Shown: positions 1 to 64,000 of the stretch, in pieces
Position numbering within the stretch: the stretch's first letter is position 1
Layout of the letters: each line of letters begins with the position of its first letter
Source of the DNA: Vitrella brassicaformis CCMP3155
Taxonomy: Eukaryota > Protista > Chromerida
Length of the DNA stretch: 64,000 bases
Direction of reading: 5' to 3'
Assembly: GCA_001179505.1 (NCBI GenBank)
Contig: CDMY01000069.1
Location: 1 to 64,000, forward strand
Notes under the pieces: model-generated
Database searches by the model: none
Told to the model about the DNA's origin: nothing
The model's input: only the letters and a program-made list of their open reading frames with translations
Position numbers and translations under genes: made by a program

Positions 1-395
1 GAGCTCATCTTTGTGAGACACAGCCAGAGAGTGTTTGTTTCCTCTGTCTCTCTCAGTCAGTCAGTTGTCGTTGTTGATTTCTGCTGTGTGTCCGCCAGTC
101 ACCAAGCGCTTTCGGCTTTTAACCTGTCGGATAAATAGCGTGCTCAGGTTGCTCGTAGAGTAGTTGATGACCAAGCAGATGGAGTCAGAGTTTTTTCTCT
201 CTGAAAAGACCCAGTCTGCCTAACGCTATGGCGTTGGGCTTCCGCTGGAATAGGGCTCCGTTTCACGAAGCTACCTAAGAAAGCGGGTATCTCCCTGGGC
301 TCTGACCAGGGGTAACTGGCCAGACGGTAATATGTTTGGTTCTGCTGCTCGTTTCACGTAGCAGCCTGGGCTAGGGCTTGAGTGCCCTTCGACAG

Positions 396-1949
396 ATGCT
401 GTCGCAGAGCACTCTATCGCCAGCGGAGCGGCGCTTCCTGGAGGACGGCGTGCGTCAAGGCTTCCGCAACGACGGCCGGGGACTGCTGGACTATCGGCCA
501 TACACTGTGGAAACCGGGATTCTTCCATCAACATCAGGTGGGATGTAAGGCTGGGCTTCTTGTTGGAGTAGGGTCACGGCCTGTTTCCATGTTTGCGCGT
601 CTGCTTGCAGGTTCCAGCCGTGTGCGAAGCTTCGGCACTGACGTGCTCTGCGCCGTCAAGGTAATACACGTACTGTATCCGTTCGAATCAGCCTCACATC
701 TGAGGGGCGAGGCTAGCTGCAGTCACACTATCCCTCCCACACCGGTCATGCGTGGCTCAGGTTGACATGGGCTCTCCGCCAGCCGACAAGCCCGACGAGG
801 GCGTCGTGTCCGTCAACGTGGAATGGTGAGTGGCCAAACCAGCCACCCATGAAACAATGGCTGTTCATGTACCTGCTGTGTGCTGGGCTGTTCATCAGCT
901 CGGCGTCTGTAGCGCCTCACGGTGAGCTGGAGGGCGGGTCGAGTTCGCGTGCGACGGGTCGTGTGGGTGGCGGGAGGAGGGATGACAGCGGGGAGGGCTG
1001 GAGTGCCTACCTGGGGGCGCTGCTCGACGACCTCTGCCTGCCCCCGTGTGCGCTCGACAAGAAGGCCCTGTGCGTGTCGCCACACGTCTACGCATGGCAC
1101 GTCAATGTCGATATTCTGGTGGGTCGGTGGGTGATCAAAGGGGAGGGGAGTCAGCCTGGCCTGGCAGCCATCGTGTGTGTGTGTGTCTGTGTGTGTTGGT
1201 TGATCGATCAGTTGTTGAATGCCGCTGGCGGCGTGTTGGACGCCATGAGCCTCGCCATGCGATCCGCCCTCCGCGACACCACGTAAGTAACCAGACCACA
1301 CACACAGCCCTGTGGACACATCAACCTCTCGTGTGTATGTGTGTGCATGTGTGTGTTGTGTGCGCAGGTTGCCGAGCGTATCCGTTGGTTCCCGCGATGA
1401 GTGGGAGGAGGAAGACACTGCGGATGGCGTGCAGCAGTCCAAGCCTCCCTTCGATGTGGACGAGCGGCCCACGGCGGGGACGCCATTCCCCGCACAGGAC
1501 ATCCCTGTCTGCGTCACTGTCGGACAGGTCAGTCAGCCACTCAAGGAACGAAGATCCGGCCATCTACCTGTCATCTGTCGCTTGTGTGTGGTGTCAGGTG
1601 TGCAGTCACTACGTGTGGGATATGTCGTCTGAGGAGGAGAGCTGCGCGGAGGCCCAGGTCACCGTGGCCGTCGACAGAAACGGACGATGCGTCGCCGTAC
1701 ACAAATCGGGTGGATACACATACACACACATACAGCATGACGCCCACAGCAGTCTTCGGACGCACCTATCTGTATGCAATATGTGTGTGTGTAGGCATGG
1801 CATCGATTGACCCGACAGGTCTTCTGCAAGTGCTCAAGGACGCCGGCCGTGTGGGCGTCGAGCTCATCAAGAAGCTTGAGGCGGCCATGGCCAAGCTGGG
1901 GACGGGGCAGCCAGTGGTGCGGGAGAGGCTGGGGTTCATGGCCGCCTGA
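396..1949 (+). CDS. RRP42: Exosome complex RNase PH-like subunit RRP42 (EXOSC7), about 7 exons
   Basis: ATG at 396 opens MLSQSTLSPAERRFLEDGVRQGFRNDGRGLLDYRPYTVETGILPSTSG. GT-AG spliced exons continue GSSRVRSFGTDVLCAVK, WHVNVDIL, GGVLDAMSLAMRSALRDTT, DIPVCVTVGQ, AQVTVAVDRNGRCVAVHKSGG and end ELIKKLEAAM...GFMAA*. This is the RRP42 pattern (R.DGR...YR; D.....GG..DA...A...AL..T). Confidence 0.9.
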
Positions 1950-2647
1950 CTGATACATGTGATCGACGTGAGTGATATATCTAGGTCTGTCTGCGTGAGG
2001 GTGTGGTGTGCAGCCACTAGCTAGCTAGGACATTTGTGTGCCAAATGGATGAGGACGTGACGTGACGAGACGAGACGTGTATTCAATCAAGAGGAGTCTC
2101 TCCGTTGGTCTCTACGATAGATATTGTCCGTACACACACGGCACGGCACGCCCATGCATACGTCCGTGAGCATGCGGTCATCCCACGCATCCCCCCGCAC
2201 ACCCAACCCACCCACGCCCCATTTCTGTATGTCTGTCTGTCTCGGCTGTCTATCTACTTGGGTCCATCCATTTCTCGCTGCCTCCATCTCTCACTTTTGT
2301 ATGTATGTATGTGTGTAGCGGCACCTGGTACATACGAGAAGAGGTCACTCACCTGAGGTGGATGCCTGCGCTGCATGCCTCGTGCAGCTCCTCGTGCAGC
2401 TCGCGACGCGACGTGCGGCTGCATACACACCACAGGACAGACAGACAGCACAGTGAGAAGCCACTGCATGTGAGTGCGGTGCCGTCCGACATACATGAAG
2501 TGCTCGTAGCAGAGGAGCGAGCTGCACGTATCGACACACACACAGGGGGAGAACGCAGACGATGAGCGGATGGCAACTTGCTTATCCTTCTGTCTGTCTG
2601 TCTGTCTGTCTGTATGCGTGTGTGAGTGTGTATGTGTCATCGGTAGG

Positions 2648-4867
2648 CTACTTTTTGAGCACGTGCTTGAAGAACGGATCTGAACACAAACATACACAAC
2701 TCGTGTGCGGGTGTGGTGTGTTTGTGTTTCCGTGTCTCTCCCTCTCCTCCCTGCCTCTCTCTCTTACGCCGGAGTGCCTCGGCGCCGAAGATGCGCTCAT
2801 ACGGATTCAGGCACAACATCCTGCACACACACACCGCCACACAGACAGACCCGCGGAACCCCATCTCGCCACGAGCGCCATAGATCCGTCCGTATGTGCA
2901 TTGGGGTGTGTCTCTTCTCTTGCTCACTCACTTGCTGAGCAGGTCTACGGCCATGGCTTCAGTCATGTCATCCATGTCCTGGCGGGGCGGCACCGCCTCG
3001 CGCAACACATCCACCAACGCACGCTCGGGCGCCTCCCCAAACTGCAGCGTCTGCACCACCTGCACACACAACACAACACACGGCACACTCAAAGAGACAA
3101 CATCCAGCCGCCCTCCCCTCACCTCGTAGTTTGGGAGTGTGTCGACGCCCGCCCATGTGGAAGGGCTGGGCTTGCCCATGACGCGGCACACCTCGGACAG
3201 CGTACCGTCGTTGCTATTGCCCTTCCCCCCAAACAGACGACGGCCCGTCAGCAGCTCGCCGAAGATGCAACCCACCGCCCAGATGTCCACCTGACCGATG
3301 CAATCAATGCATATGAATGAATGGACGCACGCATAACATAATCGCTCGTGTGAGCAGACGGCTTTGTGTATTTATTGTATGTATGTATGTATGTTTGTTG
3401 TGTCTGTAACCGTACCGCCCAGAAGTGGTCCTTCTGGTAGAGCAGAAGCTCGGGGCTGCAGTACATGGGGGTGCCTGACGGTACGGTGGACGGACAGGAC
3501 ACATAGAGGCAATACAATTCAGCCTGTGTGTGTTGTATATTGCGTGCGGTGTGGTGTGGCGACGTCCATGTGATGTCCGCACGGACCGACGTATTTGGGT
3601 TTGCGCGGCTTCTTGGACGGGTCGCACGGGGTCGGCTGCACCATCCTGACACACACAGGGAGAGAGAGAGAGAAACGGACCAAGGTGGCTATGGTGGGTA
3701 TGTGGGTGTTGCTGAGGCTCACCCGAAGTCGCAGATTCTGACATAGTGGACGTCGTGTGACCGTCCGTGCTGGTCCAGCTTCAGCAGAATGTTGGAGGGC
3801 TTCAAATCACAATGCATCACTGCACAGAAACACACACAGCTGGGAGCCTCCGCAACGCAAGAGCGTTCGCCTCGTTAGTCCCCACCTTCCTTTCCCCCGC
3901 AACCGCCCCTACAAATACCAACAAGCAAACAACACACAGACAAGAAGAAGTCCCCCAGACCACTCTCTCTCTCTGTGCCTGCGTGTGTCAGTGTGGGTAT
4001 TGGTGCACTTACGAGTGTAGGTGTGTGACGCCGAGCAGCACCTGGTAGAGGATCTCTGCCACCTGTCGGATGGGCATCTGCTGTCGGTTGTGGTGGATGT
4101 AGGAATGGTAGTAGCTGTCCAGCGTCACGTCACCCAACTCTACACACACACCACACACACACACGTCCACGCGTGGAAACAATGCCCTCAGCCTGGCTGC
4201 AGAGGTGGTGTGTCAGTGGTACCTAGAGTGTCAGTGGTACCTAGAATGAGGAATGCAGTGTTGTCCTGGTCGATGTGTGTGCCGAAGAGCTTGACGATGT
4301 TGGGGTGCCAGGCCATGGCGAGCGTCGAGATCTCCAGGTATGTGTCGGGCGACAACGGCCGCACCACACCACCTCCACCCAACGAGCTACTCTTGCATCC
4401 TATCTGCACACACATCCATCCATCCAACCACCACCCGCAGTAAGTAAGGGCCAGAATGACCTGCCACGCAGCGCAGCCCTATGTACGTACCCGTTTGATG
4501 GCGTAGTGTCCCGCCTGTATGTCCATGTCGAGCTCCCTCTTGATCTGCCCAGCCGCCTCCCTCGTCAGAAACCCAGAAAACACAGACCCATAGGTGCCGC
4601 TGCCCTGTTCATAAGGATAATTAACCATACACAGCACCCATCTGATCGGTGCGGGATCTTTCTACGTCCGCCGGCTTATCTGCCTTCTTTCCCGTTCCTT
4701 ACCAGCCGAGTGAGGTGTGTGAAGCGGCCAAGGAAGCCCGTGGATGTGTCCGGAGGCCCCGGAGGCGGAGGCGCGTCCATGTCCACATCAACGGGGTCTG
4801 CGGCGCCAGGCGAAGGACCAGCCCGACGATGACGGCCACGGCCTGCCATCGGGGCAAAAGGGCGCAT
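2648..4867 (-). CDS. Divergent cyclin-dependent-kinase-like Ser/Thr kinase (non-PSTAIRE, non-RD), multi-exon
   Basis: Spliced motifs: LGSGTYGSVF (Gly loop), YAIKR, SPDTYLEISTL (alphaC), HPNIVKL, MHCDLKPSNILL, ICDFG, YVGTPMYCSPE, DIWAVGCIFGELLTGRRLFGG, MGKPSPSTWAGVDTLPNY, LCLNPYERIFGAEALRHPFF, then TAG at 2648-2650. The start is the ATG at 4867 or 4849. Confidence 0.85.
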
Positions 4868-4899
4868 CTTGGCTGCTCAGCTGGCTGCCCCCGACCCCA

Positions 4900-4915
4900 G
4901 ATTTACGTGTAAATC
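4900..4915. promoter_or_regulatory. Perfect 7-bp inverted repeat (GATTTAC-GT-GTAAATC) near the centre of the CDK/cyclin bidirectional intergenic region
   Basis: Read directly: GATTTAC at 4900-4906, GT spacer, GTAAATC at 4909-4915. It lies between divergent ATGs at 4867 and 4954. Function is inferred. Confidence 0.45.
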
Positions 4916-4953
4916 CACGCTTCGAGAGCTGCCCCCCTCTCCGCCCAGCTGAG

Positions 4954-6603
4954 ATGTTAGGAGGAGGCTCGGCGGGCACGTCTACCGGCTCGGGTGAGGG
5001 TCGAGATCTGACGGACGTAGAAAAGCAGCGGCAGGAACGCGTGTACATCACGCGCAAGTATAGGCAATGGCACATGAAGGTCGTGGAGGTACAGAACACA
5101 CAGACAGACCCAGCCATCCATCCATCCATCCATCCATGTGTCAGCACGACAAGAAGCAGCACTTCATGATCCGTGGGTTCGACGCCTACGCCAACGCATT
5201 GGTTGCCGGGTGGACGACGCAGGACGGGACGGTGGCCTCGCTGCGGTTCGGTGCGGTGAGGGCGGGGTTTTGGGATCTGCTGGTCAACTGGCACAACACC
5301 AGCTCACTCAAGATTGACGAGAAGGTCATGTCCACTGCAATGAACATGTACGTGGCGGGCGAATGGGGCGAGGCAGGGAGGGAAGAAGGGGAGCCTCAGG
5401 GGAGAAAAGGAGGAAAGGGTCCGTGTCTGTGCCGTCACTGGTTGGTCTGCTGTGTCCATCTCATTCATCTGTGTGCAGGTTGGATCGGTACGCGAACAAG
5501 CGGTATCTGAGCGGCCTGCGGTCTCCCACCGACTACACCGCACTCATCATCAAGAAATACTACACGGTGAGGCCGTGAACGAACACGTGCACACACGTAC
5601 ACACACTCCTGATGATGACATGCATGTGATTTGCATGCTCTCCTCAAGGCGGGTTTGGTGTGCATCCATCTGGCGTACATGAATGACCACATCGAGCACG
5701 AGTACGGCGTCCCGGCGCAGCGGTTCTCTCAGAAGTTCTTCACGCGCCAGCTGCGTCTGATGCCCTCTCCCAGCCACTGGGCCACCCACGAGGAGCTGCA
5801 GATGACCCAGATAGAGGTGCTGCACCACCTCAACTACATCGTCTACTACCCATCGCCATTCGAGGCAAGAAAACGGGGAGAGAGACAGAGGGATGGCGTG
5901 TGGATGTTTCTGAGTGTGTGGGCGAGGGATGCATGTGTGTGTGTGTGCATGAGTGCAGACGGTAGAGCGTTACCTGACTGCGACGGGCCTCAAGGTGTCG
6001 GAGGAGCTCAAGGCCTATCTGCACGAGAAGGCGCAATTCCTCCTGGTCAGTGACATGGAAGGAGGGAACCAATGACATGGATGTGTGTGTCCTCTCCTGC
6101 CACTGTTGGTCAGTACCTGGCGTTTGGTTCAATCCGCTGCACGTGTCAGTCGACGGCCCAGCTGGCGTCCATGGCCCTGCACTGCGCCATCCGCATCGCC
6201 AAAAATGACCCCAACATCGCCACACCACGCGACCTAAAACTGTGGGTAATGAGGGGACGGGCATTGACGGACATGGACGGGTGGATGGATGCGTCTGTGT
6301 GTGTGTGTGTGTGTGTGTCAGCCCCTCGAGTTGGCGGATGAGAGCATGTTGACACACAGCCATGTGCTGTGGGAGACCGGCAAGAAAGTCATGGCCAACC
6401 TGCAAGTAGACCAGGTGCGCCCTGCCGCCAGCCCAGCCCACCACACACAACCATGGGACAGAGACATCAGCGTGGTGCGTCCGTCCCTGTCTGCGGTGCA
6501 GGTCAAGTTGGATGCGACGCTGCAGCGGTTCCGCTACACGCTGGAGACGGTGCGGCATGTGGAGGCGCTGCTGACACAGCCGCTCACACGGCGGGCGGGC
6601 TGA
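4954..6603 (+). CDS. Divergent cyclin (cyclin-box fold), multi-exon
   Basis: Spliced sequence VRAGFWDLLVNWHNTSSLKIDEKVMSTAMNM|LDRYAN...KKYYT|AGLVCIHLAY...ELQMTQIEVLHHLNYIVYYPSPFE aligns with the cyclin box MRAILVDWLVEV...LYLAVNYLDRF...LVGVAALFIASK...MExxILxxLxFxLxxPTPF. The junction AAC AT|G TTG GAT is in frame. Stop at 6601-6603. Confidence 0.8.
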
Positions 6604-7289
6604 CAGACAGACACAGGGATGGTGTAGAGATGCTTACGGGATGGATGGTGTAGAGGGTCGGCAGGCGACCACAGCGAGGAAGGGAGGGACAAACAGACCG
6701 ATTGATCGATGGCGGACAATACATTCAATGGCGTGAGAATGACCGACAGACTGTGAGCGTGAGCTCCTCGGATGTGCTTGCTGCATGCCATGTGTTTGTG
6801 CAGTCACTGCAGTGTACATGGAAGGTGCGTGCGTGGTGCGTATATGTCCATCCAGCCGTGTCTTGAGTGAGTGAGTGAGTGAGTGAGCAGGTTGACGCGA
6901 TACATGAATTAATGATTGATGCACTCATTCGTCAATCCATCCATCCATCCACGCGCACACATTCGTTCGCACAATTTCGACACACAAGGATGGCTGTCAG
7001 GGCTGGCAGGAAGATGCGCCGGAAGTGAAGTAAGGGCCACAAATGCATGAGTGAGGTCAGCAGCACTCACACACACACGTATAGTGACCACACCGCCAGG
7101 CAATCGATGCATTCTTCGTGCCAAGCATGAGCAGACAGTCCAACCCATCTCATCTCATCTCACACACATCGATGGATTTATCCACTCACAGAGCCGACTG
7201 TACAATCCCCCCCCCCCCCCCCCCGCCCCTCCACCGCCACACGTGCAGGTCAGAACAGCAGAGTAGTGTGGTGAGTGTATCGTGTGTGT

Positions 7290-10200
7290 CTACTCCTCCT
7301 CTCCTACCTTGGCCGCTCCCTCTGTCTCGCCGTACCCGTCTCCGTCTCCCTCTCCCTCCCCCTCTCCCCCCTCTACCTTGGCTCTCTGTCTGGCCTGGCT
7401 GGGTCGCAGCACTATCGTTCCGTCAGTCCTCTCTGTCACACGACACCTCTTCTTAGCCCCCTTCCTCACCATTCCAACCACCGACTTAGGCCTGCCGCCG
7501 TACGTGTACTCGAGGGACAGCACGACACTGTCGAGTGTCGGGACGGCTGAAAACGCCTCAACCACACACTCAGCGAAGGAGCCGCAGCACGTGCGCAGCT
7601 CGCGGGCGCTGAGGCGATGAAGCTTGATGCACACCTCGAGTGATGAAACACGGCCACTGTCCATGACCTCCCTGACTGCCTCGCTCTCCCCGTCCCCGTA
7701 CATTTCCCAACCGATAGAGATGTCAGTGCGTACCTGATCGTCTAAGTCATAGTTGTAGCGCCATCGATTGCATGTGATGTCATACTTCAGCTGTACTGCT
7801 AACTCCTTGCCTTCGCCTGACACGGACTCGAGGCCATCAGGCAGCAGTGTGCATGTGGCCTCAGGGTCCGCGCAGACAGACAACTCATAACGCACCTTCT
7901 CTAGGTAGGGGGAGAGGGCATGCAGCACATAGCCCGCCCCACGCCCAGACGCACCCACGCCCACTGGCAGCGCCCCCTCCCTCACCACAGTAGATGACAC
8001 ACTCGGAAACAGCGATGTGGGGTCGTCCGTGATGTATGAGGGCAGCAGGCCGGTGCCAGGGTAATGCACGACGGTGAGTTCGTGGACAAGCTCAAACACC
8101 ATCGAGTCCAGCCCGGGGGCCTCTTTGATGGTGTCGCCGGGCGCACGACTGTAGAGGGTCACCTTCTCGGCCTGCTGGCAGCACACCTCCACCGTCGAGG
8201 GGGAGTCGGTGAGGGCCTTCTGGTCGCCTCTGAAGGGCAGGTGGACGATGGGACCGCCCTGCAGCTCGCCCTCCTCGATGCGGCCGAAGTAGTCCTCGCG
8301 CGCGTCAGGGGCAAGGCACTTGGTGCGAAAACGATGCAGATTCTGTGCAGACGAACACGCAGACGGAAGGGCTGATGGGATGGCGATGGATGCAGAAAGT
8401 GTCTGTGTTCTTCCTTTACCTGTATGTCGTGTGTGTCATGGATCGTCCCGATGGCCATCTCGATCTCCTCCAGGGGGCCTGCCCCATCGCTCGTCGAGCC
8501 CACCAGATTGACGAAGCCGCTGCAGTCGGAGAACTCGACGCGGCCGGTCAGCGAAGTGAGGCTCTTGGCTGATTTGCGCACACACAGAGGGCACAATGGG
8601 GAAGGCGTGAGGCCGGAAATCAGAGCTGGTTTCTTCACCTGATTCTGTATTGTTGAGGACGTCTCTCACTTGGTCGAGACTCACAGCATTGCCACAACTC
8701 GGATCACCCTGCAGACAGAGAATGAATGCATGAAGACAAGTCGTCCCCTCTTTCTTTTTACAGACCTTTTCACAGATGATGTGCAGCGAGTTGATGCCCC
8801 CCTGAGCCTCCCGGATCCACGAGCGCGGCGCAGTCATGGTGATGTCCACCACACTGAGGCCCTGCAGTGACGGCATCTGGTACAGCCGGTCCTCCGCCAG
8901 CTTGGCCCACACCTTGTTCACGCTGGCCGACTCCACACGCTCAAACACGACAGCCTTCTGCACGGAGACAAGAAAGAAAGTGATGAATGCCAACAAGCAG
9001 TTGTATTTTGTCAGCCAGCTCCCCTCCCTGACCTACCTTGTTCCGTGGCAGGTCGAGTTTTGTCATCTTTTCCATGTCGCGACGCACGGACCAGTCCAGC
9101 TCCCACTGTGGCTTACGCCGGCCGTTCTTGTAGGTGGTGGCGCACTCGAGGGGGCAGTGCAGGTCAACACACTCGACAGTTGCCGACAGGCGCTCCAGCA
9201 AACACACCAGCGACGCGGTGGGAGGGTGGTAGATGCGCACGTCAACACACTCAGACAACGGACCTGACCACAACGCCATAAACGACAAACCACACATGGC
9301 TGCACGTACATGGAGTTTTGTTTGCCCTCTTGCTCCCGCCCTCCTCACCGGCCGTCCATTTCTTAGCGATTTTCATCTTGGGTGAGTCCTCCAGCTCGAC
9401 GATGGGGTGCATGCCGGCCTGCTGGGTGAGGTGGTGGAAGAAGCTGTTGACGCTCGCCAGCGACTCCAGACACGACACGAAGCCCAGCATGGCGCCCATC
9501 CCCACACCGTCGGCCATCCACAGGGCCTCAGGCAGATCTTCAAGCTGCGACTTGGTCTGAGAAAGAGAGCGCGAAGTGGCGAGTTCTCGCTCTGTGTTTC
9601 CTGTATTGTGTTGTGTTGTGTTGTGTTTGTGCTGTGCTGTGCTGTGGTGTGTTGTGTTGACCTGCTCGGTGTCGTCTTGGTCCATTTCGTTGAGTTTGTG
9701 TCGGATGGCGTCGAGTTTGCGAGTGTTCTCCTTCATCTGCTTGGTAGCGACCTTGTCTACGTGGCTGATTTGCGTGTTGGCGTCGGCACACACCATGCTC
9801 GACCACACGCGAATCTGACGATCAACTTCCTGAACAACACCACACACATACAAGGAGAGGCTGTGTCTGTTGATGTCGTTTGGTGTGTGTATGGTATTGG
9901 CCCTGACCGACTCACTTACCTGCATGCGGTGTTGCTGTTCGAGCGATTCGGGGTCCTGGGCGGCCTTTCTCAACTCATACACCTCACGAGCCTGCATGAT
10001 GGCATTCAATACACACACGCCAACGCGCTGCCTCCCCCCTTTTGCTAGCCTTCCTGCCCCACGAAGAAAAGTACCTGCTTCTCGGCCTGTTTGGCCTGCT
10101 TGAGTTGCGCCTCCAGCTTCGCCGTCATCTTCTTGAGAGCCTTCAGCGCATCAGCAGGACCAACCTCAACCACATCCTGCACACACAGCAACGAAGCCAA

Positions 10201-10528
10201 ACCACACAACACACGGAAATGCATCCATTTCGACACCCCGTCTGCATCCCTCACTGCCCACCTCGATATCCTCATCGCCGTCCGACACCTCCATCTTATC
10301 TCTCCCGCCGCCCTTCTTATCGCCCTTACCCTTCTCATCCCCCCGCTGCCTCTTCTTGCCGGCCTTCCTGCGCCGCCCTCCCTTGCCATATGCGGAGTCC
10401 TCCTCGTCACTACTGCTGGTGTCAACGTCCATGATGGGTCTCCGCTTCTGCCCGCCGGACGCCTTGAGCAAGGCCAGCTGGCGGGCCGTCATGCGATGGT
10501 CCTCCGCACCCTCACCTGCATCCTCCAT
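7290..10528 (-). CDS. Hypothetical protein: basic/acidic N-terminus, coiled coil, F-box-like motif and long C-terminal domain, multi-exon
   Basis: Chain of minus-strand ORFs 10166-10582, 10045-10425, 9251-10018, 8941-9348, 8436-8996, 8159-8638 and 7290-8192, with GT-AG junctions. LEDLPEALWMADGVGMGAMLGFVSCLESLASVNSFFHHL resembles an F-box (L.DLP.EL...IL..L....L..V...F..L). Confidence 0.6.
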
Positions 10529-10829
10529 GGTGAGAGGGAAAGAGAGGATGGCAGATCTACCTTGCGCTCTTCTGGCCGTCACCTCGCCAAAGTGCGGCGA
10601 GAATCTCCAGTGAGACGAGACGGAAACCCCGCAAACCCTAACTAATGAAATGGATCCACATTTCGCAATTCCCGTCCGCTCTGTTGCCTTCTTTCAGCCG
10701 CGCCTCCCCCATCTCTGTTTCGTTGGACTGCTTGTTGGCTTATGCGCTTACCTATTCTTCTTCAACCCGTCCCTCTTTGTCCAAGTCTTACCCGCTTCTC
10801 GAGGCCTTCTTCCCGTGATCCTGGCGAGT

Positions 10830-12263
10830 TCACCGCGGGTATTTATGTTTCATGGATGCACACGTGGTACCAGGGTCCCATTTAATGTCATCAGTTCCCG
10901 CTTCTGTATGCATCTATCAGAGACCTGCACACCGAGCCAGCGGCCGCCGACTTGGCCGACGTGGAGGAGGCGGCGCCGTCAACCAGGGGCCAGCACTCGC
11001 ATTCAATGCGGCTCCGCGGTTCGTATCGGCTGGGGGACCTCACTGCGGAGCTGACGGCAGGATACCGATAATGATACCGACAATGGCAGGGTGGCAGGGT
11101 AGCAGGGAGGGAGGGAGGGCTGGCTTGTATTCATGATGACTGTCTTGTGATGGATGGATGGATGGACAGGAAGAGGGGCTGATAGATACGGGGAGCGTGG
11201 CAACGAGGGCAAAGGCAGGGTATGGGTGCGACTGGCATCCTGTCGTGCCCGTAGGCAATCGTTGCCTACATTTTATATCCATGGACGTATTTGCTGAGCC
11301 GCCGCCGCAACACCAGGAGGGGAAAGGAATGACGGCATCTGTATCGTGGCGCTGCTCGGCCGCAACCCGACCAAGACGTTCAGGTGAGTCAGTCAGTCAC
11401 CCAGTCAGTCATCACACGCACCAGCCACCTTCTCTGTCTATGTCTCTGGTTGGTTGGTGTCAATGTGTTGTTGGCTGCCCGCTGCAGGAAGGGCCTCCGA
11501 CAAGACGGCTGCGGCTGGACAAGGAGGCCGCCAAGAGGTTCACTACACATCACCTCCCCGAATGAGGTAAGGAAGGCGACACACACACATAACGTATGTG
11601 TGTGTGTATGCCTTGGTCAATCCACATAAATTATCTCTCTGACGTGGATGCACACCAGGAGGGTCGGCATTCAATGTCATCAGTTCCTGTTTCTGTATGC
11701 ATCGCATCTATCAGAGACCTGCGCACCGAGCCAGCGGCCGCCGACTCGGCCGAGAGAGTGTTCTTAGGGAGCTGGTGGAGGCGGCCAAGAGGCATCTCTT
11801 CGACTACAACGACGCTGAGCGCGAGAAGATTTGGCGGCTGCGGGGAGCCATGAGCAACATACAGACAAACGAAAGGCACACATACAATGAAGGTATGGCT
11901 GTTCGTGTCTGCTGTGTGTGTAGCGCGAGTTGGACGCCCTACTCGTCAGCCCCAGTGCGAGAGGTGCGGTGTGGTTGGAGATCGCCCTGGAGAAGGAGCG
12001 GGCCAAGACCATGCTGCTCGAGTAGGTAGCCATCCATCCATACATCCACCCATACAAACTTACAAGCTTACAAACTTACAAACATGCACACAACGCGTGT
12101 TCGTTTTTGCAGGTTCCAGCTCTCCGCCTTCCAAGAGTGCCTGTAGCGCCGCAAAGGAGCCATGTTAGCCCTGTCAGTGACCCTGCTGCCGCCTGGCAGG
12201 TGAGGAGGAATCCGAAGCGCACACACCCTGCAGGGTCCGGTGCACTCTGCATGTGGCTTCCAT
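10830..12263 (+). pseudogene. Two tandem degenerate copies of a multi-exon repeated gene module (internally deleted copy about 10830-11230; longer copy about 11250-12263)
   Basis: 10850-10960 is repeated at 11640-11755. 11250-12263 matches 30288-31265 in inverted orientation, and 11030-11230 matches 29340-29720 inverted. Relative to the 25.7 kb copy, exon 1 has a 1-nt frameshift and exon 2 has an in-frame TGA. Confidence 0.7.
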
Positions 12264-12317
12264 GTGCTGCTGGAGGAAGAGAATGGGCATGCTGTCTGTC
12301 TGTCTGTCTTGCATCAG

Positions 12318-14376
12318 TTGACGCTCGAGGCCATCAAGTCAGCGCCCGACACTGTGGCCATGCCCGCCGTGCGGTTCTGGTCAGCAAATCAACCAGTGCA
12401 CACACACATAGAACAGCCCACAAAGAGAGTCCCAGCTCACCGCTACGTTCGTTCCGGCGTTGCTGTGTGTCCTTCATATCGATTGTGTGCGATGAGGAGC
12501 TACTTGTCGAGAAGTTGGACGACCTACGGCGGCGATTCGGAGAGGCCGACAGAATGTGGCTCAATGAGCAGGTACGTGCGTGCGGTGTGCTGTCTTCACT
12601 GCATCATGCACCATCCTGTATGTGCTGTGCTGTGATACGTCGTGTTGTGTTGTGTCGTGTCGTGTCGTGGTGTGGTGTGGTGCAGGAACCAGTTTCCCAT
12701 GCCCTGATAAAGCTGTTGTCGTCCGCGCACCGCCCCTCTGTGAGCAAGCGCGCCATCGCGTCCATCGGCGTGGACGGTGTGGTGTGTGTGGTGTGTGCAG
12801 ATGAGGCCGTACCTGCACAAGATTATCCACAAGGCGCTGGCTTTGGCACAGCACGACCCGCATGCCCACTGGCCGGATGAGGACGACGACTCGTCGTGGC
12901 TAGTCAGAAGCGCTGCCCTGCAGGTGAGTCACCTACCGGGGAAGGATGCTGTGATGCGTCCGTCGTCTTGTGTCACGCGTGTCATGTTGGTGTGGTATGT
13001 ATCTGTAGGTCCTGTCGGTGTTGATCCAGTCGCAGCCCGACCGCTTTGAGGAGCTCTACAAGACCGTGACGGGCCCCCTGCTCACACGCCTTCCCCTCGA
13101 GTGGAAGCAGACCGTCCGAGTCAAGGTCTTCCGTGTCGTAGGCGACCTCCTCGAAGCCGCCGTGATGCACCAAGTAAACCACACACACACGCGCGCCCTC
13201 ATGTGCATTGGGCCACTCTTGGTTCTGTGTGTGTTATATAATGAATCCACCGGTCCGTTGAATTGATTCTCAGGGCAGCTGTGGTGAGCGATGGCTGAGT
13301 GGCGAGACGGGCCAGCAGGAGGGGCACAAGGCGGCCCTGCCGCCCCAACGGCCGGGCGCAGCGCTGTTCGTCCGGAAACTCACCCTCGCTGACGCGTTCA
13401 CAGGTAAGACGGCCACCACAGCCCAGACAGACATGGGAAGAGGACCTTTCTTGTCTGTGTGTGGTCAGTGTTCCGTCAGTATTACGGCGACTCGTCTTCC
13501 CTGGCTCATCGGCACGCTGCACTGGAGCTCTTCAAGAGGATGGCCCGGAGTATGCCCGCGGCGCTCGAGCCCGAGCTGCCCAAGATGCTCCCCGAGCTGA
13601 CCAAGACCCTTCAGGACTCCCCCAGCAGCCTGCGACTGGACACACTGGTGCTCCTCTCCCTCCAGGCCCGCCACTTCCATGTCAGTCAGCCAGCCAGCCA
13701 GCCAGCAAACAGAGAGCGATCGACACGTGTGTGTGTGGGTGTGGGTGTGGGTGTGGTGGTGGTGCATTCATTGTGTGTGTGCTGTCGGTTGTACGTATGT
13801 GTGTGCAGGACCCCAGGGTCCTCCGCAGCATGGCGCCCACTCTCTTCCCCCTCCTCTTGCATCTGATGGACGACACTTGCCCCGCGGTCGCCTCCCACTC
13901 GCTCCGTGTGTGCGGTGCGTACGTGTATGCGCTGCGCCTGGACCCCCCGTCACCCCTGTGCAAGGGGGGCGAGAAGTGCGTGCACAGCCTGTGGGAGGCC
14001 GTTCACCGGAAGCTGGCACACGAGGACACCGCCCGGTAAGTACGCAGGGAGGCAGGGAGGCAGGGAGGGAGGGCAGCAGAGCAGGGCAGAGCAGAGCATG
14101 AGAACCTCTCTGTCGCTGTCTGTCTGTCTGTCTGTCTGTCTGTGTCTGTGTGTCGGCACGCAGGAGGTCAAGGACGCCGCCACGTCTTGCTTGCGGCACA
14201 TAATCAACGTGGCCCCAGCATTCGCATCAAAGCCAGCCCGTGGGGGCCGCTACTGCCGCGGGACCAAGCCGCAAACCACCGGCACCACAGCACCCCCAGT
14301 CGCCATCCAGAACACCAGGCTCGTGCGGCGCTTCCAGCGGCAGACAACCGGCGTCGTCTACGGCCGACCCAAGTGA
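12318..14376 (+). CDS. CAND1/TIP120-like HEAT-repeat fragment (middle part only; possible pseudogene)
   Basis: Exons HDPHAHWPDEDDDSSWLVRSAALQ, EELYKTVTGPLL, LPELTKTLQDSPSSLRLDTL and RKLAHEDTAR|QEVKDAATSCLRHII parallel the recalled CAND1 motifs DDDDMSWKVRRAAAK, EFYKTVSPAL, LNDKSSSSNLKIDAL and RLKAADIDQEVKERAISCMGQII. The first exon begins at a splice acceptor and no own ATG was found. Stop at 14374-14376. Confidence 0.7.
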
Positions 14377-17220
14377 GCCGACGGAGTACTCGGCGGCAGG
14401 ACTTCCGGTGTGCAGCGTGGCGGCAGGGGAGAGACAGGGAGGGAGGGAGGGAGGGAGGGGGGATGGCCATCCATCCATCCATCCGTAAGTCCGTCCGTCT
14501 GTCTCACACACCCACGCACGGAGACTCGCACACATTCCTTCTCGTATGTTTGTTTTTGGTGTGGTTAGTGCTCTTGCCCGCCGACCCGCCGATGGGACCG
14601 GGGGCAGGACTTACGGTGTGCAGCGTGGCAGCTCGGATAGCTCCCAGAAATCGCTGCCTGCACTTTATATTCCGATGGCTCGTGTGCATCCTATGGTGTT
14701 CGGGGATACTTGAAGATGTTCATTCACCGATGCGTCAGTTTCCCCTCCCTCCCCTCCCCTCCCTCCCGTGTGAAAGAGTATGAGTGTATGAACTCCCCAG
14801 TCCCCTGTCAGAGACCTACCCCACCCATACGCACAGACACAGGCTCACAGAGCACAGAGCAGAGAGACAGACATGCAGACGCGAAAGCATCCAGGCAGCC
14901 ATGCACATGGCATGCACCACAGGCACACACAGCAAACACCACAGACGAGGATCAGTCACGTGTCAAGCCAGCCACCCAGCCGTTGCTCAAATCGACAGCA
15001 CACTAACATGCCCCTCCGTCTGCCAGCCATTCGAATGCCGTATGTGTGTACCACACAGGACGGCACACAAACGGCGACAGGACAGAGAAGGAGATGGTGC
15101 AGCCATCGAGAGCAGGTGGTCGGCACGACACAATGCACATGATGCTATCCACACACACGATACGGCACGGGAGTCCGTTCTACCGTGTTTTTTGTACACG
15201 AGGATCTGTACACCCAAGAACACGGTGATCTGTACACAGGTACACCAACCCCCCTCAGAAACTGATCGACGCAGCCAGCCAGACCAGTGAGCCAGTCGGC
15301 AGGCAGGCAGGCAGGCAGGGAAGATACCTAAGGGGCGCGGTGCGTGCGTCTACCTCCCTTGGTAGGAGGACAGCAGCCACACACGCTCACCACACTCATG
15401 AGCCTCCCTAACCTCAGTCAACCAGACCAGCAAGAGAGAGGAAGACAGCACATAGCACAGCACAGCACACCACCCGGGATGGATGGCATCATCACATGCA
15501 CCTCACCTCGGTCGGTCGACTTTCTCCGTCCCATTCGAGTCATGCGATCAATCATCACACAGTCCGACCGACCGACTGGAGCCGTGAGAACCACACGCGT
15601 ACGCGCGGTTAGAGGAGGCAAGCAAGCAGCCAGGGAGACAGACACGCTGCCCGCCTCACTCAGGATAGCACCGCTTGAAAACACTCTTGCAACGCGTGTT
15701 CTCTTCTTCTCCCTCTGTTGTGTGTGGACCATTCATCCATCCAACCAACCATGCATCCATACCATCTCAGAATATAAACCATACACACATACACACACAT
15801 ACGGACGGACACAGAGAGAAGGGCAGAAGGCAGTGAGGCCTCGTGCACAGACACCAGCCAACCAACTAATCATCGATCGCCCTATCGCTTCCAGATGGGG
15901 GCGGGGCGTACACACACTCACTCGTACGTACCGCATGTAAGACCTACAGATGGACAGATAGATACGTATCTGTAGTGCGACCTCGCCGCGCTGAGTCAAG
16001 TAGGAAGGGAAGTCAGTCTTCAAAAAGGGTGGCCCCGATAGGTCCATCCGTCGATCCATCCGCCGCCCACCATGTGGTGTGCGGGGAGGGACGGGCATGG
16101 CCGAGACGGGGAGCTCCCAAGCAAGAGGAGGCGCATGCAGTTGGGCTACAAATAGCTGTATGCACACACACACACACACACACATGCATTCACGGGGCGT
16201 GCAGTGCATCACAGCCATCGCTGTATCCACACCGACAGACAGGGGGGATACGACAGGACAGGGAGGGTACCTGTCGTCGAATTCGGCCGGGCAGTCAGTC
16301 AGTCAGTCGAAAGGAATGGGAATGCTAAGCCAATCAATAGAGATAGACCATAAGCAGGCCTGCATCGCGAAACCGCTCGCTGCCTGCCTACCTGTCTGTC
16401 TTCTCTGTCAGCGTCGGCTACCGATATGGCATCGGTGAAAAAGACCGGAGACTGACTGACTGACTGACTCATCGAGTGATGGGAAGGGGAATACGAGAGA
16501 CGAGAGAGGCAGGCGCACGCAACAGCCGGCCATCTATCCTGCGTCACCAGCTGTGACGCAGTGGTGACCGATATCCGACTTGCTCGCTCGCTCGCCCTGC
16601 CTCATGCAAACCGTTCACCGAGCCCGCCAGTCAGCATCAACACGTGGTGATGGTACATGGTGACACTGGCTGCCAAGACGGTGATGTATTGCTGTGAGGC
16701 AGAGTGGGAGCAAACCCCACGAAGCTACGCAATGCCCGCCTGCCCACCCAGCCATGTCTGTCTGTCAATACAGGAAACGCAGGAGGGAGAAAAACAGGCG
16801 CACACACACAACACAGGCAGGAAGGATTGCATAGACAGACAACATGCACACGGAATGCATGGACACACAGACGCACACCACCACGGCACTCATGCACATC
16901 GACCCACATACACAGCCACATGGACACGTAACACGGCCACGCCGAACAGATGATGCAGATATAGAGACAGACGGGCCGTCCCTCACGAGACAGAGGCGCA
17001 TGTAGAATCAGTCAGTCAGTCGTATGATAATCGTATGCTATCCACCGTTGCCGCGCCACGACCATTTCGCGCCCACTTAGCTTTCTCTTCTTTTTTTTCT
17101 CTCTCTTCTACCTTGGTCCGACCCACAGTTCTCCGCACAAAGGCATTGCCACCTTTCAGTCAGTCAGTCACCCAATTACAAAGATCCCAGTCATGACGCC
17201 ACCCCGCCCGCCCCACTCAA

Positions 17221-18482
17221 TCAATCAGAGTAGTTGGAGTTCTCGCGAATCGCCCGCAGGATGTCTGACACGCCAAATCACACACACACAGAACCACACG
17301 GGTACATATGAGGCCCTCCCTCCATAATCAACATCCCTCCCTCCCCCTCTCCTTACCGTCAGGCGATATGCTGTCGAGCATCTTTAGATACGAGGTCGTC
17401 CCGCCAGATCCTGCCTGCTCCTGACCCACCCCACTCCCAGCCGACACAACCGGCAGCTGCACCGTGGGGGCCGAGAACGAAGCGCTAGTCTGGACGACGA
17501 TGGGCACCAACACCATGGCCGCCACTTGGTGAGAGGGCTGCCACTGGGGGCTGTACACCGCCGGAGCCAGCACCGCCGGCGAGTGTGACTGCGAGTGTGG
17601 CAGTGGGAGGGGCAGGGGAACGGCCGGGTCGGGGAGGGGATTGCTGGGTGAGGAGGGGGTAGAGGGAGGGACAGGGGGGGCTACAATGCTGTTGCCGCTG
17701 CTGCTGACGTCAGGCATAGGGCGACTGGCGATATCATGGGCAGTGTCCTTCTTCAACAACATGCCCTGCACGCCCACAGCATTACATTCGACGTTGGAGT
17801 GGGTGCCATGTGATAGTGAGGAGTGGACGGAGCAGTGCGTGTGTGGTGATGTTGCTGACTGACTGACTGACTGACTGACCGCGTTTGTCGACTCCCGATA
17901 TGTTCGCTTCTCGTGCTCGGTGCGGCGGTAGCGACGCTGACGCAGCTCATGCTCCCCTGCAGCCAGACACCCATACCACAGATCCACGTGATGCTCATTG
18001 GGGGGGGTCCTGCCGGCAATACCTACCATGGGCATGTCTGCATCTGTCTCCCAGCGGGCAACCGCCGTCGCCGCGCATCCAAAACTTGCACATGCTCGTC
18101 TTGTAGTAGTCGGGCGTCGCACGCAACTCCTCCTGCAGACACACAGACACACAGACCAACAGACAGACAGACAGACAGACAGAGACAGACAGACGTGTGT
18201 ATGGCTGCAGTATTCAATCGCACCCCTTCCCATGCACTCGCTCACTCACCTGGCCGTGGGCGAAACGACAGGTGGCATTACCGCACTTGCCGTACTGACC
18301 AACAACATCAATATGCCATGTGCACGGGGGAAACACGACACATCTCTCGGTCTGCCAGTCAGTTACACCTGCACTTAATTGTGTGGTCATCGCACCTTCT
18401 TCCATGCCTCGCACAGGCGTGTCTTGGCGAGCGACGGGCCGCTCACGATAAGCGACGGGTCGTGGGCGAAGTTGCAGTCCTC

Positions 18483-18516
<34 letters not shown>

Positions 18517-18788
18517 GCGCACAACAAGGCAGACAGTGACCGACCAATCCGTTGTGCATGTCTGTCTCCCTCCCCTCCCCCCCCTCCATGATTATAGCTT
18601 ACCGCAGTCTTGCGGCAGTGGCCAGCGGCTAGGAAGGGGCACATCCGCGTGCGCCAGAACTGGTCGTGGTAGGCCTTCTGCCCAGAGGGTGCCTTCACCA
18701 GCACACTCGGTTTGCCAGTGTCCGTTGAAGCCGACGTGAGTCTGATGCTGTCCTGGCCTGAGCCAGGCCTGGTGCCGCCGGTGGACAT
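17221..18788 (-). CDS. Tandem CCCH (C3H1) zinc-finger protein with three fingers, probable RNA-binding protein
   Basis: Spliced: [24 protein letters not shown]; [10 protein letters not shown]|[13 protein letters not shown]; [35 protein letters not shown]; then a Pro/Ser-rich tail. The last exon reads [14 protein letters not shown], with TGA at 17221-17223. The start may lie further upstream. Confidence 0.85.
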
Positions 18789-19093
18789 GCTACTGGGGCG
18801 CTGCTCCGAGGGTGAGGGGAGGCTTCCTGTGCCTGCCAGCTTCGGCGGGCGATTGACGAGGTGGTGGTGCGAGGAACGAGACGGTTGAGCCGTTTCCGCT
18901 GAGGAAGCAAGGAAAGCTCGAGATCTCAACCACACAGGACCACTCGCTGCTACCCAGAGCACACTACCGCAGCCGAAGATTCGCTCGAAGATTTGTCTGC
19001 TTCCGATCTTGAGCTCGCAGCAGATCTCCCCCCAAGAGGGCGGCGAGGAACACAGGAGTGTCAAGAGCAGCCAGCGGCAGCTCATCTGCGTCC

Positions 19094-22089
19094 ATGAACA
19101 ACGTCCAATCTCTGGCGGCAGAGGTGGCGCGCATCGCCAAACTCGACGATGAGTGGCATGCGAGCGACCAAGGCGGCGACTCATCATGGCGTGTGCACAC
19201 CAGCGGCCAGTGGTTCATGAGTGCCCAGGAGAGACTCTACTTTCATGTGCCCACACAGACGGCTTTCATCGAAACCGCAGAGGGCAGCGGCGTATTCATG
19301 CCACTGGGTGGCAGTGGTGATGCTGGTGCTGATGCAACAGATCAGAGTGGTGAGGATCAGCAGGCAGCACCAGCTGAAGATGCTGCGGCCGATGCCGAGT
19401 ACGAGGAGCCTTCGGGTGAGGGTGAGGGTGGTGAGGGTGTTGGCGAGGATGAGAATGAGATGGATGAGGAGGTTCGGGAGATGGAGATGGACCTCGCCAA
19501 GGAAGTCAGGGCACACGCCGCACAAATACCGGTCAGATCCCCCCCCCCCCCCCCCCCCNNNNNNNNNNNNNNNNNNNNNNNNNNNNNNNNNNNNNNNNNN
19601 NNNNNNNNNNNNNNNNNNNNNNNNNNNNNNNNNNNNNNNNNNNNNNNNNNNNNNNNNNNNNNNNNNNNNNNNNNNNNNNNNNNNNNNNNNNNNNNNNNNN
19701 NNNNNNNNNNNNNNNNNNNNNNNNNNNNNNNNNNNNNNNNNNNNNNNNNNNNNNNNNNNNNNNNNNNNNNNNNNNNNNNNNNNNNNNNNNNNNNNNNNNN
19801 NNNNNNNNNNNNNNNNNNNNNNNNNNNNNNNNNNNNNNNNNNNNNNNNNNNNNNNNNNCCCCCCCCCCCCCCCCCCACACACTGCCTGCCTCTCAAGCAT
19901 GTGTGTTGTGTGTGTATGTGGCTGTTGGATGGTCAGGGTGAGGGGAAGGACTCGAGCACGACAGAGGACCGCCATGTGACCAAGGAGCTGCTCCCACTGG
20001 ATGTAATAATAGGCAGCGGTGAGGAGGCCTGCTGCTACTACTTCGCCATGTTCGACGGACACAACGGACAGCAGTGAGGGAGACAACCAGCCCAACCACG
20101 CACACAACCTCCACACACACACGGACGAGAGGTATCTGATGTATGTTTGCTGTGTGTGTGTGTCAGGTGTGCGGAGTATGCCTGTCACCATCTCAAGAAC
20201 AACCTCATGTCATACATGAGACAGGTCAGACAGACACACAGACAGACAGACAGACACACACAGACGGACGCACCAAGAACGGATGGGCGAATGTGTGTTA
20301 TGTGTGCCGTGTATGTAATTGTGGCTGCGTTTCAGCTCAAGAAGGGTGGCGACGAGTGTGAGTGGCTCAAGAAGTGCCTCAGGAAGGCATTCCAGCAGAC
20401 TGACAACAACTGGCTCCACATCGCAAAGAAACAAAACATCGACGCCGGTCAGAAAGCCGCACTCACACACACACGGATCAGAGGGGAAGCACCCAGACAA
20501 GTCAACTGGCTGTGTGGTCACTGGCTGCAGGCTGCACGGCATTGGTGTGTCTGTTGTATGGCCCGGACGAGAAAGGAGAGCTCAGACTCGTCACGGCACA
20601 CGCAGGCGGTCAGCAGGGCGCCCTCAGAACACAACATAACGCAACGTTTGTGTGTCTGTCTGTACTCATTCATTCAGACACCCGTGCGGTCATGGTGCGT
20701 GGCGGGGCGGCCAAAGCGCTGACGCGGGACCACAAACCCAACGACAAGAAAGAAAAGGCACGCACGAGGCAAGAGAGAAATCGCCACACAAAATACAGCA
20801 TGTCCCCATGTGTGTGCGTGTTGTTGTATGCAGGACCGCATCAAACGTGCGGGCGGTATGGTTGAGCAGGTCGGCGGTGCGTGGCGGGTCCTCTCACAGC
20901 AGAAGGACGGACTCATGGGTCAGCTGCCTACCCGACAGCCACCAACACACACATACATACATTAGGAGAAGGGATGGAGAGCACGCCATCGCGGTGTGCG
21001 TTGTCGCTTCAGGTTTGAGCACGTCCCGTGCCTTTGGCGACATCCGTCTGAAGCAGCCGAAGCAGCTGGTGCTGAGCGAGCCTGATATAGCCACTTACAC
21101 CATCGACCTGGAACGCGATCTCGCACTGGTAGATAGATGAACAAACGCCACACGCATGGTTGGACGGACATGCAGAAAGGCGGACAGACAGACAGAGGCG
21201 AAAGTGATGAACGTACACATGGAGGCGGCTGTGGCTGGGTGGTATGGTTGAATGGTGTAGGTCTTGGCGACTGACGGTGTGTGGGATGTGGTGTCCAGCG
21301 ACGACGCCGTCAGGATCGTGGAAACAAACATCAGCAGATCGCCGAAAAAGGTACGTAACCACACACATACACATACAGAGAGACAGACAGACACCCCAAA
21401 CCAACACATTCTCTTTGGCCTTATTAACTACATCTTCCTTGTTGCATTTGTGCATGGCTTCAGGCAGCGTCGGCATTGGTCCACACCGCCAAGCAGCGAG
21501 GCAGCAAAGACGACAAGGTCACACACTTTATCCACACACACGCCAGCCAACCCAAACTCACGTCGGCCTATCTGTCTGTCGTGTGTATCCATGCATGGCA
21601 TGTGTGCAGACGGCCATGGTGGTGTTATTTGGCTGGCACTCGAGTCTGCGCGACCTCCCCCCACCAGCGGCCGAGGACGAGCAGGACCACGAAGCAGAAG
21701 AAGGCGAGGAGGGCTTAGCAGCCGAAGAGCCAGAGGGGCTCGAGCAGAACGAAACTGCCCTCGCTGTCGAAGGCGCTCTTGGCGACCGGGCAGAAGGAAT
21801 GGATAAGGCCGAGGGCATGGTGGGCGTCAAGAGGAGGCGAGACGAGCAGCGAGGGGAAGAGGAAGAGGATGACATCTTTGCGGCTGCTGAGGCGGCCAGG
21901 CCGGCCAAAATGCCGCGGGCTGATGAGCGGCCGAGCGAGGGCGAGAGAGAGAGCGGAGAGGACGGCGGGCAGGGAGGACAAGAGCGGGGTCGAGAGAGCG
22001 GCAAGGCCAAGGATGTGTTGAAGAAGTTTGATATCAGCAAGAAGATGGACTTTGGGGCAGCTGCTCTCGACAGTAATGATGACGATTGA
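19094..22089 (+). CDS. PPM/PP2C protein phosphatase with an aromatic-rich N-terminal extension and an acidic C-terminal tail
   Basis: EDRH, YFAMFDGHNG, CTALVCLL, AHAGD.RAV, LTRDHKPNDKKE, RIKRAGG, LSTSRAFGD, EPDI, LATDGVWDV, RGSKDD: the PP2C catalytic motifs, in order, across GT-AG introns. Confidence 0.92.
19559..19858. other. Assembly gap (300 N) flanked by poly-C on both sides, inside a PP2C intron
   Basis: N run with poly-C immediately left and right. Confidence 0.98.
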
Positions 22090-22249
22090 ATGCATATGGT
22101 GTTGGGAGGGCGTGGCGTGTGTGATATATGGATGTGTGGTGGAATCGATCGATGGTCTTTCTGTCCCTGTCTGAGTGTATGGGGACCCGACTGGCGTGTG
22201 ATGCATCAACCGTGCCGGACCCTTCCACCGTTGGTTCTACGACGATCGA

Positions 22250-22570
22250 TCGATACTCATGAAGCTGTCCATCCATCCATCCATCCATCCAACGTGTCTG
22301 CTCACCGAGCGGTCACCGGAGTAGTGGGATACCAACAGAACACACCGTGTAGTGTATGACCGTCCCAACAAAGAGGTCACGTCTGTCGGGAAAGAAAGAC
22401 GCACAACAAACAGAGACATGCAAAGGAGCACGCGAAGAGCAGACGACATCTCGGCAAATATAAAATGTAGACAGCGGTGTTCACCGCCTCCTTCCCGCCC
22501 CACTGCCCGACCGTCTGTCCATATGCGTCCCGAAAGAACAAACTGTACGTACGCTACGCATTGCAATCAT
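22250..22570. repeat. Dispersed non-coding repeat, shared with about 29410-29570
   Basis: Shared blocks CCAACGTGTCTGCTCACCGAG, TACCAACAGAACACACCG and TATGCGTCCCGAAAGAACAAACTGTACGTACGCTACGCATTGCAAT. It also contains, on the minus strand, the CTACATTTTATAT motif seen at about 11260 (+) and about 31220 (-). Confidence 0.8.
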
Positions 22571-22699
22571 GCAGGGCAACCACACACGCACGCCCACCCC
22601 ACTATGAACAACCACCCGTCAGTCATTCACACATACATACAAGGGCCCGACCCGATCCTCGATAGATCACTGCGTCCTCCATTCATCCATCCTCGATAG

Positions 22700-25600
22700 C
22701 TACACCCAACCATGCCATGCAGCCCCACCAGGTCGCTCGGCCATTATCAGTTGGCCATCTCGGTGCCGTCGGCACACAGTGCAGCGACGGATTATTAGTG
22801 GCCCCGTGCCGCCGTCTCCGAGAAGGCAACTGGGCGGCGGGGCGGGGCTGAGGGCGGTGAGGCCCGGGGAGGGGAAGGGGGTGAGGTCGAGTGTGTGTGT
22901 GTGTATAGGGGCCACGCTGTCCCTCTTCCTAAACCAGTGAGTGACACGCACACACGTCAGAGAGATACTGTGTGTGGATTGACCAAGGCATACAGACATA
23001 CATACATACACACATACGTTATATGTGTGTGTCGCCTTCCTTACCGTGCGGAGAGGTGAAAGTCGATGAACCTCTTGGCGGCCGAGCCGCAGCCGTTTTG
23101 TCGGAGGCCCTTCCTGCAGGCAGGCAGGCAGGCAGGCAGCCAACAACACATTGACACCAACCAACCAGAGACATACACGTACATAGACAGATAGGTGCAC
23201 CTGACTGACTGACTGACTGGTGCGTGTGATGACTGACTGACTGACGCAGCAGGCTGCCCTTGCTGCTGCTGCGGCTGGACTGGGATGGGTGTGGGGGATG
23301 AGCCTGCACGAGAGAGAAATAAGGGAAACGATGAATGTGATGTTGTAGCACGGTGAGTGATCTCACCATGGTGGCCATGGGGTGGCGCCGGTGCGGACAG
23401 GCTCCTCAGGTGAGTGACGGGCCGCTGAGCGTACTGCAAGAAGGTCCCGCTGACGGTCAGCTACCAACCAGGGGGCGGCTCCACACGCACACCCGACGAA
23501 CGGTGCTCGAAGGCGGACACGGTGGCCGTGTGGTGCTCTACCACACAGCCGGCGAGCATAGGGTGACAGAAATAGAGGAGCTGTGGCCAGGAGAAGGCTG
23601 ACGAAGAGGAACTGGCCGCACTGGTCGCTTTGCGCCAAGAGCTAAAAAAAAGCAAAACGTCTTGTCTCCCATCTCGCGGATTCTCGCCGGCGATTTTCAA
23701 TTTACGGTTGTGAATCCGAGTAAGCGAGTGCATCGACGACGCGACACATACGTATGTCGGGCCCACGGAATCTGTGGACTAATCAGTGCCTGTATGAGAG
23801 TCGGCTGCTGGGTACTTCTACGTATGAATGCATGTCTGTCTGTCTGTCGTCAATGTGTGTATGCGGATGGACATGTGTGAGCCGCAGCCGTCTTGTCGGA
23901 GGCCCTTCCTGCAGGCAGGCAGGCAGGCAGCCAACAACACATTGACACCAACCACCAGAGACATGGACTAACTGAGGTTGGTGCGTGTGATGACTGACTG
24001 ACTGACTCACCTGAACGTGTTGGTCGGGTATCGGCGGCCGACCACCGCCACGAAGACACATGCCGTCATCCCTTCCCCCTCCTGGTGTTGCGGCGGCGGC
24101 TCCCGCGGCCTTCTTGACCCACTGCTGCACCTGGGGCTGCCGCTGTTTGGCGCTGCAGATCCCGCCTCTCTTCTGCTTGCGGCGCACCTGACCCTTCCTC
24201 GGAGGCTCCTTGAGGGTCGACCCAGCGCCACACAACAGGCCAGCGGGCTCCTTCGCAACACACACGACAAACAAACAAATCAACAACCAGGTGAGCGGGC
24301 GCCTCATTCTCCCCTCTTTCTCTCATCATCAATCGTCCCATCCCCTCTCACCTGATCGGCGGGCGACGACGGGTCGCCTCTTCGCTGCCTGTGCGACGAA
24401 CCACTTTCATGTATGCGGCCATGCAGCCCCTCCTCAGTCTTCTCGGCCGCCTGGTCCTGCTGCTCATTTGGACTGACTGATACATACATACGATAAATAC
24501 CAATGAATGAGAGAGGGTGAGTGAGGGATCCCCTCAATGCATTGAGAGAGCCGCTCAGGATGCATGCATGCATGCATGCATGGGATGGATGGATGGAGTA
24601 TGTATGTATATCAATCCTTCAAGCTTGTTGGACTCACTCAACGTACGGCAGTCTGTCTATCCACACAGACGTTGTACACACACTGACTACACATCACATA
24701 GTATAGTCACCCCAAAAAGCAAGTACATACATACATACATACACTACCCAGAGTCCCTCCCCCGCCAACACAACACAGCACAGCTGAGTCCACTCGAAGG
24801 CCAGACACGCCCAGCATATCACACAGCAGCGTGTTGTCCACCAGCGGCAATATGTGAGGGAGTACCAGCCGCGATGTAGGGGAGGGGGGAGTACCAGCCG
24901 TCGCCGCTCTCGGTGAAGAAGTGACCGCGCTGCTCCATCAGCAGCGACACGTTGGACAGGGCCGTCAGCTTGATGGGCATGTTGATCATCAGGGCGGCTG
25001 ACAGATGGTACGTACAGCACGGGTCTGTCGATGCGCACATGCCAGAAGGTCACACCGATGAGCACTGAGAGACCCCCCGATATCATCACAGAGTCATACA
25101 CACACACGTCCGTCAATACGTGCCCTCACCTGACGCTCCAGGTGAGTCACCCACACAGGCAGATAGACCAAGACGAAGTCAGCGAGTGTGTTGATGACTG
25201 TCTTGGAGAGGCGGTCCGAGAGCGACAGGCCGATGAGCACGGGTGAGGAGGGCGAGGAGGGGGAGTGGCGGAGGGAGGGGGGCAGCGATGGACTAGTTGC
25301 CCCGTGCCGCCGTCTCCGAGAATGCTAATGGGCGGCGGGGCGGGGCAGAGGGCAGTGGGGCCCGGGGAGGGGAGGGGGGTGAGGTCGAGTGTGTGTGCGT
25401 GTCGATGGGGGCTACGGGGTCCCTTTTCCTAAACCAGTGAGTGACACGCACAAATGTCAGAGAGATAATTTATGTGGATTGACCAAGGCATACAGACATA
25501 CATACGTTATGTGTGTGTGTCGCCTTCCTTACCTCAGTTCGGGGAGGTGAAATGTAAGGAACCTCTTGGCGGCCTCCTTGTCCAGCCGCAGCCGTCTTGT

Positions 25601-25906
25601 CGGAGGCCCTTCCTGCAGGCAGGCAGGCAGGCAGGCAGGCAGCCAACAACACATTGACACCAACCAACAGACACATGGACAGAGAAAATGGTTGGTGCGT
25701 GTGATGACTGACTGACTGACTGACTCACCTGAACGTGTTGGTCGGGTTGCGGCGGCCGACCACCGCCACGACGACACATGCCGTCATCCCTTCCCCCTCC
25801 TGGTGTTGCAACGGCGGCTCCCGCGGCCTTCTTGACCCAGTGCTGCACCTGGGGCCGCCGCTGCTGCTGCCCGGCGCTGCAATTCTTTCTGCGCACCTGC
25901 CTCTTC
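22700..25906 (-). repeat. Tandem mosaic of degenerate module copies (PDQHVQ|EGPPT[KR]RLRL exons plus G-rich 3' segment) and captured gene pieces
   Basis: 22740-23230 resembles 25290-25730 and 30850-31130. 24010-24200 resembles 25729-25906. 23240-23560 resembles 32285-32580. 23770-23875 resembles 33183-33305. 25123-25285 resembles SFI1 33985-34142. Confidence 0.8.
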
Positions 25907-25947
25907 CTGGGATAGATACATACACAAATCAGCCACATCCAATCATG

Positions 25948-26270
25948 CCACATGCATCCCCGCCCCGCCCCTTACATACGTCTTGGTGAGCTGCCGTTGG
26001 TATCTCTGCCCGAGCGCCTCGCTCTTGTCCCTCAGCCCCCTCTGCACCAGCGCCCAGGACCCCCAGCACTTGAAGGTCCGGGCAAAGAGGTTTCGCAGGG
26101 GAATGCTGGCATACACGCCGAGGTGCTGTGAGAGCCGCAGCCGTTGCTCCTTGCCCTGGCGGAGTGCCTGCAGGAGGCTGGCGAACGAGACGCGCTTGAG
26201 CTGCATGTCCCAGTGGCACGAGGCCGACTGGCGGCGAGTCTGCTCGTGAGTGAAGCCATGCACCCATCGG
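25948..26270 (-). pseudogene. Near-identical copy of an SFI1-gene exon (source about 37866-38191)
   Basis: Same peptide, HGFTHEQTRRQSASCHWDMQLKRVSFASLLQALRQGKEQRLRLSQHLGVYASIPLR.LFARTFKCW..WALVQRGL.DKSE.LGQRYQ..LTKT, with the donor site retained. Confidence 0.85.
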
Positions 26271-26570
26271 NNNNNNNNNNNNNNNNNNNNNNNNNNNNNN
26301 NNNNNNNNNNNNNNNNNNNNNNNNNNNNNNNNNNNNNNNNNNNNNNNNNNNNNNNNNNNNNNNNNNNNNNNNNNNNNNNNNNNNNNNNNNNNNNNNNNNN
26401 NNNNNNNNNNNNNNNNNNNNNNNNNNNNNNNNNNNNNNNNNNNNNNNNNNNNNNNNNNNNNNNNNNNNNNNNNNNNNNNNNNNNNNNNNNNNNNNNNNNN
26501 NNNNNNNNNNNNNNNNNNNNNNNNNNNNNNNNNNNNNNNNNNNNNNNNNNNNNNNNNNNNNNNNNNNNNN
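26271..26570. other. Assembly gap (300 N) at the end of a tandem repeat
   Basis: N run. Confidence 0.98.
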
Positions 26571-27045
26571 GCCTGGCGCCGCTGCTCTTTGAGCTCCGCC
26601 TGGTGCTCGTCGCTCAGCGTCTGCAACTCAGTGGTCAGCTGACGCTTCAAACGATCCGCCTGCATTGCACCGAACCCACACCAAATGGATCAGACGGGTG
26701 TCGGCTGAGTGGGTGGGTTGGTGAGAGGGGTTACATACCTCTTGCTTGAGCTTTTCCTCTGACGCGACGGCCCGTTCTTTGTCGAGTTTGAGCTGCTCGG
26801 CCTGGCGCCGCTGCTCTTTGAGCTCCGCCTGGTGCTCGTCGCTCAGCGTCTGCAACTCAGTGGTCAGCTCACGCTTCAAACGATCCGCCTGCATTGCACC
26901 GAACCCACACCAAATGGGTCAGACGGGTGTCGGCTGAGCGGGTGGGTTGGTGAGAGGGGCTACATACCTCTTGCTTGAGCTTTTCCTCCGACGCGACGGC
27001 CCGTTCTTTGTCGAGTTTGAGCTGCTCGGCCTGGCGCCGCTGCTC
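26571..27045 (-). repeat. 229-bp tandem exon-plus-intron duplication (at least 2 units, running into the gap)
   Basis: GCCTGGCGCCGCTGCTC recurs at 26571, 26800 and 27029 (period 229). Each unit is a 150-bp phase-0 exon (ADRLKR...EEKLKQE) plus a GT-AG intron. Confidence 0.9.
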
Positions 27046-27842
27046 GTGGTGACGCGTCTGCTCCTGCACAGCACACATCAGCAGATAGTGCTGATGAGTG
27101 TATCCGTGTGTGACGGCGCCCTGACCTGCTTCAGCTGTCGCGTCGTCTCCTGATAGTTCTGCTCCAACACCGCAATCGACCTAGTCAGCTGCAGACAGGT
27201 AGGCAGTTGGGCAGGCAGGCAGGCAGCACACGGACGCCCATGGTTGATTGCTCGGAGACAAAAATTATGTTGCTTGTATCTCTGTTCCCCCCAGGCGTGC
27301 AGTGCAAAGCAGACGTACCTTATTCTGTTCCTCCTTGAACACGTCAGCCTCCCGACGAGCTTGCCTGACCGACCGGTCCACACCAGCAGCACATATATAC
27401 CGGATGTATGCATGTGGCCTCCCAGGTATAGCTATAGCGACATCCATACATACCTCTGCTTATCGGCTGCTGTCCTGAGGTCCTGTTCCATGGCCGAGAT
27501 TGCGTGAATGCGGTCCTTCTCGCGATGCTCCAGCCGCTCGCACTTGGTCGTCAGGTCCTGACGCTCCAACTCGTAACGGTGACAACTCTCCTGCACACAT
27601 ACACACACGCATGCATTGCATTGCATTGCATCCGCCGATGCGTTCGTCGTGTGCTGTGCGCGTGTCACATGCCCGTGTGTGGTTACAGTACTGACCTCCA
27701 GCTTTCTCCTGAACTCTTCTGCGAGCCGCTTGGCACGCTGCACATCGGCCTGCAGCTCCTCCACACGACGGTCGAGGGCAAGACGGTCGTTAAGAGCAGA
27801 TGGCGACAAGCGCCTTCCCAGCAAAGGATGCATGTGTATCAT
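26571..27842 (-). CDS. Coiled-coil protein, multi-exon; 3' end lost in the gap
   Basis: Spliced heptad-rich exons: LALDRRVEELQADVQRAKRLAEEFRRKLE|ESCHRYELERQDLTTKCERLEHREKDRIHAISAMEQDLR|...SIAVLEQNYQETTRQLKQ|EQTRHHEQRRQAEQLKLDKERAVASEEKLKQE|ADRLKRELTTELQ... Confidence 0.7.
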
Positions 27843-28170
27843 ATGTTGCGGCGATATCCGCCAAGGCGGCCGTGGCGCATATGCTGCTGAATTCAGCATT
27901 TTGTCAGCCTTTTAGACCCACGTTTTATGGCTGTTTGTTTTGCGGAAATACAAGCTCGCAAGCTCCCCACAGAGATTCGAGAAGGCATACGGCGAGGAGG
28001 AGAATTGCAGAGCGCTCAACAGAGAGGCAAGTGAATGATTTTCGGTCTCGTGAGGGCCTAGCCGTGTTTGCTTGTGTTTACTTGTGTTGCTCGCTGCGGC
28101 CGAGAGATCCGCATGGCCGGCCATCCAAGACTAAGAAGACTTTCATCGTCATCGATGACGTCGGTGCGTA

Positions 28171-28679
28171 ATGACACTCGAAGAGGCGGGAGATCAGCTC
28201 ATTCATGCAGAGAGAAGACGTGTCTGGCCTGCTACTGTATCTTGGCCGTGGGCGGTTGTCTTGGCCGTGGGCATCGCTATCGACGTTTTCACGACAGCAT
28301 TTCAGTCATCGGCCACGACGGTGGCACAAAACGGCATGGCAGCAGCCATGCAGCGTGTGTCACTCATTAACTTCCCACTCAGCAGAGTACAGCCATGTGT
28401 GAGGCCGGCGATTGGCAGCGGGACCGGGATGTGCACCCACGTGACGACAACAGTGACGTGCAGATCAACTACCATGGTCTTCCTGAGCCAGTGGCTGGAG
28501 GAGGGCACTCAGGTCATGCTGCTGATGACGTCGGAGGGCATGTTGACGGCGCCGGCAGGACGACAAGTATGTTCGAGGCCCGACTTATCGACGACACTCG
28601 GCTGGCTACAGGCACAACTGAGGATGAGTTCTTCGCGAGAAGGGGGTAAAGCTGGTACCTCAACCCATCGGTGGACGTT

Positions 28680-28721
<42 letters not shown>

Positions 28722-29065
28722 TGTGTGGCTCAGTGAGTTGGGCCAAGTTACGGCGACAGCGTCGTTGAGTGTGATCCATCCACAAGGGCCACTTGAACAA
28801 CTCCATCAAGGTCCTCGGGCCATACCTCCCACAAACAGCACGTAAGCGGACACACACACCCACACGTGCGCGTCACAACACGCGCACGTGGCTGGCATGC
28901 ACATCTGGGTGGTGTGTGGTTGTATTGATTGCAGCCCAGGCCGGGGGTTACCCAGAGGGCGGTGCGTTGTATGCGCGGTGCCCCCAGACGGTCATCGCCA
29001 GGGAGGGCAAAACGCCTGCAAGATATGAGCACCACTGTGTTCGTTCTTCTCCGCCCATAAACTAA
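28171..29065 (+). CDS. Possible hypothetical protein with a hydrophobic N-terminal segment
   Basis: ATG-initiated ORF at 28171 (WPWAVVLAVGIAIDVFTTAF), divergent from the coiled-coil gene. No family recognised and the downstream exons are uncertain. Confidence 0.25.
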
Positions 29066-29706
29066 CTCGCCGGACGCTTGAGCTGTCTCGGCCTGCCTGA
29101 TGTGTGCCACACACAATGCAAGGCAGAGACCGGTATGGTATGCACGCACATAATTGATGGTCGATTTCCCGGTGGATGCAGCCAGGATGCGGGGAGACTC
29201 AGACACGTGTGTTCTCTTGTGTCCTACTTCCGTGGTTGCGATGCATATCTGTGAAGTGGACTGGCGGGCGAATGTCTAGGAGAGTCCCACAAATATGAAA
29301 TGCAGACAGCGATCTACAGACACATCAGACCTAGCCGCTCCACCCCTCTCTCGCTGCCACCCTGCCTTTGCCCTCCCTGCCACGTTCCCCGTATCTATCA
29401 GCCCCTCTTCCTGTCCATCCATCCGTCCATCCAACGTGTCTGCTCACCGAGGGGTTACCGAGTGAGTCGTGTGAACTCCTACCAACAGAACACACCGAAT
29501 ATGCGTCCCGAAAGAACAAACTGTACGTACGCTACGCATTGCAATGAAGCTGTCCATCCATCCATCAGCCAGTCAGCCAGTCAGTCATCAGTTATGAACA
29601 CAAGACAGTCACCATGAATACAAGCCTGCCCCTCCCTCCCTCCCTCCCTGCCTTTATCGGTATCATTATCGGTATCGTTATCGGCTGCTGCTGGGGTATC
29701 CCGCCG

Positions 29707-30273
29707 TCAGCTCCTTGGTCGATGGTTGACGGTGCTGGCTCCTGGTCGATAGGCAGGGCTGCCCATGCCGCCGTGAGACTCCGAGAAGGGGGTTGGTCGG
29801 ACGGATGGCCTGCGTTGGTGGTGGCGTGTGGTGGGTCGAGCAGCAGCGGGGCGGCTGTCTTGGTCGGGCACCAGGTCGGGGTATTGCGTGCGGAGTTCTG
29901 CCGCTGTCGCAGGTGTCAGCAGCGCGGCCGGCCTCGACCAGTGATAGCCACCACCATCACTACCGCCAGATGGCTGCTCGCCGCCCCCCATGTGGCCTGC
30001 CCTGTCTTCTGTCTGCACCGCTGCGTCGCGTGTCTCGACCGTGGCTGTGGCTGCGGCTTTGCCGAAAGGGATGCCGGTCCTCTTGCAGACGTCGTGGCCG
30101 TAGGTGTCCAGCAGAAAGCGGCGCGTCGTGCTGCGATCGTAGCAGCAGCCGCAGCTGGCCGGGCACTTAAAGTAATGGACCCCATTTGGCCTGCCGTACT
30201 CCACCATTACACTCCAGCATGTGACGCACAAGACGACGCCGCAGCAGCTGCACTTGCAGGCCCAAGCGGGCTC
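29707..30273 (-). pseudogene. RING-like (RBR RING1/U-box-resembling) Cys-rich coding fragment embedded between module copies
   Basis: Reads EPAWACKCSCCGVVLCVTCWSVMVEYGRPNGVHYFKCPASCGCCYDRSTTRRFLL, resembling the C-G-x-x-x-C-x-x-C-W...C-P-x-x-C second half of an RBR RING1. An in-frame TGA lies just upstream and no start was found. Confidence 0.45.
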
Positions 30274-30287
30274 TCATCCACACTGCA

Positions 30288-31265
30288 TGGAAGCCACATG
30301 CAGAGTGCACCGGACCCTGCAGGGTGTGCGCTTCGGATTCCTCCTCACCTGCCAGGCGGCAGCAGGGTCACTGACAGGGCCACATACATGGCTCCTTTGC
30401 GGCGCTACAGGCACTCTTGGAAGGCGGAAAGCTGGAACCTGCAAAAACGAACACGCGTTGTGTGCATGTTTGTATGTTTGTAAGTTTGTAAGTTTGGATG
30501 GATGGATGGATGGATACCTACTCGAGCAGCATGGTCTTGGCCCGCTCCTTCTCCAAGGCGATCTCCAACCACACCGCACCTCTCGCACTGGGGCTGACGA
30601 GTAGGGCGTTCAACTCGTGCTACACACACAACAGACATGAACAGCCATACCTTCATTGCATGTGTGCCTTTCGTTTGTCTTGTATGCTGCTGATGGCTCC
30701 CCGCAGTCGCCAAATCTTCTCGCGCTCAGCGTCGTTGTAGTCGAAGAGATGCCTCTTGGCCGCCTCCACCAGCTCCCTAAGAACACTCTCTCGGCCGAGT
30801 CGGCGGCCGCTGGCTCTGAATGCCGACCCCTTCTGGTGTGCATCCACGTCAGAGATATAATTTATGTGGATTGACCAAGGCATACATACACACATACGTT
30901 ATGTGTGTGTGTCGCCTTCCTTATCTCAGTGCGGGGAGGTGAAATGTAATGAACCTCTTGGCGGCCTCCTTGTCCAGCCGCAGCCGTCTTGTCGGAGGCC
31001 CTTCCTGCAGCAGGCAGCCAGGCAGCCAACAACACATTGACACCAACCAACAGAGACGTAGACAGAGAAGGTGGCTGGTGCGTGTGATGACTGACTGGGT
31101 GACTGACTGACTCACCTGAACGTGTTGGTCGGGTTGCGAGCAGCGCCACGAAGACACGTGCCGTCATTCCTTTCCCTCCTGGTGTTGCGGCGGCGGCTCA
31201 GCAAATACGTCCATGGATATAAAATGTAGGCAACGATTGCCTACGGGCACGACAGGATGCCAGTC
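30288..31265 (-). pseudogene. Inverted copy of the 11250-12263 module
   Basis: Same exons (MDVFAEPPPQHQEG; EGPPTRRLRLDKEAAKRF; RESVLRELVEAAKRHLFDYNDAEREKIWRLRGA; AVWLEIALEKERAKTMLLE; FQLSAFQECL*). The exon-2 donor is mutated from GT to AT (about 30923-30924). Confidence 0.8.
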
Positions 31266-31779
31266 GACACGAACATTGGGTACTCACGACAGTATTGCGA
31301 ACGAGTGTCGACCCTCTGCAGCGCAAGTTTGGTCGATGAATCTGGTGCGTACCGTGCGGCGTCGCTTTTCCCTGACACACTCCTTCCCGTATCTTCCTGA
31401 TTGTGTGGGCTTCGGCTTTGGTTGGGGAGGCACTGGGATGGGTGTACACATACACAAACACATACACAGGTGCGCAATCGTGCTCCCACGCTTGCCTACT
31501 CTGCCACGTTGGAGACGGCCACTCTCCGAGGAAGCACCACCAGTATTCTCTCCTCCTCTTCGGCCAAAGCCATCAAAATTGGCACCTGTGCATTCAATCA
31601 ACAGATGCGCGCACACACACACACATACGTGTCTAAGCAAGTCAATCCGAATGCTTGGTTGGCGGTGCCTCAAAGAACACGGAGGAGCCTGCCGCGCGCA
31701 CAAGAGAGAATGCATTGAAGGGGCTGGAGGAGGGAGGTATGTCAATGACACACCTTGGCGATGTCTGCACGGGACGCAG

Positions 31780-32880
31780 GCTGTGTGAGTGCTGCAGCAG
31801 CCGGCGGCTCACGATGCGGCTGACGCAGACAGACAGACAGACAGATGGGAGTGTGTAAACGTGTCTGTCCACGAAGACCCACCGGCGCACCCACCTGATG
31901 CTGTCGAGTGCCTTTGTGCAGTGCTCCTTATTGCCCCTGCTGCCCTCCTTCGCCTCGGCTTCGGCGGCCGCATTGTCAGAAAGCCGCTCCTGCATTTCCT
32001 CGACAGCGATCTCGTCAGCAGTGCCGTTCTGGACGACGACGGCCCTGTCAGGAGCCTTGGCCGATTGGGGGGTGTTGCTGTCGGCCGGTGGGGTGGCCTT
32101 GCCCTTGCCAAGCGATAGGGTGGCCTGCTTGACCTTTGGGGGACGGGCCGTCTTGGCCGCTGCCTCGTTGGCAGAGCCCTCTCCGCTGTCGGGCTTGGGC
32201 CTCCTCTCCCTCTGCCTGCCCCCATCAATCCCCCTGTTCCTCACGCCAGAATGAGACTTGTTCCTCTGCACCCCCGCCACATCCTGCTGCCCTTGCTGCT
32301 GCAGCTGCTGGACTGGGATGGGTGTGGGGGGTGAGCCTACACGAGAGAGAAATAAGGGAAACGATGAACGTGATGTTGCACCACGGTGAGTGATCTACCA
32401 TGGTGGCCATGGGGTGGCGCGGAGAGGCTCCTCAGGCGAGTGGCAGGCCGCTGGGCGTACTGCAAGAAGGTGCCGCTGACGGTCAGCTGCCAACCAGGAG
32501 GCGGCTCCATACGCACACCAGACAAACGGTGCACTAAGGCGGACACGGTGGCCGTGTGGTGCTCTACCACACAGCCGGCTGTGAGAGTGCTGCAGCAGCC
32601 GGCGGCCCACGATGCGGCTGACAGGAGACAGACAGACAGAGATGGGAGTGTGTAAACGTGTCTGTCCACGAAGACCCACCGGCGCACCCACCTGATGCTG
32701 TCGAGTGCCTTTGTGCAGTGCTCCTTATTGCCCCTGCTGCCCTCCTTCGCCTCGGCTTCGGCGGCCGCATTGTCAGAAAGCCACTCCTGCATTTCCTCGA
32801 CAGCGATCTCGTCAGCAGTGCCGTTCTGGACGACGACGGCCATGTCAGCAGTGCCGTTCTGGACGACGACGGCCCTCACG
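31780..32880 (-). repeat. Two local duplicates of a chimeric exon (VVQNGTADEIAVEEMQE.LSDNAAAEAEAKEG...) fused to an SFI1 exon end and intron
   Basis: 31790-32045 resembles 32580-32840. Both end in TKALDSIR|GT plus intron, matching SFI1 38380-38510 (TKALNSIR|). 32805-32840 and 32842-32875 form an internal tandem repeat. Confidence 0.75.
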
Positions 32881-33519
32881 ACGGCTTGAACGCCAAGAAG
32901 CTAAATAAAAGTAAAACGTGGCGCCAGCGTGGATCTTGTGGGAGGGCGGCTGGCGAAGAGAACAGGTGAAAAGGGGCAGAGATGGAGGAGAAAAACAGCA
33001 CAAACTGTGTGGCAAATCTGATAGATTACATCGTCTCTGTCCCCGGCGAGAATTCTCGACACGGCGGTCAAATTCACGCGGAAAGGCACTGAGGCCACGT
33101 TTCGCTTGTCGAATTGACCACAGCTGACTTCCCACCCGTCACGCCATCCCGACAAGTCAGCTGAAAGCCTCCAAGGATGCTTGGATCTGTGGACTTATCC
33201 CAGGATGAGTTCAGGAGGCGTATCTCCGCCTGCTGGGTACTTCTACGTATGAATGCATGTCTGTCTGTCTGTCTGTCGTCAATGTGTGTATGCGGATGGA
33301 CATGTGATGCACTCATGGATGGACGTATCTGTCAGTCGAATGAATGAATGCACCCACCAACATTTGTCGACGAAACACCACAGAAGCTGTCGAAGCCATC
33401 TTTCTGTACACGCTTGCTACGGTAGTCAAATCCCAAGTGACCGCGTCAGAAGCAGAAACCGCCCACATCCCCCACCCCACCTTACAAACAATCCCGACCA
33501 TCAGCCCACATCTACCTCC

Positions 33520-36500
33520 CTATGACCACTGGTCATCCCTCAGACCGCCTGCGCCATTCTGTCGATGCTGATGCTGCCTCGGCAGCTGCGATATCGGCGG
33601 CAACGGCATCGGCTCCCTCCGATATTCACGCCGACTACGATGGCTCGGGTACGAGCGCTGGGCTGACGCGCTCCTCTGCAAATGCTGACCGGGGCCTGGG
33701 CGAGGCTGCACACTGTCGGCCGATCGGACATTGGTGGACCGAGCTGCCACAGCTGCCAGGGTGGACTGAGCCGCCTCTGCGTGTTGCGAGGCCGCCATCA
33801 TGGTGGACATGTCGGTGATGTTGCGCGACATGGCCTCCGTCGCAAAGGCGGTAGTGTCGTCACACCCGTCATCGAAGCTCGCCGGGTGGAAGGGGACAGA
33901 TGATGCTGGTCGAGCTGCCGGCCCGGCCGACTTGCTGACGATGCCGAGGCTGCCCCTGGACACCTCCTGGGGGCCCTCGCCCCTCACCTGACGCTCCAGG
34001 TGAGTCACCCAGACGGGCAGATAGACCAAGACGAAGTCAGCGAGTGTGTTGATGACTGTCTTGGAGAGGTGGTCCGAGAGCGACAGGCCGATGAGCACGG
34101 GTGAGGAGGGCGAGGAGGGGGAGTGCCGGAGGGAGGGGGGCAGCACGTCACACCAGTCCGGGTCAAAGTGATCGGGGGGCCTTCTCGATGGCGACGCAGC
34201 TGCTGCAGCAGCTGCGACTGATGGGGCGTGGGGTCTGGGGTGTGAGAATGTGGGGGATTGCAGCCGGGCGGCCGCTGACCGGAGGGCCAGGAACAGCTGG
34301 TCGGAGCTGCCAGGGGCCAGGACGGAACCAACCTACACCCATCCACGCAGAGATAGATAGATACACTTGCATTCCATGCCGTGTGCGGTGTGTGCTGTGG
34401 CCTTACGTCTTGCAGAAGATTTTCGAGTCTTGTCCTGGCTTTGTTCCACTTGGGGCTGTCCATCCGCAGCACTGCCTCACTCGCCTTCCAGCGACACAGA
34501 GGCCACCTGTATGATATGCACACACGGCCAGTGGACCACATACACACACATAACTATATATATCCAAGTCCGCTCCGTCCCCAGTGTGTCACCCACTCGT
34601 TGTTACCTCTCCGGTGCGTCAGAGTATCGTCCCCTGTGCATGTTCCTTGCGGCCCTCCTCCAGCGCATGATGGAGTCCTGCATCTGTTCACGCCACCAGG
34701 CCACGTCCATCAACACTCCCAGCGGGGGGAAACCCACACCACCACCACGAGCGTTAGACACCCCACGAGGCTCGTCCTGACACAAAGACCCGAGCAGGAA
34801 CGACACACCCATGCCATGGATGGAATGAAGGAGGCCATTGGGTGCGTGCTGTTCCATTCCATTCCATGCACCTGTTTCTTGATCCGCCCCCACATGATTT
34901 GCAGTGTCGGGTTGCGCCGCATGGCCTGCAGCCACCCCAGCCGGTCCAGCCACAGATGGTCGGCGGCATGCCGGTCCAGGAAATGGAGCGCACGCAGCTT
35001 CCTGCCCACGCCGCACAACCTGAATGCCATGATACGATACACACATAGCGAGTGGATGGATGGATGCGTCAGTCATCCGTCGATTCGATGGGGGCTGGGC
35101 TGCTGTGGCCTCACTTGTGGAGGGCGTCCTGCATGGCGCAAGTGCGGTTCATTGCGAGTCGCCTGGTCAGCAGGTACCTCAGTCGCTGCCTGTCGTGTGT
35201 CATGGCCTGCCAGGCACGCCATATGCGACGCAGCCGATCCTCCCGGTGGAACTGACTCACCACCTGCACACATGACATGACACCCACCAATCCAATCCCT
35301 CTGCCAGAAACTGCATCTCCCCTCCACTGCATCTCCGCTCCAGTTACCTGGAGGAGCCTCTGGTGGTCTTTGGACATGCGGACATACTGCACCCAGACGC
35401 CCCATATGTGCCGCAAGCAGTGCTCCGACGCCATCCGACGCGCCTCGTCCGTCGAGCGACGCCGACGGCGGTGCCGCGCCGCCCAGCCCTGCCAGTGGTG
35501 CGTCCGTGTGCGCAACACCTGATACATTCATTGATCCATCCAGACATTTCGCCAGAAATCGTTGGGTGTGTGTGTAGGGGCTGACCTTGCGTTGCTGCAT
35601 GTGTGCAAAGGATCGCTGTGCGTCCTGTTGGATGCGCCTTGAGTGGAGGGCGTGGAGGTGCATGGCGTCGAAGCATCTCCTCTGCAGCTGGTGTGCGTAG
35701 TGCACGTCGGTGAGCTGGGCGCACTTGAGCTGCATGGCTGTGAAGTGACGCCACATAGCGAAATAGGCTACCACCGTCGACGATGCACGGCGGCGGAGGA
35801 TCTATGAAAAGGGGCCAAGACAGAAGCTAGTATTTACATCTCTCTCTCTCTCTGTGTGTGTGTGTGCGTGTGTGTCTGGGTGGGCTGACCTGTTTGTTTC
35901 TCGTCTTTCGTTGTGTCCAGGCCCGCCACTCGCCGACCACGGCCGCCTTGAGGTGTGGCAGCCGAGCAGCTATGAAGGACGACGCCTTCCGACGCAACTG
36001 AAGCAAGGCACACAGACAGACAGACAGACAGACGTCCATGGCGTGGATGGTACGTGGGGCGTTCTGTCTGATCGATGTCCATGTAACTAAGGTACCTGTG
36101 CCCTGGTGCGTGTCTGTTGTGCCCACGCTGCGACTGCGATGGCGAGCAGCTTCTCGTCAGACAGTATGCCCAGCTAATTGATACATTGATTACACACACG
36201 GAAATACGGACAGAGAGCGTATGTATGTCTGTGTGTGGTTGTGTGTGAGAGATGGGGTCTGCTTGGGTTGCCTACCCGCCTGTAGAGCTGCCGTCGCCGA
36301 GTCCACCACACCCACTGCTGCAGCGACTGCACAACACACACATACACACAAACGTGAACGCACCCCAGCAAATGTATGTTATGTTTCCTCAAGTGAGCCA
36401 TCAGTGAGTGAGTGAGTAGCTCGGTCGGTCACCTTTCTGGCATTGTTGGCGGTTGTGTGCTTGACGAGTGTGTTGTGGGCGTGCCTGTGCATCCGGCGAG

Positions 36501-39500
36501 TGCGGCACTCCGACCACCAATGCCGCAGACGCACACGCAGCACCACACTGCACACACACAACACACACAGACAGAGAGACACGGATGCACCACCCACCCA
36601 CATGCCTTTCCTCTGTCCCCCTCCCCCCAGCTCACTCACCTGCTGCCAATGGCCGTGAGGTCCGTGAGGCGCTTCCTGTCGCCATACCAGCCGTACCACC
36701 GCGCCAGGGTCTTGCGCGCCAGGTGGGTTAGGAAGTGCGACAGGGCCACCAGTGCGGCGTGCCTGGTGTGCTGCCGCACTTGCGTGTATTGGTGCCAGTG
36801 GCGGATGGCGGCCTTAGCGCGGCTCCGGCTGCCTCGGGCGTGCAGGGTGCGATGCCGCTGACGGGTGCGGACATAGGACTGATACACACATACACACGGG
36901 GGATTGCAAGGCGTGTGTGTGAGAGAATTGTGTGTGTGTGTGTGTGTGTTACCTGCCATGTGTGTATGGCTCTGTGGCCTTTGCTGTGCAGCTGTGCGAG
37001 GTGGAAGGCGTCGGCACACTCGCGGACCTGGTGCTGTTGCGACACACATCACACAAGAGAGTCTTTCGAGCAACCTCCTTCGCCTGTGTGGCCATGTGAG
37101 TGAGTGGGCTGTCTTACCTCGTGGTGTGTGAGGTCTTTCCAGTAGGTGAAGAAGTGCTTGAATGTGTGCTGGGCCTGCCGACAGGACACAGCCGCACCCA
37201 ACTGACGCAGCAACACCTGCACAGCACAAACGAAACGGCCCACATACACAGACATAAAGCGAAGATCCTGCCTGCTCGTATGCACAGACCCGTCTCTGGA
37301 CGAAGTATTTCCATGCCTCGAAGGCCCGACACTCAAGCACACGACAATCGCTGCAGACACACGTGATCGCATCGCATCACAGCCGTATGAATGAGAGAGA
37401 CGGCCAGACATCAAAACACAAGGTCACACCTACCTGTTGAAGAGTATGTCCCAGGCCCTCTTCCTCTGTATCTGCTGCAGGCGGTGTCTGAGCAAACCCA
37501 GCCACCCGTGGGCCACCAGCTGACGCTCACGCACACCCGACAAACGGTGCTCTAAGGCGGACACGGTGGCCGTGTGCTGCTCTACCACACTGAATGAATG
37601 AACCAACCAGGAAGGACAACACACGCGCAGAAGGAGTGACACACAGGGCTGTGTGTGTGGGTGTGTGGGTGTGTGTGGGTGACCTGAGCCATCCTTTGAA
37701 GTAGAGCGTGAGCTTTGCCTTGTTCCACCTCGAGAGGAATGCCGCCACGCGTGTGTTGAGGACCCCCTGCCGCTCATACATCTGACGCCACTCAGACCAA
37801 CACCTGCACACGCACACACAGAATGTGATACACACACCGACCATGCCACATCCGATGACACACACACATGCATCCCCCCTCCCGCCCCTCACATAACCTA
37901 CGTCTTGGTGAGCCGCTGTTGGTATCTCTGCCCGAGCCCCTCGCTCTTGTCCATCAGCCCCCTCTGCACCAGCGCCCAGTACCGCCAGCACTTGAAGGTC
38001 CGGGCAAACAGGTCTCGCAGGGGAATGCTGGCATACACGCCGAGGTGCTGTGAGAGCCGCAGCCGTTGCTCCTTGCCCTGGCGGAGTGCCTGCAGGAGGC
38101 TGGCGAACGAGACGCGCTTGAGCTGCATGTCCCAGTGGCACGAGGCCGACTGGCGGCGAGTCTGCTCGTGAGTGAAGCCATGCACCCATCGGGACCACCT
38201 GAATCAGATCAGCGACGGAGGAGGGAGGGAGGGAGGGAGGGAGGGATCTGTGTGTGCCTTGGCTGTGTGTGTGTGTGAAGGTGACGTGACTTACGTGTTG
38301 AGAGTGTGCCGTCCTCTGATGAGCTGCAGCCTCTCTGATGCTGCGAGTGTGCGCGCAGCCATGGCGTCCGAGAACTCCGACAGTCGGCTGTGCGAGTGCT
38401 TCAGCAGCCGGCGGCCGACGATGCGGCTGGCAGTAGACAGACAGACAGATGGGAGTGTGTAAACGTGTCTGTCCTGGGGCACCCACCTGATGCTGTTGAG
38501 TGCCTTTGTGTGCTGTGTGACGAGCCGCCATGCGTCGAACAGGAGCCTGGCGAAGGCGAGGCGCTTCGCGGGGATGAGCACCCGCTCGGCCACGTAGAAC
38601 TGACGCTGCTTGGTCCGCCAGTAGCGCCACAGCGCACCCACCAGACGGCTGGCGTGTCGCGAGGACACCTCACCACCAATGGCAGCCAGACGCTGGCACA
38701 CACACATGGAGAGTCAGAGAGAGAATGAGTGCGATCAAATCCACTGGTGGATTTGGCTTGTGTGTGTCTGTGTGTCTGTACCTTTGCCCCAGCCATGCGG
38801 TGTTTGTGTTGTCTCAGGCGCTGCAATGCCTCCCTCCTTCGCTTGGCGTCGAGCCGCATGCGCATGGCCGCCACCTTGGCGGACCGCCGCCCACACGTCC
38901 GCCACACGTCGAAGCAAAACTTGAGCAAACGACACACCTGATACACACGAAGAACAAGATGAAAGAGGGAGATGTTGTGTGTGTTCAGTTGGTGTATGAT
39001 TTCTTTCGTTGCCCCCCTGCCTGTGATGTGTGCATGAGGTTTGCGATTTGTCTGCGGTCGCTGCCGTGTCTGGCCGGCACCCGCCACACACTCACTATCC
39101 GCTCCAACACTATACGCGCACGGTAGCTCGCCTGGCAAACACACACACAGACAGACAGACCAAGGGGAGGGGCACACACATGATGCGATGCGGCATATGT
39201 CCATCCACACGTGCGTGTGTGTGTGCATAGACACGTACGGCGGCAGCTTCCTTCTGGTGTTGCCTGCTGAGCGCCGTGGCGTTGGCTTGCCACTGGTGGA
39301 GGTGCTGGGCCATGAGGGACAAACGGTAGTGGGAGGTGGCGAGGCGGCACCTCTGACGACTCCACTGACGGCCAACTACTCACAAACACACAACACAATA
39401 GACAGACACCCATACATGCGTTTGTTTGTCAGTCTGTGTCTCTCCCTCCCTCCCTCTCCCTGTCCCTCTCACCGGTCCACTGTGCCCATTTGTGTATGGC

Positions 39501-41965
39501 GTCCCGCGACCGTTGTCCCCACACCGACATGACCACCGCCTCAGACCGCCGACGCACAGCCCGCCGCAGCATGGCGTAGTGGTGCCACCTCAACAGACCC
39601 TCATGCACGCGTGTGGCGGCCGAGTTCTCCTCCCACTCTCGCAGCCGCTGTCGCCTCAGCCGTCTGGATCGTGCCCACGTGTGCCATTGTCGGAGGGCTG
39701 AGGAGCCGAGGGTGTGTGAGCGTCGGCGGCACATGTCGCGGGCCCCCTCCCTGGCGAAGGCCCTCTCGGCTGCCCACTTCCGCCACGCGTCGAACAACAC
39801 CTGACGCATACGCTCCCCCTGTATACAGAGAGCATTTCGGTTTCGTGGATCGATGGGCGTGTTGTGTCGGTGTGGCTTGTTCTTTCGCCCACCTTACCTT
39901 GAGTAGGTGGAGTGTGAGGACAGTCTGCCGTCTGCGTCTCTTGCGGTGTGCCCTCGACTGCCACGCCCGCAGACGCTCGATGATGTTGAGACGCTGCTTG
40001 TCACGATAACGCTGCTCACGAACTGGATCATACCCCCACACACACAGACAGACACAAGCGCATGGATCCCATCCACGCCATGGATCGGATCAACCTGCTT
40101 TTCGTTTTGTGCTGGGCTCTGTCTGTCCGCCTACGTGTGGCCTGTCGCCATTCTGAGAAGGCCTCCCACTTGGCCCGGTGCATCGCACGGCTGCGGAAGA
40201 ATGACACGACCTTTTTGTCTCTCGCCTTGAGCTCGTGGTAGAGGCTCCACGTCACGAACGCCGCCTCCAGTCGACGGCGCCACCGCTGGCGCTCGTGCAG
40301 CAACGCCTGACAAACGCACACGCATACACACACGTCCACACAGACAGGCACTGGTCAACGAGCAGCCAGCATGCCGCCCCTGACTGACCTTCCATCCGAT
40401 GAAGAGGTCCTTGAGCCGCTGCGCCTCAAGATACTCCACCAACGTACGCGCCAACACATCTGACAGTCCATCCATCGCAGGAATGCAATACAGCAATCAC
40501 TGCACACGAGAACCGTCCCCTCTCCTCTCCCTTCTCACCATACTGTGCCGTCCGGTCGGTGGCCTCCTCGTCAGGCCGTCTTCTCACCGTCACCCGCAGC
40601 ACACCGTCCCTCTGCCCCCGAGACGGACTCACCAGCATCCGTGTGCCGGTGGGTGGCTGTGATGGCGCCATGCCCATGCCTCTATCGCCACGGCGGATGC
40701 GGAGCTGCAGCGACCCCTCCCGCTGCAGCTCCAGCTCCTGCCTGTCCGACAGGAGAGGCGCCGACACGTGACCCGTCACGTGGTGGGTGTGCACCGATGC
40801 GGGCACGGAGGGCGACCGGCGGGGGGCATAGCGGCCGTCAGACGGGCCCAAAGAGGGGGAGGGGGGCACTGGCCTTGGCTGGTGGTGCGATATGTACTCC
40901 ATGGGTGGGCTGGCAGGGCCGTAGGTGGACCGCCGACCCACTGCAGCAGGGGGGGTGAAGGACGTGGGGCGATGACGGAAGTGGGTGTCGTCATGGGTGC
41001 TCCTCATGCTGTCGTCACGAAACGTGTATGGCGCCGTCCCGCTCGCCTGGTCGTCTTCACGCAGCAGCCCCCTCGCAGATAGCGGAGGCGGCCTGGGGGC
41101 CAGTGGTGGCTTGACGCCGACATAGGGATATGGCCGAGCAGGAAGACGGTCGTCGGCAGCCACGTGAGCCCTTGTCTGTGTGGCGATGCCCTCATCCGTG
41201 TGAACGTGGCTGTGGTGATGATGGTGTATTGCCTCGCCGATGACGGGTTCCTGGCCCATCTGGTGGTAGAGCTGGGGGTACTTGGCCTTGAGCTGCTGCC
41301 GCCTCGCCGCCAGGGATGCCCGCATCGACTGCAGGGTCTGACAGAAGGCGTCCGTCGAGCTCTGTGGGTCGGGCTGGTCACTCGCCATCGGTGGCGACGG
41401 AGACCGCCGTGGGCTCTCGACATACCGCACCCGCACCCGCATGTTGGTGTCGTCCGAGTGCTGGTACTGCGATAGGGGTGGCGGCGACACCCGATGCAAC
41501 GGCAGCTGGTCATAGGCGACCGGCCTCGTGGATGTGACCCTCACGGGAACACCGCCCGCGCTCCTCTCGTCCCTATCATAGCGCACCTCGGCTGACTCAT
41601 CGTCATACACGTGTGAGTGGCTGTGCCGCGCCAGGGCCTCTCGCGATGCCGAAGCAAGTGATGGCCGGGGCAGGTCTTCATGGTCTGCAATGCCGCCATC
41701 CGCTCCTCCGGCTGCTGTATGCGTCACTGACTCAGAGCCTCTCGTCTGTGGCACACCAGGCTGTATACGGCATACAATAAGGAACAAAGAGGAGATGTAG
41801 AGTGCATATGGCAGCAATTATGGGTGCCGTGACGCGGCTGTGAGTACCTACCTCCTGGGGCGCTTGAGGGGGCGCTGCATGGATGATTCTACTCGTCGGT
41901 GCACCGTGGTGGCCACCACGCGCCTCAGCAGCGATGAATCGTGGAGTTGGAGCATGCGGATCCAT
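33520..41965 (-). CDS. SFI1: SFI1-repeat (centrin-binding) protein, many exons
   Basis: Arg/Trp-rich helical repeats, e.g. FDAWRKW...ALRQWHTW...GLLRWHHY...AIHKWAQW, with repeat Trp residues exactly 33 aa apart (counted in ORF 39429-39809). Many further F/L-x2-W motifs. Low-complexity N-terminus from MDPHAPTPRF (ATG at 41965). SFI1-like family assignment; orthology not established. Confidence 0.8.
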
Positions 41966-42549
41966 CTGAAAATACACTATTCTAGCACTACCACCTTTTT
42001 CTCCCTGGACGCGAGCTCGAAAAAATGAGAGGGACTGAATTCATTCATTTTTCGTTGAATGTATGCCTGGACAATTCCGCCTCGATGCCTCGACGATTGG
42101 TTGACAGACTCGCTGCCTTGCTTAAGTAGGCAAGCAGTGCACACGGAGAGTGACATACATGTCATTGATCGTCAGGGAGACCATGTGACACATTCCACTC
42201 AGTCAGGCAGGCCTTAGACAAACTCATTCACCCTTCCTTCCTTCCGCCATGCAATACATACATACCGCTGCCGATCCGATCCACGCTATGCTCTGCTCTG
42301 CCACCACCTGACCATCCCAACCATTCCGCTGCACCTTCGTGTGGCGCTGGCGGTATGCAACAAACATGGGGGTAAGTCATGAATCGCCAGCGGTATGCAT
42401 TCAATCGGCGCGCTGTCTAGGTCTCTCTCGAGACATCCAGCGTGCCTTGCCTTATTAAACAAAAAGTGAGTCATCTGTCTGCACCAGCAACCACTGAGCG
42501 CCGCGCCCCGGGCTTCCATCCACGGCTCCTTCCCTAGCTTGGGTCGTGC

Positions 42550-45500
42550 TCATTGCTTGGGTGGGGGCAGCGGGCCCGTGTGAGGGCTCAGCGGAGGGGC
42601 GGCCGGATGCGCCGACGCTGTGCGATCCTGCGTATACACATACACACAGACACATACAGGGCCCGCACCGCACATATGGCCATGCGTTGTCCCAGTTTGT
42701 CGAGTCGTCTCGCTTTCTCTCGGTACGGTACGTACCATTTTTCTCTTGAAGTGTGTGGATGCGAAGACGGCACTCCGGAGCACCTTGCACTTGTGCAGGT
42801 GTGTCGCCGACTGTTGGGTGAGGAGCGGACAGTGACGCAACTCGATGCTCTGGAGCACTGGCACCAGCACAACCAGCTGCACAGACATATACAGGCAGAC
42901 AGACAGACAGACTACAGACTCACGGCAGCTTCGCCGTGTCCGTCGGTGTCTCTCGTATGTGATGTGCCTATGCTGTGTGCCCCAGCTACCTACGTACCTG
43001 TTTGATAGCGTCATCATCGATTTGGATAGCGTCTGAGAGGTGGAGGGTCTGGAGCTTCTTGAAGGCCGCACGACACACGTCCTCGCCCACCTGGGGGGAT
43101 GGGGTGACACAACAGACACAAAGGGCAGCATGAGCGCATGAACACATCGCATGCATGGTTGGAGGGCATTGGTCATTTTGTGTGGTCCGCTCACTGTGAA
43201 GACAGCGGGTGTGAGGCTGCGTGCGTTGTAGAGGTAGAGGGACTCTAATGAGGCGGCCGTCTCACCGTTGCGATCGCTGACGACGGAACGGAGGGAGACA
43301 CAAGCCAGACAGACATGGCTCACTCGGGAGAAGATCATGCCTCGCTCACGTAAGTGTGTTAATCAGTTGTTGGTCCGTGAGTCCGCCAGACGTGCTGCAG
43401 CGGATCGACAGACTCGACAAATGGCGGTACTGCAGTACACACACGCAGCACACACACAAACACACTTACATGACGTGGCGTGACATATGTATGCAGCACA
43501 CACAAAGGAGGCCAGGGCGTTCCTTTGTCTCTGTCTGGCCCACCCCGACCCTTCCCACCTTGTGGAGTTGCTTGAGGATCACATCTTGGCTCTCGGCGGT
43601 GGTGGACGCCATATCAAGGTGCAGGCTCACCAAACGAGGGCAGCACTCCCCCACCAAACTATCACACACACACACACACACACACGTGAACAACAGCCAC
43701 ACGAGACGATCAAGCACCCACCCCACCCGTGTAGCTCGCTCACCCGATGAGTGTGGGTGTCTGCAGCTGCCCATCGATGCACATGGCCAGGTTGTCCAGC
43801 CGCTCACACCACGACAGCGCCCGAACCACCGAGTCGTCAACCACACCGTCCAGTCCGTCGAGCAGCAGCTGCTGCAGCGTGTTGCAGTGCGCCTGGATCA
43901 GTCGCTGAAGCGCCACGTTCCAGGGCGGCGCAGAGGGGTGCCGTTGCTGCAGGGACGCCCTCAGTTGATGCGGTCCCCCGTTGACCACCACCCGGCCGCC
44001 CTCATAGTTGTCGGTGTCCGACTCGTCTTGAAACGGCACCTGGTAGTCCGGCTCCCTGTCTGCTGCGGCCCGCCATGTCCGTCGGTCGGGCCCTGAGCTG
44101 TCGCCGCTCCCAACCGTCAGCTGAGGGGGAGGGGGGCGCCGGCTCTGGGGTGCGGGTGGCTGCTGGACGGGAGGCTCGATGTCGCTGGCAGGTCCGTCGC
44201 TCTCCTGTGTCCGTTCCTCGGGGATCGGCAGAGTTACGGGGGGAAGACTGAGGGCATTGAGCTCATCCCTCTCCGCCTTGACATCGCTCGATGACGATGC
44301 CCCCGCAGTGACGGCCGCCTTCTGGGGCGACGCCTGGCACGACTGGGGCTGCTGACGGGGGCTGCTCCCCCTGCTGCTGGCGCTGCAGCAGCTCGACGAC
44401 CAACCCACTCCACCACCATTTCGCCCAGTGGGCGGCAGCACCGCCGGCAGAGAGCTCCGCACCGACACACCCACGCCCGCAAAGGCAGGGGACTGGGCGT
44501 GGCTGTGAAGAGGGACTGGGATCTTGCCGGACGACGTCACTGTGTGACTTGTCGACCGCCCCACCCTCCTGGAACCCTCGCTCTTTGCGTGTGGGAGTGG
44601 GGGCGGTCCTGGTGCAGGTGCGTCCGACTGTGACCTGGGTGGGCTGTTGGTGCGGGGGCCGCGTGAGATTGGCGGTGGGGAGGGGGACGGGAGAGGAGGG
44701 GGGCCGTGGGTGAGGAAGTAGGTCGAGCAGAACGAGAGGTCCAGTCGCTCCAGGGAGGGCACGGGCGGCGTGCTGAGGTACACGAAGCTCTGTGACGTAA
44801 TGCTCAAACACCATGACACGTCAACTGGCGAAACAAACCACATTAACGATAAAGGCAGACACATGTGTCCTTTATAGCGTATGAATTGAACGGAAAGTCT
44901 GTTTGTTTGCAGCTCACCTGCTCGCAGCTTCGGTAGCCGTGCCAGTGCGGCTATGCTGGCATCACTTAGACCTGTCAGGGCAGGGCAGGGCCACACACAG
45001 ACACACACAGAGAGTCACGCGGTACGTATGCGTGAGTGAGAAGTCAAGGCAATCAATCGTTGGATGATATGACGTACGTACCAGGGCAGCCTTTGAGGCA
45101 GACCGTCTGCAGATGGCAGCACATCTGCGACAAACGCAGCACGCCTGCATGGCATGAAACAACCACACCACATCCACCACACATGACATGACATGACATG
45201 ACATGACATGGGTGTATGTGTATGGGTGGGTATACACACCTACCCTATTTCTTTGTCTTACCGTCATCGGTGACATGGTTGCACCACCTCAGGTCGATGG
45301 ACTCGAGCAACGGGCTGGCCGCAGCAATGCGGTAGACGGCCTCGTCGCTGATCCTGCAGCCACCCACACCCACCTCCACCAGTGAGGGCGTTGACCCGCC
45401 CGTGAGCGCCATGAAGGCCTCGTCCGTCACCCCCGCACAGAAGGACACGTCGAGTGTCTGGAGGTTGCCCCCGATGCAGGTGAGGACCTCGCCCACGAGG

Positions 45501-46175
45501 CTGTCGGTGATGTGTCTGCAGTAGCTGAGGTCGATGGACCTCAGGCGGCTGCATGCCTTGAGGATGCACAGGATGGACTCGTCGGTGATCTGCGGACACC
45601 GCGAGAGGCTCAGCACCTCCAGCGACAGCAGGCCCAGCGACATCTCAAACGGCCGGGGCAGGAAGGCACCGTCCGTCACGTTCTTGCACCCATCCAGACG
45701 GAGCACACGGAGCTCACCGCAACCCTGCAAAATGGACCGAACCACCTGCACTCACACAACCCACACGACAGACAAGCCCCCATCCCATGGTTGCATCCCT
45801 TCCATGAGCGTATGGATGTGTGTGGATCGGATCTTCGGCCCCCCGGCATGCCGAGGTAGGTCTGACCTTGTTGACGACTTGTTTGCAGTTTTGCAGGACG
45901 AGGACCTTGAGTCTGGGGCAGTTGCGTCCGATCATGAGCAGCACCGCCCGGCGAATGTTGGTGCACGTGTAGAGCAGCAGCTCCTCCCGGTCCAGGGTCA
46001 GCGACCGCGCCAGGACGTTGTCGTTGAGCGTGTTGTGCGACACCATCTTATACAGCAAAGCGTCTGTCAGCTTCTCGGGCAGGCGCGACAGCTGACGATA
46101 GTGCAAGCGGATGCAGCGGCTGAGCTTGGCGAGGCAGATGTCAAGGAGGGAGGAAGGCGCGTACAGCGCCGTCAT
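42550..46175 (-). CDS. Cys-containing LRR protein (FBXL/AMN1-type LRRs) with an N-terminal BC-box/Cul2-box
   Basis: LRRs LRVLRLDGCKNVTD, LEVLSLSRCPQITD, LRSIDLSYCRHITD, LQTLDVSFCAGVTD, LESIDLRWCNHVTD and LERLDLSFC. N-terminus PSSLLDICLAKL...LPEKLTDALL. A Pro/Ser-rich insert lies at 44000-44750. Confidence 0.85.
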
Positions 46176-47198
46176 GGGAGCAGGCTGTGTTGGTGATGTC
46201 GTCGTTGGTCCTTCCACGCTGCTGCCCGACCTGCTGAGTGCTGGGGGAGGAGAAAGATGGCGGCATCATCAGCTCAAGGGCAAGGCGAACGCACGCCAGA
46301 CAGCCGCTGTCAAGATGCCATCTTGTCTTGATCTATGAGGTTTGCCTACAAGGTCCCTCCCCCTCTCCAAGCTGAGCTCGCAGATGAGTCGATCGGAAGG
46401 ACAGAGGGGATTTGAAGGCTTTCTGGCGAATGAGGCCACGCGGGAAGAGAACAGTGAAGTGCATTGCTGATTTGAGCAGCGATGGCAAGAGGTGATGCTT
46501 ACCAGTCGACAAATCAGCAAACGGCCTGGCGTATCTGTTGTACGTTGGACTTGCTGCAGCCCCCCATGTGTTCCATCAATTCATGGCCCCGAATTATCGG
46601 CTGCATTGTCGCGCGGAGCTTCGTGCATGTGATGCTCGAAGGGGTTTCCCAACATCGACACAGCTGGGTGCGTGGTGGGTGGTTGTGTCTGACACTCGTC
46701 GGCTACTCACTCACTGATCGAGCAACTGCTTGATATCGACACACAGTTGTGCCCGTGTTCGTGAGTCCGTGGATGCATCTACGCACACCACACCACACCA
46801 ACAGACAGACAGACAGAAAGAAAAGACAGCCGCGGACGGATACGACACCCACACGGAGAGGAGAGAGCATGTAGCCGCACCGCACACACGCCCCGTGATG
46901 TAGCTGGTGCTGTTCTGTGCTGCCCTGCCCTGCCCCCATTTATATGCCCCCTTCACCCTCTTCATCCCTGGCTCAGGGCTCCACTAATTACAGCCAAAGT
47001 TGCAACCAGGGTACGGAAAGCACACACATCCCCCCCACGGTCATCCATCCATCCATCCATCCATCCATCCACACGTGAGCTATGCATCCAATCAGATCAA
47101 TCCAAGGGTTCGTCCGTCCGTCTAAGCTATGCTATGCACACATCCAATTTATCCAGGCCAGGAGCGCTATCTGTGACTGACAGGAAAACTCGACCCGC

Positions 47199-50100
47199 TC
47201 ACTCCGAAGGAGGAGGGGGAGGGGGAGGGGGACGGGGCGGGGAAGACCCTGTCAGGCAGGATCACGCACATAGACAGACACAGAAAACAAGATAGGTAGG
47301 TTACATACAAAAGTTGATATGTGTATATCTATCTCTGTGTGTATGTGTATGTGTGCTTCGTCAGACTGCTCACCCTGAGAGTTGGTATCGCTGCCAGCAG
47401 CGCCTCCCTGCAGCTGCTGCAGCTGCAGCTGCAGCTGCAGCAGGCTATTCTGTACAGCATCGTGTCCGCTGGTGCCGTGGATGTGGTAGGGGGGCGGTGG
47501 CTGAGGGGCACTGGGGGGCGCCACAAACCCCATCAGCCGCATCATGGCAGTAGTGCCATCATACTGAGTGCCGGAGGCAGCGCTGAGCTGTGGCGATGAG
47601 TGTGACATGGGCGTGGCCCACCCCGACAGCTGCTGGGGGTCGGACACGTCGTATGCCGGGGCGGCCGAGCTCCGGGGCGAAGAGAAGTCCAGATTGAAGG
47701 GTGGCGATGCGGGCTGGCTGAAGGGTGAGGGGGAGGGCTGTGTGGTGGTGGTGGTGAAGGGCGAGGGAGACGGCACCGACTGCAGAGTGCCACTCGTGGA
47801 ACCCGCATCGTCTGACGAACGAACCGCGGAAGACACAATACACACATACACATGTGGCCCTACCGGGTGTGGTGTGGTGTGATGTGGGTGTGAGTGACGA
47901 GACGGACCTTTCTTTTTGTTACTCATTTTCAGGATGATCTCGGGTCTGACGGTGGAGGACTTGAGCGTCTCCTCGTCGGGCTTGATGCGAACCGCACCAG
48001 CAGGCGCATGCGACTCTGAACAAAGCAACAACCATCACCAAATGATCTTCCGCTGCCCTCCCCTCCTTGTAACCTGTGCACACCACACCACACGAGTGTG
48101 GAGGCTTACCGTGGTGGCAAAACCTGCAGTGGATGCCCAGGTGACAGCCCTTCGTCCACTCGTACTTGCAGGGATTGCATGTACCTGATGGATGGATGGA
48201 TCGTCGATGCGCACACACATGCCCACAACAGACGAGGATGAACGTGGGTGGCAGGGGGGAACTGAGTGGCACCCTCAACACAAGCCCATTCGTTTGCTTT
48301 GCTCACCCACCCGCAGAATGGAAGGTCGTCCCGAACGAGAAGCCGTCCTTCTCCCACCCACGGCTCCTCTGCCCCCTATTTCCCTCATGCATGCCCCGCC
48401 GGCCGCCGCGCATCATCTGCCGCGACACCGGCGTGTCCATCTGCCCACCACCATACACCGACGACTGAGGTGCTGCTGAGCCACTGGCATACATATCAAC
48501 ACCCGCGTCGCTGAGACCAGTACTAGCAAACGACACCATGCTGCTAAGAGATTGCCCCATGGGCAGCTGGGGCAGCTGACTCGCCGCCCCGCCCTGAGTG
48601 CCCCCGGAGAGCGCCATTTCCTGCTGTGCAGGGGGGAAGCTAGCCGTGAGGGTGGGCTGGGCGGCGAGCAGCTGGCTGAGCGATTGAATCTGAGCCGGGA
48701 GAAGGAAGGGGACCGATGGGGGGCTGCTGGCAGCCGAATCTGACGGGGGCGGGGGCGGAGGGGGCGGAGGGATGCCCCCCTGACCCATCGGCAGCCGCTT
48801 CTGGTACGACTGGATGGCCGGGTCGATGGGCCATCCAGCTCCACCACCGTTAGAGGGAGGCGGCGGCGGCACGCCTGGAGGGAGCGGAGGGGATGGGGCT
48901 GGGTAGGAGGGGCGGTTCTGGCCGCCCTCTGCACGCATGGCGAATCTGTCGTCTCCTCCCGTGTTGCCCCTGCCTCCCCGACCCCGTCGGCCGCCCCTGT
49001 TGGCCCCCTGGTGGTCTCGTGGGGGGTAGGCCGTCGTGCCCCGCAGACCCTCGTTTCGGTAATAGAGCACGTTGATGTTCTTCAGCTCTGCAGCCTGCAT
49101 TGCATGCCGACGCGCAGCACAGGTGACACAGGTGAGGTGAACACACAGACGAGACGTGTGAATGAGCCGTGTCAGAAGGTGCCTGCGTTGCTTCCTCGCT
49201 CACTGACTGACCAGCTCTGGGTCTGGGTCGAGGTCACATGCCTTCTCCACCGTACGGGCACGCTCCACATCCAACATGGAAGGCACCTCTGCCACACACA
49301 CAGACACAGACACAGACACTCTCACACATACAATACAGGTGCTGACACACAACCCCCCCATCTATCTATCTGTCTGTCTGTCTATCCCGCTTTCCTCTCC
49401 CTCCCTGTTGGTCGTGCCGTGCACTGCAACTACCTGACTGACCCACTAGACCAGCCCCTGACCCACCTGATTCATCGATGGCGGCGCTGCTCGACGATGG
49501 CTCCTGGGCAGCGCTGCTCGAGGGGGGATCCTGCGGCGGCGGCTCAGTCGCCTCTGTCTGATGGTGGACGTCGTCGACTGGTACAGGGCTGGGCACTACG
49601 CTCTTCTCGGGCACATCCGTCAGTGCATCGTGGGGTGCCATGTGAGGGCTGCAGCTGCTCTGCGTGGCCAGGTGCTCGTCAGATGCACCCCCCTCAGCGG
49701 CCCCACCGCCCTCCTCCTCCTGACCGCCGTCGGCCGCGTACCGCTCGACGTCGATGTCGATGAAGCCGTGCTTCCAGTGCTGGCCAAACATGCGAGTCTC
49801 GCGACGAATCACCTGACGAACCTGCACGCCAGACAGCGACAAGAGGAAGGCACTTCCTTGCGCTGCAGGGGTTTCTTTCGTTGGTTCACCCAGTGTTGGG
49901 TTGCCGACCTTTTTCTGCAGGCGGATGAGTTTGAGCAGCTGGAACTGCGACGGGGCTAGTGCGGGTATCTGGATCCTCGGATCAGCCAAGCCGGCAAACG
50001 TGGGCGCAAAAACCGTCCCCCCACCTGCATATCACACCACATGCAACCAGACCAGAGCCGGTGTCAGGTCAGGCATCCCGGCGAGTCTGGTTTAACTCAT

Positions 50101-50270
50101 GTACCTTCGCTCGCAGCCCGTCCTGATGGTTGCTCATGCTGCTGAGGGTCATTGGACGGGGCCTCGTGTCTGAGTGACAAGCTGCGAGGCGTGTCTGTCG
50201 TCTGTCCTGACACACCGGTGGTTGCCGTTCCATTTCCTCTGGTCGCCAGTGACGCCGCTTGCCGCATCAT
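47199..50270 (-). CDS. Low-complexity protein with a single atypical Cys/His finger (C3H1-like)
   Basis: Spliced FHSAG|TCNPCKYEWTKGCHLGIHCRFCHHG, an RGG-rich stretch (RGGRRGRGGRG) and Pro/Gln-rich regions. Exon 1 (MMRQAAS...SEG|) joins exon 2 in frame. The 3' end is inferred from a GT-AG junction to GSSPPRPPPPPPPSE*. Confidence 0.65.
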
Positions 50271-50548
50271 CACTCGAGCCATTCACGCCCGACCACGAAC
50301 AACCCAGAAGCGGAGAAGACAAGTTCTCCGGATTGCGAGCTCAGAGTCCAGTGACCAGTGAACCCTAGTCCCACAAACCCCACTGAAACTCTCCTGCATT
50401 TCACTTCTTGCACTACTTCGCCTTCCTGTCTCTCTCTCCTCCTTCCGGCAACTTCCCCGGTTCACCTCTGCCTTGCAGTCACTTCGCTTGCCTCTTGCAG
50501 CTTTCTTTGATAGCATTCCCTCTTTGATAGCACTCCCTCGTTGACGAG

Positions 50549-51023
50549 ATGGCCTTCGTCGCTCCGATGCTCCTGTGGACGACCCACAACGTCGGCAACT
50601 TCATTCAGAACGTCCGTGGCGAGAAGACGACGGACAAGCAGAAGAAGGTGCACGAGAAGCTCGAGAAGGAGGCATCGGGCTTGTCGGGCAAGCTGGACGG
50701 CCACACCAAACGCGCCTACTCGGTCGCTGCGCGGCTGATGACAGGCGACGGCCACCTGGAGAGGTGAGCAGGGCCACACAGTCATGGGATGCACTGGGGC
50801 AGGAGAAAGGAGGGGCTTACTCATGTGCGATGCCGTGTCTCTGTCTGGTGTTTGATGTGACTGCAGGATGTCTGAGGCCCGGCTGCAGCGTGCGTTGAAG
50901 TACAACAGCATCTACCACTCGATGGGCCACGCCGTGGTGGCCAAGCGCGAGAAGAAGCTCAAGGACCCCAACTTCAAACCCGCCACCGGCGGCCTCTTCG
51001 GCGAGGTCCAGCGGGGCGCGTAG
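50549..51023 (+). CDS. Small basic hypothetical protein (about 120 aa, 2 exons)
   Basis: MAFVAPMLLWTTHNVGNFIQNVRGEK...GHLER|MSEARLQRALKYNSIYHSMGHAVVAKREKKLKDPNFKPATGGLFGEVQRGA*. The GT-AG junction is in frame and third codon positions are strongly G/C. Confidence 0.75.
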
Positions 51024-52781
51024 ACACTCATACCGGAGCCACCACACACCGGTGAGATAGACAACACCACACGCACACACAGGGGGTGGGCGGGTGGGGT
51101 GGATACAAAGCTCACCTGTTGTCATGTGTGTGGTGTGGTGTGGTGTGTGTCAGGTGGTGTCATTTCCTTTTCGTCGTGCCGTCCCTTTTTTCGCCGACCG
51201 ACCAGCATAGCATCTGTGCACAAAACTCTGTGTGTGGCCGACTGACTGACCGACTCATGTATGCGTGTCTGGCTGTCTGCGTACATTCATGACGGACGGG
51301 GGTCAATTTTGGGGGCCGCGTTTTGCCGATCCAGCAACAGAACACCTAGACCAAGTGTGTGGGTGGTGCTGTGCACGCCCCCTACACAGGCAGTGTGCTA
51401 CATGCGTGTGTGATTCGCGTCGGTGTGTGTGGGGAAGGGGAAAGGGGAGAGCAGTGCATGTGTGTGTGGTGTAGGTAAAGGTGAGGGGATGCATGTGGTG
51501 CCAGGGGCGGTTTGGGCTGCAAAACAGACGTTTGGATAGCCAGCCGCCCAGTGTGCTCACATGACATGCCCCGGGGATCACACCGCGACAGACGGCTGGT
51601 TGAGTGCAGCGAGGAAGGAAGGACTCTGTAGAAGTGTCACGAGTGTGCTCACTATCCATGGAGTGCCTCCCCTCTGTGTGGCTGACTGACTCGTCTGTAT
51701 CTCTATGTCAAGTGTCCTTGAATCGTGATGCTCATGGTTTGTCTGGCTGTCTGCCTGCCTGCCTGCCTGACCGAGGGTCTGTGGATGTGTGGTGTGCCAA
51801 GCACGCCACCTATTTCCTACTGGAACCTGCGGACACCTTCTGTGCGCGCGCGAGTGGTGTGTGTGGCTGTGCATCATGGCCATCGTTGCATGAGGTGTAT
51901 GTGGACGAGAGTGAGCTCGCTGGTAGCTGCTGCGTTGCGATGTGTGGCTGGTGTGTGGATATCTGTACGTAGACATACATGCATATACATACATAAATAC
52001 GTATGTGTGTCCTGTACACACGTGTGGTGCGGCGTTGATGGGGAGGGCAGGGGAGACTGATAGTCCTGACGTGCTCACCTTCGTATTAATTAAAGCACCT
52101 TCCTACGTAAGTAATTCGCTGCCCCATTGAGGGAGGCTATGATTGATGCACACAAGCCACACCAACGCAACACTCGCGGATGTGACAGCGCCAGTGAATT
52201 CACCTGATGCCACATGTCTCATGTCTCCCACTCGCTGTGCCTCCCCAATCAGGCGGCCAAACGTTTGTTCATTGCCACCAGCTGATTCCTCAAGCAACCC
52301 AGAGAAGTTTGAATCCAGTCCAAACCACCCCACTCAGGCAGGGGGGAAGCGGGGCAAATCAAATCCATCAGGCAGACAGAGACAGGCAGGCAGAACAGAT
52401 CATTACTCGTACGTACGTACCTATAGGTATATCTATCTATATGTGTCTGTCTATCTATATGTACGAACTGCATTGATTGCATTCACGCCCACGGCCACGC
52501 ATCCCATGCATCCGGCATGCCTTCGATGCATGTCTCAACCGCGCACACACGTGTATTGTACGCCAGACAGAGACGAGACACGGACTGCATGCGAGCAGTA
52601 CGACACTCTCAGGTATGCATGAATAAGACCATGACAAAATGCGTAAGACAAGATAGACGTACGTACGTTACGGAGAAGCGTCCCTCCCTCGCCTACACCC
52701 ACCCCCCCCACCCACGCCTTGCTCCCTCACTCCCTCCGTCCCTCAAGGTGGGTGGGTTGCCTGTCTGTCTTTCCATCTAAT

Positions 52782-59262
<6,481 letters not shown>

Positions 59263-60054
59263 GGGCGTGAGTGTGTATCCTTCCTGTAGCGATAGATGAG
59301 ATCAGCGATGACAGACAGTATCACTAAGATACTCCCTTCCTTTCAGGCCCTTCAACAGAGACGGCCGCCGCCTCAGGGACAGGGGGCCACCTGCACCCAG
59401 ACAGACACACGCACAGGCAGACAATGAGATCAAGCTGAGCTCTGCTGCTGTCTCCCCATGCACATGAAGAGAAAGAAAGGCTACCCATCGGATTCCCCAA
59501 GGTAAAAACACGCCTCCCTGGGGACAAGGAATAGCATTACTCCTCTCTCACACATCATTCCATCCCCTCAGCAAAGCCTCAGCTAGCCCCAGCTCCTCTC
59601 CTAAGTACGGTGACTCCAAACAACTCCAGTGCACCCCTGCCCCATCGTCTCACCAACCTGTTGCCACACACCGCTTGTTGCCACACCGAAAGGCCGTTCG
59701 TCCCTTCGTCCTCGGCGAAAAAGGGACGGCGCGGGAGCTAGCGAAGACTAGTCCACGAAGGGACGATTCGGAGAAGACGATTGCGATGCGAAACGCTATA
59801 CAGACGTCGAAGAAGCAAGGGGACCTGCATGCATGCAGTGGGCCGGTGCAGCGCCCCCACCTCCCCCTTCCCCCCAATGCCCGCCACACGACCAGGGCGC
59901 GTTCAAAGGCCGGCGTAAGACCTTTTGCTTGAGGACCGGGCATGCTTTGCACTGTTAAGGTGGACCGGCAGCTGACAGCGGCCACCACGACCGTCAACTG
60001 AAGCTTGGCCGACAGCGCTCAACCCCATACGGCCATCTACTGAGGTTCTGCGGA

Positions 60055-62103
60055 ATGGAGGCGTCGGGAGGTGTGCGGAAATTTCCGCGGCCCGGCACCC
60101 CTCATGGCGACATTCTGTCAAAGAGCCTCTCCCGGCGCTCCCTCAGGGCACCACTCGCGAGTTTGAAATGCAGTCAGAGTCGGCAGGAGCAGAACTACAC
60201 CACCCTGCGGCCACCTCTGACTGAGCGTGAGAATCTTGGATTGTTTGCACGGAATACCGCCAGCGTTGGGCCGAAAGGGACCGTGACGGCGCGGCGCTGC
60301 ATTCCATCCAAGTCCACTGCAACGCTGCCGGCCAACAGGCTCAAGCTGAGGCCACCTGTTACTCTCGAGCAGGGCGAGGCAGTGATGTCGCCATTTCCAC
60401 CAAGTAAGTAACAATTCTGGTGGGATTATCATCGACTGTGTGCGGCTGCAGCAATTCAGTTTGGGAGCCGGACGCCGAGGGGCGAGGAGTTGCCGGTGGC
60501 GCCCTTGCTGACCAGGCAGCCGATGGATGACAAGGTGGAGAGCATGCAGATAGGCACTATGAGATTCGCCGATAGCATCGGCCAGACCAACATGATGGCG
60601 TCGGCCTACCTGCCGCAAGTGTTCTACCGGACAGAGCACTCTGAGGCCAACACACTGCGAGAGCGATCGGTGGGACCGCTGCTGAAGGGGGTCTACACAC
60701 ACAGCAACTTCGATTATCGCGGGAGGTATTTGCAATGCAACCAACATTCGTGGCGGATTGATGTCTGTCTCATTTGTCCATTCGTCCCGTTCCATCCAGA
60801 GCGGGAGTTGGGATGACTGATTATGATGATAGAATGGGCGTCAACTTTCGCAATCAGACAGTACGTAAGAGGGCGTCCAGTCCAGGCACATGTGGAAAGC
60901 ACAGAGAGACGTCTATGCCTCCCTCGTAGGTGTCGCCCAACTCGCACGAGTACAGCGATTACGACAAAGGCCTGCGTGTGTACACCCCCAAGGTCGTCTC
61001 GCCTCGTGAGAAGCTGCTGCCGCCTCCATACACCAGGCCATACACAACGCAGCCGTTATACCGAGGCGGGTACGATGAGATCAGCAGGGCAGAGGCGCCC
61101 CTGGCGGGTGCGAGCACGGGCCGATACTACGGATACAGCGGGGGGAGGGGCATCGATGCCTATCAAACTGGCACTGCTGCTGATGGTTCTGCCATCCGCC
61201 AAGACGCAGCACAGTGTGTGCATCCATTTGTCTGTCTGTCTGTCTGCCTGTGTACATGCAGCTTCAGTGGGCTTTGTTGAGCGTCCTGCTGTTGGTGTGC
61301 CTTTTCCACTGCCGATGCGCGAAGGCCAGGCCATTGCTGTGGGAGAGCTGTACGGGCCACCTGACCGACTGGGTACGAGACATTGATCCACATGTCTCTC
61401 AGCCTCACGGTCTCTCGTTCCTTGTCAGTGTGGGGCGGCCCAAGTGAGTCATCCCGTGTGTCCATGCCATTCGGTTCCGTTGCCAATCGCCCAGGGGCCC
61501 ACATGCTGCCTGCTGGCGTCACATGGACGAGAAGAGAGGGCGTTTGGAGGCCCACACCGAGCCAGAAAGGTGCCAGGGTGGCCCCCACGTCTGCTCAGGG
61601 ATACCTGGATGACGTCGTGCAAGCCACTCGCAGGACATATTACGGCACTCCTGCAGTGCCTGACACGAGCGGCTTGGTGGCCCCGACACCTATTGACCCC
61701 CCAAACCCGACATACAGACTCAGGGGCGTGCCAGAGACCACACGGTACGGTGGGTAGACGAGAGAGAACGACACTGCTTCACATGTGCTTCTGGTCCTTA
61801 TCCATCCATCGACGTATCATACATTGGTCACACAGGCGCATCCGCAAGTTTGCGTCTCTGGCGCGGTTCCCTCCCCCTCCGCATGGTGGAGCCAATTTGG
61901 GAACACTCATCTGCGGAGAGGACCTGCCCGACGACCTGTTCGGGCCGAGACAGCAGAGGAGACAGGTGAGTGAGGGTACGTCCAGGGAAGAGGCACGTCG
62001 TATGCATCCCTGGTTGGTTGACTCTCTGTCTCTGTCCTTGCTTGGTGGTGTCAGTATCCTGACACCAGGCCGTTCCACCTCTAGCAAAAGCCCACACGGC
62101 TAA
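60055..62103 (+). CDS. Hypothetical Pro/Tyr/Thr/Arg/Gly-rich protein, multi-exon
   Basis: In-frame junction CCA A|CA ATT CAG joins ORF 60055 to 60490. Further exons at 60930-61210, 61260-61372, 61383-61750 and 61830-61965. No family recognised. Confidence 0.6.
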
Positions 62104-62638
62104 GCCTGCCTGCCTGCCTCCCTATGTGTTTGGCGAAACGTCGGTCTGTGTCATTGGTCCGTGACTGCCATGATTTCATCATGTGTGACTGAGCCTTTAG
62201 GCCTTCGGACTTCGGATCTGCACCGATATGTGTGTGTCAGTCAGCAAACATAAAGAAGCTGTTGATTGTTGGGGAAATGATGTGTCGGCCCGCAGATGGA
62301 TAACCTGGCTGTGCCCTAATTGGTTTCTCAACATTGATCATGAGTGCCAGCGTTGCGGCACTCCATGAATGTCACTCAGGCACTTCACTAGGCACGTGAG
62401 CCTCCAGGGATGTTCCGAATTGGCGAAAGGGGGAAGGGGAGTTGGATCGAGTGAGGATCGAGTGGCTGTTTTTCTCCAACCCGGCAAATTCGTTTCGCGA
62501 TTTCTTCGCATCAAGGTGTCGTCAGTGTAGGCAGACAGCCACTGGGCCAGAGAAACGAGCCAAAGGATGGCGAGATCCTTGGTGCGAGCTTGAGTGCCAG
62601 GCTGCACGGAAAGTCACCTCTTTCTCTGGCCTGGCGCA

Positions 62639-64000
62639 ATGGAGAGGCGTTGTGGAAGGTGGTTGCACACCTCAGCGAACCGAAAAAGCGTCGCCGCTGC
62701 TGGAAGTGAGCAGATCTGAGCATTCGGACGTGTCTATCTGGCGTGTGGCTGTGTTGGCAGCGTCCACCGGTGTTTCGTCGTGGCGGCTGAGACGGTTCTA
62801 TCACAAAGTCGACGTACGGCAGGCCAGGGAGCAGCCTGCTGCACACGGCGGCGAGTGGGAGGTGCTACTCGACGGACGAGTGCTCAAGACGCCCGCCAAG
62901 AGGTCATGCAGTGACTGACCAACCAACACGTGCTGACACACACGCTGCCACAGACATCTCATGTACGCCGTGCAGGCCTCTTCGGTTGCCCAGTGAGTCT
63001 CTGGCGCTGTTTCTGGCGTCTGAGTGGCAGGCACAGAGGGACAAAATCACACCACAGCTCATGCCGATGGTGGGTGAGTGGCGAACCGAACCGAACCCAC
63101 AGCATACACACATTACATACATGCGAGAATTGACTCACATGCGTCCCTATGTATGTGGGTGTGCGCCGCGCCTGTGCCTGTTCCGTTGATGCATGGCATG
63201 GCAGATGACTTTGGCATCGACTACGTTGGATGTGGTGTCGTCCCACCGCGAGTCGACGGCTCAGGCGCTCCTCAACTACCTTCACACCGACACCGTCTGG
63301 TGGGTGGGTGCGGGGACGGGGGCAGATACACACATAGAGCCTGGCCTGTGTGTGATGCGTGGCTGGCTGCTTTCATGGTCAGCTTTCGCGACTCGGACGA
63401 GGATCTCGTTAGGCGCCAGGAGGCCGTCCGTACAGAGCACGCAAACGCCGACCTGTTGTTTGCCTTGCCACCCATTGATTTGACTGACACATCACATCGA
63501 ATTATGTGTCTATGTGTCTTCTGTGTGTGTTGACTCACTCGTAGTTATTGCTGCCAGTCCAGCGTGCTTTCGAGGAGCGTTACTGCCCCCACACGGCACT
63601 CGACATCTCACACGGTACGCCACGCTCACAATAGATTGATTGATGTATGAATGGGTACGGTAGGTACACGGGTCGTGTCGTGTCGTGTTGTCTGTGCAGA
63701 CATAAGGCCACCCACCCAGCCGCCTGAGGTCTTTGCGGCCGTATCAGACGCCATGCGCAACATGGTAACCGACCGACTTACTGGGTGAAGAACAGCCAGC
63801 CGACAATTCATTAGTGACCGACACACACACATGGGTGTTTTTATGTCTGTAGAGTGCGTGGGACCTGACGGCCCTGCAGGTCGTCACCATGAACCTCAAG
63901 AGCCTCATACTAGGTAGGTGCGGAGGGCAGACAGCAGGCAAGCAATGGGACAGGGAGGATGGGTCGATTAGTAAAGGAAGGAGCATGATGGATCATGAGG
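62639..64000 (+). CDS. ATP12: ATP12/ATPAF2 mitochondrial F1-ATPase assembly chaperone (3' end beyond the window)
   Basis: RRFYHKVDV...WEVLLDGRVLKTPAKR|PLRLPSESLALFLASEWQAQRDKITPQLMP.|MTLASTTLD...LLNYLHTDTV are ATP12 hallmarks. The Arg-rich exon 1 from ATG 62639 (MERRCGRWLHTSANRKS) splices in phase 1 and resembles a mitochondrial presequence. Confidence 0.9.

What the first reader, a model, noticed from the sequence alone, without database searches (positions are those of the whole stretch)
2648..6603. Dedicated head-to-head CDK-cyclin gene pair only 86 bp apart
Seen: a complete CDK-like kinase (minus, ATG 4867) and a cyclin-box protein (plus, ATG 4954) diverge from an 86-bp spacer. Known: CDKs need a cyclin partner, but the two genes are not normally adjacent in eukaryotes. 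Inference: this is a co-transcribed, private kinase-activator module, possibly a lineage-specific cell-cycle or life-stage switch outside the canonical CDK families.
Basis: partly seen in the sequence, partly recalled or inferred. Interest (0 to 1): 0.8.

Follow-up and report, generated by a model that had tools for sequence, protein, structure and literature searches.

The report
Back-to-back kinase and cyclin genes
In the alga Vitrella brassicaformis an unusual CDK-like kinase gene and a very divergent cyclin-like gene do sit back to back 86-173 bp apart and both are expressed, but such spacing is normal for this compact genome, so a private kinase-activator pair is plausible and unproven.

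Summary
The window is the start of scaffold CDMY01000069.1 of Vitrella brassicaformis CCMP3155. Both genes are real, spliced and expressed.

The plus-strand gene (4954-6603, 8 exons, 351 aa) is exactly the public protein CEL92335.1, and a JGI transcript confirms every intron. It matches no Pfam cyclin model and has no detectable sequence relative in 1.8-5.8 billion proteins. Language-model features and the ESM Atlas structure nevertheless place it among cyclins, so it is an orphan cyclin-fold protein.

The minus-strand gene is a catalytically complete CMGC kinase with a CDK-like C-lobe. It has no PSTAIRE motif, HCD instead of HRD, and no T-loop threonine. They add a 23-nt micro-exon and splice over the supposed stop at 2648, so the coding sequence ends at 2349.

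The 86-bp gap holds for the longest ORFs. The public annotation starts the kinase at 4780, which gives 173 bp. The published median intergenic distance in Vitrella is 92 bp, with head-to-head pairs enriched, so the spacing itself says nothing. Transcript contigs show the kinase without the cyclin in two of four runs.

A cognate pair remains possible (about 35%) but was not tested. The scan has noted other kinase-cyclin linkages in this genome on other DNA.

The parts
2349..4867 (-). CDK-like (CMGC) protein kinase gene. It has 14 coding exons: 4703-4867, 4491-4604, 4241-4403, 4013-4139, 3886-3908, 3723-3819, 3587-3645, 3416-3474, 3123-3290, 2932-3059, 2768-2820, 2652-2679, 2495-2521, 2349-2418. 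The product is 426 aa from ATG 4867. The public annotation starts at ATG 4780.
   Evidence: Spliced RNA contigs and joints. Frame check. Pfam Pkinase on exon pieces and on the annotated product. The 56-aa exon 3123-3290 has CDK3, CDK2, CDK11, PfPK5 and Pho85 as best solved-structure matches, E 5e-10.
3886..3908 (-). 23-nt micro-exon of the kinase. It inserts GGCGGKE just before the catalytic loop.
   Evidence: Joints 3819>3886 and 3907>4012 in four runs. Only this exon keeps the reading frame with the acceptor at 3819.
2648..2652 (-).
   Evidence: Joint 2521>2652 in X2, X7 and X8. The translation runs on to a stop at 2351-2349, which agrees with the annotated gene end at 2349.
4868..4953 (.). 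86-bp spacer between the two longest-ORF ATGs. It is a shared promoter region and holds part of the cyclin 5' UTR.
   Evidence: Sequence. The JGI cyclin transcript starts at 4929, inside the spacer.
4900..4915 (.). Palindrome GATTTAC-GT-GTAAATC in the middle of the spacer. It is a candidate protein-binding site and is not statistically supported.
   Evidence: The core TTACGTGTAA occurs once in the window against 0.93 expected.
4876..4953 (.). Two CAGCTG palindromes, as the inverted repeat CTCAGCTGG / CCAGCTGAG (4876-4884 and 4945-4953), flank the spacer core.
4954..6603 (+). Orphan cyclin-fold protein gene with 8 exons: 4954-5088, 5145-5347, 5479-5566, 5649-5864, 5959-6045, 6114-6245, 6322-6414, 6502-6603. 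The product is 351 aa (CEL92335.1).
   Evidence: Nearest ESM Atlas clusters are Cyclin_N and Cyclin_C families, and structural TM is 0.54-0.68 to cyclins B3, K, A2, F and Q for residues 205-351.
5865..5958 (+). GC-AG intron of the cyclin-like gene.
   Evidence: Splice-site check. The JGI transcript joins 5864 to 5959.
6604..6910 (+). 3' UTR of the cyclin-like mRNA, at least 307 nt.
   Evidence: JGI transcript L001 maps without a break from 6499 to 6910.

Best explanation
These are two separately transcribed, expressed Vitrella genes that share a short bidirectional promoter region, as most neighbouring genes do in this compact genome.

Gene A is a catalytically complete CMGC kinase. It has a CDK-like C-lobe and a remodelled N-lobe and activation segment. 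SPDTYLE replaces PSTAIRE and HCD replaces HRD. By my manual alignment to CDK2 (inference) there is no T-loop threonine and no arginine triad. So it should not depend on CAK-type T-loop phosphorylation.

Gene B is a lineage-restricted protein with the two-domain cyclin fold that has lost the sequence signature of the family.

On present evidence the adjacency most likely reflects genome compaction and not a dedicated, co-regulated kinase-activator cassette. Each protein may work with other partners. The identities are shown. The absence of an exclusive partnership is inferred from base rates and uncoupled transcript levels.
For: - Gene models and expression.
- Kinase identity.
- Cyclin fold: plus the UniRef name 'Cyclin C-terminal domain-containing protein'.
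- Genome norm: median intergenic distance 92 bp and head-to-head pairs enriched. The same paper states that head-to-head co-expression is usually modest (PMC4501334).
- Local genes alternate + - + - +.
- Transcript contigs: X8 has the kinase at depth 127 and the cyclin near 0. X2 has 8.8 against 0. X7 has 162 against 82. X1 has about 5 against 6.6.
- The scan read about 1590 windows of this genome and noted several other kinase-cyclin proximities. One of them was judged chance neighbours by its follow-up.
Against: Under random gene order an immediately adjacent CDK-like/cyclin-like pair is expected only about 0.1 times per genome. That estimate rests on my assumed family sizes. Both proteins are strongly divergent exactly where CDK and cyclin touch, which could be co-evolution. 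CDK-cyclin fusions exist in related lineages (PMC3019232). A kinase that is always present with a variable cyclin is the classical CDK/cyclin pattern. Contig depth is a poor measure of expression.
Confidence: 0.55

Rival explanations
1. The two genes are a cognate private pair. The orphan cyclin binds and activates the neighbouring non-RD CDK-like kinase. Binding alone positions the alpha-C helix and opens the activation segment, with no T-loop phosphorylation needed, as with CDK5/p35 or viral cyclins. The kinase is made constitutively and the cyclin conditionally from the shared promoter region, so the cyclin level sets the switch.
For: Adjacency of these two families is unlikely by chance, about 0.1 expected per genome on assumed family sizes. 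Both are lineage-specific and divergent: no relative of the cyclin was found and the kinase lacks PSTAIRE and the RD arginine. The kinase appears in all four transcriptomes and the cyclin in two. Divergent cyclins that escape sequence detection do partner CDK-related kinases in Plasmodium, as with CRK5-SOC2 (PMC7308089). CDK-cyclin fusions occur in oomycetes, ciliates and Theileria (PMC3019232).
Against: There is no interaction, co-evolution or synteny evidence. The spacing is the genome norm. By manual alignment the cyclin appears to lack the Lys/Glu pair that canonical cyclins use to contact CDKs (inference from memory of cyclin A). The kinase's HCD loop and an activation-loop tyrosine 8 residues before SPE resemble the self-activating DYRK/GSK3 kinases (inference).
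Confidence: 0.35
2. The plus-strand protein is not a CDK regulator at all. It would be a cyclin-fold protein of another function, as the fold is shared with TFIIB and Rb-pocket proteins, or a fast-evolving orphan. The kinase would be a cyclin-independent CMGC kinase that activates itself through its activation-loop tyrosine.
For: No Pfam cyclin model matches, even at E<=10. The only hit is a weak TFIIB-repeat match (E 0.26) to the shorter form P0001. There is no sequence match among solved structures. The kinase catalytic-loop exon matches DYRK2/3 best and its alpha-C exon gives no CDK match.
Against: 27 of the 30 nearest Atlas clusters for the whole protein, and 29 of 30 for the C-terminal half, are cyclin families and not TFIIB or Rb. 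Structural neighbours are cyclins B3, K, A2, F and Q. The top 60 solved-structure matches of the kinase C-lobe exon are all CDKs.
Confidence: 0.1

Closest known systems
Plasmodium CRK5-SOC2 divergent CDK/cyclin complex (PMC7308089)
   Same: It is an alveolate CDK-related kinase outside the canonical families, paired with a cyclin so divergent that sequence methods do not recognise it and that lacks key cyclin-box residues.
   Different: The CRK5-SOC2 partnership was shown by reciprocal immunoprecipitation and matching knockout phenotypes. Here nothing but gene adjacency links the two. No sequence similarity between SOC2 and the Vitrella protein was found or tested.
   Same: A CDK-like kinase is physically linked to its own cyclin domains in SAR-lineage genomes.
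   Different: Those are single polypeptides with strong Pfam Cyclin_N/C matches and a catalytic Asp-to-Asn substitution. Here there are two divergent genes on opposite strands, the kinase keeps its catalytic Asp (HCDLKPSN), and the cyclin fails Pfam.
Canonical CDK2-cyclin A
   Same: The kinase has a G-loop GxGTYG with the Thr-Tyr pair, the AIK lysine, the alpha-C glutamate in an EIS-L context, DFG, a PELLL segment and a CDK-type alpha-F/alpha-G region. The cyclin-like protein is all-helical with 12 predicted helices and an R...D...LDRY pattern that resembles the MRAIL and DRF motifs.
   Different: There is no PSTAIRE. HRD is HCD. By manual alignment (inference) the Arg50/Arg126/Arg150 equivalents are Leu/Cys/Gln and there is no Thr160 equivalent. 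There are inserts of about 15 and 7 residues in the N-lobe. The cyclin Lys266/Glu295 equivalents appear not to be conserved (inference).
Head-to-head gene pairs with short spacers in chromerid genomes (PMC4501334)
   Same: The genes are divergent with a gap of about 90-170 bp, the typical Vitrella arrangement.
   Different: The two products here belong to families that are known to work together, which is not the rule for such pairs.

Membership tests
Cyclin-dependent kinase (CDK) family | Eukaryotic protein kinase domain with complete catalytic motifs | tested here: met
   Pfam Pkinase matches the exon pieces (E 5e-6 and 3e-4) and the annotated product. GSGTYGSV, YAIKR, HCDLKPSN, DFG and SPE are read directly from the sequence.
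Cyclin-dependent kinase (CDK) family | Closest overall similarity to CDKs within the CMGC group | tested here: inconclusive
   Exon 3123-3290 has all top 60 solved-structure matches among CDKs. The catalytic-loop exon matches DYRK2/3 best. The alpha-C exon gives only a weak CaMKK2 match. Other exons give nothing clear. The joined protein was not searched.
Cyclin-dependent kinase (CDK) family | PSTAIRE-type cyclin-binding alpha-C helix | tested here: not met
   The sequence reads SPDTYLEISTL. Only the Glu and the EIS-L context are kept (no CDK match for this exon).
Cyclin-dependent kinase (CDK) family | T-loop threonine and the RD arginine for CAK activation | tested here: not met
   HCD stands in place of HRD. 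The activation segment QPTPCDPSKKPRKPKYVGTPMYCSPE has no Thr at the CDK2 Thr160 position by manual alignment (inference).
Cyclin-dependent kinase (CDK) family | Activity depends on binding a cyclin | not testable with these tools
   This needs co-IP, a kinase assay, or a complex prediction. Only monomer folding by reference is available here.
Cyclin family | Match to the Cyclin_N (PF00134) or Cyclin_C (PF02984) HMMs | tested here: not met
   There is no cyclin family at E<=10 for the full protein, its halves or its exons. The only hit is a TFIIB repeat at E 0.26, from the same clan, to the shorter form P0001. UniRef nevertheless names it 'Cyclin C-terminal domain-containing protein', and the basis of that name was not checked.
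Cyclin family | C-terminal cyclin fold | tested here: met
   For residues 205-351 of the ESM Atlas model (whole protein pTM 0.71, pLDDT 0.66), TM by query is 0.54-0.68 to cyclin B3, K, A2, F and Q clusters. 29 of the 30 nearest feature clusters are Cyclin_C.
Cyclin family | N-terminal cyclin box, the CDK-binding fold | tested here: inconclusive
   Whole-protein features are nearest to Cyclin_N clusters (score 0.95, 189 of 256 features, 27 of 30 hits). My single-sequence AlphaFold2 model was too poor (pLDDT 41), and Foldseek and VIA-align gave nothing specific.
Cyclin family | Binds and activates a CDK | not testable with these tools
   Biochemical.
Bidirectional-promoter gene pair | Divergent orientation with starts less than 1 kb apart | tested here: met
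   The ATGs are 86 bp apart for the longest ORFs and 173 bp apart in the annotation. The cyclin transcript 5' end is at or before 4929.
Bidirectional-promoter gene pair | Correlated expression of the two genes | tested here: inconclusive
   Both are present in X1 and X7. Only the kinase is present in X2 and X8. Contig depth cannot measure expression levels.
CDK-cyclin fusion protein | Kinase and cyclin domains in one reading frame | tested here: not met
   The genes lie on opposite strands and have separate transcripts.

The most novel reading that the evidence does not exclude
A lineage-specific cyclin that has diverged beyond sequence recognition sits next to, and shares a promoter with, its own cognate non-RD CDK-like kinase. 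That kinase would need neither PSTAIRE contacts nor T-loop phosphorylation. This would be a physically linked two-gene kinase-activator cassette, a genomic alternative to the CDK-cyclin fusions of related protists, acting as a Vitrella-specific cell-cycle or life-stage switch.
Probability: 0.35. Interest if true: 0.6.

Novelty: new member of a known kind. Interest (0 to 1): 0.35.

Why it matters
Chromerids are the free-living relatives of apicomplexan parasites. Several apicomplexan mitotic CDK-related kinases have no identified cyclin (PMC6157590), and the CRK5 partner SOC2 escaped sequence-based cyclin surveys and was found by co-purification (PMC7308089). If gene adjacency in the compact Vitrella genome does mark a cognate pair, it would give a cheap genomic handle for matching orphan cyclins to atypical CDK-like kinases. 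It would also give an example of CAK-independent, cyclin-only activation. If the two are only neighbours, the case is still useful: it shows that tight head-to-head spacing carries no functional information in this genome.

Tried and rejected
1. My first kinase model used an acceptor at 3840/3839 (CVCFCA insert). RNA joints show a 23-nt micro-exon instead, so I rejected it.
2. The stop at 2648 is spliced over in three runs.
3. Pfam and NCBIfam on the cyclin exons, halves and whole protein gave no cyclin hit.
4. Sequence search of solved structures with cyclin exons and the whole protein gave nothing.
5. The word search with one exon and with both full-length forms found only the protein itself.
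6. The exhaustive representative search with the 72-aa exon found only the protein itself.
7. The JGI metagenome scan for relatives of the cyclin found none. A scan for a kinase transcript contig, wanted so that the full kinase could be given by reference, also found none.
8. A scan of viral contigs for an MRAILVDW-type motif, meant to collect intron-free cyclins for a profile comparison, gave 0 hits.
9. The single-sequence AlphaFold2 model had pLDDT 41. Foldseek and VIA-align gave only generic helical bundles, with cyclins D1 and A recurring at E of about 2-3, which is not significant.
11. The spacer palindromes are not more frequent than chance.
12. Look-ups of earlier findings by sequence were blank, which means nothing.

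The joined kinase protein was never sent to a search or folding tool. It was translated only locally to check the frame.
Full report
**Where the window comes from.** An exact look-up of the plus-strand product places it on NCBI record CDMY01000069.1 (196,907 bp) of Vitrella brassicaformis CCMP3155, assembly GCA_001179505.1. The coordinates there are the same as in the window, so the window is the start of that scaffold. Earlier notes of this scan had already named the organism.

The public annotation in the first 16.6 kb reads:
- an RNase PH gene, 396-1949 (+);
- a Pkinase gene, 2349-4780 (-), 403 aa;
- the cyclin-like gene, 4954-6603 (+), 351 aa;
- an 863-aa gene without Pfam families, 7290-10853 (-);
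- a HEAT/TPR_CAND1 gene, 12554-14203 (+).

Gene orientation therefore alternates along the scaffold.

**The observation.** I read both strands and built GT-AG exon models. The ATGs at 4867 (-) and 4954 (+) are the first in-frame ATGs of the two longest reading frames, and 86 bp separate them.

The plus-strand model has 8 exons and 351 aa, with one GC-AG intron at 5865-5958. It is identical to CEL92335.1 (P0002). A shorter form from a JGI transcript (P0001, 311 aa) starts at an internal Met only because ten Ns interrupt the contig upstream. That 1398-nt transcript (L001) maps to 4929-6910 with every intron removed as modelled. So the cyclin mRNA starts inside the spacer or upstream of it and has a 3' UTR of at least 307 nt.

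**RNA evidence for the kinase.** Contigs of four public runs, all of which proved to be spliced and therefore RNA-derived, were laid on 2000-7900. They confirm the kinase introns and correct the model in two places.
- Between the exons ending at 4013 and starting at 3819 lies a 23-nt micro-exon (3886-3908).
- The TAG at 2650-2648 is overlapped by a used donor (GT at 2651-2650). Two further coding exons (2495-2521 and 2349-2418) add a 32-residue tail.

The CDS is then 426 aa from ATG 4867, with a stop at 2351-2349. This matches the annotated gene end.

The annotation starts the protein at ATG 4780. The longest kinase contig shown begins at 4786. Which ATG is used is therefore open, and the CDS gap is 86 or 173 bp.

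**What the kinase is.**
- Pfam Pkinase matches the catalytic-loop and alpha-F exons and the annotated whole product.
- The 56-aa exon 3123-3290 has only CDKs among its 60 best solved-structure matches: CDK3, a Cryptosporidium CDK2-like kinase, CDK11, CDK2, PfPK5, Pho85 and CDK16, at E 5e-10 to 2e-7.
- The catalytic-loop exon reads HCDLKPSN and matches DYRK2/3 best.
- The alpha-C exon gives only a weak CaMKK2 match.
- The remaining exons give nothing clear.

Read directly from the sequence, the kinase has GSGTYGSV, YAIKR, the alpha-C Glu within SPDTYLEISTL followed by HPNIVKL, HCD, DFG, and GTPMYCSPELLL.

By my manual alignment to CDK2 (inference from memory), the three arginines that hold the phospho-Thr160 are Leu, Cys and Gln here. 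No Thr sits at the Thr160 position. A Tyr sits 8 residues before SPE, as in GSK3 and DYRK. The protein is therefore an active-looking CMGC kinase with a CDK-like C-lobe and a strongly remodelled cyclin-facing side. It is probably independent of CAK.

**What the plus-strand protein is.** Every sequence method came back negative:
- No Pfam or NCBIfam cyclin model matches the exons, the halves or the whole protein, even at E<=10. The only hit is a TFIIB repeat at E 0.26, to the shorter form P0001.
- No solved-structure chain matches by sequence.
- No relative appears in the exhaustive search of 1.84 billion representatives with the 72-aa exon.
- None appears in the word search of 5.8 billion proteins with either full-length form, even at E<=10.
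- None appears in the JGI metagenome contigs.

Two lines still place it among cyclins. First, the language-model features of the whole protein lie nearest to Cyclin_N families: score 0.95, 189 of 256 features shared, 27 of 30 hits. Second, the ESM Atlas holds the exact sequence with a usable model (pTM 0.71, pLDDT 0.66). Its residues 205-351 lie nearest to Cyclin_C clusters by features (29 of 30). By structure they match cyclin B3, K, A2, F and Q clusters at TM 0.54-0.68. UniRef also calls it 'Cyclin C-terminal domain-containing protein'.

My own single-sequence AlphaFold2 model was too poor to use (pLDDT 41), and its fold searches were uninformative. It does predict 12 helices, the number expected for an N-terminal helix, two five-helix repeats and a C-terminal helix.

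I conclude with about 85% confidence that this is an orphan, highly divergent cyclin-fold protein. The N-terminal, CDK-binding box is supported only by features, not by structure.

**Is the arrangement special?** The genome paper reports 22,817 genes and a median distance between genes of 92 bp. It finds closely spaced genes head to head more often than expected, and it notes that co-expression in such pairs is usually modest (PMC4501334). So 86-173 bp head to head is the default here.

What is unusual is only the combination of families. Assuming about 30 CDK-like and 40 cyclin-like genes (not measured), random order gives about 0.1 adjacent pairs per genome.

Against that stands the look-elsewhere effect. 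The scan has read about 1590 windows of this genome and has noted a kinase-cyclin fusion, a pair 13 kb apart that its follow-up judged to be chance, and a CAK cluster.

**Expression.**

| Run | Kinase contig depth | Cyclin contig depth |
|---|---|---|
| X7 | 162 | 82 |
| X1 | about 5 | 6.6 |
| X8 | 127 | practically absent |
| X2 | 8.8 | absent |

(All.) Contig depth is a weak measure and absence is not proven. Still, this argues against tight co-regulation. It would fit a constant kinase with a conditional cyclin equally well.

**The spacer.** It contains a central palindrome, GATTTAC-GT-GTAAATC (4900-4915), and two flanking CAGCTG palindromes. Neither is statistically remarkable.

**Verdict.** 'Co-transcribed' is wrong for divergent genes. 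A private partnership is neither shown nor excluded, and I put it at about 35%.

Known precedents are the divergent CRK5-SOC2 pair of Plasmodium (PMC7308089) and the CDK-cyclin fusions of oomycetes, ciliates and Theileria (PMC3019232). Both genes are already in public databases, with automatic names only.

The joined kinase protein has no stored reference, so it was not searched, classified or folded as a whole.

Noticed in passing
window 5864-6502: Contig 12 of run X7 has 4 fewer letters between 5864 and 6502 than the model and the JGI transcript. An alternative donor at 6241/6242 (CT|GTGGGT) would explain this. It would shift the frame and truncate the cyclin-like protein near residue 290. 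It could be a minor isoform or an error in my arithmetic.
   Followed up: partly
window 6415-6501: The last intron of the cyclin-like gene is 87 nt long, in frame and free of stops. If retained it would add 29 residues without breaking the protein. The JGI transcript has it spliced out.
   Followed up: partly
window 4744-4953: The cyclin reading frame stays open upstream to an ATG at 4744, antisense to kinase exon 1. A transcript starting further upstream would encode a 421-aa form. No contig seen supports this.
   Followed up: partly
window 1-2418: A 2463-letter contig of run X8 runs from the kinase 3' exons without a break through 2000-2418 and about 1 kb further left. The kinase 3' UTR and the convergent RNase PH gene (396-1949, +) therefore probably overlap or abut.
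   Followed up: no
window 4404-4474: The X8 kinase contig reads on from exon 4241-4403 into intron 2 (to 4474), while X7 has this intron spliced out. This is either an unspliced precursor or intron retention.
   Followed up: no
window 4210-4250: The donor of kinase exon 4241-4403 lies in a tandem duplication of about 16 nt (CTAGGTACCACTGACA twice). This offers a second, frame-breaking GT donor 16 nt downstream.
   Followed up: no
window 7290-10853: The next gene (minus strand, 863 aa in the annotation) has no Pfam family on record. Its 300-aa last-exon ORF also has none. Run X1 differs from the window at 9 positions within 7524-7763 but at none in the kinase and cyclin exons.
   Followed up: no
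window 2349-4780: The annotated kinase product has 403 aa. The RNA-supported model from the same ATG 4780 gives 397 aa, so the public model probably differs at one splice junction, most likely around the micro-exon.
   Followed up: no

What the first reader, a model, noticed from the sequence alone, without database searches (positions are those of the whole stretch)
22100..33310. Local exon-shuffling zone built from a repeated module plus pieces of neighbouring genes
Seen: about 11 kb between PP2C and SFI1 consists of intron-containing segments, almost all in the same (minus) orientation. They are copied from (a) a multi-exon module also present inverted at 10.8-12.3 kb, (b) at least four parts of the adjacent SFI1 gene and (c) orphan exons (RING-like, coiled-coil, VVQNGTADE). 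Introns are retained, so the copying was DNA-level, not retroposition. No transposase, Rep/helicase, RT, TIR or TSD was recognised. Inference: a gene-birth hotspot driven by a non-autonomous capture element (Helitron/Pack-type) or by microsatellite-mediated template switching.
Basis: partly seen in the sequence, partly recalled or inferred. Interest (0 to 1): 0.75.

Follow-up and report, generated by a model that had tools for sequence, protein, structure and literature searches.

The report
Patchwork of copied gene pieces
An 11-kb stretch of the alga Vitrella brassicaformis really is stitched together from copied pieces, introns included, of neighbouring and far-away genes, all pointing the same way and with no sign of a jumping gene, so it looks like new genes being assembled by error-prone DNA copying, although expression and the draft assembly remain unchecked.

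Summary
In Vitrella brassicaformis CCMP3155, 68% of window 22100-33310 is about 30 sharply bounded segments, 71-100% identical to other DNA. Relatives are an inverted copy at 10.85-12.26 kb, five parts of the downstream SFI1-like gene, and at least 15 places on 13 other contigs. These include an ABCG transporter exon, six exons of a coiled-coil gene, and a long exon on C305. The "orphan" exons therefore have relatives. Introns and GT-AG sites are kept, so copying was at DNA level.

Junctions carry 2-5 bp microhomology or 2-9 bp filler. I found no TIRs, no canonical Helitron end, no Rep/helicase and no poly(A). All pieces whose strand could be read lie in sense on the minus strand. Several keep open frames, and one chimeric gene is annotated.

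The gap is flanked by repeats on both sides, so continuity across it is unproven.

The zone also carries a 21-nt exon-start motif whose 13-nt core occurs 598 times in the genome. This ties it to the motif-punctuated mosaic arrays the scan noted on other DNA (s1-221653, s1-252824). A sister note, s1-201986, covers part of this stretch.

Best reading: repeated end-joining or template-switch duplication, not transposon capture.

The parts
22272..22567 (-). Copy of 29414-29545, interrupted by a 173-bp insertion (22348-22520). The insertion is a circular permutation of a C343 segment (L004 2745-2817 followed by 2652-2752). It carries the 21-nt motif at 22458-22478.
   Evidence: The empty site is at 29497|29499. 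There is 6-bp filler and no target-site duplication.
22781..23219 (-). Partial module copy 'Md', comprising the NLS-like exon m2 plus a 174-bp tail. It is 82.5% identical to 25282-25718.
23253..23553 (-). Copy of 32286-32579 (91%). It includes a 63-bp piece of the SFI1-like gene (23484-23546 matching 37528-37590 at 95%).
23802..24247 (-). A chain of three abutting pieces: a copy of 33227-33306 (94%), module copy 'Mc' at 23880-24203 (85% to 25584-25912), and a 47-bp C305-like piece at 24201-24247 (87%).
   Evidence: The junctions have TG filler and GGA microhomology.
24257..24470 (-). The 3' part of an exon, its GT donor and about 100 bp of intron. It belongs to a dispersed family; the best match is C465:61941-62185 (82%).
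   Evidence: The exonic indels are 24 and 3 bp, so in frame.
24790..25127 (-). ABCG-transporter fragment. An exon piece at 24790-25067 is 92% identical to C466:228664-228944. It is joined at ACTG to an intron piece at 25064-25127 (88%), with 295 bp of the source skipped. Indels break the frame.
   Evidence: (the source ORF hits ABC2_membrane at 1.6e-17).
25123..25286 (-). Copy of 33981-34144, from the 3' region of the SFI1-like gene (97.6%). Sharp junctions on both sides have 5-bp microhomology (CCCTC and GCAGC).
25282..25912 (-). Module copy 'Mb': exon m0/m1, an intron with a (GTCA)n run, the NLS-like exon m2 with its GT donor, and a 174-bp tail shared with Md.
25915..26270 (-). Copy of an SFI1-like exon (291 nt, open frame) with its donor and about 65 bp of intron, matching 37827-38192 (92%). 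The 178 bp next to the gap are 100% identical to the source.
26271..26570 (.). Assembly gap (a run of N). It lies between two contigs that were joined by scaffolding.
   Evidence: The assembly method is in PMC4501334.
26571..27045 (-). Tandem repeat of 229 bp, 2.1 copies visible at 98% identity. Each unit is a 150-nt hybrid exon (phase 0-0, 50 aa of coiled coil) plus a 79-nt GT-AG intron. The array very likely continues into the gap.
26819..27800 (-). Six consecutive exons, with five introns, of a coiled-coil gene paralogue. It is 81% identical to C403:53144-54161. All splice sites are kept.
28602..28975 (-). Piece related to C239:99809-100272 (74-93%). It has a compensated frameshift and a (TC)n(TG)n microsatellite at one edge.
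29277..29676 (-). Segment 'S2', homologous to 11061-11221. It is split by a 167-bp insertion (29432-29598) at a (TCCA)n run. A variant 21-nt motif follows at 29293-29313.
29710..30273 (-). Cys-rich ('RING-like') open frame. It has no Pfam family. It is 38% identical over 73 aa to an 875-aa ORF on C831. It is separated from the module's frame by one in-frame TGA.
30286..31346 (-). Fullest module copy 'Ma', with exons m1-m5. It is preceded by a 147-bp motif-bearing piece at 31200-31346 (85% to C466:154187-154337), with the motif at 31217-31237. The donor of exon m2 is mutated from GT to AT.
31499..32843 (-). Annotated chimeric gene (P0001, 267 aa). A C305-like exon body (31916-32311, 74%) is fused in frame, at GTG microhomology, to the last 9 codons, donor and intron of an SFI1-like exon (31779-31918 matching 38386-38510). 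The fused unit is duplicated (31776-32054 matching 32574-32851 at 96%).
32937..33306 (-). Two items at the right edge of the zone: a piece of a dispersed family (C929 at 92%; C592 and C410 at 71-82%), and the source or sibling of 23802-23877 at 33227-33306.
10853..12264 (+). Its order is S2 (11061-11221), 7-bp filler, then the motif (11258-11278) and module exons (11229-12264). The zone has the module first, then 609 bp, then S2. A variant motif lies further on at 14650-14670.
33981..38510 (-). Donor stretches within the downstream SFI1-like repeat gene, which is on the same strand. This gene also donated an exon to a separate mosaic on C507 (90%).

Best explanation
The zone is a real, single-copy 'duplication hub' lying just 3' of an SFI1-like gene on the same strand. 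Over a long period, stretches of 50-1000 bp of genomic DNA were copied into it. The copies carry exons with their introns. Their identities to relatives range from 71% to 100%, which implies many events. They came from the neighbouring gene, from the zone itself and from unlinked genes.

The pieces were joined by illegitimate, microhomology-using processes. These would be end joining, or replication or repair template switching of the MMBIR/FoSTeS type, possibly through small circular or tandem intermediates. No transposon was involved.

Composite units were then re-duplicated locally. One was copied, inverted and permuted, to 10.9-12.3 kb.

All pieces lie in sense on the minus strand, and many keep splice sites and reading frames. 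The products are therefore spliceable chimeric transcription units, and at least one is annotated. Other pieces, such as the ABCG fragment, are decaying.

The zone is one low-copy member of a genome-wide set of same-strand arrays whose units begin with a conserved 21-nt exon-start motif.

Shown: the segments, their relatives, the junction anatomy, intron retention, frame preservation, and the absence of transposon hallmarks.

Inferred: the joining mechanism, the order of events, that co-orientation reflects selection within a transcribed unit, and that the chimeras are expressed.
For: Segment map and 68% coverage.

Unlinked relatives at 15 or more places on 13 contigs, against near-empty control windows.

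Breakpoints are abrupt. Of 14 junctions, 7 have 2-5 bp microhomology, 1 lies in an 18-bp (TCCA)n run, 1 is blunt and 5 have 2-9 bp filler.

Two filled-versus-empty site pairs show no target-site duplication, and there are two circular permutations.

Introns are retained with every GT-AG site intact in the coiled-coil piece. Its exons are 91.5% identical with 0 indels in 508 bp. Its introns are 82% identical with 96 gap columns in 531. The joined frame is open for 169 aa in both copies.

The tandem unit is a 150-nt exon plus a 79-nt intron.

The C305-like exon has six indels, all multiples of three.

The in-frame exon fusion is used by the annotated protein P0001.

Transposon tests were negative: no TIRs, no hairpin+CTRR, no RepHel on C69, no similarity to RepHel loci, and no poly(A) on the coding strand.

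The motif's 13-nt core occurs 598 times in the genome against 1 for the reversed control, with 5 instances in the window where chance predicts 0.

Two other loci are equally patchy: C507, where I did not look for the motif, and the motif-bearing array on C113.
Against: Nothing independent of this 2015 short-read scaffold confirms the junctions. The zone contains one unresolved gap flanked by repeats.

Random template switching or end joining does not by itself predict that about 10 of 10 orientable pieces are in sense. I invoke selection or an unknown polarity-keeping step to explain this.

dN/dS is high: 0.81 for the coiled-coil piece and 0.75 for the C305-like piece. Constraint is therefore weak apart from frame and splice-site retention.

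Non-canonical Helitron-like families are reported in this genome. Their ends are unknown to me, so capture by such an element is not strictly excluded.

For single-copy pairs, the direction of copying is inferred from context only.
Confidence: 0.6

Rival explanations
1. A non-autonomous Helitron-like or Pack-type transposon captured the fragments and carried them here.
For: Multiple unrelated gene fragments with introns, all in one transcriptional orientation, are typical of maize Helitron cargo (from my own knowledge). Rep domains of Helitron type exist in this genome, with 14 hits. Earlier notes report odd Helitron-like families here.
Against: There are no TIRs and no hairpin+CTRR+T anywhere in 21.6-33.8 kb. 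No RepHel lies on this contig, and the zone has no DNA or protein similarity to RepHel loci. The composite is single-copy genome-wide. Piece identities range from 71% to 100%, so there were many events rather than one cargo. The follow-up agent of s1-221653, as quoted, judged a 21-23-nt motif of matching description not to be a Helitron end; I did not test that claim and could not confirm that it is the same motif.
Confidence: 0.1
2. Small extrachromosomal circular DNAs, excised from genic DNA and from the zone itself, were re-inserted. This would make circles the vehicle of the shuffling.
For: There are two circular permutations. The 173-bp insert is C343 segment [2745-2817] followed by [2652-2752], with an 8-bp terminal redundancy. 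The 10.9-12.3 kb copy has the order S2+S1 where the zone has S1...S2. Fragment sizes of 50-1000 bp and microhomology at the junctions fit microDNA-like circles (from my own knowledge).
Against: A backward template switch, or a transient tandem duplication, gives the same permutations. Most pieces are not permuted. No circles were observed.
Confidence: 0.15
3. The fragments were reverse-transcribed from unspliced pre-mRNAs, with template switching between RNAs, and were then integrated. This would explain the common sense orientation.
For: All orientable pieces are in sense. Every piece whose source can be read lies in a transcribed-looking region.
Against: Five consecutive introns are retained. 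There is no poly(A) run on the coding strand. No reverse transcriptase was found nearby by Pfam. The skipped 295 bp of the ABCG source does not coincide with an intron. Unequal identities of adjacent pieces argue against a single chimeric cDNA.
Confidence: 0.07
4. The mosaic is an artefact of short-read assembly, either chimeric contigs or collapsed repeats.
For: The assembly is a 2015 Illumina and mate-pair scaffold. The zone contains a gap whose flanks are a 178-bp stretch identical to DNA 12 kb away and a 98% tandem repeat. A 47-bp perfect repeat links 22.5 and 29.5 kb.
Against: The segments differ from their relatives by 2-29%, so they are distinct sequences supported by their own reads. 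Junction overlaps of 0-5 bp are far below any assembly k-mer. Several junctions occur twice in diverged copies, for example 31918/31916 and 32715/32713, and the junction shared by Mb and Md. The exon-intron logic is kept.
Confidence: 0.06

Closest known systems
Gene-fragment capture by Helitrons and Pack-MULEs in plants (from my own knowledge)
   Same: Several unrelated genomic fragments, with introns, are brought together in one orientation. They can be read as chimeric transcripts.
   Different: Here there are no termini, TIRs, target-site duplications, hairpins or transposase. The composite is single-copy. Fragments were added over a wide range of ages.
Mosaic segmental duplications, or 'duplication hubs', of primate genomes (from my own knowledge)
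   Same: Duplicated segments from many loci are juxtaposed at one acceptor site. Junctions are sharp, segment ages are layered, secondary local duplications occur, and fusion genes are born.
   Different: The scale is about 100 times smaller, with pieces of 50-1000 bp in 11 kb. The host is a compact protist genome with only about 1.5 Mb of transposons (PMC4501334). There is strict co-orientation and an associated 21-nt motif.
Microhomology-mediated template switching and templated insertions (FoSTeS/MMBIR, theta-mediated end joining; from my own knowledge)
   Same: Chains of short templated pieces are joined with 2-5 bp microhomology or a few bases of filler. Backward jumps give permuted or duplicated order.
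   Different: Those processes are usually described as single complex events in disease or cancer genomes. Here the pattern is an evolutionary accumulation, with retained splice sites and frames.
Motif-punctuated same-strand arrays of Vitrella noted earlier in this scan (s1-221653, s1-252824)
   Same: A 21-nt sequence sits on the gene strand just after an acceptor-like AG at unit starts. The units are mosaic. Other loci are patchy in the same way.
   Different: This zone uses low-copy donors, including ordinary genes (an ABCG transporter, the SFI1-like gene, a coiled-coil gene), rather than large module families.

Membership tests
Helitron / Helitron-captured cargo | A Rep/helicase (RepHel) gene in the element, or an autonomous partner sharing its ends | tested here: not met
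   PF14214 gives 14 hits in the genome and none on contig C69. Zone ORFs have no Pfam family. There is no blastn or tblastx similarity to six RepHel loci.
Helitron / Helitron-captured cargo | A 3' end with a GC-rich hairpin followed by CTRR, inserted next to T | tested here: not met
   My script scan of 21600-33800 on both strands found 0 sites. Non-canonical ends of the local Helitron-like families could not be tested.
Helitron / Helitron-captured cargo | The same composite present in several copies | tested here: not met
   No other locus holds two or more of the zone's fragments side by side.
Pack-MULE / CACTA-type capture | Terminal inverted repeats flanking the cargo, with target-site duplications | tested here: not met
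   The only inverted repeats are microsatellite-derived. The two filled-versus-empty site pairs show no duplication.
Processed retrocopy | Loss of introns and a poly(A) tail | tested here: not met
   Five introns are retained with GT-AG. The only run of 7 or more A or T is T8 on the coding strand at 23644.
Mosaic segmental duplication / templated-insertion patchwork | Segments from several loci juxtaposed, with abrupt breakpoints carrying microhomology or filler | tested here: met
   Of 14 junctions, 7 have 2-5 bp microhomology, 5 have 2-9 bp filler, 1 is blunt and 1 lies in a microsatellite.
Mosaic segmental duplication / templated-insertion patchwork | Layered ages and secondary duplication of composite junctions | tested here: met
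   Identities range from 71% to 100%. Duplicated junctions occur at 31916-31918 and 32713-32715, and between Mb and Md.
Mosaic segmental duplication / templated-insertion patchwork | Replicative template switching as the actual process | not testable with these tools
   Sequence alone cannot separate end joining, MMBIR and circle re-insertion.
Vitrella motif-punctuated arrays (scan-internal class) | A conserved 21-nt sequence on the gene strand, close behind an AG, at unit starts in same-strand clusters | tested here: met
   Instances lie at 31217-31237(-), 22458-22478(-) and 11258-11278(+), with variants at 29293-29313(-) and 14650-14670(+). The core occurs 598 times in the genome against 1 for the control. 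Twenty of 21 positions are near-invariant in 38 copies, and 33 of 38 have an AG within 12 nt upstream.
SFI1 (name given to the donor gene) | Pfam Sfi1 repeats | tested here: inconclusive
   There is no Pfam hit on ten exon-sized ORFs, six at E<=0.01 and four at E<=1. I read a roughly 33-residue periodicity of L..W..W motifs in the translations.

The most novel reading that the evidence does not exclude
Vitrella has an endogenous, transposon-independent exon-shuffling process. Exon-bearing DNA modules are copied between loci, perhaps as small circles, into same-strand arrays whose units are marked by the invariant 21-nt exon-start sequence. That sequence would act as the splicing or recombination signal that lets new modules be read. 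The zone would then show this process recruiting pieces of ordinary genes into new, selectively retained chimeric genes.
Probability: 0.15. Interest if true: 0.85.

Novelty: new variant of a known kind. Interest (0 to 1): 0.55.

Why it matters
Exon shuffling is usually inferred from old protein architectures. Here the DNA intermediates are still legible. They include filled and empty sites, an in-frame exon-exon fusion that borrowed a splice donor, a phase-symmetric exon-plus-intron unit being amplified in tandem, and fragments of ordinary genes at different stages of decay or retention.

The setting matters too. This is a compact protist genome with very few transposons, close to the apicomplexan parasites, so it points to repair- or replication-based copying as a source of new genes.

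The link to a motif present about 600 times in the genome suggests the zone is one window onto a genome-wide process. That process could be tested with long reads, Iso-Seq and circle sequencing.

Tried and rejected
- The one exhaustive protein search went on a 367-aa ORF that proved to be the wrong frame. It gave 0 hits and says nothing.
- Pfam on 10 zone ORFs, 10 neighbour ORFs and several source ORFs gave only ABC2_membrane for the C466 source, PP2C at 20.65-21.14 kb, and sub-threshold coiled-coil noise.
- The third word-indexed protein search, on the coiled-coil ORF, found nothing in its length range. The second returned only an ORF call of the window itself.
- Rfam found nothing in the window.
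- I asked whether the SFI1-like pieces are the remains of a decayed tandem copy of the whole gene. More sensitive blastn and tblastx found no further collinear remnants. Partial collinearity of three pieces remains unexplained.
- I asked whether the 21-nt motif is a spliced-leader exon. Only 4 copies genome-wide are followed by GT, and no paper links spliced leaders to Vitrella. I did not pursue this further.
- A hairpin overlapping the motif at 31226-31244 is not conserved in other copies.
- The literature searches found no description of this phenomenon in Vitrella.

Full report
WHAT THE DNA IS. The window is G000:C69:1-64000 of a genome of 72,700,666 bases in 1064 scaffolds. That is exactly the size and scaffold number of the Vitrella brassicaformis CCMP3155 assembly. 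That assembly was built from short reads into 4177 contigs, then scaffolded with mate pairs, and its genes were predicted with Augustus (PMC4501334). A protein encoded in the zone is held in public databases under that organism's name (P0001). The same paper reports only about 1.5 Mb of transposable elements in this genome.

THE GAP, TESTED FIRST. The N run at 26271-26570 separates two contigs.

On the left, 25915-26270 is a copy of an exon of the downstream gene (37827-38192). The 178 bases next to the gap are 100% identical to the source. After that there are 9 mismatches in 113 bases, and then a diverged intron.

On the right, the sequence begins in the middle of a 229-bp tandem unit, with 2.1 copies visible at 98% identity. 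Bases 26571-26589 equal 26800-26818, which is the end of a unit. At least part of a further unit must therefore lie in the gap.

Both contig ends thus stop in repeats, which is why the assembler stopped there. The join rests on scaffolding alone. Continuity, reading frame and the copy number of the 229-bp unit are unknown. The 178-bp identical tract is either recent gene conversion or sequence borrowed from the true exon by the assembler.

- A multi-exon module occurs at 30286-31266. Partial copies lie at 25456-25820, 23880-24102 and 22953-23178. An inverted copy lies at 11229-12264.
- Five stretches of the downstream gene recur in the zone: 33227-33306, 33981-34144, 37528-37590, 37827-38192 and 38380-38510.

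Point (c) needs correcting, because whole-genome searches show that most 'orphan' pieces have relatives on other contigs.
- About 1 kb of a long coiled-coil gene on C403, at 81%.
- Part of a 626-aa open frame on C305, at 74%. This is the VVQNGTADE exon.
- An exon and an intron piece of an ABCG transporter on C466, at 92% and 88%. The source ORF hits Pfam ABC2_membrane at 1.6e-17.
- Pieces on C465, C239, C343, C646, C929, C592 and others.
- The Cys-rich 'RING-like' frame, which has a 38%-identical relative inside an 875-aa ORF on C831.

At E<=1e-10 the zone matches at least 15 places on 13 other contigs. Two 10-kb control stretches of the same window match only one paralogue family and one short repeat. 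The zone is therefore exceptional for its neighbourhood.

PP2C to the left is supported by Pfam. The 'SFI1' name rests only on a roughly 33-residue Trp-containing periodicity that I read in the ORFs. Pfam did not detect Sfi1 on single exons.

WHAT THE PIECES ARE. They are genomic DNA with introns.

The coiled-coil piece (26819-27800) aligns to C403 across six exons and five introns, and every GT and AG is kept. Its exons are 91.5% identical with no indel in 508 bases. Its introns are 82% identical with 96 gap columns in 531.

Inside a script I joined the six exons to check the frame. It is open for 169 codons in both copies, and dN/dS is 0.81. All searches were made exon by exon, by reference, and the joined-model search step was left out.

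The 229-bp tandem unit is a 150-nt hybrid exon plus a 79-nt GT-AG intron. The hybrid exon was formed by an in-frame junction between two exons of the C403-type gene. Each added unit therefore adds 50 residues in frame.

The C305-like exon differs from its relative by six indels, all multiples of three. Protein identity is 60% and dN/dS is 0.75. At a GTG microhomology it is fused in frame to the last nine codons, the splice donor and the intron of an exon of the downstream gene. The annotated 267-aa protein P0001 uses this fusion. The fused unit has itself been duplicated, with 31776-32054 matching 32574-32851 at 96%.

The C465-type piece has exonic indels of 24 and 3 bases and keeps its donor.

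By contrast, the ABCG fragment has frame-breaking indels, and one module copy has lost a donor, GT having become AT.

The zone therefore mixes pieces that keep a coding grammar with pieces that are decaying. Constraint on amino-acid sequence is weak.

JUNCTIONS. Similarity stops abruptly at the segment edges. I examined 14 junctions with both partners identified.
- Seven share 2-5 bases with both partners (ACTG, CCCTC, GCAGC, GTG, GGA, GC, AC).
- One lies in an 18-base (TCCA)n run.
- One is blunt.
- Five carry 2-9 bases of filler.

Breakpoints fall in exons, in introns and at exon edges alike. Microsatellites are involved in a minority.

Two pairs of paralogous sites show an event directly.
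- Site 29497|29499 is 'empty', and its copy at 22347/22521 holds a 173-base insertion.
- Position 11149 is 'empty', and its copy holds a 167-base insertion at 29432-29598.
Neither shows a target-site duplication.

Two structures are circular permutations.
- The 173-base insert is a C343 segment read from 2745 to 2817 and then from 2652 to 2752.
- The inverted copy at 11061-12264 has the order S2 then S1, where the zone has S1, then 609 bases, then S2.

That inverted copy is 97% identical to the zone over aligned columns. It holds less of the motif-bearing leader than the zone copy does: 67 bases against 147 bases of homology to C466:154187-154337. It is therefore a recent derivative or sibling, not the parent of the zone's modules. 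The module's exon m3 has no other relative in the genome at protein level.

TRANSPOSON TESTS. All were negative.
- The only inverted repeats are microsatellite runs.
- A scan for a hairpin followed by CTRR and T finds nothing in 21.6-33.8 kb.
- Helitron-type Rep domains exist in the genome, with 14 hits, but none is on this contig.
- The zone has no DNA or protein similarity to six of those RepHel loci.
- No other locus carries two of the zone's fragments together.
- There is no poly(A) on the coding strand.
- Rfam finds nothing.

ORIENTATION. Every piece whose source strand can be read lies in sense on the window's minus strand. The source strand was read in four ways:
- Pfam domain: the ABCG fragment.
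- Splice sites: the C403-type coiled-coil piece and the C465-type piece.
- Long open frames: the C305-like exon and the C831-related Cys-rich frame.
- Motif strand: the C466:154k, C343, C507 and C929 pieces.
The SFI1-like pieces lie on the same strand as their source gene.

That is about ten of ten, or roughly 0.002 if orientation were random. The zone lies directly 3' of the SFI1-like gene on the same strand.

A GENOME-WIDE LINK. Three motif-bearing pieces in the zone (31200-31346, 22354-22520 and 29277-29314), and the inverted copy, share a 21-nt sequence, ATCG[C/T]TGNCTACATTTTATAT. It occurs at 31217-31237(-), 22458-22478(-) and 11258-11278(+), with variants at 29293-29313(-) and 14650-14670(+).

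Its 13-nt core occurs 598 times in the genome, against once for the reversed control. The copies form same-strand clusters, for example 12 copies within 25 kb on C113.

In the 38 copies I examined, 20 of 21 positions are nearly invariant, and 33 copies have an AG within 12 nt upstream. From the sequences printed, an ATG often follows within a few tens of bases.

Two other loci I examined are equally patchy, with many unlinked relatives. One is on C507; it holds an exon of this window's SFI1-like gene at 90% and also contains an assembly gap, but I did not look for the motif in it. The other is a motif-bearing array on C113.

This matches earlier notes of the scan on other DNA (s1-221653, s1-252824). 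I could not confirm that their motif is the same sequence.

Some of the zone's 'sources', those of the C466:154k, C343/C646, C507, C465 and C929/C592 types, are therefore members of dispersed module families rather than unique donors. The ABCG, coiled-coil, C305 and SFI1-like donors look like ordinary genes.

HOW IT MOST LIKELY AROSE. The junction anatomy is the signature of illegitimate joining, meaning end joining or replication/repair template switching. The relevant features are chains of short templated pieces, 2-5 bp microhomology or filler, backward jumps, and no target-site duplications.

The spread of identities, the nested insertions and the re-duplicated junctions show many events over time, not a single catastrophe or a single captured cargo.

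Co-orientation is not explained by that mechanism. I attribute it to retention only of sense pieces within a transcribed unit, or to an unknown polarity-keeping step. This is inference.

The rivals, with my estimates, are as follows.
- Helitron or Pack capture, 0.1. The orientation bias fits, but every structural test failed.
- Circular DNA intermediates, 0.15. This is really a variant of the main reading, suggested by the two permutations.
- Reverse transcription of pre-mRNA, 0.07. Introns are kept and there are no tails.
- Assembly artefact, 0.06. Diverged copies, overlaps too short for any k-mer and duplicated junctions argue against it, except at the gap.

COMPARISON AND NOVELTY. In effect the zone works like Helitron or Pack-MULE cargo, or like primate duplication hubs. 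Fragments of many genes are juxtaposed in one orientation and yield fusion genes.

It fails the membership tests for transposon capture and for retrocopies. It meets those for mosaic segmental duplication with microhomology junctions.

What is unusual is the miniature scale, the host (a transposon-poor chromerid), the clean examples of exon fusion and exon-plus-intron amplification, and the tie to a motif present about 600 times. My searches of the held library found no description of this in Vitrella. I rate it a new variant of a known kind.

LIMITS.
- There is no second assembly or strain to compare with.
- The ends of the local Helitron-like families are unknown to me.
- The direction of copying for single-copy pairs is inferred from context.

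Noticed in passing
window 31217-31237(-), 22458-22478(-), 11258-11278(+); variants 29293-29313(-), 14650-14670(+): A 21-nt sequence, ATCG[C/T]TGNCTACATTTTATAT, is nearly invariant at 20 of 21 positions. It usually sits just after an acceptor-like AG, and from the printed sequences an ATG often follows soon after. The 13-nt core occurs 598 times in the genome in same-strand clusters, against once for the control. Only 4 copies are followed by GT, so it is not an obvious spliced-leader exon.
   Followed up: partly
window 6932-10561 (minus strand): A multi-exon gene of a family with at least 6 copies (C589, C554, C643, C206, C613; 74-85% identity over about 3.3 kb, plus weaker relatives). It has no Pfam family. 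Homology in five copies stops sharply at 10539-10567, in three of them exactly at 10561, just before the inverted mosaic at 10.85 kb.
   Followed up: partly
L018 = G000:C507:15000-24000: A second mosaic locus. It has an assembly gap at C507:19997-20296. It has abutting pieces related to C897 (three non-collinear pieces), C158, C791, C376, C973, C262 and C929. It holds an exon of this window's SFI1-like gene (90%). It also holds a module family of 30 or more copies.
   Followed up: partly
window 26093-26270 versus 38015-38192: A 178-bp tract of perfect identity sits inside an otherwise 92%-identical pair and ends at the assembly gap. It is either recent gene conversion or sequence borrowed by the assembler.
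   Followed up: partly
window 32811-32874: A perfect 33-bp tandem duplication (1.9 copies) repeats the codons MAVVVQNGTAD at the start of the annotated chimeric gene.
   Followed up: no
window 28680-28727 and about 35836-35890: A compound (TC)n(TG)n microsatellite of the same form occurs at dozens of loci across the genome. One copy sits at the edge of a zone segment.
   Followed up: no
window 50528-51937: A stretch of about 1.4 kb has three paralogues on contig C405 (75-78%). This looks like an ordinary small gene family. I used it as the control contrast to the zone.
   Followed up: no
window 12519-14073: The region downstream of the inverted module copy has its own relatives: C69:126435-126794 (81%) and C606:27501-29502 (67-72%). 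The plus-strand unit between the motifs at 11.26 and 14.65 kb may therefore be another chimeric gene.
   Followed up: no
window 19559-19858: A second assembly gap lies just upstream of the PP2C-like ORFs, outside the zone.
   Followed up: no
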